This document shows, one piece after another, positions 1 through 64,000 of a stretch of DNA of 64,000 bases. Numbering within the stretch: the first letter of the stretch is position 1; each line of letters opens with the position of its first letter. The DNA comes from a virus. A program made the translations under genes and the position numbers. The notes under the pieces were generated by a model. That model was not told where the DNA came from. It did no database searches and was given only the letters and a program-made list of their open reading frames with translations. The stretch is from the IMG/VR virus record IMGVR_UViG_3300007760_001418, positions 1 through 64,000 of that record; one strand, 5' to 3'.

Positions 1-4
1 GTGA

Positions 5-190
5 ATGCAGCCAGGTGATTTAGTGCGTATAAAGGGCAAGGGAAGATTCGCAAAAGAGGCTGTAGCTATAGGGATCCTTGTTGAGTTTGATACTGTTGAG
101 CCTGATGGTGGGTGGGTTGTTATGATAGGCGATAAAATTGAAACGTATGTTACAACCTGGTGGGACTGTGAGGTGGTCGATGAAAGCTGA
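5..190 (+). CDS. small SH3/KOW-like phage protein (MKxGDLV family)
   Basis: N-term MQPGDLVRI, central GILV strand, C-term EVVDES; same pattern as neighbours. Confidence 0.7.
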   Translation: MQPGDLVRIKGKGRFAKEAVAIGILVEFDTVEPDGGWVVMIGDKIETYVTTWWDCEVVDES

Positions 191-374
191 TAACGTTATA
201 AAGAAAGTACTTTGGTGGAGATTAATTTCTATCCTTATAACCGTGGTAGCAATATATGCAGTCACCGGTGACATCAAGTCAGCAACAGGTATTACGATAT
301 ACCTACATATTTTACTAACTGCTAGCCACTATATTTTTGAGAAGACATGGGAAAAACTACGTGAAGATTGGTGA
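180..374 (+). CDS. small membrane protein, DUF2061-like
   Basis: ATG at 180 after GAGG, overlapping the upstream stop; KKVLWWRLISILIT...YIFEKTW with two hydrophobic helices. Confidence 0.65.
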   Translation: MKADNVIKKVLWWRLISILITVVAIYAVTGDIKSATGITIYLHILLTASHYIFEKTWEKLREDW

Positions 375-570
375 TTTGGTTACGGTAAATCCGGCCAAGG
401 CAGGATTGTATCTGATCATCGATGAAGATCCTGCCAGAGAAAGCATGCATGTTGTCAACGAACTCAATGCAATTGCACTTGGAAAACTGTATATACTTTA
501 TGACCCTGAAGCGGTACAAGCTATAGAGATGCATGAAAAATGGATAGAGGTAATCAGTGAAGGTCGGTGA
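361..570 (+). CDS. small SH3/KOW-like protein
   Basis: GTG start at 361 gives MKIGDLVTV...EVISEGR. Confidence 0.7.
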   Translation: MKIGDLVTVNPAKAGLYLIIDEDPARESMHVVNELNAIALGKLYILYDPEAVQAIEMHEKWIEVISEGR

Positions 571-766
571 TTTAGTAAGAATGCTTCCGAAGAATTATAG
601 TAGTCACGGAATACATCTCCCAGATCAGTGGGCCGGATTGATAGCCATAGTAACGAATGATCTCGGCGGAATGTTTAGCGTTTTAATTTATCACCCTGAT
701 GATGCGATGCCATCTGAGATAATGGTTAATAGTAGGGACGTTGAGGTAATCAATGAAGATCGGTGA
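557..766 (+). CDS. small SH3/KOW-like protein
   Basis: MKVGDLVRM...EVINEDR; GAGGT SD; 14-nt overlap with upstream gene. Confidence 0.75.
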   Translation: MKVGDLVRMLPKNYSSHGIHLPDQWAGLIAIVTNDLGGMFSVLIYHPDDAMPSEIMVNSRDVEVINEDR

Positions 767-1001
767 CCTGGTGGTTCGCGCGTACGCGTATCACGCATTC
801 ATTCCTGGCATTATCGTCGACGAAGAATATAATGAGATCTCAGATGTAGATCATGATTTAGCCTACACAGAACATAATTTTACCGTAGCCTGGTCAGATA
901 ATAATACATCTCGTGAAATGGATGTAGAGTTAGATTATTTAGAAGATGCCCTTGAGGCAATGCAAGAACTCATGGAAGAGGATGAACAGAATGAAAGTTG
1001 A
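753..1001 (+). CDS. small SH3/KOW-like protein, acidic tail
   Basis: MKIGDLVVR..PGIIV..VAWSD; 14-nt overlap. Confidence 0.75.
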   Translation: MKIGDLVVRAYAYHAFIPGIIVDEEYNEISDVDHDLAYTEHNFTVAWSDNNTSREMDVELDYLEDALEAMQELMEEDEQNES

Positions 1002-1431
1002 ATTACAGAATGAATTGTTTGAAAAGTATCCAAAGATTTTTCGGCAAAAAGATTTACCTATGCAAGAGACATGCATGTGCTGGGGTATTGAGACTGGTGA
1101 TGGGTGGTATAATATCATTGATATGTTATGTCTTCAAATTGAATGGCATACTGCACATAACCTAAAGAAGGATGAAGATTCAGACCTGGTTCAAGTTGAA
1201 GCTGTACAGGTTAAGGAAAAGTATGGTACCCTGAGGTTCTATTATAATGGAGGAAATGAATTCATCCATGGGCTTGTGTCAATGGCTGAGGGTATGTCTG
1301 GGCGTACGTGCGAGGAGTGCGGTGCACCTGGAACGCAAAATAATACCGGCTGGATCAAGACACAATGTGTACCATGTAGAGATAAACAAGGTCTGCGCTG
1401 GGAAAAGGGTACGCAGGGTGGAGCTGGCTAG
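991..1431 (+). CDS. conserved phage hypothetical protein with C-terminal CxxC...CxxC zinc ribbon
   Basis: ATG 991 after GAGGA; GDGWYNII, QVKEKYGTLRFY, TCEECG..QCVPC motifs typical of a widespread phage family. Confidence 0.75.
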   Translation: MKVELQNELFEKYPKIFRQKDLPMQETCMCWGIETGDGWYNIIDMLCLQIEWHTAHNLKKDEDSDLVQVEAVQVKEKYGTLRFYYNGGNEFIHGLVSMAEGMSGRTCEECGAPGTQNNTGWIKTQCVPCRDKQGLRWEKGTQGGAG

Positions 1432-1718
1432 TCGAACGTAAACTTAAGTGCCAACCTAAGCTGGTGCTCTAAAGGATCACTTTCAAACTTAGGTAACTTA
1501 AGTACATAACGTGGCTCTAGAAGAAATACATCACTGACTTTCCATGCTAAGCCGGCATCAAAACTTGTACGAAGTAATTTTTTTTCTGATAGCTTAAACT
1601 CAACGCTGGTGAACAGTTGATCATAGCCCACCCGAATTCTATTAGAAGCCCATGGCCCGTCTTTTGCTATAGCACTAGCGGACAGTAGCAACGATAAGAA
1701 TATGATCAATATTTTCAT
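1428..1718 (-). CDS. secreted beta-strand-rich protein (outer-membrane barrel-like fragment)
   Basis: signal peptide MKILIIFLSLLLSASAIA; alternating beta pattern ending LKFTFD. Confidence 0.6.
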   Translation of the reverse strand: MKILIIFLSLLLSASAIAKDGPWASNRIRVGYDQLFTSVEFKLSEKKLLRTSFDAGLAWKVSDVFLLEPRYVLKLPKFESDPLEHQLRLALKFTFD

Positions 1719-1834
1719 GTTTATAACTAGTATTATCCTACGATAATCGTGTGACAGGAGTATAACAAAGTTTGCATTATTACTTATACAGGCATGATAT
1801 ACTGGATATACTTAGTTCACGTTAGGAAATAAAC

Positions 1835-1845
1835 GTTCTTTGAAA
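1835..1845 (+). promoter_or_regulatory. boxA-like antitermination element upstream of large ncRNA
   Basis: GTTCTTTGAAA resembles rrn boxA (TGCTCTTTAACA); lies after ATACTTA motif at 1808. Confidence 0.45.
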
Positions 1846-1850
1846 TTCTA

Positions 1851-2469
1851 TGCGACCCCGGTTCTCGGGTCCTAAAATCCAGGTGGAATTACTGGCTCCT
1901 GGATATCAACGGAAGTTGATAGTAGAGAAAACCTCGATTGGGAAGGTGCTGTTCTTACGGCATGCCGCCCTACTAAGAGAGGGGATGAGTAAAGGGGAGT
2001 GACATCCCTGAAAATCATCCAGTGATCTAAAGTAAGAGCCCTCTTGTCACAGAGGGAGTGCTGCTGAAGGTATCCGCGGACTTGTAGATTCATCGTGGAA
2101 ACGGGATAAGGGCAACCCAGACTACTCTGAAAGGAGTTGAAAAAGTCTTGGGAAGGGGGGTTAAAATCCTCTAGAATCTGACTGTCGTTGGCAGAAGCCT
2201 CTCTGATGAAACCGGCAACGGTTTTATCGTCCCGAAAGGGGTTATGTGGACTTTCTCCCAAGGATCGGAAGCATGACGCGCAAAAGCGGGGGGAAGTGTA
2301 CAGCTTACCCAACTGAGCGCAGAATGTCAATGACAGTAGAACGTGCTGTTCCGTGGTTTTTACGAGCCAAGAACAGGGAGGAATCTTGTGAACGGTTTTA
2401 CTTGCCGGTGTGTTCACATCTAACCCCAAGAGGGGGACAGGCTCAAAAGGCTTGATGGTCATGAGAACG
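1851..2469 (+). ncRNA. large structured ncRNA candidate (GOLLD/ROOL-like class)
   Basis: no credible ORF; successive hairpins with GNRA loops (1904-1921 GGAA, 2205-2228 GCAA, 2231-2240 GAAA) and further stems; bounded by boxA-like site and terminator. Confidence 0.75.
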
Positions 2470-2502
2470 AGAAGCCCTGGAATGCTGGGCTTCTTTTTTT
2501 TT
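2470..2502 (+). terminator. Rho-independent terminator
   Basis: AGAAGCCC...GGGCTTCT followed by T-run. Confidence 0.8.
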
Positions 2503-2527
2503 CGAAATAAAAGGAGTGATAACAATC

Positions 2528-2770
2528 ATGCAAACGTCTACTAATACAAAGTATTTTGTTGCTGCATTTGCGGCTGTTGCATTATTCTTTGCCGGCTATA
2601 CCTATTTTGGTTCCGACACTGATGCAACTGACAATACGGCAGCTACGGCAACTATCACTGCGCCAGCCTCAAATTATATTGAGAATGCGCAGCCAGCAGT
2701 ACAGACTGGGCCCACCAATGTCGCACCCGCGAATGGTGAGGTTGAAGCTGATGCCAGCACAACAAAGTAA
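2528..2770 (+). CDS. membrane-anchored Ala/Thr-rich hypothetical protein
   Basis: AAGGAG SD; N-terminal TM helix, low-complexity tail. Confidence 0.65.
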   Translation: MQTSTNTKYFVAAFAAVALFFAGYTYFGSDTDATDNTAATATITAPASNYIENAQPAVQTGPTNVAPANGEVEADASTTK

Positions 2771-2799
2771 TCTAACGTAGTTACATAGATTTCGATTCG

Positions 2800-2830
2800 A
2801 AAAGGGGAGGGCTTAGGCCTTCCCCTTTTC
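2800..2830. terminator. bidirectional intrinsic terminator
   Basis: AAAAGGGGAGGGC-TTAG-GCCTTCCCCTTTT between convergent genes. Confidence 0.8.
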
Positions 2831-2832
2831 TT

Positions 2833-3183
2833 TTACATGAGCGTGCATTCACAGACTTCATATGCCATTAGTCCATAACCAGCTATTTTCCAACACTCTT
2901 TTTTCTGTGTTACGATAAGCTCTTCTTCGACTATATGATAGATGCCTGGCTCTTCATATGTGAATGGGCCACCCCAATAAATACCCCATTCATTATCAAC
3001 TTCTTCATAGATGAATAGTTCTTCTGCTTCATGGGCCATAAAACATATGTTGTATCCCCATGCATCGATTTCCCACCACTTATTTTCAAATGCTGATCTA
3101 TCAAATAGTGGGTCAGGTTCTGGTGCGCAGGAAATCAGTGCGGCCAGTAACAGGATTCGTCTCAATATTTGTTCCGGGAACAA
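2833..3183 (-). CDS. putative lipoprotein
   Basis: LLLAALISC lipobox-like N-terminus; ATACTTA motif upstream. Confidence 0.6.
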   Translation of the reverse strand: MFPEQILRRILLLAALISCAPEPDPLFDRSAFENKWWEIDAWGYNICFMAHEAEELFIYEEVDNEWGIYWGGPFTYEEPGIYHIVEEELIVTQKKECWKIAGYGLMAYEVCECTLM

Positions 3184-3250
3184 TGTTACAATTTTAAGTA
3201 TACATGTTGGGCAATATATTTATGTAAAATGATTGAACCAGGAGCTGACC

Positions 3251-3592
3251 ATGGGATTTTGGACTAAAGCGCTTGGAATTGACAAGCGGTTCATGAAAAT
3301 AGAAGACATGCTGGCTGATATACGTAAGCATCAGCAGAAGATAGATATGAAAATGGACATCCTGGCTCATGATGTGGTAGGTCACCTACCCTCGGTACCA
3401 AGTGAAAATAAGATCAATGATACATATGTGAGACTTCAAAAATTAGAAAGCTATGTTCAATCATTAGCAACAACGATGATGGAAGCCGAAGCAACAACGA
3501 AAATTAATTCATATGCATCAGAGTTGAATGAAGCTAAGATGAAAAAGCTTGATCAAAAAATGAAAAAAATAGAAGATCCGCTCAAAGATTAG
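3251..3592 (+). CDS. coiled-coil hypothetical protein
   Basis: AGGAG SD; MGFWTKALGIDK then heptad pattern. Confidence 0.65.
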   Translation: MGFWTKALGIDKRFMKIEDMLADIRKHQQKIDMKMDILAHDVVGHLPSVPSENKINDTYVRLQKLESYVQSLATTMMEAEATTKINSYASELNEAKMKKLDQKMKKIEDPLKD

Positions 3593-3713
3593 GTGTTGCT
3601 AATAACTTAACTCCATATTTATAAGCGTATGCCCATGCGTGAAAACCTTGGGCAGTTGTTTTGTTTTAGTTAAGATAGTCAGCTGCAAACACTTTACTAA
3701 AAGGAGACAACTC

Positions 3714-4583
3714 ATGGCAAAACATGGAAACTGGTTTACACGAATGATCGGTGCCGTAGGCATTGGTCAATTTGAAGAAGAAACCATCGCAAGTGCAAAA
3801 GATCGCACTGAAATTAAAGAGCTAATTAAGAATCTCTCCCCCGCGGAAGGGGTTGATGTGAAGGAATTAAAAGATGACCTTCAAAACTATTTAGACAAGA
3901 ATCTTAAAATATTAGACCAGTCAATGGCAGATATTTCAAAAAGAATTTCTGAAATGGCAGAAGAAATTGAATCAGCTGTAAAGATGGCTGATGAAGCTCT
4001 TGATTCACTTGAAGAATTAGAAGAAGATGATGCGGCCGGACCCCCTGGGCCACAAGGGCCCCAAGGGCTACAGGGTATTCAGGGTGTTCCCGGACCACAA
4101 GGAAATGACGGCGCTCAAGGACCAGCTGGTGACATTGTTGATCTGATTAACGATAATGGTGATGGGTCAATAACGCTCAGTGCTAGTAACGGTGACCAGA
4201 TCCGAATTGCTAGAATTGGTGGGACTCGCGGCCCGCGGGGTCATCAAGGTATCGACGGACCAGTAGGCCCTGAGGGACCTCAAGGTGAGCCAGGTCTCCA
4301 AGGCCCCCCAGGAAATTCCTGGAACGAACAGCGTGTTAAGATAATTGAAAACCATGTAGCTGCGTTATGGACTGAAGCTGCCGGAATAAAGTCATCAGTG
4401 GATAGTGAAATTAAAGATCTTCAAGATCGCATGGTTGAGTGTTGCCCAGAAGAACCTGAACCAAATCCAGGCTGTTGGAAACATAAGTGTTGCGACACCC
4501 CGGCCGCTGGTCAATATGCAGAATGCGATAGGCACGGCGGCAGTCCGGACGGTCATAAAACATACTGGGACCCGAACTGTTAG
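3714..4583 (+). CDS. collagen-like protein with coiled coil and Cys-rich C-terminus
   Basis: AAGGAG SD; two Gly-X-Y tracts (GPPGPQGPQGLQG..., GPRGHQG...). Confidence 0.85.
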   Translation: MAKHGNWFTRMIGAVGIGQFEEETIASAKDRTEIKELIKNLSPAEGVDVKELKDDLQNYLDKNLKILDQSMADISKRISEMAEEIESAVKMADEALDSLEELEEDDAAGPPGPQGPQGLQGIQGVPGPQGNDGAQGPAGDIVDLINDNGDGSITLSASNGDQIRIARIGGTRGPRGHQGIDGPVGPEGPQGEPGLQGPPGNSWNEQRVKIIENHVAALWTEAAGIKSSVDSEIKDLQDRMVECCPEEPEPNPGCWKHKCCDTPAAGQYAECDRHGGSPDGHKTYWDPNC

Positions 4584-4630
4584 TCGCTAACTTGAAGTTT
4601 AGTCAAATTTAGTCCGCTAATCTAATAACT

Positions 4631-4668
4631 AACGCTCCTTGCGGCTGAGTCTGCGGGGGGCGTTTTTT
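4631..4668 (+). terminator. intrinsic terminator
   Basis: AACGCTCCTTGCGG...CTGCGGGGGGCGTT plus T-run. Confidence 0.7.
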
Positions 4669-4828
4669 ATTGAGTCGAGCATTGAGCGGATGCTGGCAGG
4701 AATAATATAAGAGGCTGCGTAGAAGATAGCCAGGCTCATAAGCCATATAACCCAACAGGTTACAAACAGAGTCCCCAGTATGGACTGAGGGGGATTATTT
4801 TGATAACACCGTTTGGGTTTCTTTTTTA

Positions 4829-5170
4829 CTAGTCACACACCTTTCGTGCACGTTTCTGCGCAAATTCCCGCCATACCACATAGGTCTTATTGTTAACGGT
4901 AACACACATGTCACATTTTAGATCTGTTTCACACTTGTGTAGTGCACCACAAAACTGTTCACCATTATTGATTAAACCATTCATGCAACCAGGAACATCT
5001 TTTACGCATGCGTTACAGTGATCGACCAACTGATTAGGATCTTCAGCTACTTCCCCCTCACCGATGACGACGACCTCTTCAGTAGTACTTGGGGTACTTG
5101 GACATTGTCCGACGCCCATTAAAAATAGAACGGCAAACCCGGCTGCGATTGCTTTTGGAAAGATATGCAT
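4829..5170 (-). CDS. secreted/lipoprotein-like Cys-rich protein
   Basis: GAGGAG SD; signal ending LFLMGVGQC; several Cys incl. CxxC. Confidence 0.65.
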   Translation of the reverse strand: MHIFPKAIAAGFAVLFLMGVGQCPSTPSTTEEVVVIGEGEVAEDPNQLVDHCNACVKDVPGCMNGLINNGEQFCGALHKCETDLKCDMCVTVNNKTYVVWREFAQKRARKVCD

Positions 5171-5227
5171 AATAAACTCCTCAATGATAAGTATACCTTA
5201 TCATACATAGTAATATAGTTAAGGATA

Positions 5228-5425
5228 ATGATGTTACGACACATACACCGGTGGTACGAGAAGGTGACTGGCATTAAGGATCTAAAAGATAGAGTTGAAA
5301 TGCTTGAACAAGAAGTGATCTACGGACACATAGTATTCGAAGAACAAATTAGGCAAGTCAACAAGCAGACAGCACGAAACAAATTGAAGTGCACAATCTT
5401 GGCGGGTAATACTAAAAAACAGTAA
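5228..5425 (+). CDS. small coiled-coil protein
   Basis: AAGGA SD; WYEKVTGIKDLKDRVEMLE resembles ORFs 3251 and 6801. Confidence 0.55.
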   Translation: MMLRHIHRWYEKVTGIKDLKDRVEMLEQEVIYGHIVFEEQIRQVNKQTARNKLKCTILAGNTKKQ

Positions 5426-5426
5426 G
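5401..5426. repeat. 26-bp dispersed repeat, copy 1
   Basis: GGCGGGTAATACTAAAAAACAGTAAG; 25/26 identical to 7001-7026. Confidence 0.85.
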
Positions 5427-5452
5427 GAAGCCAGGATAGCGAAAGAGCGAAC

Positions 5453-5695
5453 TTATAAGGTGATACCAAAGTAAGAACGTACAGCATCTTCTACGATACT
5501 GGCACATGCTCTCTTTTGTCTTTTATCCTTATGCATCTTTGCCACATAATCTTCAGGGACTACGTACATGATACCATGAGGTGCTTCCATGATACCGGGT
5601 GCCATGCTACACATACCAACACCCTTCTCACCCTTCTTCAGGACTTCATCTTCAAATACAATTGTTTCTGTGACCAGATAGACGAACCAAGACAA
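5453..5695 (-). CDS. hypothetical protein
   Basis: TTG start with GAGGGG SD and ATACTTA motif upstream. Confidence 0.55.
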   Translation of the reverse strand: MSWFVYLVTETIVFEDEVLKKGEKGVGMCSMAPGIMEAPHGIMYVVPEDYVAKMHKDKRQKRACASIVEDAVRSYFGITL

Positions 5696-5772
5696 TGTTC
5701 CCCCTCTAGTTTAAGTATACACCATGGAGCAGTAGATGGTTATAACTTTTATTTCACAATAAAGTTATCATC

Positions 5773-5801
5773 GTGCATTAATGCTTCTTCCATGATATAA
5801 T
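5773..5801 (+). promoter_or_regulatory. GTGYAA-class promoter (GTGCAT-N17-TATAAT)
   Basis: same spacing as eight other copies; heads an SH3/KOW array. Confidence 0.7.
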
Positions 5802-5848
5802 CTATATGTTGGTGGGGAATGGATCCTCACCACATGGGAAGAAGCACA

Positions 5849-6076
5849 GTGAAGAAGGGTGACATCGTTTTTTTGGATGACTACTACTACGGTGACGTCA
5901 TAACTGGGATTGTACTTACCACCGGACGAGGCAAGCTCGAAGGGCACTATGAGATCATGACTGCCTGCCGAACGACCGAAATACCATATACTTTCTGGAC
6001 ATACCGGGAAGATCTGATGTCCATGGATGAGTGGGAAGAGTGGGGCAAGGAAGAGTACGGAGAGTTGCTGCGATGA
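5849..6076 (+). CDS. small SH3/KOW-like protein
   Basis: GTG: MKKGDIVFL..TGIVL. Confidence 0.65.
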   Translation: MKKGDIVFLDDYYYGDVITGIVLTTGRGKLEGHYEIMTACRTTEIPYTFWTYREDLMSMDEWEEWGKEEYGELLR

Positions 6077-6246
6077 CTATGAAGATTGGCAACATGGTAA
6101 GACACAAGCTCTCTGAAGGTGGGTTGTTGGGTATTATTATCGGATACCACCAAGCTATCGAGTCTGCAGATCCAACCTACCTTGTTAAGTGGTCAGACGG
6201 CCGACTTAATTGGGTACTGCAACGATTGATGGAGCCAATTCAATGA
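6073..6246 (+). CDS. small SH3/KOW-like protein
   Basis: ATGA overlap; MTMKIGNMVRH..LGIII..YLVKWSDG. Confidence 0.7.
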   Translation: MTMKIGNMVRHKLSEGGLLGIIIGYHQAIESADPTYLVKWSDGRLNWVLQRLMEPIQ

Positions 6247-6443
6247 AGCCCGGTGATATGGTACAAATGGTAACCGGCCTTCCGGATTACAGGACTAACC
6301 CCCGTAATAATGGGATCGTAATAAACATCCAGCGACCGTCTGCATTTCGCAGGATTGCTATTGTTATGTCGAATACCGGCGAGATCATGAGCTGGCCACT
6401 CGACAGCCACTACGAAGTCAGGGTGATCAATGAAGCCCGGTAA
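6243..6443 (+). CDS. small SH3/KOW-like protein
   Basis: ATGA overlap; MKPGDMVQM..GIVI..RVINEAR. Confidence 0.7.
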   Translation: MKPGDMVQMVTGLPDYRTNPRNNGIVINIQRPSAFRRIAIVMSNTGEIMSWPLDSHYEVRVINEAR

Positions 6444-6627
6444 CCATGTCAAAGAAGGTGATCTGATTAGGGCACATGGTTGTATAGCCCTAGTACTGGA
6501 AGTGATTCCGGCTAATACTACAGAGTATCAAAAGACCCCTCGGCTTCGAATCCTAAGTGATGACGGCCGGAGTTGGGTGACTCGACTTAACTACACAAAA
6601 TGGAGTATCATCAATGAAGCCCGGTGA
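6430..6627 (+). CDS. small SH3/KOW-like protein
   Basis: MKPGNHVKEGDLIR..ALVL..IINEAR. Confidence 0.7.
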   Translation: MKPGNHVKEGDLIRAHGCIALVLEVIPANTTEYQKTPRLRILSDDGRSWVTRLNYTKWSIINEAR

Positions 6628-6814
6628 CATGGTAACATGGAAGCAAAGACCAGACCTGAGAGGTGAGGGCTTTCCCCCATATCGACGACTCGGCCTTATC
6701 CTCCAACGAGATCCCCCATACCAACAACGGGACTTCGAGGTACTCTGGCTAGAGAGTCAAAATACAACGTATCATAATGAAGATGGACTGGAGGTAGTCA
6801 GTGAAGCTCTTTAA
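6614..6814 (+). CDS. small SH3/KOW-like protein
   Basis: MKPGDMVTW..LGLIL..EVLW..LEVVSEAL. Confidence 0.75.
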   Translation: MKPGDMVTWKQRPDLRGEGFPPYRRLGLILQRDPPYQQRDFEVLWLESQNTTYHNEDGLEVVSEAL

Positions 6815-6977
6815 GTGGATCCTTGGAATCGATAAGTTAGAGAAGAAAATTGATCAACTCGAGGCACAGCTTAAGGTAGTCAGTGATAGAGCGCAAATGA
6901 ATAACCTGCGTACGTTGATGATGCTTGAGTATGGTGAGTTCCCTGATCTAAAGAAGCGCATGCCCAACGACTCCTAA
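6801..6977 (+). CDS. 58-aa coiled-coil protein (not in ORF track)
   Basis: GTG after GGAGGT; MKLFKWILGIDKLEKKIDQLEAQLKVVSDRAQMNNLRTLMMLEYGEFPDLKKRMPNDS. Confidence 0.7.
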   Translation: MKLFKWILGIDKLEKKIDQLEAQLKVVSDRAQMNNLRTLMMLEYGEFPDLKKRMPNDS

Positions 6978-7000
6978 GCTGGTTCGGTATTCAACTCGAG

Positions 7001-7026
7001 GGCGGGTAATACTAGAAAACAGTAAG
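7001..7026. repeat. 26-bp dispersed repeat, copy 2
   Basis: GGCGGGTAATACTAGAAAACAGTAAG. Confidence 0.85.
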
Positions 7027-7043
7027 AGCGGTAAGGTATGGGT

Positions 7044-7244
7044 CTATAAGTAAGCAGACAGCGTAATAAGACCAGCAAGCCCATACGATCCATAGACTAA
7101 TACCTCAGGTCCATTACCACTATGTACTAGTCCAATAGCTAGTAGACTACACCATGATACGTATCCTACACATGCTATCAGGTCAGCTTGCACATCTGTT
7201 AGGCTGCACACCCAGTCTCTGTATTTGTTTATTATGCTATCCAT
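7044..7244 (-). CDS. small two-TM membrane protein
   Basis: likely start MDSIINKY after AGGA; two hydrophobic segments. Confidence 0.55.
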   Translation of the reverse strand: MDSIINKYRDWVCSLTDVQADLIACVGYVSWCSLLAIGLVHSGNGPEVLVYGSYGLAGLITLSAYL

Positions 7245-7664
7245 AATGCACCATCCTATACTAGTATCTATGGCCATTATCCTGGCCATCGGCTGGTTAT
7301 TTTGGTACAAATAATGGCCATTGAGAGATAAGTGGAGATATTTTGTACCACTCATGTCTCTTCACTCTAGACAAGTGGCTATTTGTCCATATGTCCTGGC
7401 TCGTGGCACAGCCGGCTACCAGCGATCAGACCACACGCTTTTTAGTCTCCTGACCTGGCAGCATGTAATCGGCAGAAAAAAAAGCTGCTCGGAACTTTAC
7501 CATCCCGCGCAGCGGACGTACACACGCGTGCACGAGGCTGCTGCCCAGCCGGCCAGAGCGCACAAGGCTACCTGTCCATCGCGAGGGCTGCTGCTGTTAT
7601 GTGGCCGCTGTTACGGCGATGCGCGTGCTCGTGTCATGCTGTTTCCTTCCTACCTTATAGTACT

Positions 7665-7694
7665 ATTATACCACACACACCCGGGTTTTACACG
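7665..7694 (-). promoter_or_regulatory. GTGTAA-N17-TATAAT promoter, leftward
   Basis: reverse complement CGTGTAAAACCCGGGTGTGTGTGGTATAAT. Confidence 0.8.
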
Positions 7695-7893
7695 AGCTTG
7701 TACTGGCTGCGCAGCCATCACGGTCCGACCGCTCGAGGTAATGCAGTATACATCCGCGTGTTACTTCACGTCCGTGATGGCTGAGGTGAGCGAGTGTAAC
7801 ACTGTTTCTGTTTCGGTGTTACGGCGCGCTCGAAGTAACGAAAGATGTTCACACGGAGTTAACACGGACCTCGAGCGTTTTTGAACTCTTTTT

Positions 7894-7922
7894 TTGTACA
7901 CGATTTGTGGCGGCGGTATAAT
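7894..7922 (+). promoter_or_regulatory. sigma70-like promoter (TTGTAC-N17-TATAAT)
   Basis: perfect -10 with 17-nt spacer; divergent from the 7694 promoter. Confidence 0.55.
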
Positions 7923-8331
7923 ATACTAGGCCCTATGAGATCTTTTTATGTACGTCGATGCCATAACTTTTGCGATCACACTTATACAACGTGTACTGGC
8001 TTGGTTACTATAAAAATAAGGGACGCTGCACTGTGTAAGCCCGTCACGGCGCGCAGTGGAAACTCCTGGCGGTCATACGAATCATGGCGGTTTTTAACAA
8101 GGCGAGATGGAGTCTAGAGATGGTCGATACGTGAGATAATAATATTATGAGTACGAAAACCTGCTCATATCGTGGGATGTGGCGATCCCGAGCAGGCAGC
8201 CTTATTAAAGTCAGGTGATAGCATGGGTCACGATATGTCCGGCCAGTAACCTTTTCATTTAATTTTGAATAGACGAATTAGGGGGTCACGAAAGTGGCCC
8301 TCTTTTTTTATGCCGGCCGGCTGACACACCC

Positions 8332-8360
8332 GTGTAAAATCGACGTGCATGGGGTATAAT
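8332..8360 (+). promoter_or_regulatory. GTGTAA-N17-TATAAT promoter
   Basis: exact motif and spacing upstream of ORF 8388. Confidence 0.85.
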
Positions 8361-8387
8361 GTATATGTAATCAGGAAAAGGAAACAC

Positions 8388-9011
8388 ATGGCCCGCAATA
8401 AGAACAAGAGTCTGCTCCAGAAAGCCAAACGCGCCCGTCAAGAGCGTATCGACGCGTCGCTAGCGGATTTGTCCAACAAAATCAACCAGTTAAGTGAGGC
8501 CGGCCTACACCTGAACGACGACGAAACGTACACACCTGAGTATGCCAAGCTGATTGCTCAGCTTAACCAGGTGCACGAAGAACGTGATGAGTTCGAAGAC
8601 AACCAACGAGAACGCAACATTCAGAAGCTGCGGGCCAAGGACGAGCTACGTCAGGCCAAGCTGGATCACGGACTCAGGGTGGGTAAGGTAAAGAATAACA
8701 TCCAATGGGCACCTGGTGGTATGGACATGGTGCCTGGTCGTAAGGATTGCGACGCCAAGTTCTTCGGAGCACAGGAGGCGGGACTGGCTAAGGTATCTCG
8801 CGATATTGGGCGCTGGGAAACCCTGGACCCATATGCAAATGCAAGAGGAGTGAATAAGGGCGAGATTGTCATGATCATCTCTGAGAAGTACCAGGTCGAG
8901 ACCGGCTATGGACGCAAGATCAAAACAAAGTGGGCAGTCGACGTCATGGTCGGGCCTCACGTAGTCAAGGCGATCCCCGCAGCAGCGCTTCGCCCGTTGG
9001 AAGAAGATTAA
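8388..9011 (+). CDS. hypothetical protein (N-terminal coiled coil, C-terminal SH3-like)
   Basis: AAGGA SD, MARNKNK start; KGEIVMII...VDVMVG. Confidence 0.7.
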   Translation: MARNKNKSLLQKAKRARQERIDASLADLSNKINQLSEAGLHLNDDETYTPEYAKLIAQLNQVHEERDEFEDNQRERNIQKLRAKDELRQAKLDHGLRVGKVKNNIQWAPGGMDMVPGRKDCDAKFFGAQEAGLAKVSRDIGRWETLDPYANARGVNKGEIVMIISEKYQVETGYGRKIKTKWAVDVMVGPHVVKAIPAAALRPLEED

Positions 9012-9012
9012 A

Positions 9013-9300
9013 ATGGTTAACGATATCAAGGACTTAGAGCCCGGCGACCTTGCTTGGTTCGCATTGAATGAAGATGACCTACCACAGATGGTAGAGATCG
9101 AAGACGTCACCGAGGGTCAGGTTGCAATCCGTGTCGACGACGGGCTGCTGGTAGCAGATGCTTCGAAGTTTCACCTCCTCGAAAAGTGGTGGGGACACGG
9201 GCCTCTGGGTGATGGGACAGGCATGGGACCTGATGGTTTCGATCCGGATTGGGCATCCAAAGAGGAAAAGTCCAATGATATTAAGGGGTTAGAGAAATAA
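9013..9300 (+). CDS. SH3/KOW-like hypothetical protein
   Basis: LEPGDLAWF. Confidence 0.6.
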   Translation: MVNDIKDLEPGDLAWFALNEDDLPQMVEIEDVTEGQVAIRVDDGLLVADASKFHLLEKWWGHGPLGDGTGMGPDGFDPDWASKEEKSNDIKGLEK

Positions 9301-9319
9301 AAATAATTGTGACACCGGC

Positions 9320-9348
9320 GTGTAAAATCGTTCGATTTGCTGTATAAT
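9320..9348 (+). promoter_or_regulatory. GTGTAA-N17-TATAAT promoter
   Basis: exact motif and spacing. Confidence 0.85.
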
Positions 9349-9414
9349 GGTAACATAATCAAACAAAGGCTGGTGAGGACTGGCCAGTGGGCATCGCCCA
9401 GAAGGAGACATAAT

Positions 9415-9726
9415 ATGTCAGAAGAAAACAACAACCTGAAACGTACCCACAAGGCTCCCTACAAGGTAGGCAAATTGTACTTCGGTCGCAGCGCACCCAC
9501 TCGTGGTGCCAAGTGGGTCGTCTCTGCTAGCATGGATCTTAGCAATCCTGTAGCGGAATACGACATTGGCAAGCTGGCGCGCGCCCATTGCGAGGAAGCA
9601 CGTGATGCTGCCCGCATTGCCAAGGCTGAAGCAGCTTCCGCTGAGGTTGCCATCCCTGCAGGTGAGGAGTTTACGGATATCATGTCAGATGATACTGTCG
9701 ATTTTGAGGGAGGAATTGATCTCTAA
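9415..9726 (+). CDS. hypothetical protein
   Basis: AAGGAG SD before MSEENNN. Confidence 0.7.
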   Translation: MSEENNNLKRTHKAPYKVGKLYFGRSAPTRGAKWVVSASMDLSNPVAEYDIGKLARAHCEEARDAARIAKAEAASAEVAIPAGEEFTDIMSDDTVDFEGGIDL

Positions 9727-9754
9727 AAGATCTCAAAAAGATCTCAAAAAGATC
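9718..9754 (+). repeat. short tandem repeat (AAAAGATCTC-like)
   Basis: GATCTCTAAAAGATCTCAAAAAGATCTCAAAAAGATC, 11-bp period. Confidence 0.75.
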
Positions 9755-9763
9755 GAACAATTC

Positions 9764-9792
9764 GTGCAAATCCCCTCCCCATATTGTATAAT
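9764..9792 (+). promoter_or_regulatory. GTGCAA-N17-TATAAT promoter
   Basis: exact motif; GTATAATATACTTGATGGTTGGGGAGG shared with the 13260 copy. Confidence 0.85.
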
Positions 9793-9853
9793 ATACTTGA
9801 TGGTTGGGGAGGGGATTAGCCCTCCAAGCCTCTAGACCAAGGAGTTAGAAAAC

Positions 9854-10936
9854 ATGGATATCAAAACCTTCAATCTCGTCGCTACCAAGCTTCCCCCGGA
9901 GATCGCGATTCTTCTTCGCGGACCGACAGGGGTCGGTAAGTCTTTCCTGGCTAACCAGGTGGCAAAGAACCTTGAGCTTCCTTTCATCGACGTCCGCGGT
10001 TCTACCATGTCCGAAGGTGATGTTGGTGGTTACCCCGATGTTGAGGGTATGAAGGAAAATGGTATCATGACCTTCTGCATGCCATCCTGGTTCATCCGGG
10101 CATGCCGAGAGCCTGTTGTCCTGATGCTGGACGAGCTTAACCGCTCCCTCCCCGGTGTCCAACAGTCCTTCTTCCAGCTGGTCCTGGACCGAGAGTTGGG
10201 TAACGACGCTAACGGCGTTCCTTACCGCCTCCACCCGCAGACCAAGGTCATCGCGGCTGTCAACCACGGCGCTGAGTACGACGTCAACGAGATGGACCCC
10301 GCATTGCTGCGGCGCTTCTGGACTGTGGACCTTGAGCCCACCTCCGAAGATTGGATCACCTGGGCTACTGCCGAAGGTCTTGACCCGGTGGTCATCGACT
10401 TCATTCGTCAGAATCCTGCCCACCTCCGAGTCGACCCTTCTACGGTTGAGCCTGGTACGGTGGCTCCGAACCCCGCTTCCTGGCACCGCCTGGCAGAGAG
10501 CCTGGTCCACATGGGCTACGCTCCGGCTGACCTCGCTGGTAAGGAAAGGGCTCCTGGCTTCTACGCTGTCGCCCTGGGCTTCGTCGGTACCGAAGCTGCT
10601 ATCTCCTTCACGACCTTCGTTGAGGGTTACGAGATGGTGGTCAGCGCCGAGGACATCCTGGACGACTACAAGGGCAACAAGGAAAAGGTTGCTGCCCTTA
10701 CGAACGATCGCCTTAACGCGGTTATCGAGAAGATCGCTAACCACTGCAAGGAAAATGAATGGAAGCTGAATCAGGCCAAGAACGTCGCGGCCTTCGCTGA
10801 AAGCCTCCCTGGTGAGATGATGGTCTCCCTTTGGAACACCATCTCGGCTACCCAGAAGTTGCCGAACATCCAGAAGATGCACAAGTTGATTGGACAGAAG
10901 ATTGTCAAGGCAGTCCAGTCCAGCCGAAACCTTTAA
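9854..10936 (+). CDS. MoxR-type AAA+ ATPase
   Basis: Walker A GPTGVGKS, Walker B LMLDELNR, sensor VIAAVN, MDPALLRRF. Confidence 0.9.
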   Translation: MDIKTFNLVATKLPPEIAILLRGPTGVGKSFLANQVAKNLELPFIDVRGSTMSEGDVGGYPDVEGMKENGIMTFCMPSWFIRACREPVVLMLDELNRSLPGVQQSFFQLVLDRELGNDANGVPYRLHPQTKVIAAVNHGAEYDVNEMDPALLRRFWTVDLEPTSEDWITWATAEGLDPVVIDFIRQNPAHLRVDPSTVEPGTVAPNPASWHRLAESLVHMGYAPADLAGKERAPGFYAVALGFVGTEAAISFTTFVEGYEMVVSAEDILDDYKGNKEKVAALTNDRLNAVIEKIANHCKENEWKLNQAKNVAAFAESLPGEMMVSLWNTISATQKLPNIQKMHKLIGQKIVKAVQSSRNL

Positions 10937-10946
10937 GATTACCCAG

Positions 10947-10994
10947 GAGGGTGCAACCCTAGTAACAGGTTAAGCTGACTAGGGTTCGCCCCTC
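10947..10994 (+). other. long intergenic hairpin
   Basis: GAGGGTGCAACCCTAGT...ACTAGGGTTCGCCCCTC. Confidence 0.6.
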
Positions 10995-11011
10995 GCACTT
11001 AGGAGAAAAGA

Positions 11012-11287
11012 ATGGAACTCTCAAACATCCTTAATGAACTCAATGGCCTCAATGTTGATCAGCTACGTATTTTGAATAATGCTGTCTATGATCGCCTCAA
11101 GGATGCTCGCAATAGGGACTCCGCAATCAAGCGTCGCACCCTACGTGCTGGTGACCAGGTATCTTGGACCGGTCGCAATGGGTACACGGAAGGTGTCATC
11201 GTCCGGGTCAAGCGTAAGAAGGCTATCTGCGATGTGGGTAGTGGGCGTAACTGGGATGTACCCCTCAGCATGCTGACGGCAGTCTAA
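11012..11287 (+). CDS. hypothetical protein, C-terminal SH3/KOW-like fold
   Basis: AGGAG SD; LRAGDQVSWTGRNG..GVIVRVKRKKA..WDVPLSML. Confidence 0.75.
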   Translation: MELSNILNELNGLNVDQLRILNNAVYDRLKDARNRDSAIKRRTLRAGDQVSWTGRNGYTEGVIVRVKRKKAICDVGSGRNWDVPLSMLTAV

Positions 11288-11339
11288 AAAGATTAATAAT
11301 ATCAATAGGTTACATAATACTATTTATTTTAGCATACCC

Positions 11340-11368
11340 GTGCAAAAAAGCCTGGCATGTTGTATAAT
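11340..11368 (+). promoter_or_regulatory. GTGCAA-N17-TATAAT promoter
   Basis: exact motif; GTATAATGTATATGTAATCA shared with the 8332 copy. Confidence 0.85.
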
Positions 11369-11391
11369 GTATATGTAATCAAGGAATGGAT

Positions 11392-12783
11392 ATGGCAACA
11401 CCACAAACGACAGCTAACGACCTCCCCATCGCAGGGGACCTCGCGACCGACATCGAAGCCAACAACTTCGAGTTGGACCCACATCTCATCAGCCTCCTCT
11501 GGAGTGAGCCCTTCTTCAGCAAGATCCTTAGGGTCGTAACGAAGGTCCGCACCGACAGCATCCCTACCGCAGGGGTCCTGGCCAAGGACGGCGACATCAA
11601 GATGTGGTGGAACCCAAAGTTCCTCGCTAGCCTCACACCTGATCAGGTGAAGGGGCTTCTAAAGCATGAGTGTTACCACCTGGTGTTCGAACACACCACC
11701 ACCCGGCGACACGATCCCCACATCATTTGGAACTATGCCACTGACCTGGCCATCAACTCTCTTATCCCAGAAGAGGAGCTCCCCGAGGGTGGCCTCATTC
11801 CTGGTAAGGCCTTTAAGGAGCTTTCCGATAAGGACAAGGCGATGATGGGACCGGACGCAGTTGGCCGGTACGAGCGGGTATCCGCAAAGATTGAATCCTT
11901 CCCCAAGGAGATGGCATCCGAGTGGTACTTCGCTGAGCTTCAGGAAGTGGCCGACGATATCCAAAAGGGTAAGGAAGATGGTGAAGGCCAGCCCGGAGAC
12001 GGCGAAGGCGAAGGGGAAGGTCAAGGACCTGGTCAGCCTGGTGGACAACCTGGTAACGGACCCGGTATGCCTGGGCCGATGGACGACCATGATGGTTGGG
12101 ACCAGCTCTCTGATGAAGATCGCGAATTGCTGAAGGGCAAGGTCAAGCAGGCCGTTGAGGATGCTGTCAAGGAATGTGACCGGAATGGTCAATGGGGTTC
12201 GGTTGGCGGAGGTACCCAGAAGGTGCTCCGGGAGCTCATCTCCAAGGAGATCCCCTGGCAGACAGTGCTGAAGAAGTTCTGCGGAATGACCCGCCGGGCC
12301 AATCGCGCTACCAACATCCGACGCCTCAACCGGAAGTACCCGGCTATTCACCCTGGCTTCCAAAAGGGCTACACCTCCTCCATCGCAGTCTACATCGACC
12401 AGAGTGGTTCGGTTAGCGATGCTGAGTTGGAGCTGTTCTTCGGAGAGCTTCGGAGCCTGGCCAAGCGGACTGAGTTCACCATCTACAACTTCGACACCGA
12501 GGTTGATACGGATAGCGAACGAGTCTGGAAGAAGGGTCGTACCCCTTACGCCGGTCGGACCCGTTGCGGAGGTACTTGCTTCACTGCTCCTACGGAGCAT
12601 GCAAATAAGAATAGTGCCAAGTTCGATGGCTACCTCATCCTCACTGATGGTGAGGCTAGCGATCCTGGACCTTCTCGGTTGAAGCGAGGATGGGTCATTT
12701 GCCCCGGACAGAAGCTTTACTTTGAGGCCTCGAAGAGGGACTTCGTTATCAACATGAAGGAACCCAAGAAGGTGGCAGCATGA
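11392..12783 (+). CDS. HExxH metallopeptidase-like + vWA domain protein (DUF2201-like), MoxR partner
   Basis: LLKHECYH, WNYATDLAIN, Gly/Glu linker, MIDAS IDQSGS, GGT, ILTDG. Confidence 0.88.
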   Translation: MATPQTTANDLPIAGDLATDIEANNFELDPHLISLLWSEPFFSKILRVVTKVRTDSIPTAGVLAKDGDIKMWWNPKFLASLTPDQVKGLLKHECYHLVFEHTTTRRHDPHIIWNYATDLAINSLIPEEELPEGGLIPGKAFKELSDKDKAMMGPDAVGRYERVSAKIESFPKEMASEWYFAELQEVADDIQKGKEDGEGQPGDGEGEGEGQGPGQPGGQPGNGPGMPGPMDDHDGWDQLSDEDRELLKGKVKQAVEDAVKECDRNGQWGSVGGGTQKVLRELISKEIPWQTVLKKFCGMTRRANRATNIRRLNRKYPAIHPGFQKGYTSSIAVYIDQSGSVSDAELELFFGELRSLAKRTEFTIYNFDTEVDTDSERVWKKGRTPYAGRTRCGGTCFTAPTEHANKNSAKFDGYLILTDGEASDPGPSRLKRGWVICPGQKLYFEASKRDFVINMKEPKKVAA

Positions 12784-13022
12784 AGCTAGGTAAGGATGTC
12801 AAGGCTTATATTGATAAGAAGCTAGGTGACACTAAGGACGAGAACCAAATGCGTGTGTACCAGGTCCTCATTGAGGGGTATTGGGCAGGTGAGTTGGATA
12901 TAAACCCAACCACCAAAGCCGTGATGCTTGTAGAGGATCCTGTGCCCCGCGTGGCAACACCGGTAGATGCGGTGATCACTGGAGCTATTATGCAGGCTAT
13001 GTCCGGGGGTGGGAAAAAGTAA
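12780..13022 (+). CDS. hypothetical protein
   Basis: ATGA overlap with the vWA gene. Confidence 0.6.
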   Translation: MKLGKDVKAYIDKKLGDTKDENQMRVYQVLIEGYWAGELDINPTTKAVMLVEDPVPRVATPVDAVITGAIMQAMSGGGKK

Positions 13023-13075
13023 ATAATATTAGGTAGTTAGAGTGTTAAAAAGAATTGCATTGATCTGTCACATGC

Positions 13076-13104
13076 GTGCAAGATCTGCCTTCCTGTTGTA
13101 TAAT
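13076..13104 (+). promoter_or_regulatory. GTGCAA-N17-TATAAT promoter
   Basis: exact motif and spacing. Confidence 0.85.
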
Positions 13105-13126
13105 AGTATCATAAGGAAGGTTGGTA

Positions 13127-13252
13127 ATGGCAAACATCGCAAACATCACACTCGCTATCCTCCTCGCCGCTCAGATGGCCGGCGCAATGACAGCACGTCA
13201 GGGGACAGCAGCTGTGACTATGGCTGACGCAATTACCTGCAATATTAATTGA
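13127..13252 (+). CDS. 41-aa hydrophobic peptide (not in ORF track)
   Basis: own promoter, AAGGAAGG SD; MANIANITLAILLAAQMAGAMTARQGTAAVTMADAITCNIN. Confidence 0.5.
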   Translation: MANIANITLAILLAAQMAGAMTARQGTAAVTMADAITCNIN

Positions 13253-13259
13253 CAGGCCC

Positions 13260-13288
13260 GTGCAAATAACGCCTGCATAGGGTATAAT
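13260..13288 (+). promoter_or_regulatory. GTGCAA-N17-TATAAT promoter
   Basis: exact motif and spacing. Confidence 0.85.
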
Positions 13289-13350
13289 ATACTTGATGGT
13301 TGGGGAGGAACCCAACCGGTAACGGCAACCAAGACCAAGGAGAAAGCCAA

Positions 13351-14100
13351 ATGAAACTCAACGTACGCAAAGACGATATCGCCGTCGGCACCAACATCCT
13401 AGACGTGGAGGTCCCCAAGCGACTCCGCAACAAGCACAAGTCAGGCCTCGAGTATATCGATTGCGCCTTGGGCGGCCAGGGCTTTACGCCGACTGCAGTG
13501 ACCTTCTTCACCGGTACGCCGGGCTCTGGTAAGACTACCATGATGCTGACCTTGGCTGATGCCATCACCCGCTCCGGTGGGGTGGCACTGTTCAACACTG
13601 CTGAGGAATCCCTCTTCCAGGTCAAGCTGGTCGTCGAACGCCTGAAGTTCAAGAAGGGCTTCATCGCTGGCCAGGAAAATCATATTCCTACGCTGCTTAA
13701 GAATTGTGATAAGATTCGCAAGGCCAATCCCGGGAAGCCTTTCTTCCTGATCGTTGACAGCCTCCAGTGCATGGACGACGGTAAGTACACCGACGGCCAC
13801 ACCAACAGCAAGACTGCTGAGCGGTCCTTGGCCCTTATCACCGATTACTGCAAGGAGCATTACTGCAATGCCATCGTCATCGGCCAGGTCAACAAGTCTG
13901 GTCAGATGGCTGGTACCAACAAGCTCAAGCACATGGTCGACGCCATGATGCACCTCTCTGTAGAGGAAAAGGACAAGGACCTCGAAGGTTGCCGCGTCCT
14001 TCAGACGACGAAGAACCGGTTCGGTGGCTGCGGTCACACCTTCTTCCTGGCTCTGAATAAGAATGGATTCAAAGAGGTGGCTCGGGTCTCTGCTGCTTAA
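13351..14100 (+). CDS. RadA/Sms-like RecA-family ATPase (ATPase domain only)
   Basis: GTPGSGKTT, AEES, LIVDSLQ, GQVNKSGQMAG..LKHMVD, KNRFG. Confidence 0.85.
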   Translation: MKLNVRKDDIAVGTNILDVEVPKRLRNKHKSGLEYIDCALGGQGFTPTAVTFFTGTPGSGKTTMMLTLADAITRSGGVALFNTAEESLFQVKLVVERLKFKKGFIAGQENHIPTLLKNCDKIRKANPGKPFFLIVDSLQCMDDGKYTDGHTNSKTAERSLALITDYCKEHYCNAIVIGQVNKSGQMAGTNKLKHMVDAMMHLSVEEKDKDLEGCRVLQTTKNRFGGCGHTFFLALNKNGFKEVARVSAA

Positions 14101-14115
14101 AGTAGCCTAACCCAC

Positions 14116-14185
14116 GTGGGAAGGAGTGGCCACCTCTCGCCGGCATAGACCGGATCCTTGGTCGGACTCCTTCCCACACTTTTTT
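14116..14185 (+). terminator. branched stem-loop with U-tract
   Basis: GTGGGAAGGAGT (14116-27) pairs perfectly with ACTCCTTCCCAC (14166-77); T-run follows. Confidence 0.6.
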
Positions 14186-14219
14186 ATCATCTGCTCGAGG
14201 GCGGGTAAAAGGAGAAAAT

Positions 14220-14435
14220 ATGTTAGAATCAATTAACTGGTCAGATCTGATGGCGATCACCCTATTCAATATGCTGATAGGCGGAGTGATTGCATTTGTG
14301 TATATAGCCTATGACGTCAGACGCAGGAAGCGTGAAGAAGCACGTGACCTAGCTGCGATGCGACGTGTATATGGCGAAGCACAGGCCAAGATCGATCGCG
14401 CCAATGACCAGTACTACAAGCGCTCCGGGAGATAA
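14220..14435 (+). CDS. small membrane protein
   Basis: AAGGAG SD; TM helix followed by basic tail. Confidence 0.7.
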   Translation: MLESINWSDLMAITLFNMLIGGVIAFVYIAYDVRRRKREEARDLAAMRRVYGEAQAKIDRANDQYYKRSGR

Positions 14436-14447
14436 GCTGACAGGCCC

Positions 14448-14476
14448 GTGCAATCCAGCCCAGCCTATGGTATAAT
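14448..14476 (+). promoter_or_regulatory. GTGCAA-N17-TATAAT promoter
   Basis: exact motif; TGACAGGCCCGTGCAA shared with 13250. Confidence 0.85.
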
Positions 14477-14517
14477 GGATATAGATGGAGGGAATGACAG
14501 TGTGACAGGCAGCAGCA

Positions 14518-14660
14518 GGCCCCCACGTGGGCAGCAACCAAGGGGCCCGTATGGCAGCCCCCGAGGGGCCCCTTTTCGAGGCCCCCTACATGCGGCTCTA
14601 GGGCCCCCTCTAGAGGCCCCCTTGCATACTCTGTGGGGCGGCCCCAGGGGCGGCGGGGTT
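14518..14660. repeat. GC-rich tract of GGCCCC/GGGGCC motifs
   Basis: about six GG(G)CCCC units and palindromes such as CCTCTAGAGG. Confidence 0.65.
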
Positions 14661-14766
14661 AAGTCTGCGCTCTCGCTTCTCGAATCTGGAGCGAAACGAA
14701 AACCGTATTACTGTAAAAGCTCAGAAAATATCTCGAGCAATTTTTAGGATCAAGGAGAAAAAAGAT

Positions 14767-15048
14767 ATGCCAGTGATTGATGGAAAATATAGAAATTGGG
14801 AAAAGGGTGATATGTGTACCTACGCACGGGTGTTAAACCCAGTGCCGGTATTCCTAATCAGCCGAGGTACATATCAAGGTCATGATTGTGATGAGTTTGG
14901 TGAACCAGCGTTTTGGAGTGCTGTCGACATTATCAACCCAGAGACCGGCCAGGAGCGTAAGATGTGTAAGGCTAGTCATCTCAAAGTAATCGAAGAAAAA
15001 GACTACATCCGGAGTGATGCAGCAAAGGAGCTAGGGATCAATGGGTAG
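14767..15048 (+). CDS. hypothetical protein (SH3/KOW-like)
   Basis: AAGGAG SD; WEKGDMC..HLKVIEE. Confidence 0.65.
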   Translation: MPVIDGKYRNWEKGDMCTYARVLNPVPVFLISRGTYQGHDCDEFGEPAFWSAVDIINPETGQERKMCKASHLKVIEEKDYIRSDAAKELGING

Positions 15049-15250
15049 GATTAATTTTTCAGATGGGGAAGTATTCAACACATGTGGGCCTGTCCGCGCA
15101 GAGCAGCGTAAGGATGGGTGGTATGTCATGGGTAAGGGTATGCTGATCCCAGTAGACAATATGGCAGAAGCAATTAAGCTTGTATGCGAGCATAAGGCCA
15201 AGGCCTTGGTTGCTGATAAGAAGAAAGAAGATGATACCTCCGAAGCGTAA
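15041..15250 (+). CDS. hypothetical protein
   Basis: coupled ORF; DGWYVMGKGMLIPV. Confidence 0.65.
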   Translation: MGRINFSDGEVFNTCGPVRAEQRKDGWYVMGKGMLIPVDNMAEAIKLVCEHKAKALVADKKKEDDTSEA

Positions 15251-15434
15251 ACGAATTTGTCCTAAGAAAGGGCACCTGGTCGAGTACCCCAGCGGGCCCG
15301 CGCCAGCAGCCGGGTTCTCTCCATCACAGGTTGGACTAGTAGTCAATACAGTGGGTATCCACCTGCACATCCTGGCTGGCGATGGTACTATAATCAAAGG
15401 GGTGCGTAGGGATAGTGTTGAGATCGTCGGATGA
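15231..15434 (+). CDS. small SH3/KOW-like protein
   Basis: PKKGHLVEY..VGLVV..VEIVG. Confidence 0.6.
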   Translation: MIPPKRKRICPKKGHLVEYPSGPAPAAGFSPSQVGLVVNTVGIHLHILAGDGTIIKGVRRDSVEIVG

Positions 15435-15754
15435 GTATACCAAAGAGTAGAGGGAATGTAGTCGTGAATAAAAAGAGAATCCGCAAGGCAGTAAAGAAAC
15501 ACCAGAAAAGACTTAGTGCAAATGAGAGAGCGTTATTCGCCCAAAGGCGACGCCTCCTTGAAGGTAGCCTAATCACTCAGTCCGATGTCTTCGAGGGCGC
15601 CATGGTAGTCCAACATATCAGAGGCAGTCAATACCTGGTGCGTCTCAGTACCGGTGAAGAGGTATACGCTAGCCACAAGCGCGGGAAGGACGAAGCTCTA
15701 GATGATCGCCATGAAGTGACCTTCAGTCACGGTGGATGGTCCATATGGGAATGA
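15431..15754 (+). CDS. basic hypothetical protein
   Basis: ATGA-coupled on both sides. Confidence 0.65.
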   Translation: MSIPKSRGNVVVNKKRIRKAVKKHQKRLSANERALFAQRRRLLEGSLITQSDVFEGAMVVQHIRGSQYLVRLSTGEEVYASHKRGKDEALDDRHEVTFSHGGWSIWE

Positions 15755-15948
15755 CGATCGGTGCCCTTGTGCGACCTACCGGACCGGCCACCCGACAACT
15801 ACAGCATGGTGTCCCGTTGGTTGAAGAAGAGTGGATTGGTATCATCATTGGGTTCGACTACGGTGACCCGATAGTCATGTGGAACGAGAAATTTCCAAAT
15901 GAGTTAGAGTATCGAGAACAACTCGAGGTAATCAGTGGACCCGATTAA
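15751..15948 (+). CDS. small SH3/KOW-like protein
   Basis: MTIGALVRP..IGIII..VMWN..LEVISG. Confidence 0.7.
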   Translation: MTIGALVRPTGPATRQLQHGVPLVEEEWIGIIIGFDYGDPIVMWNEKFPNELEYREQLEVISGPD

Positions 15949-16132
15949 GGTAGGCCAACTCGTTAAGATGGCAACCGGCCACCATTTCAGGGATAGATAT
16001 GGATATGGCATAGTCACAGCTGTCGATGGTTACTACATGTGGGTCTGGTTCGCCGCCATCGCCGGCAATGGAGCTGGTGGGTTCAAGTGGTGTGAATGGA
16101 ATGCAGTGGAGGTAATCAGTGAAGCTAGGTGA
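15935..16132 (+). CDS. small SH3/KOW-like protein
   Basis: IKVGQLVKM..YGIVT..WVWF..EVISEAR. Confidence 0.75.
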   Translation: MDPIKVGQLVKMATGHHFRDRYGYGIVTAVDGYYMWVWFAAIAGNGAGGFKWCEWNAVEVISEAR

Positions 16133-16346
16133 CCTGGTGCGACTAATCGACCCGAACGCGTACGCGGGTAACGTCATGCCTCCCGGGTCTGTTGGCCTGG
16201 TAATGAAGGTAGAGAAAACGCGGAACGACTATAAGGATGTTGTCGCGGAGGTCATGTGGCACAAGCACCGATATCATAATGCAGACCCAACAAAATTCCC
16301 GAGGTACCTGGCAGGAGCACTCGAGGTGGTCAATGGAGATGGGTGA
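16119..16346 (+). CDS. small SH3/KOW-like protein
   Basis: MKLGDLVRL..VGLVM..EVMW..LEVVNG. Confidence 0.75.
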   Translation: MKLGDLVRLIDPNAYAGNVMPPGSVGLVMKVEKTRNDYKDVVAEVMWHKHRYHNADPTKFPRYLAGALEVVNGDG

Positions 16347-16557
16347 CTTATTCATATGCCATACCACCCAGTCGACTTATCTTATGGTACCAGATATCGG
16401 TGACGCAATTATAGACGATTGGGGGGTAATGGCCGGCAAGTACGGAATCATCATAGACCCCGAGCCCGTCAAGTATTGCGACAAGCAAATCATCTTGGTA
16501 TTAATAGATGGAGGTGTGGGGTATATCGGCAAGGCACTAATCAAGGTGCTCCCATGA
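16333..16557 (+). CDS. small SH3/KOW-like protein
   Basis: MEMGDLFIC..YGIII..VLIDG. Confidence 0.7.
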   Translation: MEMGDLFICHTTQSTYLMVPDIGDAIIDDWGVMAGKYGIIIDPEPVKYCDKQIILVLIDGGVGYIGKALIKVLP

Positions 16558-16799
16558 AGCCCGGTGATCTCGTAGTCTTCGACGCGGACATTGTCAAAAG
16601 GATATTCCCAGTAGGCCTGTTTGATGGGGATATGGGGACAATACTATCCGAGTGTGTACCAGGTGATCTGAGGAATCGTGGTGGCCCGTACCCACATATA
16701 GAGACCCCTTGTTGGTGGGTGCTATGGTGGACTGGTGATTACGCCGGTCAAAAGATATACTGTGAAGAACAATACCTACGGGTACTCGGCATTGCGTGA
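16554..16799 (+). CDS. small SH3/KOW-like protein
   Basis: MKPGDLVVF..MGTIL..WVLW..LRVL. Confidence 0.75.
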   Translation: MKPGDLVVFDADIVKRIFPVGLFDGDMGTILSECVPGDLRNRGGPYPHIETPCWWVLWWTGDYAGQKIYCEEQYLRVLGIA

Positions 16800-16903
16800 C
16801 TCACCTATCCCCATGTATACACCGGCCCTCGGAGCTTTTATTGCATACCGCGGTGTACAAGGCGGCACTCCCTACTTATCTTTAATATACCTGTGGAGAA
16901 AGC

Positions 16904-17374
16904 ATGAACCCTGACGACTACGACTGGAAGAAATACGAGGCATTACTTGAAACTTATAAGGAGCGCAATGGCTGGCCCGACAAGTACAAGCAATTCGAGG
17001 ATGCCTTCTATGATTTTGGCTTCAACAGGGATGGACAGTATGGAAAAAAATACACGTATGATATTGCACGTGAGGTAAAAGACACGTGGGCTGACTTCGA
17101 TATTAACGATATCGAGGAAGCGCCGGCTAGCATAAGGAGTACTCGGCCGCCTTGTCTCACTATCTTCAAGCCTGGAGACCTCGTGCTGTTCTATGCACAC
17201 AATGTGTATGATGATGCTGAACAACTTATCCATGCTGGAGGTAATCGGATCGGACTTATCATCGAAGTCGAACCCGCTAAGGAAGAGCCTGACGTCATGG
17301 CTCTCGTTATCGACGGTACTACACAACAACACCGATGGATCTTGGTCAACGACCTTGAGATAGCGAATGGGTGA
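16904..17374 (+). CDS. hypothetical protein with C-terminal SH3/KOW-like domain
   Basis: GGAG SD; FKPGDLVLF..IGLII..LEIANG. Confidence 0.7.
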   Translation: MNPDDYDWKKYEALLETYKERNGWPDKYKQFEDAFYDFGFNRDGQYGKKYTYDIAREVKDTWADFDINDIEEAPASIRSTRPPCLTIFKPGDLVLFYAHNVYDDAEQLIHAGGNRIGLIIEVEPAKEEPDVMALVIDGTTQQHRWILVNDLEIANG

Positions 17375-17618
17375 AAAACCCTCGAGCCGCAAACGACATC
17401 GTTGGAGTTTGGAGCCCGGGGACCTGGTCCAAGTAATAAACCCTCGGCCGCCTCTCGAGTCTAGTGCACGCCCGATCGGGATGGTGCTTTCAATATACTC
17501 GGCAAACGTATATGAGGGTTCGTCCGCCGATATACTGGTGGGCCGTCGGAAATTGTGGATTGAGACGAAATATTTGATCAGAATCGATCCAGATTCCGAT
17601 ATCTCTGTTATTTCTTAA
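17367..17618 (+). CDS. small SH3/KOW-like protein
   Basis: LEPGDLVQV..IGMVL. Confidence 0.65.
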   Translation: MGEKPSSRKRHRWSLEPGDLVQVINPRPPLESSARPIGMVLSIYSANVYEGSSADILVGRRKLWIETKYLIRIDPDSDISVIS

Positions 17619-17640
17619 AATTATCCGACCACTGCCGAAA

Positions 17641-17825
17641 ACTGCTCTCTGGGGCATGCCGCCAGACAACTAGTCGGTAGCAGCTAAGGTGTTTCCATAC
17701 CTAGACTGCCTTTATCCCTTAGAGAGTCAGCCAGGGCCTCAGGAGATGATCTGCTAGCAATCTCAGGGATTTGCTATCATAATAGCTATAATCGATGGAT
17801 ATCCGCTGCAATTGCTGCCCTAGAT
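17641..17825. ncRNA. structured intergenic RNA candidate
   Basis: nested stems CTCTCTGGGG/CCCTTAGAGAG, GCAGCTAAGGTG/ACCTAGACTGC, TAGCAATC/GATTTGCTA. Confidence 0.35.
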
Positions 17826-17925
17826 TGGTATACATTTCCTCAGTAAGGCAATATTTATTCGTGACGGTTATAGTTCTGTTTACGTACGGTTGAGTTTTTC
17901 AACAAATGTAACAAGGAGAACAATC

Positions 17926-18324
17926 ATGGAAAAAGTTGAAACAACAAGTAACATATTTAACCAGCTCGGAGATATACTCATGGGAGTACTCGGGTTTTGT
18001 TGGGTTATATTGAAAGCTGCAGGAGTCTTTTGTCTTGAAGTCGGTGACGCTGGATGGAAACTTATTGACACTATGGCTGGAGGAAATCCAATAGCTGCTG
18101 GAGCAATATGTGTAATGCTTGCTGGTGCTGCTATAGCCCTAGGGCTTAAAACTAGAATGATCCAAGGAGCATATCATATGGTCATGGGTCTTCTTAAGAA
18201 AGTTCCTTTTTTAGAAGCCACGGTCATGCGCACTATGCAGGTCGTTACTAAGTCTAAGGATTGGGTCATGGGCATCTATGAAAAAGCCGAAGGGCTACTT
18301 CACCCGAATAAAGGAAAAAAGTAA
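17926..18324 (+). CDS. membrane protein
   Basis: AAGGAG SD; two hydrophobic segments. Confidence 0.7.
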   Translation: MEKVETTSNIFNQLGDILMGVLGFCWVILKAAGVFCLEVGDAGWKLIDTMAGGNPIAAGAICVMLAGAAIALGLKTRMIQGAYHMVMGLLKKVPFLEATVMRTMQVVTKSKDWVMGIYEKAEGLLHPNKGKK

Positions 18325-18371
18325 AAGTTATCCTATATTTAATAGGGTAAGTTAACGTTAGGTAGGAAATC

Positions 18372-18662
18372 ATGAAAGTTAGAAAGTCACTATTACGGAA
18401 AGTCATTCAAGAAGAATTGGGTACTCTCAATGAGGAATGTCCAACCGGACTTCCATGTCCTATCGCTGCTGCTGCGGAGCTTAAGGATGCTGGGGCTAGC
18501 CCAGAGGAAATGTTAGATTGGATTGCCAAGCTAACTCAAGAGCTCTTATCTCCAGTCGATCGAGGCGATGGTCTCGATCCGACTGGGGCACCAGCACAGA
18601 TCGATGGTGCCCCTGAGCCCCCCGGGCTTGAGTCTTTATTGTCGGCCGGTGAGGAATATTAA
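18372..18662 (+). CDS. hypothetical protein with N-terminal LRxxIxEE tag
   Basis: MKVRKSLLRKVIQEEL; ATATTTA upstream. Confidence 0.7.
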   Translation: MKVRKSLLRKVIQEELGTLNEECPTGLPCPIAAAAELKDAGASPEEMLDWIAKLTQELLSPVDRGDGLDPTGAPAQIDGAPEPPGLESLLSAGEEY

Positions 18663-18748
18663 TGTCGATAAATTTACTCGAGCCGCCCAATAGAACTTCT
18701 TCGGTATTCAATCCGCTAGCTGTATGTATAATAAAAGGGGTGTAATAA

Positions 18749-19036
18749 ATGAGCCAATTTAAGATAACATACGAAGCACTACAGCAAATTATTAGAGAAG
18801 AACTAATACAAGAAGCTGAAGAATCTGAAAAACAAACCGCCGGCGGTTCTGGAACTGCTAGTAAGGGTGATGTTGTTAATAAGCTTAAAGAGCTGATTGG
18901 GCAAGTTGGAGATGTTCCGTCCACCCAGTATGGTGCATTCCTTGCTGTATTGGATGAAGTCTTGGAACTAGCCATGGCAGAAACACTTAAGGCCAAAGCT
19001 AAGACGATTATCACCGGCTTGAATAAATTTGACTAA
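18749..19036 (+). CDS. hypothetical protein with N-terminal LxxIIxEE tag
   Basis: KITYEALQQIIREELIQE. Confidence 0.7.
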   Translation: MSQFKITYEALQQIIREELIQEAEESEKQTAGGSGTASKGDVVNKLKELIGQVGDVPSTQYGAFLAVLDEVLELAMAETLKAKAKTIITGLNKFD

Positions 19037-19051
19037 TAAGGATCCAGACAA

Positions 19052-19576
19052 ATGAAAAAAATAGATTGCAATGAACTAAGAAGTATTATTCAGGAATCCG
19101 TCGTGGGCCCAGAAGATCTTCTAAAAAAGAATAGGCGTACGCCTAAGCTTACCCGCTCACGCCTGCGTCAACTCATTAAGGAAGAGCTTGAAACTTCCGA
19201 CAGGGGCCCCGGTGGCGCGCAGTTTGGTATTAGCTATAAGCATGTAGAAGCCATGGCAGAGTTTGACCCCAAACATATCGAAAACATTGTTACTGAGTTT
19301 GAGAAAACAATGTTAGACTTTCTAGAAAATTCTCCGGATGCGTTTGAAGACCCTAAAACAGGAGAGTATGGCCCATTTTCTGGTAAAGATAGCAAAGCAA
19401 AGATGGATAGGGTCAGGGCTGTCTGGGAGGCTCAGGTCAAAAAAGCAACAGACGAACTTAGCAATAGACTTGATGAAGCTGCTTCAGAATTTAAGAAAGA
19501 CCTGTCTGATATTATTAATCAGGTTGAAGATGGCCTACATAGTGGAAACTACCACCCCGCGTGGGATATTAAGTAA
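19052..19576 (+). CDS. hypothetical protein with two LRxxIxE tags
   Basis: ELRSIIQES and KLTRSRLRQLIKEELE. Confidence 0.75.
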   Translation: MKKIDCNELRSIIQESVVGPEDLLKKNRRTPKLTRSRLRQLIKEELETSDRGPGGAQFGISYKHVEAMAEFDPKHIENIVTEFEKTMLDFLENSPDAFEDPKTGEYGPFSGKDSKAKMDRVRAVWEAQVKKATDELSNRLDEAASEFKKDLSDIINQVEDGLHSGNYHPAWDIK

Positions 19577-19578
19577 GC

Positions 19579-19806
19579 ATGAGTAATAGTAAGACATATG
19601 GATTAAAGGTGGGTGATCTTGTTATGTGGAATAAGATGGCTCCCGGTCGCAGAGATCTACATGCATGTGGGCTTATTACTGAAAATCGTGGAGATGGAAA
19701 CGTCTCTGTACTAATAGAAAACCAAACGTTTGATGTTTCATGGAACCAGGTCATCCTTGTCATTCCTCCTTCTAATAACATACGTGAGACTGTCTATGAA
19801 GCTTAA
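19579..19806 (+). CDS. small SH3/KOW-like protein
   Basis: LKVGDLVMW..CGLIT..VSVLI. Confidence 0.65.
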   Translation: MSNSKTYGLKVGDLVMWNKMAPGRRDLHACGLITENRGDGNVSVLIENQTFDVSWNQVILVIPPSNNIRETVYEA

Positions 19807-20272
19807 AGACTCCATACTGCAAGAGATCGTTGCCAAGACAGCTAAACTACTATGTGAGTATGAGCAGTACGTTGACGAAGATGGAAACATATGGGATGAT
19901 GAAGGTAATGTCACCAGGCGAGGAAAAAGCTTTGGTAGACAATATGGTGGGGGAACATACGGAACTAATGCACCATGGAGAGGTCGATCATCAAAGCCTC
20001 GTCGGACGTCGTATGTGGGTGCGTCCGCTAATGCAGATCAGATCAAGGCTGTTGAAGATGCCTTGGCAGCTAAGCCTAATAACTTCCTAACTTCTATTCT
20101 TAATCAGCTCAGAGCCGGCCGGGGATTATCAGGAAAGCAAAAGGGAATTGTTAAGAGGATCATCAAAAAACATGATCCTAGTGCCGCGGCTCTGTTTGAG
20201 GGTAGTGTTGCATCCGATGAGCAACTATTAAGAGCCTTAATACAAATTAAGCTTCGAAAAACTAGCACCTAA
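19796..20272 (+). CDS. basic hypothetical protein
   Basis: MKLKDSILQEIV; NNFLTSILNQLRAGRGLSGKQ; C-term LLRALIQ. Confidence 0.7.
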   Translation: MKLKDSILQEIVAKTAKLLCEYEQYVDEDGNIWDDEGNVTRRGKSFGRQYGGGTYGTNAPWRGRSSKPRRTSYVGASANADQIKAVEDALAAKPNNFLTSILNQLRAGRGLSGKQKGIVKRIIKKHDPSAAALFEGSVASDEQLLRALIQIKLRKTST

Positions 20273-20385
20273 CTAGCCTACTCCATACTTATACTCGTGG
20301 TCATTGCATCATCGCATGCTTCTACCTACGCGTTCAGTCAGTTCAAGTTTAAGTCTACTAAATGACAAACTTTAAGGTGGGTATA

Positions 20386-20799
20386 ATGAGCGATGATAAT
20401 GGAAATGGTAAGGTTGCAACGGCAAAGTTAGAGATGAGCCTTGAGGCAACTCGATCCTGGATGCAAGGTTTAGATGATAAGCTAACTAAGACACAATCTG
20501 GTATGATTGATCTTTGTACTGATGTTAAGTTGGTATTAGATCGACTTGACACACTGGGGTCAAACGTCAAAAAAAATATAGAAGATGTTGAGCTACTCGA
20601 AAAGAAAGTTCTAGCAATTGAAACGAATCTTCGAATAACAGGTATCTATCCTAATGCACATAAGTGGGTAGAGGCTAGCCATGATATGGTACTAATAAAA
20701 GAACAAGTTGAACGATGGAAAAAGCTGACTTATCTTCTTACTGCATCAACAGTCGGGATGGCACTTAAGTTCTTTTTTGAAATGGTATCCGGTACCTAA
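20386..20799 (+). CDS. coiled-coil protein with C-terminal TM helix
   Basis: heptads followed by LTYLLTASTVGMALKFFF; start uncertain (20362 or 20386). Confidence 0.6.
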   Translation: MSDDNGNGKVATAKLEMSLEATRSWMQGLDDKLTKTQSGMIDLCTDVKLVLDRLDTLGSNVKKNIEDVELLEKKVLAIETNLRITGIYPNAHKWVEASHDMVLIKEQVERWKKLTYLLTASTVGMALKFFFEMVSGT

Positions 20800-20916
20800 A
20801 AAAATATTTCCCTAAGGGATGTACATATAAGATTTTATGCTTATATTAGTCTTGGTAAATTTGTTGGCCATCATGTTGGTGGTTCACATGCTTTGATAAT
20901 ATAGGAGAAAATTAAT

Positions 20917-21363
20917 ATGAGCAGCCTTATTCCTTTTAGTCGCTTTGGTCGTCTTCCTCAATCCGGTGGGTTTGAAGACATGATTGATGCATTTTTTAAC
21001 GAGCCCTTTAGACGGAACCTTTCCGCCTCGCTCACAACCGTTCCACCTGCAAATGTGTGGAGTAATGAAGCCGGATATAGTATCCAACTGGCCGCGCCTG
21101 GATATAGCCGTGATGACTTCAAGCTTTCTGCTGAGAGTGGTACCCTAACTATTACACTCTCAAATGATGCAAATACTACAACACCTACTGACAGCACTGT
21201 TGTACGTACAGAGTATACATATTCTGAGTTTACTCGATCTTGGTCACTCCCACAGGGCGTGAACATTAGTCAGATCAGTGCACGTTATGATGCCGGGATC
21301 CTGACTATCGACGTACCCGTCGAAGGCAAAAGCGCCTCAAGCGTAGTGATTGACGTTCAGTAG
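20917..21363 (+). CDS. hsp20: small heat-shock protein (Hsp20/alpha-crystallin)
   Basis: PPANV, LAAPGYSRDDF, FTRSWSLP, ISARYDAGILTIDVP. Confidence 0.92.
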   Translation: MSSLIPFSRFGRLPQSGGFEDMIDAFFNEPFRRNLSASLTTVPPANVWSNEAGYSIQLAAPGYSRDDFKLSAESGTLTITLSNDANTTTPTDSTVVRTEYTYSEFTRSWSLPQGVNISQISARYDAGILTIDVPVEGKSASSVVIDVQ

Positions 21364-21397
21364 CCACACTTTTTTAATAGCTAAGTAACAAATCACG

Positions 21398-21438
21398 GAG
21401 AGGGTTCGGCATTAATTTGTCGGACCTTCTTTTTTTTA
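21398..21438 (+). terminator. intrinsic terminator after hsp20
   Basis: GAGGGTTCGGCA...TGTCGGACCTTC plus T-run. Confidence 0.7.
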
Positions 21439-21526
21439 TGTTGACAATCCTATTTATAAATTGAGTTGCGTTTTGTTCCGTTAAGTTGTGTGTGCATACT
21501 AAAAACAACAATTTCGGAGAAATAAA

Positions 21527-21919
21527 ATGTGCGAAAAATTTAGAATATGGATTAGTAAACGAAGGCCATGGATGTTTGAAAACCATTGGCTACCCGGGTT
21601 TTTATCTCACTTTGCACCCATTAATATATGGGCCATTAGTGCAGGACCTTTTGTATTTTGCAAGGGTGAAATGTCCGAGTCAACAAAGCAACATGAAACA
21701 ATTCATTACCACCAACAATTAGAGTTATTATTTCTAGGGCAGTGGATCCTATATGGTGCATTCTGGTTACAAGGACTATGGGAATATAGAAAATATGCAA
21801 ACAGAGGTGCAAAAGCATATCGTGAAAACCCATTTGAACGAGAAGCATATGACAAAGAAAAAGAAGAAGATTACCTTAGTCATAGAAGCCTTTATAGCTG
21901 GACAAAATACCAATATTAA
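21527..21919 (+). CDS. HExxH zincin-like protein
   Basis: QHETIHYHQQLE ... AYRENPFEREAY. Confidence 0.7.
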   Translation: MCEKFRIWISKRRPWMFENHWLPGFLSHFAPINIWAISAGPFVFCKGEMSESTKQHETIHYHQQLELLFLGQWILYGAFWLQGLWEYRKYANRGAKAYRENPFEREAYDKEKEEDYLSHRSLYSWTKYQY

Positions 21920-22038
21920 TACTCTCTTTCGAAATAAAGGGTAGTTATTTGCTCTGATGTATACTTAAACATGCTACCGATGATTTGTCGGGCGTTCATG
22001 TTAAGTTGAGTTATATTTCAGGCGAGTTAGGTTTAAGA

Positions 22039-22380
22039 ATGGTTACTTTTTTAGTTAGAGTATCGTTATGTGTCGTGCATCTTATGATTATGGGATTAGT
22101 GCTTGTGGGTTGTAGTACACACAATCGTAGCTTAGTGAAGCAACAAAACTTGCCACCAGTCGTGGGCCAAGTGGATATTAAAGATGTCTCAGAGACATCT
22201 GAAGATGTTAATGCTAAACAGTTTGAGCATATACCTTTTATAAAATCAAATGATGCTGAGACCAGCCCTCGTTACGTGCATAAGTTGCTAGTTCGTTTAG
22301 GGGATGGTCAATTTCGTATTATCATATTAGAGGATAACGAAGCTGCTGGTTCATTAACAACTGATTTTTTACAACACTAA
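22039..22380 (+). CDS. putative lipoprotein
   Basis: hydrophobic N-terminus ending LVLVGCS; start uncertain. Confidence 0.5.
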   Translation: MVTFLVRVSLCVVHLMIMGLVLVGCSTHNRSLVKQQNLPPVVGQVDIKDVSETSEDVNAKQFEHIPFIKSNDAETSPRYVHKLLVRLGDGQFRIIILEDNEAAGSLTTDFLQH

Positions 22381-22438
22381 ACATTTATAATAAACAATTC
22401 GCGAACTCCCATGATAGTTATCTACATGGGAGTTTGTT

Positions 22439-22657
22439 GTGTTTGGATGGTTCAAAAAACGTCAGGAAAAAAAACGTATCGACAAAGCCGAGTGGAAGCG
22501 TGCAATCTATCGGCATGCCCAAACACGCTTACTTCAAGTAAAAAGAATCATGGATGCTGAGGGCGATATCGCCGGATCCAGAAAAATACAAGGTGCTTTA
22601 TTGACAACAATTATTGCATGTAATAGAAACGTAAAGGGAGTAAGAGATGAAGACTGA
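22439..22657 (+). CDS. hypothetical protein
   Basis: GGAG SD, GTG start MFGWFKK. Confidence 0.55.
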   Translation: MFGWFKKRQEKKRIDKAEWKRAIYRHAQTRLLQVKRIMDAEGDIAGSRKIQGALLTTIIACNRNVKGVRDED

Positions 22658-22934
22658 AATACTTCTACGTAAACTTATTAGGGAAGAGATAGGTCGGAAC
22701 TACCATACAATTGATACTGATCCTTATTCATATGAAGACTATCCTGGCATCAATATAGAGGTATATCCATCTAATAGGGGCCAATCTTTTGAAGCCCAGG
22801 TTACATGTGACTTTGACGATTCTCTTTCAACACCAAAACGTGCATTTAGTACTCAAGAAGATGCTGAGAATTTTATTCGGCAACACGTTGAAAAAATAAA
22901 CAGGAACAGATTGGGCCGGAACATTGAGGTCTGA
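22647..22934 (+). CDS. hypothetical protein with N-terminal LRxxIxEE tag
   Basis: MKTEILLRKLIREEI. Confidence 0.7.
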   Translation: MKTEILLRKLIREEIGRNYHTIDTDPYSYEDYPGINIEVYPSNRGQSFEAQVTCDFDDSLSTPKRAFSTQEDAENFIRQHVEKINRNRLGRNIEV

Positions 22935-22951
22935 CCTGGTATAATTTATTT

Positions 22952-23227
22952 ATGGCCAAGAAGAAGCCTAAAATTACCAGAAAGCCCTTAGGCCCGCAAG
23001 AATACAAAGAATGGAAAGTGGGTCAAAAAGTATATTGTATTCGTCATCCGGATGATAAATTTGGATACGGTCGAATAACGATGATCCACTTAGAAGACAC
23101 TAGCGGAGATCCTTGTTTTACTTTTATGTGTGAAGTATGTGGCCAGTACCGGCTAGCACTATTTGATAAGATTATTGAAAAGCCAACAAAGGCACAGGTT
23201 AACAAGGCAAAAAGGGGTACCGGTTAG
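22952..23227 (+). CDS. SH3/KOW-like protein with CxxC
   Basis: WKVGQKVYC..GRIT..CEVCG. Confidence 0.65.
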   Translation: MAKKKPKITRKPLGPQEYKEWKVGQKVYCIRHPDDKFGYGRITMIHLEDTSGDPCFTFMCEVCGQYRLALFDKIIEKPTKAQVNKAKRGTG

Positions 23228-24111
23228 ATAGCACCCACAATCTTTTGAACATCCTCTAGCCTAACACCTATACCCATATGGTTAAATCCCCTATGTGACA
23301 TAACAATGATGCTAATAATCTCACCGTTGTATAGCACTGGGGATCCAGAACTGCCGCCGGCAACCGGGACAGTATAGATACTATAGTTTTGACTATTGTG
23401 ACTATCAACACCAGCATAGGAACCACTAAATCGTAATGTCATTCCTGGTGCCCATATCCCTAGAGGGGCTGCCATATTTTGAACTGTGGTACCGGGTGGT
23501 GGTTCATTTTGTGCAATAGGCACGGCAAGGCCCCATATACCTGATGTCTCTACAATGCATGTATCAGCAATGACATTAAAAGCTGCCACTGTCGAATTAT
23601 GCTCACCACCTGCATAATCATGTATAATAACCTGAGGTGTATATTCTACTGTTAATGTATGGGTGGGAAATTCCATAACAATTTCAGTACTATTACCTGA
23701 TCCCCCCGGGGAATTTGAGTCTAAACAAACATGTGCAGCTGTTAAAATATATGTTGAGCTTTCTTTATGCCTTACAATTGTTCCAGATCCAATGGATTGT
23801 GGCAAAACAAACGGCAGCATTCCCCCCATTGACCGGAGCATATTACATTCTGCTTCACCTATAAGATCCTTATCTTTTGCCACACAATCTAAAAGCTTTA
23901 GATTGCCAGTCTGTTCTACTAATACAAATGATTCAACCGGGATAACTCCAGGACCTGTTTTAGTAAATAATAAAGATGATCCGGCCGGGATATTACCGGT
24001 GATGATGCTGATGTTAAGTAGTGCAATTAGTAGTGCGTTAAGTATTAATACGGCATACAACGATGAGGTTATCGTGTCGACTAGTTTGGCGTATTTAGAC
24101 TTTTTCTCCAT
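23224..24111 (-). CDS. membrane-anchored trypsin-like serine protease
   Basis: N-terminal TM; GSGTIV, ILTAAHVC (His), ADTCIV (Asp), GGSSGSPV (Ser). Confidence 0.88.
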   Translation of the reverse strand: MEKKSKYAKLVDTITSSLYAVLILNALLIALLNISIITGNIPAGSSLLFTKTGPGVIPVESFVLVEQTGNLKLLDCVAKDKDLIGEAECNMLRSMGGMLPFVLPQSIGSGTIVRHKESSTYILTAAHVCLDSNSPGGSGNSTEIVMEFPTHTLTVEYTPQVIIHDYAGGEHNSTVAAFNVIADTCIVETSGIWGLAVPIAQNEPPPGTTVQNMAAPLGIWAPGMTLRFSGSYAGVDSHNSQNYSIYTVPVAGGSSGSPVLYNGEIISIIVMSHRGFNHMGIGVRLEDVQKIVGAI

Positions 24112-24259
24112 GCACTAGCTCATTTTTCTTAGACCATTTGATTAAACTGTCTATTACTAATTATAGGCTCGCGGGTCGCCCGCAATAAAGATATTAGAAA
24201 TGTACATGTTAAGCCAACACAAGTATTATTCATTTGGAGTTTAGCTATTAAGGATATTC

Positions 24260-25084
24260 ATGACCTCTGAAGCAAAAAAGATCGTTCTTTTTGATATGGA
24301 TGGGACATTGACCCCTCCTAGAAAACCAATGGAGGAAAAAATCATTCCAGTTTTGGCGTCATTGACAAAACATGCGCGCATAGGAATTGTAACAGGTAGT
24401 GGGTTTGACTATATTAATGAACAATGCTCAGAACTATGGAATTCACCACTAATCGATCCTACTATGTTGACCCTTTTGCCATGTAACGGTACACAACGGT
24501 ATGAGTGGAATGCTAAAGATAAAAGCTGGGATCACATGTTCACTATCAGTATGAAAGAAGAGCTCGGCCTTTTGTCTTATAAGAAACTAACCAGGTCAAT
24601 CTTAGAGCTTCAATCAAAGATCGCAAACACAAATCTAGACCTTCCATTGTCAGGTACATTTCTACAATACCGAGGCAGCTTATTGAATTGGTGTATGATG
24701 GGTCGCGACTTTACAGATGACGAAAGAAATATATTCATTGCCATGGATGAGGGTAGCAGACTTAGAAAAGATCTACTACAACGGCTGCGGCGGTCACTGG
24801 GCCGCAAAAAGGTACGAGAGATAACTGCAGTCTTAGGTGGCCAATGCTCGATTGATATTTACCCGACCGGGTGGGACAAAACTTATGCACTTAAGCATTT
24901 TAGTGATTATCAAAAAATCTGGTTTTTGGGTGATAGGTGTCAAGCCGGCGGAAATGATCAGTTAATTTATGAAACGCTAAGGCCACTTGGCACATCCTTT
25001 GAAGTAGGAGGACCTGATGATACTATTCAGGTCATTCAAGAATTTGTTATTCCATCTATTACTGGAGATAAAAATGGACATTGA
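24260..25084 (+). CDS. phosphomannomutase, HAD-IIB (PMM2/SEC53-like)
   Basis: LFDMDGTLTPPR, GIVTGS, RGSLLNWCMMGR, GGQCSIDIYPTGWDKTYAL, FLGDRCQAGGND. Confidence 0.88.
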   Translation: MTSEAKKIVLFDMDGTLTPPRKPMEEKIIPVLASLTKHARIGIVTGSGFDYINEQCSELWNSPLIDPTMLTLLPCNGTQRYEWNAKDKSWDHMFTISMKEELGLLSYKKLTRSILELQSKIANTNLDLPLSGTFLQYRGSLLNWCMMGRDFTDDERNIFIAMDEGSRLRKDLLQRLRRSLGRKKVREITAVLGGQCSIDIYPTGWDKTYALKHFSDYQKIWFLGDRCQAGGNDQLIYETLRPLGTSFEVGGPDDTIQVIQEFVIPSITGDKNGH

Positions 25085-25298
25085 GCAAGAGCGTAGGTTA
25101 TTGAGATCTGTTGGTGGAGGTTATGCTAGTAGAAGAAATACCGGTAACCTATTACCAGAAGAAACAACCATTGCCGGACAATTGGTTGCGCAACAACTTC
25201 TTAAGACAACAACATGTAGAGGCAGTGAATGGCTCGAACTAACTAACGATGGCCAAGCAAGACTATATTTCTTAAATGGTCTTGAACTTGGGGTGTAG
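25074..25298 (+). CDS. hypothetical protein
   Basis: GGAG SD before MDIEQ; stop lies in the 5' end of the tRNA. Confidence 0.45.
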   Translation: MDIEQERRLLRSVGGGYASRRNTGNLLPEETTIAGQLVAQQLLKTTTCRGSEWLELTNDGQARLYFLNGLELGV

Positions 25299-25361
25299 CA
25301 TAATTGGCAGTGCACTCGGCTGTTAACCGAGCGGTTGGTGGTTCGAGTCCACCCGCCCCAG
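25289..25361 (+). tRNA. tRNA-Asn (GTT), CCA not encoded
   Basis: acceptor TGGGGTG/CGCCCCA, anticodon arm CTCGG-CTGTTAA-CCGAG, T-arm GGTGG-TTCGAGT-CCACC. Confidence 0.95.
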
Positions 25362-25378
25362 GGGCTTATAAAGGAAAA

Positions 25379-25957
25379 ATGATGAATCAATTTGATGGAG
25401 AGTTTGAAATCATGGACACAGTTCCAGATCAAGAAATAAAATATAGTACAATTGTTATCGATCCACCGTGGATGGAACGAGGCGGGGGTAAGATCAAACG
25501 AGGTGCCGATAAGCATTATGAGTTGTTAGATACCCCGGGGATTGTGCGCACAGTCATTCAATCCCCTATTTGGGATAATGTGGATGAACATGCACATATG
25601 TACCTATGGGTCACTAACAGTTTTCTGCCCCATGGGCTCGAGGTAATGAAAGCTCTAGGTTTCCGTTATATCACTAACGTTGCGTGGGTCAAAAACCAGA
25701 TTGGATTGGGTCAATATTTCCGAGGCAAACATGAGTTATGCCTATTTGGTACCCGCGGCAGAGGGGTGTTGCCCCGTACAGATGACCGGTCTATCCCATC
25801 AATAATTGAAGCGAAGAAGACTGGACACAGTCGAAAGCCGGATGCATTTTATAGAATGGTAGAAAAGCGAAGCCACGGCCCCTACGTTGATATGTTTTCA
25901 CGTCAACGAAGAGATGGTTGGGCTGTTTGGGGAAATGATGTCGAGGATGAAGAGTAG
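25379..25957 (+). CDS. MT-A70 family adenine methyltransferase
   Basis: IVIDPPW, MYLWVTN, GLGQYFRGKHELCLFG, HSRKP, DMFSR..GWAVWGN. Confidence 0.9.
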   Translation: MMNQFDGEFEIMDTVPDQEIKYSTIVIDPPWMERGGGKIKRGADKHYELLDTPGIVRTVIQSPIWDNVDEHAHMYLWVTNSFLPHGLEVMKALGFRYITNVAWVKNQIGLGQYFRGKHELCLFGTRGRGVLPRTDDRSIPSIIEAKKTGHSRKPDAFYRMVEKRSHGPYVDMFSRQRRDGWAVWGNDVEDEE

Positions 25958-26390
25958 AATAGGATTTACATGTGGCGCTTTTGATCTGTTACATGCAGGA
26001 CATGCTCTTATGCTCGAAGAGGCCAAGTCTAGATGCAATTATCTAATTGTGGGGGTACAATCGGATCCAAGCATTGATCGGCCGGCGAAAAATAAACCTA
26101 TTCAAACTTATGAAGAGCGGATCATAATGGTCAAAGCAATAAAGTTTGTTGATGAAGTTGTATCATATGACACAGAAGATGATCTTATTAAGTTATTGCA
26201 AGACTTAAATCCCGATGTTCGAATTCTTGGTGCTGATTGGGAGGGTAAGAACTTTACCGGACATAATCTTCCAATTGAGTGTTACTTCAATTCGAGGAAC
26301 CATAACTGGTCAACATCTGATCTTCGAAAAAGAGTTTATGATGTCGAAAAATATTTTGGTACTGGATACGTTCCTAGCTCGATAACTTGA
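25947..26390 (+). CDS. cytidylyltransferase (TagD/RfaE-like)
   Basis: GAFDLLHAGH, LIVGVQSD, WSTSDLR. Confidence 0.88.
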   Translation: MKSRIGFTCGAFDLLHAGHALMLEEAKSRCNYLIVGVQSDPSIDRPAKNKPIQTYEERIIMVKAIKFVDEVVSYDTEDDLIKLLQDLNPDVRILGADWEGKNFTGHNLPIECYFNSRNHNWSTSDLRKRVYDVEKYFGTGYVPSSIT

Positions 26391-26433
26391 AAAACACCAT
26401 ACCCTGGTGTATAATATATCAAGGATGTGTGAT

Positions 26434-28068
26434 ATGCAATTTGACGTGAAGTCCATCTTTCCATACGGGGAGATTAGAGATGCCCAAAGTGAAGCTATTG
26501 ATTTTGCTTTGGATGCATTTATAAATCAACAAAAGAAATTTGTTATCATCGAGGCCGGTACCGGTGTAGGGAAAAGTGCAATTGGTGTAACTTTATCAAG
26601 GTACATGGATGCATTGCCCACGCAGACGCCGGCTGGTGAGGAAGAACCATATAAACCAGGTGGTTATTTCTTAACAACTCAAAAGATCCTCCAGGAGCAA
26701 TATGTCAAGGACTTTGCTAAACCAGCTGGAAAGATGTGCTCTATTAAATCATCGTCTAACTACACATGTTCCTTTAGTGGAAAGACTAATTGTGGTGAAG
26801 GACAAAGACTTCTAAAGGTTACTGAAAAGGGGACTCCTCAATGGAGGCACTGTGTTTTCAATTGTACATACAAAAATGCCAAAGATGATTTCCTAGCATC
26901 ACCCGAAAGTATTACTAATTTCTCATATTTCTTGGCTGAGACAACATATGCTGGAAAGCTTAAGCCAAGAAACATGCTGGTGGTCGACGAGGCCCATAAT
27001 GTAGAAACAGAACTCAGTAAGTTTATTGAGGTTGCAGTTACCGAACGGTTTGCAAAGTCAATGAAACTACAGATGCCTCATATTTCAACTCAACTACAGG
27101 CCATTGACTGGATTCGAAATGTATACGCACCTAAGATACGTGCGCACGTGAAACACGTCGAGAAAATGCTTGACAAATACACAGGCCTTAGAGAAAAACT
27201 CCAGGAATTTGCCAAGCTGGCAAAGCAGTATGATCTTTTAGATAAGCATGCATGCAAGATCCAGCGATTCTTAGACGTATATGACAGTGATAATTGGGTC
27301 TTTAACATGACCCCGGCCGATGGTAGATCTGGGCGGCGACTTGAATTCAAGCCTATTGACGTTGCACCATTTGCAGATGATATGGTTTTTAAGCAAGGAA
27401 AACATGTTGTCATGATGTCAGCCACCATTTTAGATAGAGACGCATTTTGTACTTTACTTGGGATCCCACGAGAACAAGTTGCATTTATCTCCATTCCGTC
27501 TCCCTTCCCAATAGAGCATCGACCAATTATGACTTTCCCTATTGGTAAGATGAGCGCAAAAGCAATTGATGATACTTTGCCCAAGCTAGCAGAAGCTGTT
27601 AAGACAATTATGGAACAACATAAAGATGAAAAGGGGATCATCCATTGTCACACATATAAGATTGCCAATTATCTTAAGAGGCATGTAAGAAGTAAGAGAT
27701 TGTTAATTCATAATAGCGAAAATAGAGAAGCTATGTTGAATAGGCATATTAAGTCGACAACTCCAACAATATTACTTTCTCCGTCCATGACAGAAGGTAT
27801 TGATCTTTATGATGAGCTTGGCAGGTTTCAGGTAATTTGTAAAGTTCCATATCCTTATCTTGGTGACAAGCTTGTGAAGAAGCGAATGCATAAATGGAGA
27901 TGGTGGTACCCATTACAGACAGCAAAATCAATTGTGCAAGCAGTAGGGCGGAGCGTGAGAAGCATGGATGATCATGCAGTAACATACATTTTGGATAGTG
28001 ATTGGGATTTCTTTTATAATAAGAATAAGATATTCTTTCCAAAAGGATTTTCAGATTGCTTAAAGTAG
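26434..28068 (+). CDS. DinG/XPD-family SF2 helicase
   Basis: EAGTGVGKS, four Cys for Fe-S, VVDEAHN, MSAT, EGIDL, KVPYP, QAVGRSVRS. Confidence 0.9.
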   Translation: MQFDVKSIFPYGEIRDAQSEAIDFALDAFINQQKKFVIIEAGTGVGKSAIGVTLSRYMDALPTQTPAGEEEPYKPGGYFLTTQKILQEQYVKDFAKPAGKMCSIKSSSNYTCSFSGKTNCGEGQRLLKVTEKGTPQWRHCVFNCTYKNAKDDFLASPESITNFSYFLAETTYAGKLKPRNMLVVDEAHNVETELSKFIEVAVTERFAKSMKLQMPHISTQLQAIDWIRNVYAPKIRAHVKHVEKMLDKYTGLREKLQEFAKLAKQYDLLDKHACKIQRFLDVYDSDNWVFNMTPADGRSGRRLEFKPIDVAPFADDMVFKQGKHVVMMSATILDRDAFCTLLGIPREQVAFISIPSPFPIEHRPIMTFPIGKMSAKAIDDTLPKLAEAVKTIMEQHKDEKGIIHCHTYKIANYLKRHVRSKRLLIHNSENREAMLNRHIKSTTPTILLSPSMTEGIDLYDELGRFQVICKVPYPYLGDKLVKKRMHKWRWWYPLQTAKSIVQAVGRSVRSMDDHAVTYILDSDWDFFYNKNKIFFPKGFSDCLK

Positions 28069-28074
28069 GTAACA

Positions 28075-28602
28075 ATGCCAGGTAAAGTTATAAGTGATGT
28101 CTGGAAGCTCATGGATGACCTACAAGGGACGCATGGCAGAGACATATATGTAACCTCCGGTGGTTTTGACCCAATGCATGTAGGACACCTCAGGTGTATA
28201 CAGGGAACCGTAGGGCTAGCCAATAATCCGGATGAATATCCCTCGAAGCATACGGGGATTGTTGTGGTCATTGTCAATGGAGATGGATTTTTAGAACGAA
28301 AAAAGGGTTATGCCTTCATGCCTCATGAGGAGCGCATGGAAATAATTGCTGGAATTGAGGGTGTTGATTACGTTGTGGGATGGGATGATGGAGGTCAGAC
28401 GGTTACTGGTGCCATCGACATCATTCGCCCCAACTATTTCACCAAGGGAGGAGACAGGGTCAACGCAGACACAGTTCCAGAATTTAGACTTTGTGCCGAT
28501 ATCGGTTGTAAGGTCATATTTAATGTTGGAGGCGGGAAAGTCCAGTCTAGCAGTGAGCTAGTCGATTTTGCTTCTCGACATACTACGGATTATGGTACTT
28601 AA
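28075..28602 (+). CDS. cytidylyltransferase-like (second copy)
   Basis: SGGFDPMHVGH, KGGDR, GGKVQSSS. Confidence 0.85.
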   Translation: MPGKVISDVWKLMDDLQGTHGRDIYVTSGGFDPMHVGHLRCIQGTVGLANNPDEYPSKHTGIVVVIVNGDGFLERKKGYAFMPHEERMEIIAGIEGVDYVVGWDDGGQTVTGAIDIIRPNYFTKGGDRVNADTVPEFRLCADIGCKVIFNVGGGKVQSSSELVDFASRHTTDYGT

Positions 28603-29158
28603 ATTACATGTATTTGATTTTGATGATACTCTAGTTTCTTCTAACGCAATGGTCAGAGTAATACACGATGACGGCACAATAGAAGAACTGCCCAGCCACG
28701 AGTTTGCAACGTACGTCCCTCTTCCAGGTGATGACTTTGATTTTAATGACTTTGAGATATACCCGCCGGATGGCAAAATTCTATCCAATATGTTCAATAA
28801 AATGCTAGCTGCAATTCAACAATATGGGCAAGAGCATGTGGTAGTCTTATCTGCTCGAGGCAATGATGCTGTGATGCGCGATTTCCTTCAAGATAATGGA
28901 CTAACGTATGATATTGAGATAGTCGGGGTAGGATCATCTGACCCCCAGGCTAAAGGGCGGTTTGTTAGAAACAAAGTAGCAAATGGTGGATACACTGAGG
29001 TTCATGTTTTTGATGATTCCAAAGCTAACGTGCAGGCCATTGGTGCAGCAGTGAAGAAAATGGATGGTGTCGAGTATTTTGGTACATTGGTCGAAACAAA
29101 GCAAGGATCAATGCTAAGAAAAACAATCCGTGGAATCATTAAGGAAATATTTTGTTGA
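28592..29158 (+). CDS. HAD-superfamily phosphatase
   Basis: VFDFDDTL, VLSAR, K, VFDD; C-term MLRKTIRGIIKE. Confidence 0.8.
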   Translation: MVLKLHVFDFDDTLVSSNAMVRVIHDDGTIEELPSHEFATYVPLPGDDFDFNDFEIYPPDGKILSNMFNKMLAAIQQYGQEHVVVLSARGNDAVMRDFLQDNGLTYDIEIVGVGSSDPQAKGRFVRNKVANGGYTEVHVFDDSKANVQAIGAAVKKMDGVEYFGTLVETKQGSMLRKTIRGIIKEIFC

Positions 29159-29191
29159 TCCTGGATATTTACTAATATCAAGGAGAATCTG

Positions 29192-29776
29192 ATGTCACCA
29201 GAGCTTCACATACTTAGAGAATATATCCAAGAAGTTTGTGGTGGTGACGATGCAGATAAGATCTTAGACACAGCCGAGACGGCCCACCGGGGACAAACAA
29301 GGCGATCCGGTGAACCATACATAGATCATCCTGTTGCAGTAGCAAATATCATAAAGCAATATTATCCTGGGGAAAGATTGCTATGTACAGCCGCCCTATT
29401 ACATGATGCGCTGGAAGATGCTATTGATAATGGCAACTATAAAGATGAAGAGGAATTAGTGGGCGCCATCCAGGGATCTTACACAAATTCCAGTGAGGGG
29501 CAAGAAGTGCTTAGCATTGTTTATGCCTTGACACATGGTGAAAGTACACCTTACCTAGAATATGTTTTAGCTTTAGCCAGTAATCCTGGAGCACTTAAGG
29601 TTAAGCTAGCAGATATGCTTCACAACCTCAGCTCAAACCCCTCACCCAAACAAATTACAAAATATGGTGGGGCAATCATGGCATTACAAGATGCATTTGG
29701 ATCCCCCCCTGAGGGAATTAGCCATGATCATTGGGCTGCATTAAAAGAACTAATCAATGAAGATCAAGTTACTTAG
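29192..29776 (+). CDS. stand-alone RelA/SpoT-type HD hydrolase (small alarmone hydrolase-like)
   Basis: AHRGQTRRSGEPYIDHP, AALLHDALED, VKLADMLHN. Confidence 0.88.
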   Translation: MSPELHILREYIQEVCGGDDADKILDTAETAHRGQTRRSGEPYIDHPVAVANIIKQYYPGERLLCTAALLHDALEDAIDNGNYKDEEELVGAIQGSYTNSSEGQEVLSIVYALTHGESTPYLEYVLALASNPGALKVKLADMLHNLSSNPSPKQITKYGGAIMALQDAFGSPPEGISHDHWAALKELINEDQVT

Positions 29777-30209
29777 GGAAATAATTCAAATGATTTTGAC
29801 CGATCAAGGAAACAAGGTGGTACCTGGCGCAGGGATAATCATTGTGCGTAAATTTGATAACGGGTGGAAAGTTCTTGGCTTAAAAAAAGATGGAGTATAT
29901 GATATCCCTAAAGGTGGGATCGATCCTGGGGAATCAACACTACATACAGCACTTCGAGAAACAAAAGAAGAAGCCGGAATTCAAAACCCTAAGTTTACCT
30001 GGGGACTCAAGACAAATGTCAACTCTGAACTAACGACGTATCTTGCAGAGACGAATGAGGATCCTTTTATTTCTCCCAATCCAGAAACAGGAATATTAGA
30101 ACATGATTCCGCACACTGGTTGGAGTGGAATGAGCTATACAATAATACATTAGACTTTGTCCAGCCGGCAGTTAGCTGGGCAAAAGGAATTGTAGAAAGA
30201 ACAAAATAG
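29757..30209 (+). CDS. Nudix hydrolase (Ap4A hydrolase-like)
   Basis: AGIII, PKGGIDPGESTLHTALRETKEEAG Nudix box, EHDSAHW. Confidence 0.88.
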   Translation: MKIKLLREIIQMILTDQGNKVVPGAGIIIVRKFDNGWKVLGLKKDGVYDIPKGGIDPGESTLHTALRETKEEAGIQNPKFTWGLKTNVNSELTTYLAETNEDPFISPNPETGILEHDSAHWLEWNELYNNTLDFVQPAVSWAKGIVERTK

Positions 30210-30297
30210 TTCACGTTCGACCAATTGCTGGGTACTTTTATATTTAGATAATGATACTGGATTTACAGTACTCTGCTTAATGAGAATAGTTATAAAC

Positions 30298-31482
30298 ATG
30301 TCTGTTTTCAAAGAACATAGAACGTCCGCCGACCGATCAGCTTCTGATCGGGGTCGACATAAGCATAAAATTGAGGAAGCGATTCGTGAGGGGATATATC
30401 ACGTCATTGCTGATGAGTCTATAATTGGGAAAGACGGAACAAAAAAGGTTAGGATACCTGTTCGGGGAATTAAAGAATACCAATTTGTATACGGTGATAA
30501 TGAGCAGAGTAAAAAAGTAGGAAGCGCAACTGGCAAAAATATTAAGCGTGGTCAGCAGGTTGGTCCATCCCCCCAGAAAAAAGATAAAGGTGAGGGTAAC
30601 CAGCCAGGAAACGAAAAGGGTGTTGAATACTATGAGGTAGAGATTACCCTAGAAGAACTAGCATATTATCTATTTGAAAGCCTGGAATTGCCAGAGCTTG
30701 AAAAAAAGCAAATGAAAAAAATCATGTCTGAAAAAATGAAGAGGCATGGTTATCGTGAGTTTGGAATCCGGCCGCGGCTGGACAAAAAGAAAACACTTAA
30801 AAAGAAGCTACGTAGAAAGGCAGCTGCCAAAAGAGCCGGAACGTTTGCAGACGGTGAAGATGATCGGTTCCCTTTTCATACTGATGATCTAAAATATAAG
30901 CATATAAAAAATACAATCCAGGAAACTAGCAATGCCGTTGTATTTTTTGTAATGGACATATCTGGTTCAATGACAACACAGAAGAAATTTCTTGCAAGAA
31001 GCTTCTACTTTCTACTGTACCAATTCTTAAATTACCGATATGAAAATGTTGATCTGGTATTTGTAGCCCATGACACACAGGCATATGAGGTTACAGAAGA
31101 ACAATTTTTCAAGCGTGGCGCTGGCGGGGGCACCTTGGCCTCTTCTTCAATTGAAATGGTTTTGGATATTATTAATGAAAGATACCCAACAGACGTTTGG
31201 AACATATATACATTTCACTGTTCTGATGGGGACAACTGGCCAGAAGATATGGACAACCTTATGTTCTGCTCAGGTAAACTAAAAGAGCTAACCCAGTTAT
31301 ATTGTTATTGTGAGATTGAACCAAATGAAGAGCGCATGCGGTGGCTGATGGATGAAGGTTCAAAAATATCAAATGCATACGTCGGATTGAATGATGATAA
31401 GTTTAAGATTGTTAAAATTCAGGAGCCAGGTGATATTTGGCCGGCTTTCCAAGATCTGTTTGGGGGGAAACTGGGGTTATAA
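30298..31482 (+). CDS. yeaH: YeaH/YhbH (DUF444) vWA-like protein
   Basis: DRGRH..KI, AVVFFVMDISGSM, GGT, YTFHCSDGDNW. Confidence 0.9.
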   Translation: MSVFKEHRTSADRSASDRGRHKHKIEEAIREGIYHVIADESIIGKDGTKKVRIPVRGIKEYQFVYGDNEQSKKVGSATGKNIKRGQQVGPSPQKKDKGEGNQPGNEKGVEYYEVEITLEELAYYLFESLELPELEKKQMKKIMSEKMKRHGYREFGIRPRLDKKKTLKKKLRRKAAAKRAGTFADGEDDRFPFHTDDLKYKHIKNTIQETSNAVVFFVMDISGSMTTQKKFLARSFYFLLYQFLNYRYENVDLVFVAHDTQAYEVTEEQFFKRGAGGGTLASSSIEMVLDIINERYPTDVWNIYTFHCSDGDNWPEDMDNLMFCSGKLKELTQLYCYCEIEPNEERMRWLMDEGSKISNAYVGLNDDKFKIVKIQEPGDIWPAFQDLFGGKLGL

Positions 31483-32786
31483 TGTCTGATTGGAACTTTG
31501 ATTTATTAGAAGAGTGGGACAAGAAAATACATGACCTTGCATTGAGCTTTGGCCTAGACTGGTATCCTATTATCTACGAGGTTTGCGACTACTATCAGAT
31601 GATAGGTCATATGTCATATCATGGGTTGCCCAGTCATTATTGCCATTGGTCATTTGGAAAGTCATTTGAAAGAACACACCAGCTTTATCAGGCAGGGATG
31701 GAAGGGTTACCTTATGAGCTAATCATTAACTCTGATCCGTCTATCGCATATCTGATGAAAGAAAATCCGGCATATATGCAAATTCTTATTATGTGCCACT
31801 GTGTTGGGCACTCTGATTTCTTTAAGAATAATAAGACATTTGAACATACTCGTCCAGAGACGACATGTACCAGGTTTCGAAATGCTAGAAAAAGAATTCA
31901 AGGATATATTGAAGATCCAAGTATAGGTGTCGACAAGGTTGAAAGAATCTTAGATGCATCACATGCAATAAAGTACCAGATCGACCGAAACTTGAAAAAA
32001 CGACCATCCCATAAAGATCTAAAAGAAGAATATACTCGCCGGGTTAAAGAGGATGATCGGTATGAAAATTTTGATATTGAAAAAATCCCTTTAGAGCCAG
32101 ACTATAATATACTTGGATTTATTATTGAGCACTCTAAAAGCCTCAAGGACTGGGAGAGGGACATTGTTGAAATCGTGCATAATGAATCTTTGTATTTTCT
32201 GCCACAGATTAAATCAAAGATTATGAATGAGGGATGGGCATCATTCTGGCACTATAGATTAATGCACGAGTTGGACCTTCCACAAGAATACCATATACCA
32301 TTCATTAAAAGTCATAACCAGGTCATCAGGCCTCATATAGGGTCTCTAAACCCATACCATGTGGGGTTCTATATGTTCCAGAAGATTGAAGAGAGGTTTG
32401 GGCTTGATCAATGTTTCCTTGCGAGGGAAATAGGTCATGACGAGTCGTTTCTACGGGAATACTTAACAGAAGAGGATTGCAGAGAGCTTAATTTGTTTTC
32501 ATATTCAAAGAAGAAAAGAGAAATTTCTACAATTGATGAAATATCCGATGGCGAGGGGTGGAAAAAAATCAAGAATGACCTTATCAAAAATGTAGGTGCT
32601 GGTACAATTCCCAAGATATATGTAGAATCTATAGAGGATGGAAACGTGTTAATACTGCAACATGAACATGATGGAAGAGATCTTGAACTAAATTATGCTG
32701 ATGAGGTTGTAAAACACGTTGGCACTTTGTGGGGAGACGTCGTAAAACTTCTTACTGTAGTAGAGGAAGAACCGTGGGAAATTTGA
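31482..32786 (+). CDS. spoVR: SpoVR/YcgB family protein
   Basis: HWSFGKSF, YELIINSDP, HCVGHSDFFKNN, KIMNEGWASFWH, NPYHVG. Confidence 0.92.
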   Translation: MSDWNFDLLEEWDKKIHDLALSFGLDWYPIIYEVCDYYQMIGHMSYHGLPSHYCHWSFGKSFERTHQLYQAGMEGLPYELIINSDPSIAYLMKENPAYMQILIMCHCVGHSDFFKNNKTFEHTRPETTCTRFRNARKRIQGYIEDPSIGVDKVERILDASHAIKYQIDRNLKKRPSHKDLKEEYTRRVKEDDRYENFDIEKIPLEPDYNILGFIIEHSKSLKDWERDIVEIVHNESLYFLPQIKSKIMNEGWASFWHYRLMHELDLPQEYHIPFIKSHNQVIRPHIGSLNPYHVGFYMFQKIEERFGLDQCFLAREIGHDESFLREYLTEEDCRELNLFSYSKKKREISTIDEISDGEGWKKIKNDLIKNVGAGTIPKIYVESIEDGNVLILQHEHDGRDLELNYADEVVKHVGTLWGDVVKLLTVVEEEPWEI

Positions 32787-32828
32787 TGACAACGATATTT
32801 ATTAGTACCCAATGTAGGGAGATTTGCA

Positions 32829-34757
32829 ATGACAAGTAAGAAAAAATTCTTAGACTTGATCCAAAAGCAGCGTACAAAGCCAAAACCAGAAAAGTTTCAA
32901 GGTACTTTTCTAGAATATCTTGATATTGTTAGTAAGGATCCAGATGTTACTAAGTTAGCACATAAGAGATTATATGATACAATTCTTGATAGTGGCACAG
33001 GCCAAATGTCAGATAGCGAAAGAAATCATAAGTTGTTTGATGGTGAGAAGATCACAGTATATGATTATTTTGATGATGAGTTCTTTGGTGTAGAAAGAAT
33101 AATTGCAAAGATCATGAGGTTTTTGAAATCTGCATCCCTTAGGGGCGAAGAGAGTCGACAGATCCTATTACTAATGGGCCCTGTTGGCGCAGGAAAATCC
33201 GCACTTACAGAACATATTAAAAAGGCCCTGGAGGGTAAAACATATTACTGTCTTGATGGTGACCCTCAGGGGGGTGAACCTCTCCACCTTATTCCTCGTT
33301 CATTAAGAAAAGAATTCGAAAAAATTCTAGGTACAAAAATTGAGGGTGACCTTAGTCCTGTGGCTAGACATAGATTGCTTGAAGAGTATGAGGGAACATA
33401 TGAAAATTTTCCTGTCATTGAGAAAACGTTTTCGCAGCGGGCCCGTCGAGGAGTAGCATCTGTTCCACCAATGGATGCCAATAGCCAGGACGTCTCAGTA
33501 CTAATCGGGTCTGAAGATATTTCTAAATTAGATCTTTATCCGGAAGATGACCCTAGGGTATTATCATTGAATGGTGCATTTAACGTTGGTAACCGCGGTA
33601 TCGTGGAACTAATTGAGGTTTTCAAAAATGAAATTGAATTCCTTCACACAGTTATTACAGCAACACAGGAAAAGCGGATTCCGTCCCCTGGTAAAAATGC
33701 AATGATTTACTTTGATGGTGTTATTATTGCCCACTGTAATGAGGCTGAGTGGAATAGGTTTCGAGCAGAACATACTAACGAGGCAATCCTTGATCGTGTC
33801 GTGAAGATCAATGTTCCTTACGTCCTTGAGCTCAATAAAGAAATGATGATCTATGAAAAGATACTATCTCGGTCAGACTTTGACGCACATATCGCGCCGC
33901 ATACGATAAAGATAGCATCAATGTTTTCAGTCATGTCCCGTCTTAAGGCATCACAAAAATGTGATCTTCTTACAAAGATGAAAATCTATAATGGTGAAGA
34001 TGTAATTGAAAAGGGCCGAGTTAAGAAAATTGATATCCAAGACCTTCGTGAGGAATCAAATAAAGAAGGTATGGAAGGAATATCCACCAGATTTATTATG
34101 AAGTCAATTGATAATGCATTATCTGATGCTGGTGAAAAGAATATGATAACGCCTGTCTCAGTTATGAAAACTCTAACGAAACAAACAAAAGAACAGATTA
34201 TTAAAGAAGATGAACGGGAACAGTATCTGGAAATTATGCAAGGTGTCCGGGAAGAATACCTTAAGATTCTTGAGACAGAAATTGCAAAAGCTTTTGTTAC
34301 TGCTTATGAAGAGCAAGCACAGGCATTATTTGATACATACCTCGACAATGCAGAAGCATTTACAACTAGACAAAAACTAAAAGATCGAATCACCTCTGAA
34401 GAACGTGAGCCTGATGAAGAGTTTATGAGATCTATTGAAGAACAAATTGGCATCATCGGTTCTAGTAGGGATGGATTCCGAAGTGACGTTACTGCTTATA
34501 TGTTTGCTAAGATGCGGCGGAAAGAAACTGTCGACTTTAGAAGTTATGAGCCGCTCAAGGAAGCTATTGAGAGTTACTTGATCTCTAGTGTCAAGGACAT
34601 GGCCAGAATCGTAACAAAATCACAGGTTCGAGATGATGATCAGCAGGAAAAATATTCTGATATGGTTCAGGTCATGATCGATGAGTATGGATATACAGCT
34701 ACCTCTGCAGAAGAAGTACTTCGGTATGCATCCAATAATCTATGGCGTGATGGATAA
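32829..34757 (+). CDS. prkA: PrkA/YeaG AAA+ serine kinase
   Basis: LMGPVGAGKS, GAFNVGNRGIVELIEVFK, HCNEAEW, EGMEGISTRF. Confidence 0.92.
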   Translation: MTSKKKFLDLIQKQRTKPKPEKFQGTFLEYLDIVSKDPDVTKLAHKRLYDTILDSGTGQMSDSERNHKLFDGEKITVYDYFDDEFFGVERIIAKIMRFLKSASLRGEESRQILLLMGPVGAGKSALTEHIKKALEGKTYYCLDGDPQGGEPLHLIPRSLRKEFEKILGTKIEGDLSPVARHRLLEEYEGTYENFPVIEKTFSQRARRGVASVPPMDANSQDVSVLIGSEDISKLDLYPEDDPRVLSLNGAFNVGNRGIVELIEVFKNEIEFLHTVITATQEKRIPSPGKNAMIYFDGVIIAHCNEAEWNRFRAEHTNEAILDRVVKINVPYVLELNKEMMIYEKILSRSDFDAHIAPHTIKIASMFSVMSRLKASQKCDLLTKMKIYNGEDVIEKGRVKKIDIQDLREESNKEGMEGISTRFIMKSIDNALSDAGEKNMITPVSVMKTLTKQTKEQIIKEDEREQYLEIMQGVREEYLKILETEIAKAFVTAYEEQAQALFDTYLDNAEAFTTRQKLKDRITSEEREPDEEFMRSIEEQIGIIGSSRDGFRSDVTAYMFAKMRRKETVDFRSYEPLKEAIESYLISSVKDMARIVTKSQVRDDDQQEKYSDMVQVMIDEYGYTATSAEEVLRYASNNLWRDG

Positions 34758-34807
34758 TTCATAAACTATACTTTTCTTTGTACAGCGTTATTATAGTTGT
34801 ATAAAGG

Positions 34808-35113
34808 ATGAGGTATATTATGAAAACCCCAGGAACAAGTGATTGGTTAATCATTGGCTCAATTGTCATGTGGTGTGTAGGTGTGGTGTGGTATATACCC
34901 ACCGTCTATGCATGCTGTGGACTAATTGGTAAGACAATGGAAAAAGCATTAGAGATGCAGCGACATAAGGATACTGTCGAAGCAATGGAAAAGTTTGCAG
35001 AAAAATTTACTAGTCGGCCGAGTGGAGGTGCAGATATGAGTGATGCACTAAAGAGCGTGCAGAATCTAGTTAATTTGTTCGACACCGGCAAAGATCCTAG
35101 AACACCAAACTAA
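34808..35113 (+). CDS. membrane protein
   Basis: N-terminal TM segments; start 34808 or 34820. Confidence 0.6.
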   Translation: MRYIMKTPGTSDWLIIGSIVMWCVGVVWYIPTVYACCGLIGKTMEKALEMQRHKDTVEAMEKFAEKFTSRPSGGADMSDALKSVQNLVNLFDTGKDPRTPN

Positions 35114-35116
35114 TCT

Positions 35117-36475
35117 ATGCTAGCCAGTAATGCAAAACCTGCATACATAACGCTAATAGAAAATTCTGATGCTGGCGTTTCTGTCAATGCATTTCTAAAA
35201 AAGCTAGATGCATGCGTCGATAATATGCTATCTAGAAAGCTAGGCATGGGCTCAGCCGGTGGGTATCATCATGCATGTGAAGCCGACCTGGCCACGATTA
35301 TATCAGAAATTGATATTGACAACCAGATTGAACTAACTGTAAGAAATATTTTATTGAATGCAGTTATCAATGCAGAGAAACTGGCAGCTGGTTCTGGAAT
35401 TATTGCTGTCATAGCATTTTTGGAACTTCGCAAAAGGCCAGAAAGCCAGACAGATCCAAATGCTCTGGTTGGACATACTCATGTTACCGATTTGAAAACT
35501 ACAAAAGATATTCTAAAAAGAATATTTGGGGTTGACAATAAGCTATATCATATGATCCTTAAGGCATGTGATATAGCTGGTCATAATGGTAGTATATACA
35601 TTAATAATATTCCCAAAGATACATCATATATTGAGCTAACATCCGGTTACCGATTTTCTTGTCACATGGATAAAAGCTTCGAGGCAGCTGCCAAAATAAC
35701 TAAGTGGAATAGATCACATGTTCGAGCATTTATAATTGATGGTATTATAGAGACGGTGGGGGAAATAAATCATATCTTAGAATATATGTCTGAGTCCAAG
35801 GAAGCCGGAATTATATTTGCAAGAGGGTATTCAGAAGAAGTTATAGCCACATTAGCAGTTAATGCTAAAAGAAAGACCCTTGATATAGTACCAGTAATTG
35901 TCCCCTTTGATCTACAGGGGATGAATATGTTAAAAGATATTGCAGTTGTGTGTGGATCCGATGTAGTTTCATCTCTTAAAGGTGAGCTAATTTCTTCTAT
36001 AGAAATTGATACAATCCCTGTTATAGATTTTGTATTAGCTGATATGGCTCATATTATTATTGAGCACCCGCCAACCCAACGCTCGGCCAGGGTACACTTA
36101 AAAAATCTTAAAACACGTATAGAAAAAGAGAATAGTGAAGATAAGATTAAGCTGTTAAATGATAGGGTCAAAGCGTTGGCTTCAAATTGTGTAGAAGTAT
36201 CTTTTGGAACAGAATATTCTAAGAATATACAGCTGGCCGTCAGTCGCTTTGAGGCGGGAATTCGAATGACGGCAGAAATAGCTAGGTCTGGTATCATTGA
36301 ACTACAGGGCAAAAAGCTAGATCAACAACATGTTGCATCACATGTATTTCAAAAACTAATTGACTCGAATTATTCCTACGTTTCCGCCATGGCTATGCTT
36401 CATGGGATCCAGGCTGGATGTAATGCAAAACAGTTTATTGATACAATAGGCGCATTCATTCTACAGGATCACTAG
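35117..36475 (+). CDS. divergent GroEL/Cpn60-like chaperonin
   Basis: IELTSGYRF, IIDGIIE, IIFARGYSEEVIATLAVN, MLKDIAVVCG, LNDRVKALA; canonical GDGTTT missing. Confidence 0.72.
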   Translation: MLASNAKPAYITLIENSDAGVSVNAFLKKLDACVDNMLSRKLGMGSAGGYHHACEADLATIISEIDIDNQIELTVRNILLNAVINAEKLAAGSGIIAVIAFLELRKRPESQTDPNALVGHTHVTDLKTTKDILKRIFGVDNKLYHMILKACDIAGHNGSIYINNIPKDTSYIELTSGYRFSCHMDKSFEAAAKITKWNRSHVRAFIIDGIIETVGEINHILEYMSESKEAGIIFARGYSEEVIATLAVNAKRKTLDIVPVIVPFDLQGMNMLKDIAVVCGSDVVSSLKGELISSIEIDTIPVIDFVLADMAHIIIEHPPTQRSARVHLKNLKTRIEKENSEDKIKLLNDRVKALASNCVEVSFGTEYSKNIQLAVSRFEAGIRMTAEIARSGIIELQGKKLDQQHVASHVFQKLIDSNYSYVSAMAMLHGIQAGCNAKQFIDTIGAFILQDH

Positions 36476-36536
36476 AACGTTTTTTGTTTACTAGTACCCC
36501 TTCCATGATATGGTTTGATAACCGTGGAGGTATATT

Positions 36537-36740
36537 ATGGATACAAAAACTGAAGCAGCTGTAATGCAATGTTTCTTCGCAATCAAAGATATGGTAACGT
36601 CTTCAGTCGGAGAGACACTAGTCGGATCAAATAATTTAAGTGATGAAGATGTGAGATACATACTTCAGACATTATCACAATCTTTAGATACTGCTATTGA
36701 TAGAACATCTGGTACAGTTCATAGTCTTCTTAACAAATAG
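36537..36740 (+). CDS. hypothetical protein
   Basis: GGAGG SD. Confidence 0.65.
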   Translation: MDTKTEAAVMQCFFAIKDMVTSSVGETLVGSNNLSDEDVRYILQTLSQSLDTAIDRTSGTVHSLLNK

Positions 36741-36748
36741 AGGGTCAA

Positions 36749-37219
36749 ATGATAGGCACAAAACATATTGTTGAGTGTCACTGTGTATTGCCACAATACC
36801 GGTCACGCAAGGAACCGGTATATCATAAGTTTATGGTATTTTCAATTATTGATGATAGCGACACAGTAATACCGAAATATGCACAATGTAATAATTGTGG
36901 TGTTGTACATAAGATATATGATATTTGCAAGTCAGAAATTCTTGCAGGAAAAGATGAAATTCGTACTCTTTGTACGATTGATGATATATCGTTAACAATA
37001 CCAGAGGATATTAGGGGTGTCCTAGAATCATATCAGGTAGACTTACCAATATGGGAACAGGTGCAATTTATTTTAAGAAATAAGAAATGGGGAGAACAGA
37101 TTTTGCTAAGTAAAGAAGATCTTAATGATGAAATACAGGGAAAGATGTTAGTCATTGATGGTCTTGAACAGGGGCAGATTCGGATTGAACCATTTATTCA
37201 AAAAGCATGGATAGGTTAG
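36749..37219 (+). CDS. putative zinc-binding protein
   Basis: HIVECHC...QCNNCG..H..IC. Confidence 0.7.
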   Translation: MIGTKHIVECHCVLPQYRSRKEPVYHKFMVFSIIDDSDTVIPKYAQCNNCGVVHKIYDICKSEILAGKDEIRTLCTIDDISLTIPEDIRGVLESYQVDLPIWEQVQFILRNKKWGEQILLSKEDLNDEIQGKMLVIDGLEQGQIRIEPFIQKAWIG

Positions 37220-37220
37220 T

Positions 37221-37490
37221 ATGGATAAAGCAACAAAGTATGGAAAACTAGAGAAGGAGACGGCTGTTGAAGACCGAATAAAGGCCAGGGATATCGTACA
37301 AGAGGTCCTTAATTTTGGTGTGTCACAGCAACAAATCCTTTATATTGCATACTTATTAGCACTTGAACTAGAGGATAGAGATGCTATGTTAACAATTTCA
37401 AGTTCTATCAAGCAATTGTTGGAACGTGTTGGCGACGACGAAGAAGAAGAGACTAAGGATACTACCCCTTCGGGGATTTTAACAACATGA
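37221..37490 (+). CDS. hypothetical protein
   Basis: helical ORF in operon context. Confidence 0.65.
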   Translation: MDKATKYGKLEKETAVEDRIKARDIVQEVLNFGVSQQQILYIAYLLALELEDRDAMLTISSSIKQLLERVGDDEEEETKDTTPSGILTT

Positions 37491-37499
37491 GAGGTAAAA

Positions 37500-37694
37500 A
37501 TGAGTAACTCAGTATTAGATAAGTGGAATGAAATCAAGGTACTTGTAGAAAGTATAGAGCTTGATGTTCATAAAAACGCCGGTGGCAATGCGTCTGCTGG
37601 TGTTCGAGCTCGGCGAGGCCTTCGTCTTTTAAAGACAGAAGTTGCCGGGCTAATTAAACAAACGATTCAGGTAGAAAAAGCAAAGAAGGGTTGA
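37500..37694 (+). CDS. histone H1-like protein (Hc1 family)
   Basis: DVHKNAGGNASAGVRARRGL resembles the Hc1 GNKAAGTRARK motif; GAGG SD. Confidence 0.78.
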   Translation: MSNSVLDKWNEIKVLVESIELDVHKNAGGNASAGVRARRGLRLLKTEVAGLIKQTIQVEKAKKG

Positions 37695-37721
37695 TATTAT
37701 ATTCTAAGTGTGTAATTCCAT

Positions 37722-38086
37722 GGGGGCGAAACGGTCTCGACGGGGTGGCAAAGGGTGAAAGTGCAAGTAACCAACGGTAACACATGGTTTGATAGTGTTG
37801 CAAACTATAATTGCTAACGATAACGTTGCATACGAATACGCACTAGCTGCGTAAACGCGGGGTTGCTGATAGACCTTGTTACCCAACATCAGATAAGCGG
37901 CTTGGCTCCGCCGAAATAAACTAGGTCAAAAATGGTTACCCTATTTGTAATAGGTGGGTTCTGATGCTTAATAGGAATGGTGGTTTTTTGAGATACTTTG
38001 TCAGTTTAGAGAAACTGTCTAAACTTGTGAACGACTTAAATTTGGACCTATTTCGGACGCGGGTTCGACTCCCGCCGCCTCCACCA
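37722..38086 (+). ncRNA. ssrA: tmRNA (one-piece), tag ANDNVAYEYALAA
   Basis: 5' GGGGGCG..TCGACGG, 3' GCGGGTTCGACTCCCGCCGCCTCCACCA; tag frame 37813-37854. Confidence 0.96.
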
Positions 38087-38258
38087 TTGGTTGGGTAATA
38101 TGGGTAGCAGCATAAAGGGAATGCTTCCTAAAATAAAAAGGGCAGCATCTTCCCACCATGAACCAAGAAAAGGAAATACAGGGCAAAAAAATATAGTTGA
38201 ACCTACATATATAGAGGAATCCGTTAATCCGGATCATGAAACGATAGAGGAAAAAATT

Positions 38259-39353
38259 ATGAGTACTATTGATAATAAAGATAATGAGCCTGCAGATGAT
38301 ACATACATCAACCCTGCAGAAGATAGTTGGGACTTTATCGGAGGAATGGACGATGATGTTGCAGCCGATGAGCGTCTTTTACCGGACAACAAAGCACCAT
38401 CTGCATTAAATTGTGGGTTCATAGGTGTTGGTGGAGGCGGAGGAAAGTTAGCTAAAGCTTTTCTTGATCTTGGGTTCACTAAAACTGTTGTTGTTAATAC
38501 CACGGAGAAAGATCTTCCTGGTGGGATTGATAAGGAACATGTCGTTATTATCCCCGGAGCAGATGGCGTTGGTAAGGATGTAAGTCTTGGAAAAAAGCTG
38601 CTTAAAGAAAACAGTACGCTTGTCGAAGATGCATGCCGATCCAGGCTGGGATCTGTTGAGTGGCTATTTGTACTAGCCGGCGGAGGTGGTGGTACCGGAT
38701 CTGCATGTGCTGCACTAAATGATTCTCTATCCAGATACCTTAAGTCTGTAGAGTCAAAGGGCAGGGTTGTGTATATCATTACAAAACCTACAGCACAGGA
38801 ATTACTTAATCCTACAATTGCAACAAATTATGCAGAAATATCAAAAGACTTAAAGGATACACCTCATATTGTAATTGATAATGAACGCCAATTACAATTG
38901 TTACGAGGCAAGGTTGGTATGTTGAACATGTTCCCAGCTGCAAACTCAACATTTGCAAAACTCTTCCACCAGGTACTACGCCTCGCAAGTGAAAGTTCTT
39001 CTATCTCAGCATTTGATTCGAATGATTTAGAGAGATGTTTGAGTACAGCTGGAAGGATATTCCTTGGCAGTACTGTTATAAGGGACACAGGAGGACGAGA
39101 TTTAGGCGCACAGGTCCTTCAAGGTTGTGTTAAGGGGTCACCATGTGCTGGACCAAAAGGGTCTCCAGAGACCGGTGTGTTACTATTGTTGGTAACGTCT
39201 CTCATGGCATCGGATCCGGATATCAGTAAGCGTCTAGAGTCAGCAACGGCATATGTCGGAGGGCGTGCAAATACGCTTTTTTCGGGTGTGTACGTTAAAG
39301 ATTCAATTCCTGGACTCATTGCACTTACCATGTTCGGTGGTATGAAAGACTAA
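38259..39353 (+). CDS. tubulin/FtsZ-superfamily GTPase (PhuZ/TubZ/CetZ-like)
   Basis: FIGVGGGGGK, VNT, GADGVGKD, AGGGGGTGS, IDNE, FDSND; GAGG SD before MSTIDN. Confidence 0.88.
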   Translation: MSTIDNKDNEPADDTYINPAEDSWDFIGGMDDDVAADERLLPDNKAPSALNCGFIGVGGGGGKLAKAFLDLGFTKTVVVNTTEKDLPGGIDKEHVVIIPGADGVGKDVSLGKKLLKENSTLVEDACRSRLGSVEWLFVLAGGGGGTGSACAALNDSLSRYLKSVESKGRVVYIITKPTAQELLNPTIATNYAEISKDLKDTPHIVIDNERQLQLLRGKVGMLNMFPAANSTFAKLFHQVLRLASESSSISAFDSNDLERCLSTAGRIFLGSTVIRDTGGRDLGAQVLQGCVKGSPCAGPKGSPETGVLLLLVTSLMASDPDISKRLESATAYVGGRANTLFSGVYVKDSIPGLIALTMFGGMKD

Positions 39354-39628
39354 TCTTTTACTTCTGTTAATTCTTGTTTATTCAATAGTTTCTTAAAGAT
39401 AAGTTTCTCTATCTGGCATATCCTCATACGTGTTACGCCGAAGAGATCCCCTATTTCCTGAAGGGTATGTTCCCCCTCACTTGCTGCAATCATAATACAG
39501 TTTTTACAGTCTGGAGCATCATGCCAGTACTTGCATGATCTTTTTTCGCACTGTACTTCATATTTTTTATGTTCCGCATGACAGGTCGTGTCCTGTATTA
39601 TACTGTCTTTTTCCTTGTTTTTATTCAT
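39350..39628 (-). CDS. stand-alone sigma70 region-4 HTH protein with Cys-rich N-terminus
   Basis: HTLQEIGDLFGVTRMRICQIEKLIFKKL; five Cys upstream; GAGG SD. Confidence 0.82.
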   Translation of the reverse strand: MNKNKEKDSIIQDTTCHAEHKKYEVQCEKRSCKYWHDAPDCKNCIMIAASEGEHTLQEIGDLFGVTRMRICQIEKLIFKKLLNKQELTEVKD

Positions 39629-39754
39629 ACTTTCACCTCATAACGTGCCCTCAATTTGAGCGTACTTCAAAGCTCAGACATATTTAACACAAGACAATAA
39701 TAACGATAATGATTGAATTGGATATGTGCTCTGAACGTAACGGTCTAAAAATTG

Positions 39755-41077
39755 ATGAGTAATCGAAAGATTTTAGTAGTTGATACATCCGTACTATTGT
39801 ACGATATGACAGCCATTCATTCTTTTCCTGGTAATGATGTGGTTCTTCCACTGACTGTACTTGATGAATTGGATAGGTTTAAAGATAAGCCCGGCTTACT
39901 CGGCGAGTCTGCAAGATACATTAATAGGTTTCTAGATGATCTTCGAAAAGATGGAAGGTTAGACAAAGCTGTAGCTGTTCCTAACTCTGACCAGACAGTT
40001 CGTGTAGAAATTGAAGCAGACTTAGATGCAAAGGTACCGTCCGGACTAAATGCAAGGTATGCTGATAACAAGATCCTTGCGACAGCCATGTTCCTGGCCC
40101 ACCAGCATGCCGATAAGGAAGTTAAGGTAATTACTAAGGATATTAACCTCCGGGTTAAGTGCGATGCCTTAGGCCTGGTTGCAGAGGACTATTATAGGGA
40201 TCATATTGATGTTGATAGTAGCAATATCTACACTGGGCAAACAGAGCTGATTTTACCAACAGACATCGTCGATCGATTTTTTGAAGAAAAATATTTGAAT
40301 ATTGGTACCCTTCAAGAAAAAGGTATTATCGATTGCCAACTTTATCCTAACGAGTTTATTGTTGGAAAGAGTCCAGAAAATGGTTCATTCTTAGGCATAG
40401 TTATAGATGATGAAATTCGGCCCTTGATTAAGTCTGAGATAAATCAACACATTGGGGTCGAGCCAAAAAATAAAGAACAAAAATTTGCATTGAACATGCT
40501 TAATAATAAAGACATCCCCCTCGTCTCTATTACTGGATTAGCTGGATCTGGAAAAACCTTTATTACGTTGATGGCAGCAATGGGAAATCTGGGAATGGAA
40601 AACTATAAAAGAATCATTTTCACCAGATCAATCCAGCCGGTGGGTCGCGACCTTGGGTACTTACCAGGAAGTATGGATGAAAAGATGTCTCCATGGCTAG
40701 CCCCAATAATGGATAACTTTAAGCATGCGTTTGGTGATATGTCATACTTTGATATTATGAAAGACAAGGGGCAGATTGACATCGCACCTCTATCATATAT
40801 CAGGGGCCGGACATTCAATGATGCATTTATCATTGTTGATGAAGCACAGAATACAACCATCCATGAGTTAAAAACAATTATTACCCGAGTAGGTAAGGGC
40901 TCAAAGGTTGTATTGCTTGGTGACACAGAACAGGTAGACACTCCTTATATAGATACTCGGTCAAATGGCCTCACAATTGCTGTAGAAAAATTCAAGGGCT
41001 CGGAACTATCTGGTCATATTATATTAACTAAAGGCCAAAGATCTGATATCGCAACTCTGGCATCAAAGATTCTGTAG
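39755..41077 (+). CDS. phoH: PIN-PhoH (PhoH2/YlaK-type) protein
   Basis: VVDTSVLL PIN domain, GLAGSGKT, LGYLPG, YIRGRTF, DEAQN. Confidence 0.92.
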   Translation: MSNRKILVVDTSVLLYDMTAIHSFPGNDVVLPLTVLDELDRFKDKPGLLGESARYINRFLDDLRKDGRLDKAVAVPNSDQTVRVEIEADLDAKVPSGLNARYADNKILATAMFLAHQHADKEVKVITKDINLRVKCDALGLVAEDYYRDHIDVDSSNIYTGQTELILPTDIVDRFFEEKYLNIGTLQEKGIIDCQLYPNEFIVGKSPENGSFLGIVIDDEIRPLIKSEINQHIGVEPKNKEQKFALNMLNNKDIPLVSITGLAGSGKTFITLMAAMGNLGMENYKRIIFTRSIQPVGRDLGYLPGSMDEKMSPWLAPIMDNFKHAFGDMSYFDIMKDKGQIDIAPLSYIRGRTFNDAFIIVDEAQNTTIHELKTIITRVGKGSKVVLLGDTEQVDTPYIDTRSNGLTIAVEKFKGSELSGHIILTKGQRSDIATLASKIL

Positions 41078-41136
41078 TCTTATCGTTGACTTTATCTTTG
41101 CTCCTCAATACTTACTAAGGTATTGGGAGAAATGCT

Positions 41137-41538
41137 GTGGGCTCAACTAGCTTCAAAAAGAGAGACCTAAACAGGTGGAAAAAAACTTATCCGTTTGTTA
41201 AGCGTACACCGAGGTGGGCGTATTTTAGTGATATGGGCTTCCAGATGGAAGTTGGGGTTGTCAATTTTACATTTGATGATGACCCACCAAATAAGACATT
41301 TGTGTTCGCATGTCCATACCCTGAGCCACCTGCTTTTCCGCCGGTTGTTACTGCTGTAGCTGTTAATGCAACATATGATGAAACAACTGGCCTGTGGACA
41401 CAGACGGCTCCTCAACCTAATGTTAACGTTTCAGTCTTTAATACCTGTCATACTCAGACCGAACTACATCTTTCGAATACATTCCACGGCAGTGTAATGT
41501 TACATGTAATTTGGATTGAATCACACTGCGGAAGCTAG
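41137..41538 (+). CDS. small beta-rich structural-type protein
   Basis: GGAG SD; MEVGVVNF..F..PYP..PVVTAVA pattern seen in fibre-tip domains. Confidence 0.55.
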   Translation: MGSTSFKKRDLNRWKKTYPFVKRTPRWAYFSDMGFQMEVGVVNFTFDDDPPNKTFVFACPYPEPPAFPPVVTAVAVNATYDETTGLWTQTAPQPNVNVSVFNTCHTQTELHLSNTFHGSVMLHVIWIESHCGS

Positions 41539-41547
41539 GAGACTATA

Positions 41548-42000
41548 GTGCCTTGTGTAGTAAAAACCGGACCAAATAATCTTGGAACAGATATTCCATT
41601 ATGGACTATTGAAGCCAGATCTTTGCCGGCTAGTAACAAACTATATTTGAAGCACGACTTTACTATAGCATTTCCCAGTGTTCCATTTATCACAGCATCT
41701 GGACGAGGCGGGTTAGGTCTTGTCGACATCAGTATAATTAAAGTTACAAAATTTTATGTAGAGATAGCTATTAGTGGACCATCACCAGGATTGACAGTAG
41801 AAATGCATGCCATGGCATTAGACCCATCATTTAATTGTCCTTGTCCTACTTGGATAACCGGAATCCCAAGCCCTTGTGATGGAGGGCCAGAACTTGACCC
41901 TTGTTGTGAAGAAGGAATTGTTGGTAGCACAGGAGGAACGGCATGGGGTTGGGATACAAATAATTTCCCAGATGGTGCAACGGGGATGTTATGTGCATAA
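41548..42000 (+). CDS. small beta-rich structural-type protein, possible paralog of 41137
   Basis: AGGAG SD; FTIAFPSVPFITASG; Cys-rich tail. Confidence 0.55.
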   Translation: MPCVVKTGPNNLGTDIPLWTIEARSLPASNKLYLKHDFTIAFPSVPFITASGRGGLGLVDISIIKVTKFYVEIAISGPSPGLTVEMHAMALDPSFNCPCPTWITGIPSPCDGGPELDPCCEEGIVGSTGGTAWGWDTNNFPDGATGMLCA

Positions 42001-42018
42001 TGCAGGAGTTAAAGAATA

Positions 42019-45000
42019 ATGGGTAGCCCAAAAGATTTTCTAGCAAAACAGATTAGAACTACTCAAGTCATGGCCTCTGGCTCATTTGGCAATGAGTACC
42101 CAGATCTTCTAATTTATAGAACCTGGCCTCATTATGATGGTGCACTTCCTCCACATATTGAAGCTGGTATTACAGGTACCGCTGGAGAACTAAGTATCGG
42201 TAAAGATGTTTGGTTTTATGTTGATGCAGCATCAGGGCCTAATCATCCTATTGGGCAAACCGGTGACAGCGGAACAGTAAGAGAAAATAATTCAGTTGTT
42301 CTATTTGCTGGTGATGTGGTGGTGTCTGGTACCCTGTGGGCTGAAAGACAAGTTCTAGAGGTTACCACCATCGCTTCTGATAAGTTTGAGGGCGACATGA
42401 TCCTGTCTGGCAATTTATTTGCCAAGGATCAGTATTCAGGTTCAGGTGCAACTTTTATAGCACCTGGAGCAAATCAGTGGGTTGACTTTCAAAGTCTAGG
42501 TGGAACAAGCTTATTTGTCATTGACTCTGTTAATGAACGAGTAGGTATCCATACCCCTGACCCATTGTTTGACCTTCACATCGTAGATGATAGAGAGGGG
42601 AATGCAAGGTTTGCAATCACCCAATATGCTGATGATAGTCCAGGAGACGGGCCTGACATAATGCTTCAAAGATCTAGGGGTGATCTTTCTGCTGGTGCAT
42701 CTGGTGTCGTCGATGGTGATAGGTTGGGCTCAATATACTTCCAAGGTGCAGCTGGGCCCGCAGGGATATTGGGGAATGATCAGATTGCGGCAGCAGTCTC
42801 GGCTGTGGTTCAAGGTAACCCAACAATAGATGATGGTGGTGTACCAGCTGCTATAGGTTGGCGAACTGGTGATGGAACGGAAACAACACTTAAATGGCGC
42901 CTGGCAAGTTCTGCCGATGGCCGGATTGGCATCGGCGGCCATAATGCAACGAAAGATGGTGATGCACAACTCCATATTATATGGTCATCAGCCACCGGTG
43001 CGGGTGTTACCAGTGCCTTTGACCCGGGCGCGACCAGCATGTTGGTCGGTGATGGGCCGCTAAAGATAGAAGGCCTTGAGCTTGACACCACAGCTACCAA
43101 GAACCTTGTTATAAGCGATGATGGTGTGGTCAAATATGGTTATGCAACTATTGGCCCTCCATGTGAGACAACATTATGTGATGGCGATCCTGATAACACT
43201 TATGCTGATGGGCTATTCATGGACTGGACGGAGCTAACCCCTCTTGGTTGTGCCATCGATCGAATGAATGAAGTATTAGGGTCTATGGCACCCCAGCCTG
43301 CACCATTATGTAATTCACTTGATGAAGTTACAACAACAGTCGGTAATCTAGTTAGTTCTGATTTTAGGCCGGCTACGTTATCTGAGTTAACTCATCCGGA
43401 ATGGTTAGGGGGTGGGCAAACTGCACATGGTACTGTAAATGCTATTTCTGAATTTGTAGGACCAGTAGGAATGTTTCCTGGACCCATTATACAGAATGGC
43501 TATTATTCTGCTAATGCCGCGTCAGCTACGTATCCAGATCCAGAAGATCCTCGAGGTGCTACGTCACCTACTGAGCATGAAAGAGATCATCGGTTGGGTG
43601 TATTTTATGGACATGCGACAAACCTGGATGAACGGCCAACATTTAAGTGCATAATGAATTGGAATGATGATCAAGATCCTGCTAGCGGGGCTGCTATCGG
43701 TGCCAATTATCCAACAGGCGCTTTCGGGAGGGGTGACCAGGGTACCTTATCACTATGGGTTAATGGCACGATACAAGCGGAGTTGGTACTAGACGGTGCA
43801 ACGGAGGGCGCAACGTCATCATTAGGGGCAAATGGTGACCTTATATCTGTTGGCACTTTAGAGCCGGCACATTTTGATAATGGCGAAGAGCTTTGTACAT
43901 ATTTTCATAGAGAATCAGGTGAGGTACATATAGGTGGTACGTCAATGAGGCTCGGGTGGAACTGGGCCAGAATACAACATCATGGAACCGATATGGTCGA
44001 TGAAGGAAATGGTATTTTCACAAACTTCATTACATGGATCCTAGATGATCATGCTAATGAACCACAAATTAATCCCCAATCTACCCCGGCCGTAACAGAG
44101 AGTTCATACACATGGTTGTCTGGGGTGAAATACATAAAGACTGGAAATGTTGCGTATTCATACACTATCGATGGTGCATATGAAAACTTTTACTGGCCTA
44201 CCAATGCTTTGGCAGGAAGTTATGCGGTTCAGTGGCATGATGAATCGCCAAATGGTGCAGCATTAACTCTACCGACACCAAAAGATTTGCCTGCAGCCGG
44301 CAGTTACACTGATACTGTTCTAAGTACCGCTATTCAAGATAATGCTGGTACCGCAAACTTATTGGTACCAACATGTAATCTTGTTAATGGCCGTTGGGGA
44401 GATGAAATAGACTTGAGAATTACAGTTCAACACCCATTTGATAATGCAGATATCGGGCCCGATGCTGCTTGGGCCACAACTGCTAGTTGGAATAAGTGTT
44501 TCAAAGAAGAAATTGACAGTGGGTGGAATGATACATTCCTCATATATGATAGTGAATGGGATCATGGTACAGGGTATGCTGCCGAACCTACATGCGAAAG
44601 CACTACTGTAGAACTATTCCGGACTGAATATTGGAGACTCCAGGATAATGATAGTAATGGCTCTGGGACACATATGAATGATTATGATACCCAGAACGAC
44701 GTAACTTCAGCTGTGGGTACTGGTATTCCTGCCAATGCATGGAATTCTCAGATAGCTTTAAGTCCGGTTACCACCGGTCATAAAGGACTTCTTTGTTGCA
44801 AAGGTAGGCTTTCATCTCCGTCAAATACAGATCACGTAGCTGTGACCGATGGAAGGTTTGGCGATGTTAACCACCCAGCTGGAAATATAGATTATGATGG
44901 GGAAAATCACACTAATCATGTAAGATGGTTTTATCGAGCATTTCAAAATCCCCCTAGTGGCGGGTTTGAAGCTAGTTTCTTAATAAATATAGAGACCAAT

Positions 45001-45393
45001 GATGGTGATTCTACAGATATAGTTCCTCGTAATGATGAAGGTAGCAACTACCCTGCTGTCAATGCTGTAACAACAGGTGCCGATGTAGATAAAATGCTGG
45101 TCGAAATAAAACTACCTGATGGTGGGAATGATACAACAGGGTGGATGGACTGTGCTACACAATTTCAACCCGGGCAATTTAATGATGGTGATGGATGCTT
45201 AGGGCCGGCGTATACCTCTCCTGCTAGTTGTACAGATTCACATCGTATATGTAATACTTCACCCGGTGAGATTAGAATTTTTCTTGACACTAGAAAAGTA
45301 GCTCCAGGGGAATGGATAGTCGTTCGGTTGTGTACCAGCGAAGGTTGGGTAGGGTCTATCAATAAATTAGAAGTTGACTGGGGTGGGTACTAA
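42019..45393 (+). CDS. large virion structural/tail-fibre-like protein
   Basis: 1124 aa, Gly/Thr/Asp-rich; ERVGIHTPDPLFDLHI fibre repeat; QRSRG..DGDRLGSIYFQG module. Confidence 0.7.
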   Translation: MGSPKDFLAKQIRTTQVMASGSFGNEYPDLLIYRTWPHYDGALPPHIEAGITGTAGELSIGKDVWFYVDAASGPNHPIGQTGDSGTVRENNSVVLFAGDVVVSGTLWAERQVLEVTTIASDKFEGDMILSGNLFAKDQYSGSGATFIAPGANQWVDFQSLGGTSLFVIDSVNERVGIHTPDPLFDLHIVDDREGNARFAITQYADDSPGDGPDIMLQRSRGDLSAGASGVVDGDRLGSIYFQGAAGPAGILGNDQIAAAVSAVVQGNPTIDDGGVPAAIGWRTGDGTETTLKWRLASSADGRIGIGGHNATKDGDAQLHIIWSSATGAGVTSAFDPGATSMLVGDGPLKIEGLELDTTATKNLVISDDGVVKYGYATIGPPCETTLCDGDPDNTYADGLFMDWTELTPLGCAIDRMNEVLGSMAPQPAPLCNSLDEVTTTVGNLVSSDFRPATLSELTHPEWLGGGQTAHGTVNAISEFVGPVGMFPGPIIQNGYYSANAASATYPDPEDPRGATSPTEHERDHRLGVFYGHATNLDERPTFKCIMNWNDDQDPASGAAIGANYPTGAFGRGDQGTLSLWVNGTIQAELVLDGATEGATSSLGANGDLISVGTLEPAHFDNGEELCTYFHRESGEVHIGGTSMRLGWNWARIQHHGTDMVDEGNGIFTNFITWILDDHANEPQINPQSTPAVTESSYTWLSGVKYIKTGNVAYSYTIDGAYENFYWPTNALAGSYAVQWHDESPNGAALTLPTPKDLPAAGSYTDTVLSTAIQDNAGTANLLVPTCNLVNGRWGDEIDLRITVQHPFDNADIGPDAAWATTASWNKCFKEEIDSGWNDTFLIYDSEWDHGTGYAAEPTCESTTVELFRTEYWRLQDNDSNGSGTHMNDYDTQNDVTSAVGTGIPANAWNSQIALSPVTTGHKGLLCCKGRLSSPSNTDHVAVTDGRFGDVNHPAGNIDYDGENHTNHVRWFYRAFQNPPSGGFEASFLINIETNDGDSTDIVPRNDEGSNYPAVNAVTTGADVDKMLVEIKLPDGGNDTTGWMDCATQFQPGQFNDGDGCLGPAYTSPASCTDSHRICNTSPGEIRIFLDTRKVAPGEWIVVRLCTSEGWVGSINKLEVDWGGY

Positions 45394-45414
45394 TATGCAT
45401 GTGGAGACTAAATA

Positions 45415-48400
45415 ATGGCTAATATGCTAAATGAAACAAGGCTTCAAATTGTATTGAAAAAGCTTGTAGGACGAGCTACAACTGTAGCTAAGTCTGATGA
45501 GGGTTACCTTAATGAAAAGTACCCTACAAACATTACAACATCCGCAACAACTAGTTTTGCAGAGGCACTTCCAAACGTTCCACTTCGGCCCGGGCCGACG
45601 AATGGTACCGCTGGTATTCAAGGAACCCCTGGTACTATTACTAATAGTGCTGGTGCAGAATGTAATGATGGCGGTCCCGGAATTATGTATACAGATGGAG
45701 TTGTAGAATGTGTACAGCTTGATTTTATCCCAATTGATACCAGTGTATACCCAGGCCCGGATGGCTCTAATTTACAGTATCATGCATATAAAGCCAGGTT
45801 ACCAAGTGATTACGATACCGATAGTAATAATCCAAGAGCTGGTACAACAGGGTGGAATGGTGAAGACTATCTTTATGAAACACAGGGCCGGGTTCAGTGT
45901 ATACCACCTATATTTGGATATGATGATCCGACCGGCGGAGTTTATGCACCTGGCGACGGCACAGACAAAAGAATATACCAAATAAACGTTGAGCATGCGA
46001 GCGGGCCTATAGAAAATGCCGACCTTCGTAACTGGTATTTTGATTATTATAATGGTATCTTTTTTCAAGAACGATCTTATGAAGATGACGCCGGTAATGT
46101 ATTACCTGAGCCTACAACCGGTGAGGTGTTACTTTACATCGGCGACTTTGTAGATGAAGCACTCCAGGTTGCCATGGAAATGCCGGCAGCTGACTCAGAC
46201 TGGTGGGAAGCCGGCACGTCAGGACCATTCGATACTCATCTAATTACAACATCATCAGTAGCTATCGGCACAGGTCACACAGGCATTACTGCATACGATA
46301 CTGGTAAGGATACATTCTTCTTTGTCGGTGGCACAGCTGGTAGTCGAGCAGAATGGCTAGCTGGTACGGGCGGTGCTCCTGGTGTTGCCCACTTCGGCGG
46401 GGACCTGGCACTCAGTGGAAACCTTGCAGCAGGAAGTACTGCCACAGTCTCACCTAATGTATTGGTTGCACCCTTCGCGGAAGATGAGCCACAGTTTGCA
46501 CACATAATGACTGGGTCATACATCGATATCGGAAACTTTATCGAGGGTGGTGTTAGTGGTGGGTATGCATGCCCTGCTGATCCCACATTCGGTGGAGTAA
46601 TAGCCTCGACGGAACTCTGCTATTATATTTTTGATAATGTTGAAGTTCCAGATGAAATTAATGGTGGGTATAGATCATTACAGACTGGAGACGGAATCGG
46701 TGCATGGTTAATTGATTCAACCGGCGCGCAGCTATATTGCGGATATCACGACGGAACAAGCACACCTTTTGGAAGCCTGCCGACAGAGACAATTGTCGTT
46801 CACGGCTATGATTCCAATACTCCGGGGACTAATGAATATTTTGTGTCTGGAGAAGTTCCTCAGTTTACGATTTATGACAACGTCGGTGGGAAGTGTTGGC
46901 CGGCTGAAGTTTGTGGAGCTCCTTGTGGTTTAACAGCTGCCGGTGGGTTCGCCGCCAATACGAGTAATTCACATACTACCTTACGCGGCACCGGTGTGGG
47001 CTATGATGAAGCGGGCTTTGTAGCCATCCGGCAAATCTGTCAACTAGAAAACCAACTCAGGTTCTCAGATAATAGTGTTGGTATTTTTACTGGTGGAGAA
47101 GAACCAGGCCTGTTGAACGGTGCCTTTGTCAGAGTCATTGAAGCTAGGGATGGTTCTGCAGGTGATATAGAGCTGTTAGCTGGAAAAAATAAGATCAATA
47201 CGCCCCCTGACCACCTCGGAGGTACTAGCACAAATAGGGCTGGTAATATCAACATGCTTTCTGGTGATGGAGTCTGGGAGGGTGGTGATATCAATATCAT
47301 TGCCGGCGGTTCAGGCGGGACATGGACACTAGAGGGATCAGAAACTCCGGCTAGAGAGGGTGGCCCTTTCGGTGGCGATATCAGTATATTTGCAGGAGTA
47401 GGTGCATATGCTGGTAATATTGCCATTGCTGGTGGGAAGTGTAATGGTTACTCATCAAGCAATCCAAATTATTTTGGTGGAGAAGTTACACAAAAGAGAT
47501 CTGGTGATGTATACATCGATGGTGGGAATACTGAAAGTGGTGAAAGCAAATTCCGAGCCAGTGTATTAATCAATACAGTCAAGGATCCGGGGGAAGGACC
47601 TAACTTTGGCCCGAACGGCGAGGGATGGTGCAATAGTAGGTTTGCAGAGTGGACAACAAATCAAATAGATGTTGCTGGAAATGATGTAACATTCGTCTGT
47701 AACCAAAAAGCAACTAGGCTGGCAGCGATGATGGCACCGAGTACCTCTCTTAATAAAATCTTAACAGCATGTGATTATCAAAATAATGTAGCACCTGGGG
47801 GTAGTTGGTCAGATGAAGCATTAGAGGGCCCATTTCGAATAAGGTACTCATATGCCGGGGCTGGTTCACAATACCCAACACCAACCGGATGGTCTTTACC
47901 TCCTGCCAACGATTTATGTTGGCTTATTGAATGGGGAATGATTACAGTTACTACAACGGTACCAGCCGGAGAGCAATGGGAACTAAGAATAACGAAATTT
48001 GATCAAGGGTATGGTGGTGTTACTGGAGACACAACAATCAAAGGGTTGGCAGATGCACTCTTTGATATAGCACAACTAAATAACCCAGGCCTACCGAATC
48101 CCAAATGGAGAATATCTGTCTATGGGTCGCCGACGACCCAGTATGTACCGCCCCCTCTAGTAATTCCAATTTCTTTAACTTTCGATCCCAGCATAGGGAG
48201 TAACAACACAGCAGGTACATCATTAGATTCTGGGGAGAATGGGTTTAGAGTAAGTAGTTTTCCAGATCCTGCTGATGAACTATATACGGATTCTAGGCGA
48301 GGCCTGGGTGTAGGACAACCTAACCCAGCCGCTACAATCCATATAACTGAAAATGGTAAATGGAAAGACCACCGGCCACAGTGCCCTACTGAATTCAGTT

Positions 48401-49167
48401 CCCCTATTGCAGTTGATGGTCTACAGGAACTGGACTATGGTGCACTAATGGTCACCCTCCCAGATATTTGGGGAGAATTCGGGCTTAATCAGGAAATGAC
48501 TGATCTCGTTTATAAGCTTGATCTAGCTACTAGTATTGCAATTATTGGGCTGGCTGGACAATTACAGGCTAGGCTTGGTAACGACGACGGCGATGATGTA
48601 CCACCTAAAAAGTCACCGATACCAGTATATACAGACATAGTAAAAATTGATGGTACCCTGGTTAATTCTGGATTTATTACTAATGCAAGATATGAATTGG
48701 ATACACAATTTAGGCCTGAAGAGCCACCAGTATGGCCGCCGCTTTGTCCTGATGGCAGCCAGCCACCATGTGATGAACCACATATAGAGTTTGACCCTTC
48801 CATACCAGGAATATTTGGGCAAGAAGAATTTGATAATACAGTTATGGTTGATACAACTGACATTCTTATTAAGGCCCAAGCCGATGCAAATGGCAAGGTG
48901 CTAGAATTGATACTGCCTTCTGGTATTAATTCCGTAGATGCTACAGGGGCACTGGTAAAAGAAATGTCTTATCCTGGTCTGGGAAGAGTAATACAGATAA
49001 AGGATTTCGGTGGTGAGGCTGGAACCAAGGATGGATTTGATATAAAGATTATCCCACAAGACGGTGAGTTAATCGATGGCCTTGTAGAAACAGTGCTAAA
49101 CCAACCCTACTCAAGCATAACGCTAATAGGAAATGGCCGAGATGGTTGGTCAGTGGGGGGCAGATAA
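45415..49167 (+). CDS. large virion structural/tail-fibre-like protein
   Basis: 1250 aa; GDI.I.AG repeats, LGVGQPNPAATIHI, C-term LP..GRVIQIKD.GG..IDG..L..PYSSITL..GW domain. Confidence 0.7.
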   Translation: MANMLNETRLQIVLKKLVGRATTVAKSDEGYLNEKYPTNITTSATTSFAEALPNVPLRPGPTNGTAGIQGTPGTITNSAGAECNDGGPGIMYTDGVVECVQLDFIPIDTSVYPGPDGSNLQYHAYKARLPSDYDTDSNNPRAGTTGWNGEDYLYETQGRVQCIPPIFGYDDPTGGVYAPGDGTDKRIYQINVEHASGPIENADLRNWYFDYYNGIFFQERSYEDDAGNVLPEPTTGEVLLYIGDFVDEALQVAMEMPAADSDWWEAGTSGPFDTHLITTSSVAIGTGHTGITAYDTGKDTFFFVGGTAGSRAEWLAGTGGAPGVAHFGGDLALSGNLAAGSTATVSPNVLVAPFAEDEPQFAHIMTGSYIDIGNFIEGGVSGGYACPADPTFGGVIASTELCYYIFDNVEVPDEINGGYRSLQTGDGIGAWLIDSTGAQLYCGYHDGTSTPFGSLPTETIVVHGYDSNTPGTNEYFVSGEVPQFTIYDNVGGKCWPAEVCGAPCGLTAAGGFAANTSNSHTTLRGTGVGYDEAGFVAIRQICQLENQLRFSDNSVGIFTGGEEPGLLNGAFVRVIEARDGSAGDIELLAGKNKINTPPDHLGGTSTNRAGNINMLSGDGVWEGGDINIIAGGSGGTWTLEGSETPAREGGPFGGDISIFAGVGAYAGNIAIAGGKCNGYSSSNPNYFGGEVTQKRSGDVYIDGGNTESGESKFRASVLINTVKDPGEGPNFGPNGEGWCNSRFAEWTTNQIDVAGNDVTFVCNQKATRLAAMMAPSTSLNKILTACDYQNNVAPGGSWSDEALEGPFRIRYSYAGAGSQYPTPTGWSLPPANDLCWLIEWGMITVTTTVPAGEQWELRITKFDQGYGGVTGDTTIKGLADALFDIAQLNNPGLPNPKWRISVYGSPTTQYVPPPLVIPISLTFDPSIGSNNTAGTSLDSGENGFRVSSFPDPADELYTDSRRGLGVGQPNPAATIHITENGKWKDHRPQCPTEFSSPIAVDGLQELDYGALMVTLPDIWGEFGLNQEMTDLVYKLDLATSIAIIGLAGQLQARLGNDDGDDVPPKKSPIPVYTDIVKIDGTLVNSGFITNARYELDTQFRPEEPPVWPPLCPDGSQPPCDEPHIEFDPSIPGIFGQEEFDNTVMVDTTDILIKAQADANGKVLELILPSGINSVDATGALVKEMSYPGLGRVIQIKDFGGEAGTKDGFDIKIIPQDGELIDGLVETVLNQPYSSITLIGNGRDGWSVGGR

Positions 49168-49200
49168 TGACAACAATTATTTCTTATCGGAGATTAACTA

Positions 49201-52200
49201 ATGGCGTCTTATAGATGGTATGACGGGCAACGTATATACGATACGTTAGATGACTTGAAAGAAATAAAGACCCAGGAGGCTCCTCCATTTAAGGGTACTA
49301 TTGCTATTGTTACAAGTCCTGGATATAATTGTCCCGTTTCGAGTAACTGGGAATTATTTGATCGTGGATTTCAAAGCAAAAGAATAGAGGAAGCCCAGGG
49401 TGGTGGAGCCAGCGTTGAAGCTAATCTATGTGATCAAATTAAAGCATGGGATTATGAAAAAATCCTACAAGAAATTTTTAGACAAGAGGAAACTAGCTCT
49501 CTAGGGTTTGGGGGATATGAGGAATCAGATCCGGGCGCCGGCGGAAAAACCAGGTCCATGGCCATGGAAAATTGGGCTGCCCAACCATCTGAGAAACAAA
49601 TAAGGGCTGTATATTCAAAGCACTTGGAATATATGGATGGCGACAGAACATGGTCACCTACACTATTCGATATAAAATATATTATTGCACCTATGATGAT
49701 GCGGTCACTTGGCAAGGAAGATGAAGATCTAGATTTAAGCGATCTCTATAAAAAGCTAATTGAGAGCCTGCTAAAGTCGACATACTCAGAGGTAGGTGAA
49801 AGATATGATTGCCTAAATGCCGCTCTAGACAGTGGCAGGTTCACAGCAATGCAAAGCTTTAGGGATGGTTTTATTACGAAGTCCGTTGAAGTTCAGGCCG
49901 GGGGATGGGTTGATTATGCCATGTACACCCAAGGTGCACAACAAACTTCAGAGAATGGATATTATGGTAATGCTGAGTCACAAGCTTTCCAGGCTGAAGC
50001 AACATATGGCCAGGTGGCCTCACAAACTTCCGAGGATGATTGGAAAAACCAGGCCCAGCAAGCACAACAGGATTCTGCACCTCAAACTAAAATTGAAGAG
50101 CAACAGCTAGGTCCAATCATAAGTTGCCTATCGGCTGGTGGTGAAGTTTTACTGCCTTGGGTTATGGATACGGAGGGGAAGGGTCAACCTATCGGATGGG
50201 TTGTTAATCCAGAAATTCCTGGTGCTATGGGAATTGATAGACCATTGGGGGAAGGCACTGTCCACCCCATGGGTCGGGAAACCACCTACATTTTTACTAG
50301 CCGTATTAATGTTGATCCGATGTTATTTCCAATCCCGGATGAGCTTAACCGATACCTAAAGACAGAAGAAAAGGTACAAGGACCGGTTGCAATAAGCTAT
50401 GCATATATCCAAGGGCAATGGGCACTGTATTCTGACCGTGATCCTAAAAGTAAGGGATTAGTACTAGATAAGCCAGAAGAAAACCAACAAGATGATCTAA
50501 CATTAGAGTATTCTGTTGATGGCAATGACTGGATCGAAGTTATTAATCATCCCGCTGATGATAATGAGCAGCCCGCGGTTCGCATGCGGAGAGGTGAAAA
50601 TCCCTGGCGTGTACATGGGGTGGTCATTGACTCAGACGAAGAATTCTATATAAGGTTTGTACAAAAAAGCTTTAATAGAGGAAGCCACCGGGTATCTGAT
50701 GAGTGGTCAATTGATGATGTTATTGTATGCGGCCTCGGCGGTGATGGTGAGTCCGCGGAAGTAAAGCAGGGTGAACCAAGATCAGGTGAAGGAACAAAGG
50801 AAGATTGTCTAGAGTATTGTGGACCAGGTACCGGTATTGGTGTCTATGTTTGGATTCCAACCATGCGACTCGAGGATGCCTGGATAGAGTTGCAGGGTGG
50901 CTCATGTCATGATGTATCATTTAGTGAAGAACAAGAAGATGCAATCGGAATTGGTAGATTTGTCGTTCGACCGAATGATAGACAGGGTGGCACTACAAAT
51001 AATCCTGAGAGTAATGGCGGGCCGGGAGACACCGGCCGGTGGGTAAGTGTAATCCCATCAGCATTATGGAAAAGACTATTAGGTCCAGAGCGACTCGAAA
51101 CACATGTAATGTCACACCAAGATTGTCTTGCTGTATGTGATGGACCCCCTATTTCCAATAGTGCGGGTGGTGAGTATTATGGTGAGAAAGCGTTTGATAC
51201 ATTTGATGGATTTGATACACTTTTACTTAAGCCTACCCCTCTCCGTCATGATGGATATGGGATATATGGTGGTGTCTGGTTACCAAAATTAGGAAATGAG
51301 GGCGATGAAGTAGAGATTCATGTGACCGCAGCAATAAATGCTTGGGGGGCAGGGGTTTATGAATTTGAAACCGACACAACACCGGCTGTTGTTATTATGG
51401 TTCTTGACAGTTATGATTCCAACGGTGATGGGATCCCAGACGGTGATGGGTGGAATGGAACCGTATTACGGTTAAAGAATGTTGAGACAAATGAATTAGT
51501 AGATGGTGAGATTACTCTGCTGGATGGTGCCACCGGCGAAATTATGTTTACGTCTTTACAACCGGAGACTAAGTATCGGCTTTGGTGCCAAGAAGAAGGG
51601 AACTGGTCCTATGAAATAGGGATGGAAATTAAGGATCAAGATTCTGGAAGTGTATTACTCAATATTCCATTTGGTAGTATTACTGAAGCTGATCTGGCAC
51701 CCGGTCATGATGTTAATAATTCTGGTGGTAATGGTGGTGGCAATGACGGGCCACCTGAAATAACTGGGGAAGGACTCACTTTAAGAGTTTATTGTGGCAC
51801 TGGTATTGAAGCCTATAGTAACACAGAGGTAATGATCCAGAACTCAGAATTACTGGGTGAAGTTGAAGCCGATATGACAGGGATTGTAATCCCTGCAGGG
51901 CAGACTAAAGAACTGGGATTGAATCTTAAACTTAAAGCAATTCCTTGGGATTACCCAGAAGGCATGCCACCTGAAGCTATTGAGCAGTGTGACAGTCTTT
52001 GGAAGCAAATAGAAGATGCAAAGGCACAATGTCAGGCGACCGAGGCTTTATTAGCGGAGTTATACGTTACATATCATGAAAACGACTGTAATGGTGAGGG
52101 TGACCCAGAACTTTGTGCACAAATACAAGGACAGATTACAGAAGCCCAAGCTGAGCTAGAGGGTCTAAATGAGCATATATCACAATTAACATATGGGTAT

Positions 52201-55200
52201 AGCAATAGTTGCCAACAGGATGGTGGATGGACAGCAAGAGAATCAACAATTACAGGTTCAAGAGCACTAAGGGGTATAATACCGGTTAGCCCTTACCCTA
52301 CGAGGCTAGGGCCGGCAAATGATAAGTGGCATTGTTTTAGAAATAGCCAGCACTTAAGTAATTGGTTTTCTTCAGCACATGTGACGAATCCAGGCGGGGA
52401 TGGTTGGGCTTGTGATAAGTCAATCTTTGTGACATGGCAATGGGGCACCAGCGGGGACAATATGGGCTGGCAACCCAATCCAGATGCAGGGTATAATATT
52501 GCCTTGACCCAATTTAACATGAATGTCCAGGTACCGGTATGTAGTGAACAATTACTGGATAGTGGTAAAGAATGCAATCCAATGGGTTGTACAGATCAAG
52601 ATGCATGTAACTATAATGAGAATGCAACAATAGATGATGGCAGTTGCATGTTTGAAGATTGTTTCGGGGAATGCGGTGGAGATGCTGTTGACTTAGGTTG
52701 CGGTTGCGGAGAGCCTGCTCCCACGTATGTCTGCGATAATTCATCTGAGCTAGTTTGTGAAGAATGTGATTGTCCACCGCCCACAGCTTTTAATCATTCT
52801 GCCGGTATGAATGAAGATGAATCATACACGGCTACAATTACAGGTAGCGGGCATAATGCAGGCTGGACGGTCAGCAGTTACCCTACAAGTGGAAGCGTTA
52901 CACTCGATTCGGATACTGGCGAGTTCACCTACGTACCTAACGAGGAGTTCTCTGGAAATGATAGCTTCGTCGCTAAGATTACAGACAGTTGTGGAAGAAC
53001 TGCATATGCAGATGTTAACATTATTGTTACCCCAGTAAATGATCCGCCTATTGCAATTATCGGACATGACATGGAAGATGGTGATGGTGGTGGTGGCAGC
53101 AATAATATCACTATAACAAATATAGAGGCAGTGAACTTAGAACTGAATGCGTCGGCCTCATATGATGTCGATAATTCTCCAGGAGATCTAACATATCGTT
53201 GGACGTCAGCAATAGCACCTGGTAGTTCATGTACTAGTGATGATACTTGCCAAGAAGGGTATTATTGTGATATGGGGACATGTCAACCCATAGTACTTTC
53301 GGAAGGAATTACATTTAAGCCATGGAGCTCCGTCGACGCGTCCCAAATTGGACCGGGATCCTATACATACTTCTTAGTTGCTTCTGACCCCCAGACAGAT
53401 TCTGCAGCAGATAGCATTACAATTATCGTACTACCAAATTTGGGTTGTACAGAGACGTCGGCATGCAACTATAATGAGAATGCCAATGTTGATGACGGCA
53501 CCTGCGAGTTCGCTGGTGAATGCTATGATTGCTTTGGGAATTGCATATGCGAAGAAGATTGCTTTGGAGAATGTGGCGGGGCCGCTGTAGAAGATGATTG
53601 CGGCGAGTGCAACGGAGATAATAGCACATGTTCCGGCTGTACAGACGATACAGCATGTAATTATGACCCTAGTGCAACCATTGATGATGGCAGTTGCCAA
53701 TATGCAGATTGGGAATGCTGGGACGGAAGCTTCGTTTGTGAAGAAACATTATGTCCACCCGCGGTATTTTGTTTAGGCGCAGAGTGGGATGCAGAACAAG
53801 GGCAAGAAGGTGCACTTGGCCTAACATTCAAATGGCCAGAAGAGCCTGAAATCGTCGGATTCCAGATCGGACTTGACGCCGGCGCCGGCTTTAACTTAAG
53901 AAATGTATTTGGTGGAGCAGCAGGAGAAGCTGGTTTCAATATATCTCACTCTGGTGGCGGAACTATAGTTGCATTTTCAAATGCAGGGTCATCAATCCGT
54001 GGAAGTGATTGTAACGGCACACCTCTAATCTATCTTGATTTTATAGGGGAACTAGGGCCAAACTTTGTTAATAATGTATATGTACAATTCCTTGTAAGTG
54101 ACCCACTGTTTATTGTCAATTACCAGGATAATACAAACGGTGGTGTTGTACAACTCGACCTTGGGTGTTGTGAGAATGATCGGGCAACGAATGACCCACG
54201 AAAATCTGGTTGTGATAATGTTAAAGGATCTGGAACAACATACGATGACTGCGGCATATGCCGAGACCTTAAAGATCCGGATTGGAATTCCACGTGCCTC
54301 GACTGTAATGACGTCCCGGGTGGTACCGCAGAAATAGATGATTGCGGCGACTGTTGGGAAAATGGGCGCGAGAATGCTAATTGGAATAGTAAAGATGAAG
54401 GCTGTGGTTGTGGCAACGGTGCGAAGATAGCTAGCGGTAAGAATAAAGGTTGTTGTCCGGATGAAGCTGTCAACAATGTTGGTTGTGGTTGCGATGAGTC
54501 CGGTAATGCAATCAGTAAGAAGCAAAACGGTTGTTGCCCAGGTGTGGCCAAGGGAGATTGTGATTGTGATGAATCTGGCCAGAGGGTCGACGTCGATGCA
54601 GACAATTGTTGCCCAGATGGAAAAGGACCGGATGGTGAAGAAAAAGACTGCGCCGATGAATGTGGTGGCCCAAAGAAATCAGATGAATGTAATGACTGCG
54701 AAGATCCCGCTAGCAATGATTGGGTATCGGTATCCACAAACTTTAGCTTAGGTGCACCATGTGATTGTGATCCGGTAGTAAATTGGGATGAATGTGAAAA
54801 CTGCCCAAGCGATGACAACTATCAAGCACCAAAGGCTTATCCTGCAATTAACCCAACTGATGGGCCTTGTTGCCCGGGTGATCCAGGATATGGAAATCTT
54901 AAGCCTCAAAAACAAGAAAACATTGGTAAACCATGTAACTGTGCCGGCGACGTATGGGACTGCAGGGGCATATGTGGCGGTGGTGCTATCGATGAAGGGT
55001 GTGGATGTGGCAATGGTCCGGTAAATGCTGAAACAGGATGTTGTGACAAGGGTCCAAGGAAGAATAAAGGGCCGAATGGCGAAGCCCCCGATTGTGCAGG
55101 TAAATGTGGCGGCTCAGCTACTGAAGATGATTGCAGTAATTGTAGTGACATCAGTGAAGGTGACGATGGTTGGAATGATTGTTGGGACTGTGAAGGTACA

Positions 55201-55689
55201 GCACATGGCACCGCTACTGACGAAGGTTGTGGTTGCGGCAACGGGCCGGTAAATGCTGAAACAGGCTGTTGCGATAAAGGACCGAATAAGGGCAAAGGCC
55301 CGAACGGTGAGAAGGCAGACTGTACAGGCAAATGTGGCGGCACCACAGAGCCGGATTGCAATGATGATTGTGGTGGATCAGCCTTTATCGACGATTGTGA
55401 CGAATGTGTTGGCGGGAAAACGGGCAAATTAGCAAATTGGAAACATGGTGACTGTGGTACATGTGACGGTGCCAACGTCGATCAAGATGGCTGCTGCCCG
55501 AATGGCAAGACACCGGAAGGCGACCCATGTCCAGATCCAGACCTAGTCACTAGTGACCCATGTGATAACGTCGTTTGTATGCATCCAAAATATTGTGTTG
55601 ACGGTCAATGTGTACAAGATGGCGGTGATGATGGCCATGGCCTCCCCGGGGATACCGATGGGTGGAGTGGCGTTGAAAGCTTGCCCTAG
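49201..55689 (+). CDS. giant multidomain adhesin-like protein with Cys-rich repeats
   Basis: 2162 aa; three GCTxxxACNYxxxAxxDDGxC repeats, DCxGxCGG repeats, Ig/cadherin-like YVPNEEFSGNDSF..VTPVNDPP, DSNGDGIPD. Confidence 0.8.
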   Translation: MASYRWYDGQRIYDTLDDLKEIKTQEAPPFKGTIAIVTSPGYNCPVSSNWELFDRGFQSKRIEEAQGGGASVEANLCDQIKAWDYEKILQEIFRQEETSSLGFGGYEESDPGAGGKTRSMAMENWAAQPSEKQIRAVYSKHLEYMDGDRTWSPTLFDIKYIIAPMMMRSLGKEDEDLDLSDLYKKLIESLLKSTYSEVGERYDCLNAALDSGRFTAMQSFRDGFITKSVEVQAGGWVDYAMYTQGAQQTSENGYYGNAESQAFQAEATYGQVASQTSEDDWKNQAQQAQQDSAPQTKIEEQQLGPIISCLSAGGEVLLPWVMDTEGKGQPIGWVVNPEIPGAMGIDRPLGEGTVHPMGRETTYIFTSRINVDPMLFPIPDELNRYLKTEEKVQGPVAISYAYIQGQWALYSDRDPKSKGLVLDKPEENQQDDLTLEYSVDGNDWIEVINHPADDNEQPAVRMRRGENPWRVHGVVIDSDEEFYIRFVQKSFNRGSHRVSDEWSIDDVIVCGLGGDGESAEVKQGEPRSGEGTKEDCLEYCGPGTGIGVYVWIPTMRLEDAWIELQGGSCHDVSFSEEQEDAIGIGRFVVRPNDRQGGTTNNPESNGGPGDTGRWVSVIPSALWKRLLGPERLETHVMSHQDCLAVCDGPPISNSAGGEYYGEKAFDTFDGFDTLLLKPTPLRHDGYGIYGGVWLPKLGNEGDEVEIHVTAAINAWGAGVYEFETDTTPAVVIMVLDSYDSNGDGIPDGDGWNGTVLRLKNVETNELVDGEITLLDGATGEIMFTSLQPETKYRLWCQEEGNWSYEIGMEIKDQDSGSVLLNIPFGSITEADLAPGHDVNNSGGNGGGNDGPPEITGEGLTLRVYCGTGIEAYSNTEVMIQNSELLGEVEADMTGIVIPAGQTKELGLNLKLKAIPWDYPEGMPPEAIEQCDSLWKQIEDAKAQCQATEALLAELYVTYHENDCNGEGDPELCAQIQGQITEAQAELEGLNEHISQLTYGYSNSCQQDGGWTARESTITGSRALRGIIPVSPYPTRLGPANDKWHCFRNSQHLSNWFSSAHVTNPGGDGWACDKSIFVTWQWGTSGDNMGWQPNPDAGYNIALTQFNMNVQVPVCSEQLLDSGKECNPMGCTDQDACNYNENATIDDGSCMFEDCFGECGGDAVDLGCGCGEPAPTYVCDNSSELVCEECDCPPPTAFNHSAGMNEDESYTATITGSGHNAGWTVSSYPTSGSVTLDSDTGEFTYVPNEEFSGNDSFVAKITDSCGRTAYADVNIIVTPVNDPPIAIIGHDMEDGDGGGGSNNITITNIEAVNLELNASASYDVDNSPGDLTYRWTSAIAPGSSCTSDDTCQEGYYCDMGTCQPIVLSEGITFKPWSSVDASQIGPGSYTYFLVASDPQTDSAADSITIIVLPNLGCTETSACNYNENANVDDGTCEFAGECYDCFGNCICEEDCFGECGGAAVEDDCGECNGDNSTCSGCTDDTACNYDPSATIDDGSCQYADWECWDGSFVCEETLCPPAVFCLGAEWDAEQGQEGALGLTFKWPEEPEIVGFQIGLDAGAGFNLRNVFGGAAGEAGFNISHSGGGTIVAFSNAGSSIRGSDCNGTPLIYLDFIGELGPNFVNNVYVQFLVSDPLFIVNYQDNTNGGVVQLDLGCCENDRATNDPRKSGCDNVKGSGTTYDDCGICRDLKDPDWNSTCLDCNDVPGGTAEIDDCGDCWENGRENANWNSKDEGCGCGNGAKIASGKNKGCCPDEAVNNVGCGCDESGNAISKKQNGCCPGVAKGDCDCDESGQRVDVDADNCCPDGKGPDGEEKDCADECGGPKKSDECNDCEDPASNDWVSVSTNFSLGAPCDCDPVVNWDECENCPSDDNYQAPKAYPAINPTDGPCCPGDPGYGNLKPQKQENIGKPCNCAGDVWDCRGICGGGAIDEGCGCGNGPVNAETGCCDKGPRKNKGPNGEAPDCAGKCGGSATEDDCSNCSDISEGDDGWNDCWDCEGTAHGTATDEGCGCGNGPVNAETGCCDKGPNKGKGPNGEKADCTGKCGGTTEPDCNDDCGGSAFIDDCDECVGGKTGKLANWKHGDCGTCDGANVDQDGCCPNGKTPEGDPCPDPDLVTSDPCDNVVCMHPKYCVDGQCVQDGGDDGHGLPGDTDGWSGVESLP
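54991..55340 (+). repeat. internal duplication in giant protein
   Basis: DEGCGCGNGPVNAETGCCDKGP.....GPNGE..DC.GKCGG occurs twice with synonymous DNA differences. Confidence 0.8.
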
Positions 55690-55908
55690 ACTTCGGCTAA
55701 TTAGTATACTGGTTCAACACTGTATTAGAAATAAAGAAAAATAAGAATAAAGAATAACTGATTACTGATTAGCTGTATTCTGTATCTGATATATAGATCT
55801 ACTATGGCTCATGAGAATGTATAATCAACTATACAAACTTTTTTTCCTGGGTACCTTATCATAGAATGAATAAGTTGTGCCAAAGGGTACTACCCAGGAG
55901 AAATAATT

Positions 55909-57837
55909 GTGCTGAAGAGTCCATTCGACCCACCCGTATCTAATAATATCAGCATCCCAGATGATGCCGAAGTAGTTTTTGTTTCAGATTTCTTTGTTGA
56001 GGATCTAGTCGGAGGTGCTGAACTAACCTCAGAAGCTTTGATTGAAGCTAGTCCTTTTAAGGTTTTCAAATTACATAGTAAAGATGTATCCCTTCAGGTC
56101 CTGGAACAGGGCATTGGTCTCCATTGGGTATTCGGAAACTATTCTGGAGTTAATCCTGAGATGATCCCTTCTATTGTAGGCAACATGGAATATTCAGTGC
56201 TGGAGTACGATTACAAGTATTGTAAATACCGGTCACCAGAGAAACACAAGAGCATTGAGATGAAAGAATGCGACTGCCATGAAGGTATCCAAGGCAAAAT
56301 GATATCGGCCTTCATGTATGGTGCAAAGAGCCTCTGGTGGATGTCAGAAAGACAACAGCAAAACTATTTTGATAAGTTTCCTTTTCTTTCAGAACGTCCT
56401 AACGTAGTACTCAGCTCAGTCTTTAATGATGACTTTTTTGCTATGCTCAAAGTTATGAAGGAACAAAATCAAGACGTTGAGCGCAGCGGCTGGCTAGTCT
56501 TAGGTAGCACATCCTGGATAAAGGGAACAGACGCAGCAGTACGGTACTGTGAGGATAACAATCTAGATCATAAGGTATTATTGCAGCTGCCATATGCGGA
56601 GGTGCTTGATGAAATGTCAAGGGCAGAAGGATTTGTATATCTTCCTCAGGGCGGAGACACCTGTCCCCGTATGGTTATTGAAGCTAAACTGTTAGGTTGT
56701 AAGCTACATATCAATGATAATGTTGAACATGCAAATGAGTTGTGGTTTGATACTGATGATACCTTTGACACCATGGCATATCTTTATGCTGCAAGGAAAA
56801 GATTCTGGGATGGTATCACTCATGCAATGGAGTTTGTCCCAACTCTAAGCGGCTATACAACAACATTAGATTGTAATAAGAACGGGTACCCATGGAAGGC
56901 TTCTATTAAATCTATGCTTGGATTCTGTAATGAGGTTGTTGTCGTCGACGGCGGCTCTACAGACGGTACATGGAAAGAATTGCAGGCATGGGCCCACGAA
57001 GAAGACAGACTAAACGTATATCAAGTTGAAAGGGATTGGGGCCATCCGAGGTTTGCTGTTTTTGATGGTCAACAAAAAGCAGAGGCAAGATCCAGATGCA
57101 CTGGTGAGTTCTGTTGGCAACAGGATGCAGATGAAGTAGTCCATGAGAATGACTATGAAAAAATCCCTCGCCTTCTTAAGACGTTTCCAGTTGATGCAGA
57201 TGTCGTCTCTTTACCTGTCGTTGAATACTGGGGCAGTGCTAAGAAAGCACGGGTTGATGTAAATCCATGGAAGTGGCGAATATCAAGAAATGCCCCGCAT
57301 ATTACCCATGGTATTCCAGCACCATTTCGTATGACTGATGACGATGGTAACCTATATGCTTCTCCAGGTACAGACGGTTGTGATTACATCCATAATGAGA
57401 CATACCAAGTGCTTCCTCATGCTAGCTTTTATACATCAGACGTACATAATGTTAGGCTACATGCCGCGGCCGGCTCTCCTGGTGCACTAGAGCATTATAC
57501 TGAGTGGTATAAGCGGGTTGTTGAAATGCTTCCTGGTGTATATCATTATTCCTGGTTTGATCTAGAGAGAAAGATTAAGACATATAGGGATTACTGGTCA
57601 CAGCATTGGCAGAGTTTATACAACATTGAACAAGAAGATACGGCTGAGAATAATATGTTCTTTGAACGTCCCTGGTCAGAGGTTACTGACAATGATATTA
57701 CTGAACTAGCAACAAAATTAGAAGATAAAATGGGGGGCTGGGTATTTCATGTTCCGATTAATTTTGACAATCCGACTCCACACATTACATTAGAAACGTC
57801 ACAACCGGCGGTTATGGTGGAAGATGACTCAGAATGA
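55909..57837 (+). CDS. two-domain glycosyltransferase (GT-B-like + GT2)
   Basis: WIKG, DTCPRMVIEAKLLGC; VVVVDGGSTDGT, WQQDADE. Confidence 0.82.
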   Translation: MLKSPFDPPVSNNISIPDDAEVVFVSDFFVEDLVGGAELTSEALIEASPFKVFKLHSKDVSLQVLEQGIGLHWVFGNYSGVNPEMIPSIVGNMEYSVLEYDYKYCKYRSPEKHKSIEMKECDCHEGIQGKMISAFMYGAKSLWWMSERQQQNYFDKFPFLSERPNVVLSSVFNDDFFAMLKVMKEQNQDVERSGWLVLGSTSWIKGTDAAVRYCEDNNLDHKVLLQLPYAEVLDEMSRAEGFVYLPQGGDTCPRMVIEAKLLGCKLHINDNVEHANELWFDTDDTFDTMAYLYAARKRFWDGITHAMEFVPTLSGYTTTLDCNKNGYPWKASIKSMLGFCNEVVVVDGGSTDGTWKELQAWAHEEDRLNVYQVERDWGHPRFAVFDGQQKAEARSRCTGEFCWQQDADEVVHENDYEKIPRLLKTFPVDADVVSLPVVEYWGSAKKARVDVNPWKWRISRNAPHITHGIPAPFRMTDDDGNLYASPGTDGCDYIHNETYQVLPHASFYTSDVHNVRLHAAAGSPGALEHYTEWYKRVVEMLPGVYHYSWFDLERKIKTYRDYWSQHWQSLYNIEQEDTAENNMFFERPWSEVTDNDITELATKLEDKMGGWVFHVPINFDNPTPHITLETSQPAVMVEDDSE

Positions 57838-58573
57838 GAATGAAGTAAATCCTAATGATATAGTAATAGGTGTTGTAGTACCCTGTTACAATCATGGAGA
57901 GTATCTAAAAGAAAGTGTTGAGTCGATTTTTAATCAGACCCACCAGAATATTCGCGTTATTATTGTTAATGATGGCTCAACCGATAATACGGCAGAAGTT
58001 GCCCGAGAGCTTGTAGCCTCTGATGATAGGGCAGGTTATATAGAACTAGCCGAAAATCGTGGGAAGTGGTGTGCTATGAATCAGGCAATCGCGCGCATGG
58101 ACTGTGTGTTTGTAACGACACAGGATGCGGATGATGTTTCTACACCAGATCGCCTCGAGCGCCAACTACAATGCCTGCTGCAGACAAATACATCACATAA
58201 TCTATGTGGATTTTATAATTGTGAAAATGAAGATGACATCAATGTCCATCGCCTCAAGCGTAAAGAGGGTGAACTTCCGATTATGCCACTTGATGAAGTG
58301 CTTAAGCATGTATTAACAGGGATGCATTCACCAGGCATTAATCATTATTACACAGGCGAATTCGAAACTGCCGGTGCCAGCGCAATGTTTCATAAAAATA
58401 TATGGAACTTTGGTACCAGGTTCAACCCACCAGGTATTGGCCTAAGGGTACTGAATAGCGAAGACTCTGACTTCAATTTTCGTGTGACCTTTAACACAAC
58501 AAGAACATCAGTCCTTCTAGAGAAGCTTTACTGCTATAGAAGAAATACTTCCACGAATAACGAGGAGATATAA
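57824..58573 (+). CDS. glycosyltransferase family 2
   Basis: VVVPCYN, IIVNDGSTD, QDADD, SEDSDF. Confidence 0.9.
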   Translation: MTQNENEVNPNDIVIGVVVPCYNHGEYLKESVESIFNQTHQNIRVIIVNDGSTDNTAEVARELVASDDRAGYIELAENRGKWCAMNQAIARMDCVFVTTQDADDVSTPDRLERQLQCLLQTNTSHNLCGFYNCENEDDINVHRLKRKEGELPIMPLDEVLKHVLTGMHSPGINHYYTGEFETAGASAMFHKNIWNFGTRFNPPGIGLRVLNSEDSDFNFRVTFNTTRTSVLLEKLYCYRRNTSTNNEEI

Positions 58574-58574
58574 T

Positions 58575-59372
58575 ATGAGACTAAAGACAGGGGAGCCGAA
58601 GCTATTAGTAAAGTTTCCAACTCGAGGCAGGCCTCAAAAGTTCTTTTACGTATTGACATTGTATTATCAGTACCTCAAGGGTAAGCACTTTGAGTTTGTA
58701 ATATCATGTGACGAAGATGATGAGACGATGAATAATGAAACCGTCCGCAATCATTTCAAGCAATTTCCTAATCTTACAGCTTATTATTCTAAGAATGCTA
58801 ATAAGGTAGAAGCGATCAACGCCAATATGGAAGGTAAGGATTTTGATATCCTACTACTGGCCAGTGATGATATGATTCCTGAAATTCCTGGATATGATGC
58901 TATTATTAAAAATACAATGATGACAACATATCCGGATTATGATGGAGTATTGTGGTTTTTTGATGGATTTCGAAAAGATCTAAACACACTTTGTATCCTT
59001 GGTAAAAAGTACTATGATAGATTCGGGTACATTTACAATCCCCAGTATAAGACATGGTTCTGTGATAATGAGTTTACCATAGTTGCAGATATGCTAAAGA
59101 AGCAGACCCCAGTGAATCAAGTGATTATACGTCACTGTCATCCAGATATTGTTGGTTATGGCCACGACGGTACATACCAAAGAAATAATGATGATGATGA
59201 AAAGCAGGCCGATCAGCAGATACTATTAGCTAGAAAAGAAATCGATTTTGATGTACCACAATTGCTATTAGCAGACAGGGAACGTCAACAGGCCCAGCCC
59301 AAGCCGGTACCTCCGAAGAATAAGTCTAAAAAGTCGACTCGAAAAAATAGAAAGAAGAGAAAGAAGAGATAG
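58575..59372 (+). CDS. GT-A fold glycosyltransferase
   Basis: KFPTRGRP, ASDDM, WFCDNE; basic tail. Confidence 0.75.
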   Translation: MRLKTGEPKLLVKFPTRGRPQKFFYVLTLYYQYLKGKHFEFVISCDEDDETMNNETVRNHFKQFPNLTAYYSKNANKVEAINANMEGKDFDILLLASDDMIPEIPGYDAIIKNTMMTTYPDYDGVLWFFDGFRKDLNTLCILGKKYYDRFGYIYNPQYKTWFCDNEFTIVADMLKKQTPVNQVIIRHCHPDIVGYGHDGTYQRNNDDDEKQADQQILLARKEIDFDVPQLLLADRERQQAQPKPVPPKNKSKKSTRKNRKKRKKR

Positions 59373-59378
59373 AAATAC

Positions 59379-60212
59379 ATGATTCTAAACGTCGACTATC
59401 CTATCGGTGCTAGCTGTAAGGTTCCAACAGAGGATACAATTTGTGGAAATTTAATTGAAGAAAACTCAATTCCCGAGGATTATACCCTTGTAAATTGTAA
59501 TTGGACAAAATGTATTAATGGGTGGGGGCTACAAAGAACGCAGCAAAAACTAAATGATACGAAGGTACAACTAGTTGCCGCCGGTCGTGATGTCCAAAAG
59601 TCAATCTTTATATGCCAACACATATCAGCTGATAAATTGGTATGGCCATCAGGATTAGTTTTTTCACCACATGCCACAAAAGGAAATCATCATATTGCTA
59701 TTCCTCATATTGCATGTAGCTATCCAACATTTAGAAGTGAGAGAAAGCTCACGGCCAGCTTTATGGGAAGCTTTGAAACACATTGGACTCGGCCTTTATT
59801 GGAAAACCATAAATCTTCGAATGTGACTATAATCAATAGTGGCGTATGGTACCATTATAATCCGGACGAATTTCGAAAGAGCACGTACGAAAACTTGCTG
59901 GCCATTAGTAAGTTTACATTTTGTCCACGTGGAACAGGTCCAAGCACAATAAGAATATGGGAAGCACTTGCAGCCGGCAGTATACCAGTAATATTCTCAG
60001 ATTCTTTAGCTTTACCCAATATTGATTATGACTGGAATGATGTGGTAATTTTTATTCCTGAGCAAAATATAATGAACGCAATGAACATATTGAGCAGATA
60101 TTCAGACAATGATATTGTTACGATGTCTAATGCTGGGATGAAAGTATTTCAGGAATATTGTAGCCAAGAGAATATTCACAAGTTTATTATTAATGAGATT
60201 CAAGCATGTTAA
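59379..60212 (+). CDS. exostosin-like (GT47) glycosyltransferase
   Basis: SFMGS, SKFTFCPRGTGPSTIRIWEALAAGSIPVIFSD. Confidence 0.85.
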   Translation: MILNVDYPIGASCKVPTEDTICGNLIEENSIPEDYTLVNCNWTKCINGWGLQRTQQKLNDTKVQLVAAGRDVQKSIFICQHISADKLVWPSGLVFSPHATKGNHHIAIPHIACSYPTFRSERKLTASFMGSFETHWTRPLLENHKSSNVTIINSGVWYHYNPDEFRKSTYENLLAISKFTFCPRGTGPSTIRIWEALAAGSIPVIFSDSLALPNIDYDWNDVVIFIPEQNIMNAMNILSRYSDNDIVTMSNAGMKVFQEYCSQENIHKFIINEIQAC

Positions 60213-60970
60213 TTGTCACAATCTTTAATTACCCAGACAACGAAAATTATAATACTATGTGTAAGTGCTGGATACAACAGACCGCTCTTCATTGTGGTGG
60301 TTCAAGAATACTCATTTTAACAGAACAAGATTCTTTACCACCAGATGTTAGTGAGTTTGCTAGTAGATATCCATCAGTAACAATAGAGAAGAAAGAACGT
60401 TCAGGCCACATTGACCTATCTACTGCAGGTCAAAAAGCCAATCATAACGTTTTATTTAAGCTTTACAATCTATGCAGTATAACAGAGCCATTTATCTTTG
60501 TCGACGCTGATGCATTTTTTCTGTCTAGTTACGAGAACTTACTAACGGCTTCATATGATAAGCCATTTATAGCTGTAAATCATCAAAAGATTCCGGATCA
60601 TACTTCTCATTTACCATATGATTTTTTCAACTCCGGAATGATGATAGTTTCAGATCCAGCCATTTTGGACTGGCATGCATTAGTAATGAGGCTAATGCAA
60701 GATTCAAGATTTGTATATCCTGGGACTGATCAATCTATGTTAAATTCGTACTTTAAGAATATGAACTATGACTATACACACCCGTTAGTCGGTCATGGAT
60801 GGAATAGTTGTGCAAAATATACCGTCTATAATCCTGATCAAACTGCACGCTGTATTGGTCTTGGTGAGGAGTATGATGTACACCTCAATCATTTTTGGTG
60901 GGAGTTTAAGCCATGGAAGCTTGGCTGCCCAATATTCAATAAGGTAAAAAACAACAATGAAGAAAGATAA
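60206..60970 (+). CDS. GT8-like glycosyltransferase
   Basis: FVDAD, FNSGMMI, DQSMLN, HFWWEFKPW. Confidence 0.82.
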   Translation: MLIVTIFNYPDNENYNTMCKCWIQQTALHCGGSRILILTEQDSLPPDVSEFASRYPSVTIEKKERSGHIDLSTAGQKANHNVLFKLYNLCSITEPFIFVDADAFFLSSYENLLTASYDKPFIAVNHQKIPDHTSHLPYDFFNSGMMIVSDPAILDWHALVMRLMQDSRFVYPGTDQSMLNSYFKNMNYDYTHPLVGHGWNSCAKYTVYNPDQTARCIGLGEEYDVHLNHFWWEFKPWKLGCPIFNKVKNNNEER

Positions 60971-61025
60971 TGAAAAAAGTACCAAAATTCGTAGATCATT
61001 AAGGAAATAACTAAGGGAACTAATA

Positions 61026-61787
61026 GTGAATGAGCTTATAAAAGATGAGATAACTGTTATTTTAACTGTCTGGAAGCGTCCACATCTTCAGAAACAACTA
61101 AATCATGTTTTAAGTCAAACAAAAAAGCCGAGTCAAGTTTGGATATATCAAAATGAGTCGCACTTCAATATTGACATTCCTGAAGAGGCAAAGGAGAAAC
61201 ATAATATTTCAGTTATTCAATCAAAGGATATAAATTTTAAGTTTCACGGGAGATTTGTTTTGCCTCTCTTATGTGATACAGAATATATCGCGATTTTTGA
61301 TGATGATACAATACCTGGTCCACTGTGGTTAGAAAACTGCCTTGACACTTCGAAGAGAAATAACTGTATTGTCGGCGCCAACGGCAGAACCATACGAAGT
61401 ATTACTAATACATCAAATTCTGCATGCATCGGCACCGGTGATGGTGCCCCTGTGGAGAAAGAGACGGAGGTAGATTTTGTTGGGCATTGTTGGTTTTTTA
61501 AGACTGAGTGGTGTAAAAACTTATGGAAAGACCGGCCGGCGAGTTGGGATAATGGAGAAGATATTCACCTTGCTGCAGCTTGTCAAATCTATGAGGGAAT
61601 AAAGTGCTTTGTACCGAGGATGCCACGAGGCAATATACAGCTATGGGGAGACACCGAGGTCCATCTTGGGTCGGATAATGTTGCAACATGGAAGACTAGC
61701 AATCATAGTGATTTGAGAGATAACGTTATAAAATATTGGATCGATAGAGGGTGGAATCCCTTGGCAGCAAGAGGAACCGATGATTAG
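61026..61787 (+). CDS. GT-A fold glycosyltransferase
   Basis: TVWKRP, IAIFDDD, VDFVGH, GEDIHL. Confidence 0.78.
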   Translation: MNELIKDEITVILTVWKRPHLQKQLNHVLSQTKKPSQVWIYQNESHFNIDIPEEAKEKHNISVIQSKDINFKFHGRFVLPLLCDTEYIAIFDDDTIPGPLWLENCLDTSKRNNCIVGANGRTIRSITNTSNSACIGTGDGAPVEKETEVDFVGHCWFFKTEWCKNLWKDRPASWDNGEDIHLAAACQIYEGIKCFVPRMPRGNIQLWGDTEVHLGSDNVATWKTSNHSDLRDNVIKYWIDRGWNPLAARGTDD

Positions 61788-62463
61788 TAATACACGCATT
61801 CTCGGCCACAGGGGAGATTTAGAAAACTACAGCTCAAACACAAAAGAAAGTGTGCTATCGGCATTTGCTCTGAGCGATGGTGTTGAGATAGACATTAATA
61901 TTTCAAAAGATAATATTTTCTTCTTTTATCATGAAGAAGACTGGCCTACTGGTGGCAAAATTCTAGCAAGGAATATGGATATTTCTGAAATTAGAGATAT
62001 CTGCCCCAACGGCGAAACGGTACTCACCCTTCAAGAGGCCCTATCTTTAGCACATGAACACCAAAAAATATTGTGTATTCATATGGAACTCGGCGGCGGC
62101 GGCCGCCGGTGGACCAGCCCGCTCACTGGAGATGAGATTAAACAGCTGCTTAAAATAATTGACGAAAGCAGGATCTCTAAAGAACTAATCATGCTTCATA
62201 CCACATCCCCTCGACTTGCAAGATCATATTATAATGAAGGATATACAGTCTTTTTACGGGGTTCTTGTATTGAGAGAAGGGGTATGTATCGATTTAATGA
62301 GTACAGAAATATAGTAAAAAATAAAGTTGATCTTAGCAAAAGCATGGCCTACACATTAAATAGTCGGCATGAAATTGGTGCTACTATAAGCAAGGGATTT
62401 GGGTATATACTGACAGATAACTTATCACTAACAAAACCTGGTCTATGGGGAACTAATAAATGA
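61780..62463 (+). CDS. glycerophosphodiester phosphodiesterase-like protein
   Basis: LGHRG, NT..S, DGVEIDI, YHE, LTLQE, ILTD. Confidence 0.78.
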   Translation: MISNTRILGHRGDLENYSSNTKESVLSAFALSDGVEIDINISKDNIFFFYHEEDWPTGGKILARNMDISEIRDICPNGETVLTLQEALSLAHEHQKILCIHMELGGGGRRWTSPLTGDEIKQLLKIIDESRISKELIMLHTTSPRLARSYYNEGYTVFLRGSCIERRGMYRFNEYRNIVKNKVDLSKSMAYTLNSRHEIGATISKGFGYILTDNLSLTKPGLWGTNK

Positions 62464-63422
62464 AAACCACAGATGATAGAACATATTACTCTAGGACTGG
62501 CAACAAAAAAAAGAAATTTGTTAGGGATTTTGTTTCGAAATATCCTGAAGCTAAAAAAATATTTGATGTTGGCTGTAACAATGGAGACATGTCTTATCCA
62601 CTTCAGAAAGAATTGAATAAAGACGTCTATGGTATAGATTTATCCAAAGAACTCAAAACCCCACATGATTATCAGATGGATATAGTTGATATCATGAAGT
62701 GGGACTTACTATACCCGAATGACATTACTCTTTTCTTTAGTCTTTATCACCACCTTTTAGCAAAACATGGTATCGACGAGGTTGATGATCTATTTTATAA
62801 ACTTCTTCTTCATACAAAACATTTGTTATTTGATGTAGGAAATTTAAGTGAAAAGCTTAGGCAGTCTCAGTACTGGTACCCTATACAGAAAAAATACTTC
62901 AAAAATGAAAAAGATCTATTTGATCATTTTGGAATTGATTATAATGTATTGGGTAAGTGGGACACCGGGGGAGGCACAAGGACTGTAGTTTCTTTTTCAT
63001 CCTCTAGTTTTGACGGCGCTATAGAGGTAGTAGAAGAATACAGGAGACTAATTGGCAGTTCCAATTCGGCGAAGGGACTTTTAGAGAAGAACTCTAAAGA
63101 TCCAGAAATTTATACCGGTGCCGAGTATAAGAAACTAAAGCTAGGTAACAAACTGTTTTTTTCTAAAAAACATAAAGATGAAGACCGCCAGAAAAGAGAA
63201 CTGAAGAATATAGAGAAAATTTATAATTCATCTGACAGTAGTCTCAAAAATAAGCTTATCCGATATTACGGCCACTCAACAACCTACGGATTCATTTATG
63301 AATGGATTGATGATTTTATTTATAGTGGAAAAACTAGCATTAAGGTACCTGGCCTGACCTTGACGGATGTCGACATTATTAAGGTTGGCAAAAATAAAAA
63401 ATATATAGACTTTGAACGATAA
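62460..63422 (+). CDS. class I SAM-dependent methyltransferase with extra C-terminal domain
   Basis: IFDVGCNNG, YGID, SLYHH. Confidence 0.75.
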   Translation: MKTTDDRTYYSRTGNKKKKFVRDFVSKYPEAKKIFDVGCNNGDMSYPLQKELNKDVYGIDLSKELKTPHDYQMDIVDIMKWDLLYPNDITLFFSLYHHLLAKHGIDEVDDLFYKLLLHTKHLLFDVGNLSEKLRQSQYWYPIQKKYFKNEKDLFDHFGIDYNVLGKWDTGGGTRTVVSFSSSSFDGAIEVVEEYRRLIGSSNSAKGLLEKNSKDPEIYTGAEYKKLKLGNKLFFSKKHKDEDRQKRELKNIEKIYNSSDSSLKNKLIRYYGHSTTYGFIYEWIDDFIYSGKTSIKVPGLTLTDVDIIKVGKNKKYIDFER

Positions 63423-63423
63423 A

Positions 63424-64000
63424 ATGCTACTTATTTGTTACGGCACTCGCCCAGAATACTTAAAAATAAAGCCACTTCTAAAAAAGATGGAAGGTCAATT
63501 GGAGTTTCGTACGCTGTTCACAGGGCAACACACTGATCTAATAGAAGGCAATACAGCCCCAGACTATGTTGTCTCTATATGCTCTGGAAAAAATCGTCTA
63601 AATTCAATAATTGCTTCTACCATAGACTGTATGGATTTTGAAAAAGAGGGAATAACATCCGTCCTTGTGCAAGGGGACACAACATCCGCAATGTCACTAG
63701 CCATTAGCGCATTTAATCAACAAATACCGGTAATACATCTTGAAGCAGGTTTACGAACATATAATCTTCACCAACCATACCCAGAAGAGGCAAATCGTCA
63801 AATCATAGGGAGAATAGCATCTTTAAGCTTATGCCCGACGACGCTATCAGCACAAAGGCTTAATGATGAAAAATCATATGGTGTTACTGAGGTTGTAGGC
63901 AATACTGTTTTGGACAACCTAACTGGTCTTAGCACTACCACTAAAAATAATGTCCTCGTAACCCTGCACCGCCGCGAAAATCATACTATGATAGCGGAGT
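63424..64000 (+). CDS. wecB: UDP-N-acetylglucosamine 2-epimerase (partial, runs off window)
   Basis: MLLICYGTRPEYLK, TGQH, VQGDT, HLEAGLRT, PYPEEANR, VGNTVLD, VTLHRRE. Confidence 0.92.
   Translation, partial: MLLICYGTRPEYLKIKPLLKKMEGQLEFRTLFTGQHTDLIEGNTAPDYVVSICSGKNRLNSIIASTIDCMDFEKEGITSVLVQGDTTSAMSLAISAFNQQIPVIHLEAGLRTYNLHQPYPEEANRQIIGRIASLSLCPTTLSAQRLNDEKSYGVTEVVGNTVLDNLTGLSTTTKNNVLVTLHRRENHTMIAE

Follow-up and report, generated by a model that had tools for sequence, protein, structure and literature searches.

Locus and extent of the RNA gene

The window, a 64,000-nt stretch of the IMG/VR virus record IMGVR_UViG_3300007760_001418, carries at 1835-2504 of its plus strand a stand-alone gene whose ~650-nt product is a stable and highly structured non-coding RNA. 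Measured from a conserved leader motif to a run of T, the element is ~650-670 nt long; in 52 members of its family, the stretch from the first hairpin (P1) through the 3' hairpin measured 599-645 nt. The following features define the locus.

1785-1812, plus strand: candidate sigma-70-type promoter, TATACA-16 nt-TATACT (consensus scan, 9 of 12 matches)
1835-1845, plus strand: boxA-like leader motif GTTCTTTGAAA, at which family conservation starts
1850-2497, plus strand: structured RNA body (covariation-supported fold, RNA-library contigs; 5' end approximate)
1872-2525, minus strand: 217-aa open frame, not a gene (no family match, unconserved)

The plus strand folded with a free energy of -239.6 kcal/mol (z = -4.97), which none of 20 shuffles equaled, while the z of the minus strand was -2.07. 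G-U made up 15.3% of the paired cells and A-C 0.9%; since G-U lies far above A-C, the RNA strand is the plus strand, as a first reading made from the sequence alone had judged from G-U pairs and GNRA loops. That sequence-only reading had also held that the stretch contains no credible ORF and had proposed conservation of its 217-aa minus-strand ORF as a check. This is the sole long frame in the stretch, and the 217 codons that are open in the window are what a protein-coding explanation has in its favor. However, the ORF matched no family in Pfam or PHROG, and a frame of at least 150 aa was open in just one of 52 homologs, the window itself; the other 51 carried stops in every frame. In addition, substitutions tracked base-pairing and not codons, and the G-U excess marked the plus strand as functional. 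The count of open frames refutes the explanation that the stretch encodes this protein, to which we assign practically no probability.

A family of homologs in large marine phages

We collected 61 distinct full-length homologs (52 plus 9) from marine viral and metagenome contigs, with a pairwise identity of 61-100% (median 73%). The first set was fetched with a single 18-nt word, after which the family profile was matched by 9 of 10 viral, 75 of 89 metagenome and 1 of 7 genome loci, the worst E-value among the matching loci being 2.6e-82. A second, independent search pattern returned 20 loci, all true homologs, 12 of which lay on new contigs. Since a single 18-nt word, consisting of 18 nt of the core 2092-2113, brought in most of the sequences, the apparent invariance there is biased and in our alignment (A4) exists by construction; independently fetched members usually differed from the core word at one or two bases, and one (L210) differed at more.

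The carriers of the RNA are large (about 180-350 kb) uncultured marine phages with one copy per genome, and in the collections searched the family was found in marine contigs only. When the RNA was compared by blastn with 50,697 GenBank phage records, nothing was found at an E-value of 1e-5, and raising the limit to 10 gave five chance matches of 28-32 nt. Hence no cultured phage in that collection carries the RNA. Among species-representative genomes, the one real match out of seven was a metagenome-assembled genome (MAG) contig labelled Halobacteriovorax, a label that we do not take as the host; it is the same 101,404-bp contig as one of the viral records. A 16S rRNA gene was sought in two MAGs and was not found. 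Searching the literature for large RNAs newly described from phages or the sea turned up no relevant paper, and the core word and two contig numbers were absent from the supplements of PMC10690425, of which all but three files were covered.

Transcripts had been proposed as a check on the RNA, and contigs of four marine RNA libraries from three studies do lie on it, covering 1850-2467. Several of these contigs were identical to the window and many represented variant alleles. Identical contigs started at 1850 in two runs of one study and at 1859 in another study, which is a weak hint of the 5' end. RNA-library contigs were found on neither 1300-1848 nor 2520-3100, where missing cover is not evidence of absence. 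Sixteen sequencing-run rows with small shares were left out.

The RNA fold is supported by covariation

Covariation among the homologs was strong. In a nested fold of 179 pairs, 96.4% of the cells could pair, as compared to 39.5-45.0% in slid controls, and double changes occurred at 101 of the 179 pairs, as compared to 26-37 in the controls; none of 500 shuffles reached the observed values. Of the 145 pairs predicted by RNAalifold, 87 had compensatory changes. Four pseudoknots paired in 99.0% of the cells (slid, 44.8-62.4%) and contained 129 double-change cells (slid, 0-15). The alignment rows are related by descent, so that independent events are fewer than these cell counts suggest. In the nine sequences that stood outside the derivation of the structure, 87.5-97.5% of 162 nested pairs (slid controls, 35-51%) and 19-22 of the 22 pseudoknot pairs were kept. 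Altogether the fold has ~35 helices with covariation support, three GNRA loops that are conserved, and four pseudoknots or long-range pairings; from 5' to 3' its parts are as follows.

1854-1929, plus strand: 5' domain, with the P1 hairpin, a helix, a GGAA hairpin and pseudoknot a
1932-1982, plus strand: three stacked helices, 1932-35/1979-82, 1938-42/1968-72 and 1948-52/1957-61, with 3, 5 and 4 covarying pairs
1983-2074, plus strand: two hairpin domains (helices 11-15)
2085-2180, plus strand: helix 2085-91/2174-80, enclosing three elements (helices 17, 18, 20)
2147-2262, plus strand: long-range pairing c, 2147-2153 (CTTGGGA) with 2256-2262 (TCCCAAG)
2181-2337, plus strand: central multi-helix domain (helices 22-31)
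2346-2376, plus strand: long hairpin 2346-59/2364-76 (helix 32; 12 pairs, 7 covarying)
2384-2466, plus strand: 3' domain, closed by 2384-90/2460-66 (helices 33, 34, 36, 37)
2410-2485, plus strand: pseudoknot d, 2410-2415 (GTGTTC) with 2480-2485 (GAATGC), the partner being the 3' hairpin loop
2470-2504, plus strand: 3' hairpin 2470-77/2488-95 and a nine-T run (terminator scan, covariation)

The 5' domain begins with P1 (1854-58/1867-71), whose loop (1862-1866) pairs with 1925-1929 to form pseudoknot a (98.1% paired, 3 of 5 pairs covarying). Double changes were present in all six pairs of helix 1878-83/1898-1903 and in all four pairs of the GGAA-loop hairpin 1904-07/1918-21. Within the stacked helices, hairpin loop 1953-1956 pairs with 1975-1978 as pseudoknot b (99.0% paired, 3 of 4 pairs covarying). 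The first of the two hairpin domains that follow consists of 1983-88/2015-20 with 1994-98/2005-09, and the second of 2024-28/2068-72 with 2032-36/2061-64 and 2039-44/2051-56; helix 15, in this region, was 100% paired and covaried at 6 of 6 pairs. Enclosed by 2085-91/2174-80 are a near-invariant GAAA hairpin together with the core 2092-2113, a hairpin of variable length (2114-2146; A4 columns 346-381) that is short or missing in many relatives, and hairpin 2155-58/2169-72. Pairing c was intact in 100% of 52 sequences with 2 of 7 pairs covarying, and occurred also as CATGGTA/TACCATG and CGTGGTA/TACCACG. The central domain is closed by 2181-87/2331-37 and 2190-93/2325-28 and contains hairpins 2204-14/2219-29 (GCAA) and 2231-33/2238-40 (GAAA), both with a GNRA loop in 52 of 52 members, as well as helix 2241-47/2271-77 and helix 2278-81/2317-20 with its inner stems. 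The long hairpin is followed by a conserved single strand (A4 columns 624-630) that reads GGGAGAAA in most members and GGGAGGAA in the clade of the window. Inner helices of the 3' domain are 2393-96/2404-07, 2417-20/2454-57, 2424-26/2433-35 and 2438-43/2449-54; the second of these was taken from RNAalifold and the covariation scan and not from the numbered helices. Pseudoknot d was 98.4% paired with 3 of 6 pairs covarying, occurred in at least six sequence versions and was retained in the independently fetched sequences, and the 3' hairpin (helix 38) covaried at 5 of 5 pairs.

Eight of the nine stems listed in the sequence-only reading were recovered with covariation (1878-83/1898-1903, 1904-21, 1983-88/2015-20, 2039-56, the variable hairpin at ~2114-2149, 2204-29, 2231-40 and 2346-76). 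The ninth, 2387-93/2412-18, is complementary in the window and lost in relatives; what the alignment supports instead is helix 2384-2390/2460-2466 and the pseudoknot at 2410-2415. We dropped three helices given by RNAalifold (ribosum), 1837-41/2377-81, 2075-78/2342-45 and 2109-13/2145-49, because they had no double changes. High scores also linked columns of helices that already had partners, such as 2185-87 with 2462-64; these were attributed to shared ancestry and not to contacts. Taken together, the covariation, the RNA-library contigs and the unconserved minus-strand ORF all agree with the earlier claim of a large phage-borne non-coding RNA.

A boxA-like leader motif precedes the RNA

The leader motif, which the sequence-only reading had called boxA-like, is conserved in the family and in the window matches the boxA consensus GYTCTTTAANA at 10 of 11 positions; position 8 is G in the window as against A in the consensus, and G or T in most members. 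The rrn spacer boxA sits behind a tRNA, and in two members of the family the motif lies directly (1-10 nt) behind a tRNA-Met gene. The spacer between motif and first helix measured 9-16 nt, mostly 10-12 nt. The pattern G.TCTTT.A.A was fitted by 44 of 52 members; among the eight that departed from it, four did so within the T-C-T-T-T core. Six of 52 members fitted GYTCTTTAANA exactly, a consensus that is gamma-proteobacterial and may not be that of the host. According to the parts of the two sources used here, this consensus and the E. coli rrn boxA are given in PMC2724277 (Table 1) and PMC5725501, and mutation of C4 or T6 abolishes boxA function in E. coli (PMC5725501). The same portion of PMC5725501 states that the boxA consensus varies between bacterial groups and that its boxA survey left out non-coding RNAs.

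Upstream, the region of the promoter was unalignable among relatives. The ATACTTA that the earlier reading had offered as a promoter motif is present at 1808-1814 and is overlapped by the -10 hexamer of the candidate promoter; its role as a promoter is weakly suggested by the 9 of 12 consensus matches and by a -10-like hexamer that 35 of 58 members have at 10-38 nt before the leader motif, as compared to 25.3 expected from shuffles. One subclade has a full sigma-70-type promoter, TTGTAC-17 nt-TATACT, which ends 6 nt before the leader motif and would place the motif inside the transcript.

The motif, written GWTCTTTKAMA, could alternatively be a gene-specific promoter element or an RNase processing signal and not a boxA for Nus factors. 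It resembles what we take to be the -7 element of Bacteroidota promoters, exact agreement with the boxA consensus is confined to the six members noted above, and the RNA-library contigs identical to the window start 5-14 nt past the motif. The starts at 1850, downstream of the motif, fit processing and equally a start site with the motif as promoter element. On the other hand, the invariant positions G1, T3, C4, T5-T7, A9 and A11 are boxA consensus positions and include C4 and T6. Besides the subclade with its own promoter upstream of the motif, the two members with a tRNA 1-10 nt away leave no room for the upstream half of a promoter, making a promoter unlikely there. In the 87.8-kb record the motif occurs once on the plus strand; it was not found before tmRNA or tRNA genes and is not repeated before other genes, and we rejected it as a recurrent phage promoter. 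We consider a promoter or processing motif possible but doubtful. The boxA interpretation, which draws on motif likeness and position, is the one that we favor. A literature search returned no paper in which the motif of the window occurs together with 'boxA'. Genes for NusB and NusG were each found in none of five phage records. In the window, one tubulin/FtsZ-like match was weak (29.4 bits, where the cut-off is 33), and two large proteins were without assignment. Should the phage transcribe with a polymerase of its own, a mechanism that depends on host Nus factors would not apply.

Genomic context and the 3' end

The sequence-only reading placed an intrinsic terminator at the end of the element, and a G+C-rich hairpin (2470-2495) followed directly by nine T is indeed present. 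The 3' hairpin of the window is both an intrinsic terminator and a structural element. A T-rich tail followed the 3' hairpin in 20 of 52 members; among the others, the next feature was a gene, a tRNA or a separate terminator. A gene for 84 aa (2516-2770) has its ribosome-binding site and start codon within ~20 nt of the T run, and the closest relative (L002) is arranged in the same way. This would suit an RNA that acts in cis as a long leader of that gene, for example as a riboswitch or attenuator. However, a strong terminator separates RNA and gene, known riboswitch families gave no match, and the downstream neighbor differs between relatives, being small ORFs of several families, tRNAs or a separate terminator. 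We therefore judge a cis-acting leader very improbable, and a stand-alone RNA remains our interpretation.

No constant partner protein was found among the neighbors of the RNA loci. A flanking 161-aa protein was rejected as a linked partner, since the RNA was present in only one of the 80 loci fetched with it (L002). Same-strand tRNA genes lay within 1.5 kb of the RNA at 17 of 51 loci, and the flanks of the other 34 were free of tRNAs. Among five large records, the RNA was inside a tRNA island in three and 5-8 kb away in two; the window has its nearest tRNA at a distance of 22.8 kb. The link with tRNAs is therefore not universal in the family.

No Rfam family matches the RNA

Searches with the Rfam covariance models, as the sequence-only reading had proposed, detected no family at the RNA locus of the window or in 10 diverse homologs, whether RNase P RNA, group I/II introns, tmRNA, rRNA, OLE, HEARO, raiA or other families of Rfam 15. 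Positions 1650-2650 of the window gave two matches at chance level, one to a rimP leader that covered the terminator (18.5 bits) and one to a snoRNA upstream (18 bits), and the 10 homolog loci gave tRNAs and chance matches only. GOLLD and ROOL were not detected at E-values up to 10 (~18 bits) in either set, nor at the gathering score in the window. In five phage records, the GOLLD model (RF02032, gathering score 150) did not match the locus and had one chance match of 8.6 bits elsewhere. The ROOL model (RF03087, gathering score 99.1 bits) matched none of the five records, in a search of little weight because the control genomes also gave no match; the cmscan with the whole Rfam library likewise found no ROOL in the window or the 10 homolog loci. 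The earlier reading had left the choice between a divergent member of a known family and a new class. As there was no match to GOLLD, ROOL, OLE, HEARO, RNase P or introns, the new-class branch is supported and the known-family branch is not. The family is previously undescribed, and no Rfam model describes it.

As described in the part of PMC12286853 used here, GOLLD and ROOL are large phage or prophage RNAs near tRNA islands, with multiple pseudoknots and no protein partner, recently shown to be RNA-only nanocages whose purpose is unexplained. GOLLD is often >800 nt long, forms a 14-mer cage and is more conserved in its 3' part than in its 5' part, and a marine GOLLD example lies downstream of tRNA-Met; ROOL, named for the rumen, is widespread in bacterial prophages and forms an octamer cage (PMC12286853, same part). 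The GOLLD-like habit of being phage-borne and often beside tRNA islands was seen in our family, but the RNA of the window itself does not lie beside tRNAs. Homologous descent from GOLLD or ROOL, with no separate class, would account for this habit and the multiple pseudoknots, for the two members downstream of tRNA-Met, for a size close to the 574 positions of the ROOL model, and for the near identity of the window and L002 in the 3' half, with much less in parts of the 5' half. The lack of a match to either model even at E-values up to 10, and to GOLLD at the loci of the five phage records, argues against it, as does an element of 600-650 nt where many GOLLD RNAs exceed 800 nt, and we find such membership improbable.

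Compact folds with multiple pseudoknots are typical of large ribozymes. The RNA has long, near-invariant and partly unpaired junction segments (for example, 2085-2113, 2194-2203, 2291-2303 and 2370-2383) and is embedded in tRNA arrays in several genomes, which would suit a ribozyme or RNA-processing enzyme acting, for instance, on phage tRNA transcripts, in place of a cage or scaffold. However, many members lie away from tRNAs, RNase P, group I/II introns and other ribozyme families gave no match, and the data suggest neither a substrate nor a chemistry. An enzymatic role thus seems unlikely, although less remote than membership in GOLLD or ROOL.

Proposed mechanism and implications

We propose that host RNA polymerase would start at the sigma-70-type promoter just upstream, and that the boxA (1835-1845) in the nascent leader would recruit host NusB/NusE to give an rRNA-style, Rho-resistant elongation complex. 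Such a complex would allow the long untranslated transcript to be completed and to fold during transcription. The leader may be trimmed near 1850. Transcription would stop at the 3' hairpin and T run, and the hairpin loop would then dock onto 2410-2415, making the terminator part of the final fold. During infection the mature RNA may act in trans, by analogy with GOLLD and ROOL, as a scaffold, cage or ribozyme, and it would probably be connected with the phage tRNA set. As a whole, the explanation of an RNA gene with a host-Nus boxA leader and a trans-acting, RNA-only architecture like that of GOLLD and ROOL appears to us quite probable. We put forward far more tentatively, as a proposal that may well fail, that the RNA is both a third independent class of giant phage RNA (an RNA-only multimer or a new ribozyme, used by marine jumbo phages together with their tRNA sets) and the first phage non-coding RNA gene to be made with the rRNA-type boxA/Nus antitermination and folding complex of the host.

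To our knowledge, few RNAs as large and complex as this have been described from bacteria and phages. A third family, unrelated to GOLLD and ROOL but phage-borne and beside tRNA islands as they are, would provide a comparative test of what such RNAs do and would extend the phenomenon of giant phage RNAs to abundant ocean phages. With its 61 sequences, ~160 supported pairs and four pseudoknots, the alignment suffices for designing cryo-EM constructs and for an Rfam family. The boxA-like leader suggests a testable route by which long untranslated phage RNAs may escape Rho termination. The family also serves as a marker for an uncultured lineage of marine jumbo phages, the RNA being seen even in very small metatranscriptomes.

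Comparison with known systems

Like the boxA leader of rrn operons, the leader described here places an 11-nt motif shortly before an untranslated RNA that is long and structured, and in some members of the family the motif stands behind a tRNA. It differs in belonging to a phage non-coding RNA gene and not to an rRNA operon or a lambda nut site, and NusB-NusE binding and antitermination are here predicted from the motif.

The present RNA is matched by neither the GOLLD nor the ROOL covariance model. It differs from GOLLD in length (600-650 nt as against often >800 nt), in its conserved sequence blocks and in the boxA-like leader, which the part of PMC12286853 used here does not mention for GOLLD, and from ROOL in being found only in marine contigs. 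With GOLLD (RF02032) it shares a phage location, often near tRNA islands, a fold with multiple pseudoknots and GNRA and A-minor-type elements, a 3' part more conserved than the 5' part and the lack of a recognized protein partner. With ROOL (RF03087) it shares a similar size (a model of 574 positions), residence in phages or prophages near tRNA islands, richness in pseudoknots and, again, no protein partner. Our best guess is that the RNA, a relative in kind of the giant phage RNAs GOLLD and ROOL, is an RNA-only machine like them.

An untranslated locus covered by metatranscriptome contigs

The stretch 1808-2502 lies between a 96-aa ORF (1428-1718, minus strand) and an 84-aa ORF (2516-2770, plus strand). 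Its G+C content is 0.47-0.49, with 0.37-0.39 directly upstream and 0.36-0.44 in most downstream bins. It contains just one long frame, a minus-strand ORF of 217 aa that matched no Pfam or PHROG family. Codon-level conservation of this ORF, which the sequence-only reading had set against a non-coding RNA, was not found: a frame of at least 150 aa is open in only one of the 52 aligned family sequences, the window itself, and over the 52 the longest stop-free run, whichever the frame, has a median of 88.5 codons.

Part of the stretch was present in 20 of 22 listed public runs, 11 of the 20 being recorded as RNA. Four marine metatranscriptome runs, drawn from three studies, were examined; two of them contain just 21 and 31 million letters. 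Contigs from the four cover 1850-2467 of the window, and they inform neither on strand, level nor true ends. Contigs identical to the window span 1850-2000, 2086-2254, 1850-2086, 1859-1983 and 1954-2106, and numerous further contigs represent variant alleles of the RNA family. The flanks (1300-1848 and 2520-3100) had no RNA-library contigs, a lack that does not count as evidence.

A conserved fold with long-range pairings

Among relatives, unalignable upstream sequence gives way abruptly to similarity at 1835, and this is lost past the 3' hairpin. The plus strand of the stretch folded at -239.6 kcal/mol (z = -4.97; none of 20 shuffles was as good), and the minus strand gave a z of -2.07. When the 52 full-length sequences, which are related to each other and were mostly fetched through one 18-nt word, were analyzed by RNAalifold, 145 pairs were obtained, and compensatory double changes were seen in 87 of these. 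A second consensus of 179 nested pairs, counted independently, paired in 96.4% of cells vs 39.5-45.0% when the partner columns were slid by 1-3 positions. The sequence-only reading had proposed covariation among homologs as a check, and it was detected: double changes occurred in 101 of the 179 nested pairs vs 26-37 in the slid controls, and none of 500 shuffles reached the observed values. Eight of the nine stems first picked out by eye were confirmed, while the ninth (2387-93/2412-18) is not conserved in relatives. Three proposed helices were dropped, as none had a double change.

A scan for stacks of covarying columns beyond the nested structure identified four long-range pairings.

Long-range pairings from the covariation scan
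1862-1866 with 1925-1929, plus strand, long-range pairing
1953-1956 with 1975-1978, plus strand, long-range pairing
2147-2153 with 2256-2262, plus strand, long-range pairing
2410-2415 with 2480-2485, plus strand, long-range pairing (pseudoknot d)

Together these were 99.0% paired vs 44.8-62.4% when slid, with 129 double-change cells vs 0-15. Nine homologs obtained with an independent pattern and unused in deriving the structure kept 87.5-97.5% of 162 nested pairs (35-51% in slid controls) and 19-22 of the 22 pseudoknot pairs. Paired cells of the family are G-U in 15.3% and A-C in 0.9%, and therefore the plus strand is the RNA. A GNRA loop is kept in 52 of 52 sequences at two hairpins; a third GNRA hairpin falls within the 18-nt search word, and its invariance in the alignment is by construction.

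Relatives and carriers of the RNA

Fetching loci by the flanking protein gave one homolog, L002, whose RNA is 84% identical over 699 nt and whose protein is only 60% identical. Search words taken from blocks common to L002 and the window RNA returned true copies, judged by family-profile match, at 9 of 10 viral, 75 of 89 metagenome and 1 of 7 species-representative-genome loci, the worst profile E-value being 2.6e-82. A further search used an independent, degenerate pattern placed elsewhere in the RNA; all 20 of its hits were true homologs, and 12 lay on viral contigs not found before. Apart from the record that contains the window, 21 viral contigs are now known to carry the family, and the distinct full-length sequences (52 plus 9) share 61-100% pairwise identity (median 73%). 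The RNA occurs once per record in the four records searched. Carriers include 293-kb and 204-kb records with terminal repeats, rated complete, and a 317-kb record rated 94% complete. The 101,404-bp phage contig with the closest homolog (L200, the viral contig of L002 and L103) has been placed in a MAG that bears the label Halobacteriovorax, which may be a hint at the host or an artefact of binning.

The sequence-only reading had left a choice between a divergent member of a known family and a new class, and the searches it proposed leave the new class standing. At gathering thresholds, the tmRNA and the tRNA were the only Rfam 15 hits anywhere in the window. Region 1650-2650, scanned at E up to 10, gave two chance-level hits and none for GOLLD, ROOL, OLE, HEARO, RNase P or introns, and ten diverse homolog loci gave tRNAs and chance hits only. 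On five RNA-carrying phage records the GOLLD model (RF02032) had no match at the locus; the ROOL model (RF03087) had none either, a result of little weight since control genomes also gave none. A group II intron domain model (RF01998) likewise had no match in RNA-carrying phage records. A blastn search of 50,697 GenBank phage records returned nothing; relaxing E to 10 added five chance hits, and no cultured phage in that set carries the RNA. Neither Rfam 15 nor these records contain the family, and no description of it was found in the literature searched. The core word was absent from the searched supplements of a viral candidate RNA catalogue (PMC10690425); a fragment may still be listed there because three of its files lay outside the search.

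The 5' leader and the 3' hairpin

In all members the first helix is preceded, at a distance of 9-16 nt, by the motif G-[T/A/C]-TCTTT-[G/A/T]-A-[A/C]-A or by one closely resembling it. E. coli rrn boxA is listed in Table 1 of PMC2724277, and PMC5725501 derives the boxA consensus GYTCTTTAANA and reports that function is lost on changes at C4 and T6. The window motif agrees at 10 of 11 positions with this consensus, which is gamma-proteobacterial and may not be that of the host. Exact GYTCTTTAANA occurs in 6 of 52 relatives and G.TCTTT.A.A in 44 of 52. In some bacterial groups position 8 of the rrn boxA is a G, a point on which the literature searched yielded nothing. From these likenesses we infer that the motif is a boxA that, like those of rRNA operons, would let the host polymerase complete a lengthy transcript that is not translated; phage-encoded NusB and NusG were each found in 0 of 5 records.

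That the motif is instead a promoter or processing signal is, to us, the less likely reading. The motif occurs once on the plus strand of the 87.8-kb record, is absent before the record's tmRNA and tRNA genes, and lies 1-10 nt after a tRNA-Met gene in two members. One subclade has a sigma-70-type promoter (TTGTAC, 17 nt, TATACT) ending 6 nt upstream of the motif, and the window has a promoter-like TATACA-16-TATACT ending at 1812. Across the family, -10-like hexamers were present in 35 of 58 sequences vs 25.3 expected, a modest enrichment.

At the 3' close of the region a hairpin is followed by nine T, in agreement with the intrinsic terminator proposed earlier. All five pairs of this hairpin covary and its loop forms pseudoknot d. 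The T-rich tail is present in 20 of 52 members, as in the window; other members have a separate strong terminator ~10 nt downstream, and in further ones a tRNA or gene comes directly after. Since the hairpin covaries, its loop takes part in the pseudoknot and what follows varies, it is a structural element first, and also a terminator in the window's clade. In one clade (L101, L102, L133, L189, L149, L158, L153, L152, L160, L127 and L225) a conserved stretch after the hairpin carries a start codon and a ribosome site of the GGAGG type; the frame so opened continues, in L101, L102 and L133, into an FKBP-type peptidyl-prolyl isomerase-like protein.

Genomic setting

Same-strand tRNA genes lie inside the 1.5-kb flanks at 17 of 51 loci, and at one the RNA has tRNA-Met immediately on one side and tRNA-Leu on the other. 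It is within a tRNA island in three of five large records and 5.4 kb and ~7 kb from the nearest tRNA in the other two; in the window this distance is 22.8 kb. The proteins next to the RNA are diverse and small, an FKBP-like isomerase and a cold-shock-like protein among them, and no constant neighbour protein was found in the relatives' flanks.

The source record is an 87.8-kb fragment of an IMG/VR virus with an estimated completeness of 24%. Among other genes it carries those for a helicase, PhoH, a GroEL-like protein, an HNH endonuclease, one tRNA and one tmRNA; for the helicase, the closest relatives in culture are jumbo phages (30-34% identity). The tRNA is tRNA-Asn (GTT, 25288-25362). The phage tmRNA (37722-38086, plus strand, 110.4 bits; tag peptide ANDNVAYEYALAA) is preceded by a TATATT -10-like hexamer and immediately followed by a 420-aa protein (38091-39353, plus strand) with a weak tubulin/FtsZ GTPase match (29.4 bits, cut-off 33), which, if real, would make it a PhuZ-like phage tubulin. 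Small overlapping plus-strand genes (61-85 aa) at 5-1001 and 5819-6076 have alike N-termini (M-x-x-GDLV or GDIV) and look like a tandem paralog array; in the relative L098 a gene starting M-H-T-G-D-L-V comes after the RNA. A 161-aa protein (946-1431, plus strand) with a zinc-finger-like C-terminal end (CxxC...CxxC) has relatives in 305 viral-contig stretches; it is not linked to the RNA, which was present in 1 of 80 fetched loci. A 314-aa protein (3639-4583, plus strand) with collagen triple-helix repeats and coiled-coil-like flanks matches phage tail-fibre families. Three consecutive very large ORFs (1124, 1250 and 2162 aa) occupy 42019-55689 (plus strand); no Pfam match was found for the first two, and for the third the sole match is a bacterial Ig-like domain. 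Three adjoining genes resemble the bacterial PrkA kinase operon, an unusual phage cargo.

PrkA-like gene trio
Within 30280-34757, plus strand, 642-aa PrkA AAA plus kinase protein (E = 6e-137)
Within 30280-34757, plus strand, 400-aa protein; best match an unnamed family, weaker second match a PHROG annotated sporulation protein
Within 30280-34757, plus strand, 449-aa protein, function unassigned

Comparison with GOLLD and ROOL

Most likely, the RNA is stable and compactly folded, acts in trans and belongs to a new family. As to whether it might act as a cage, a binding RNA or a catalyst, we consider a ribozyme improbable. GOLLD and ROOL, as described in PMC12286853, are phage-borne RNAs near tRNA islands with many pseudoknots and GNRA loops and without a partner protein. 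The RNA resembles them as there described, being phage-borne, beside tRNA islands, about 600 nt long, rich in pseudoknots and GNRA loops and without a partner protein. We do not count it as a member of either family because matches to the defining models fail; given the shared habit, we would place it beside GOLLD and ROOL as an RNA of the same kind.
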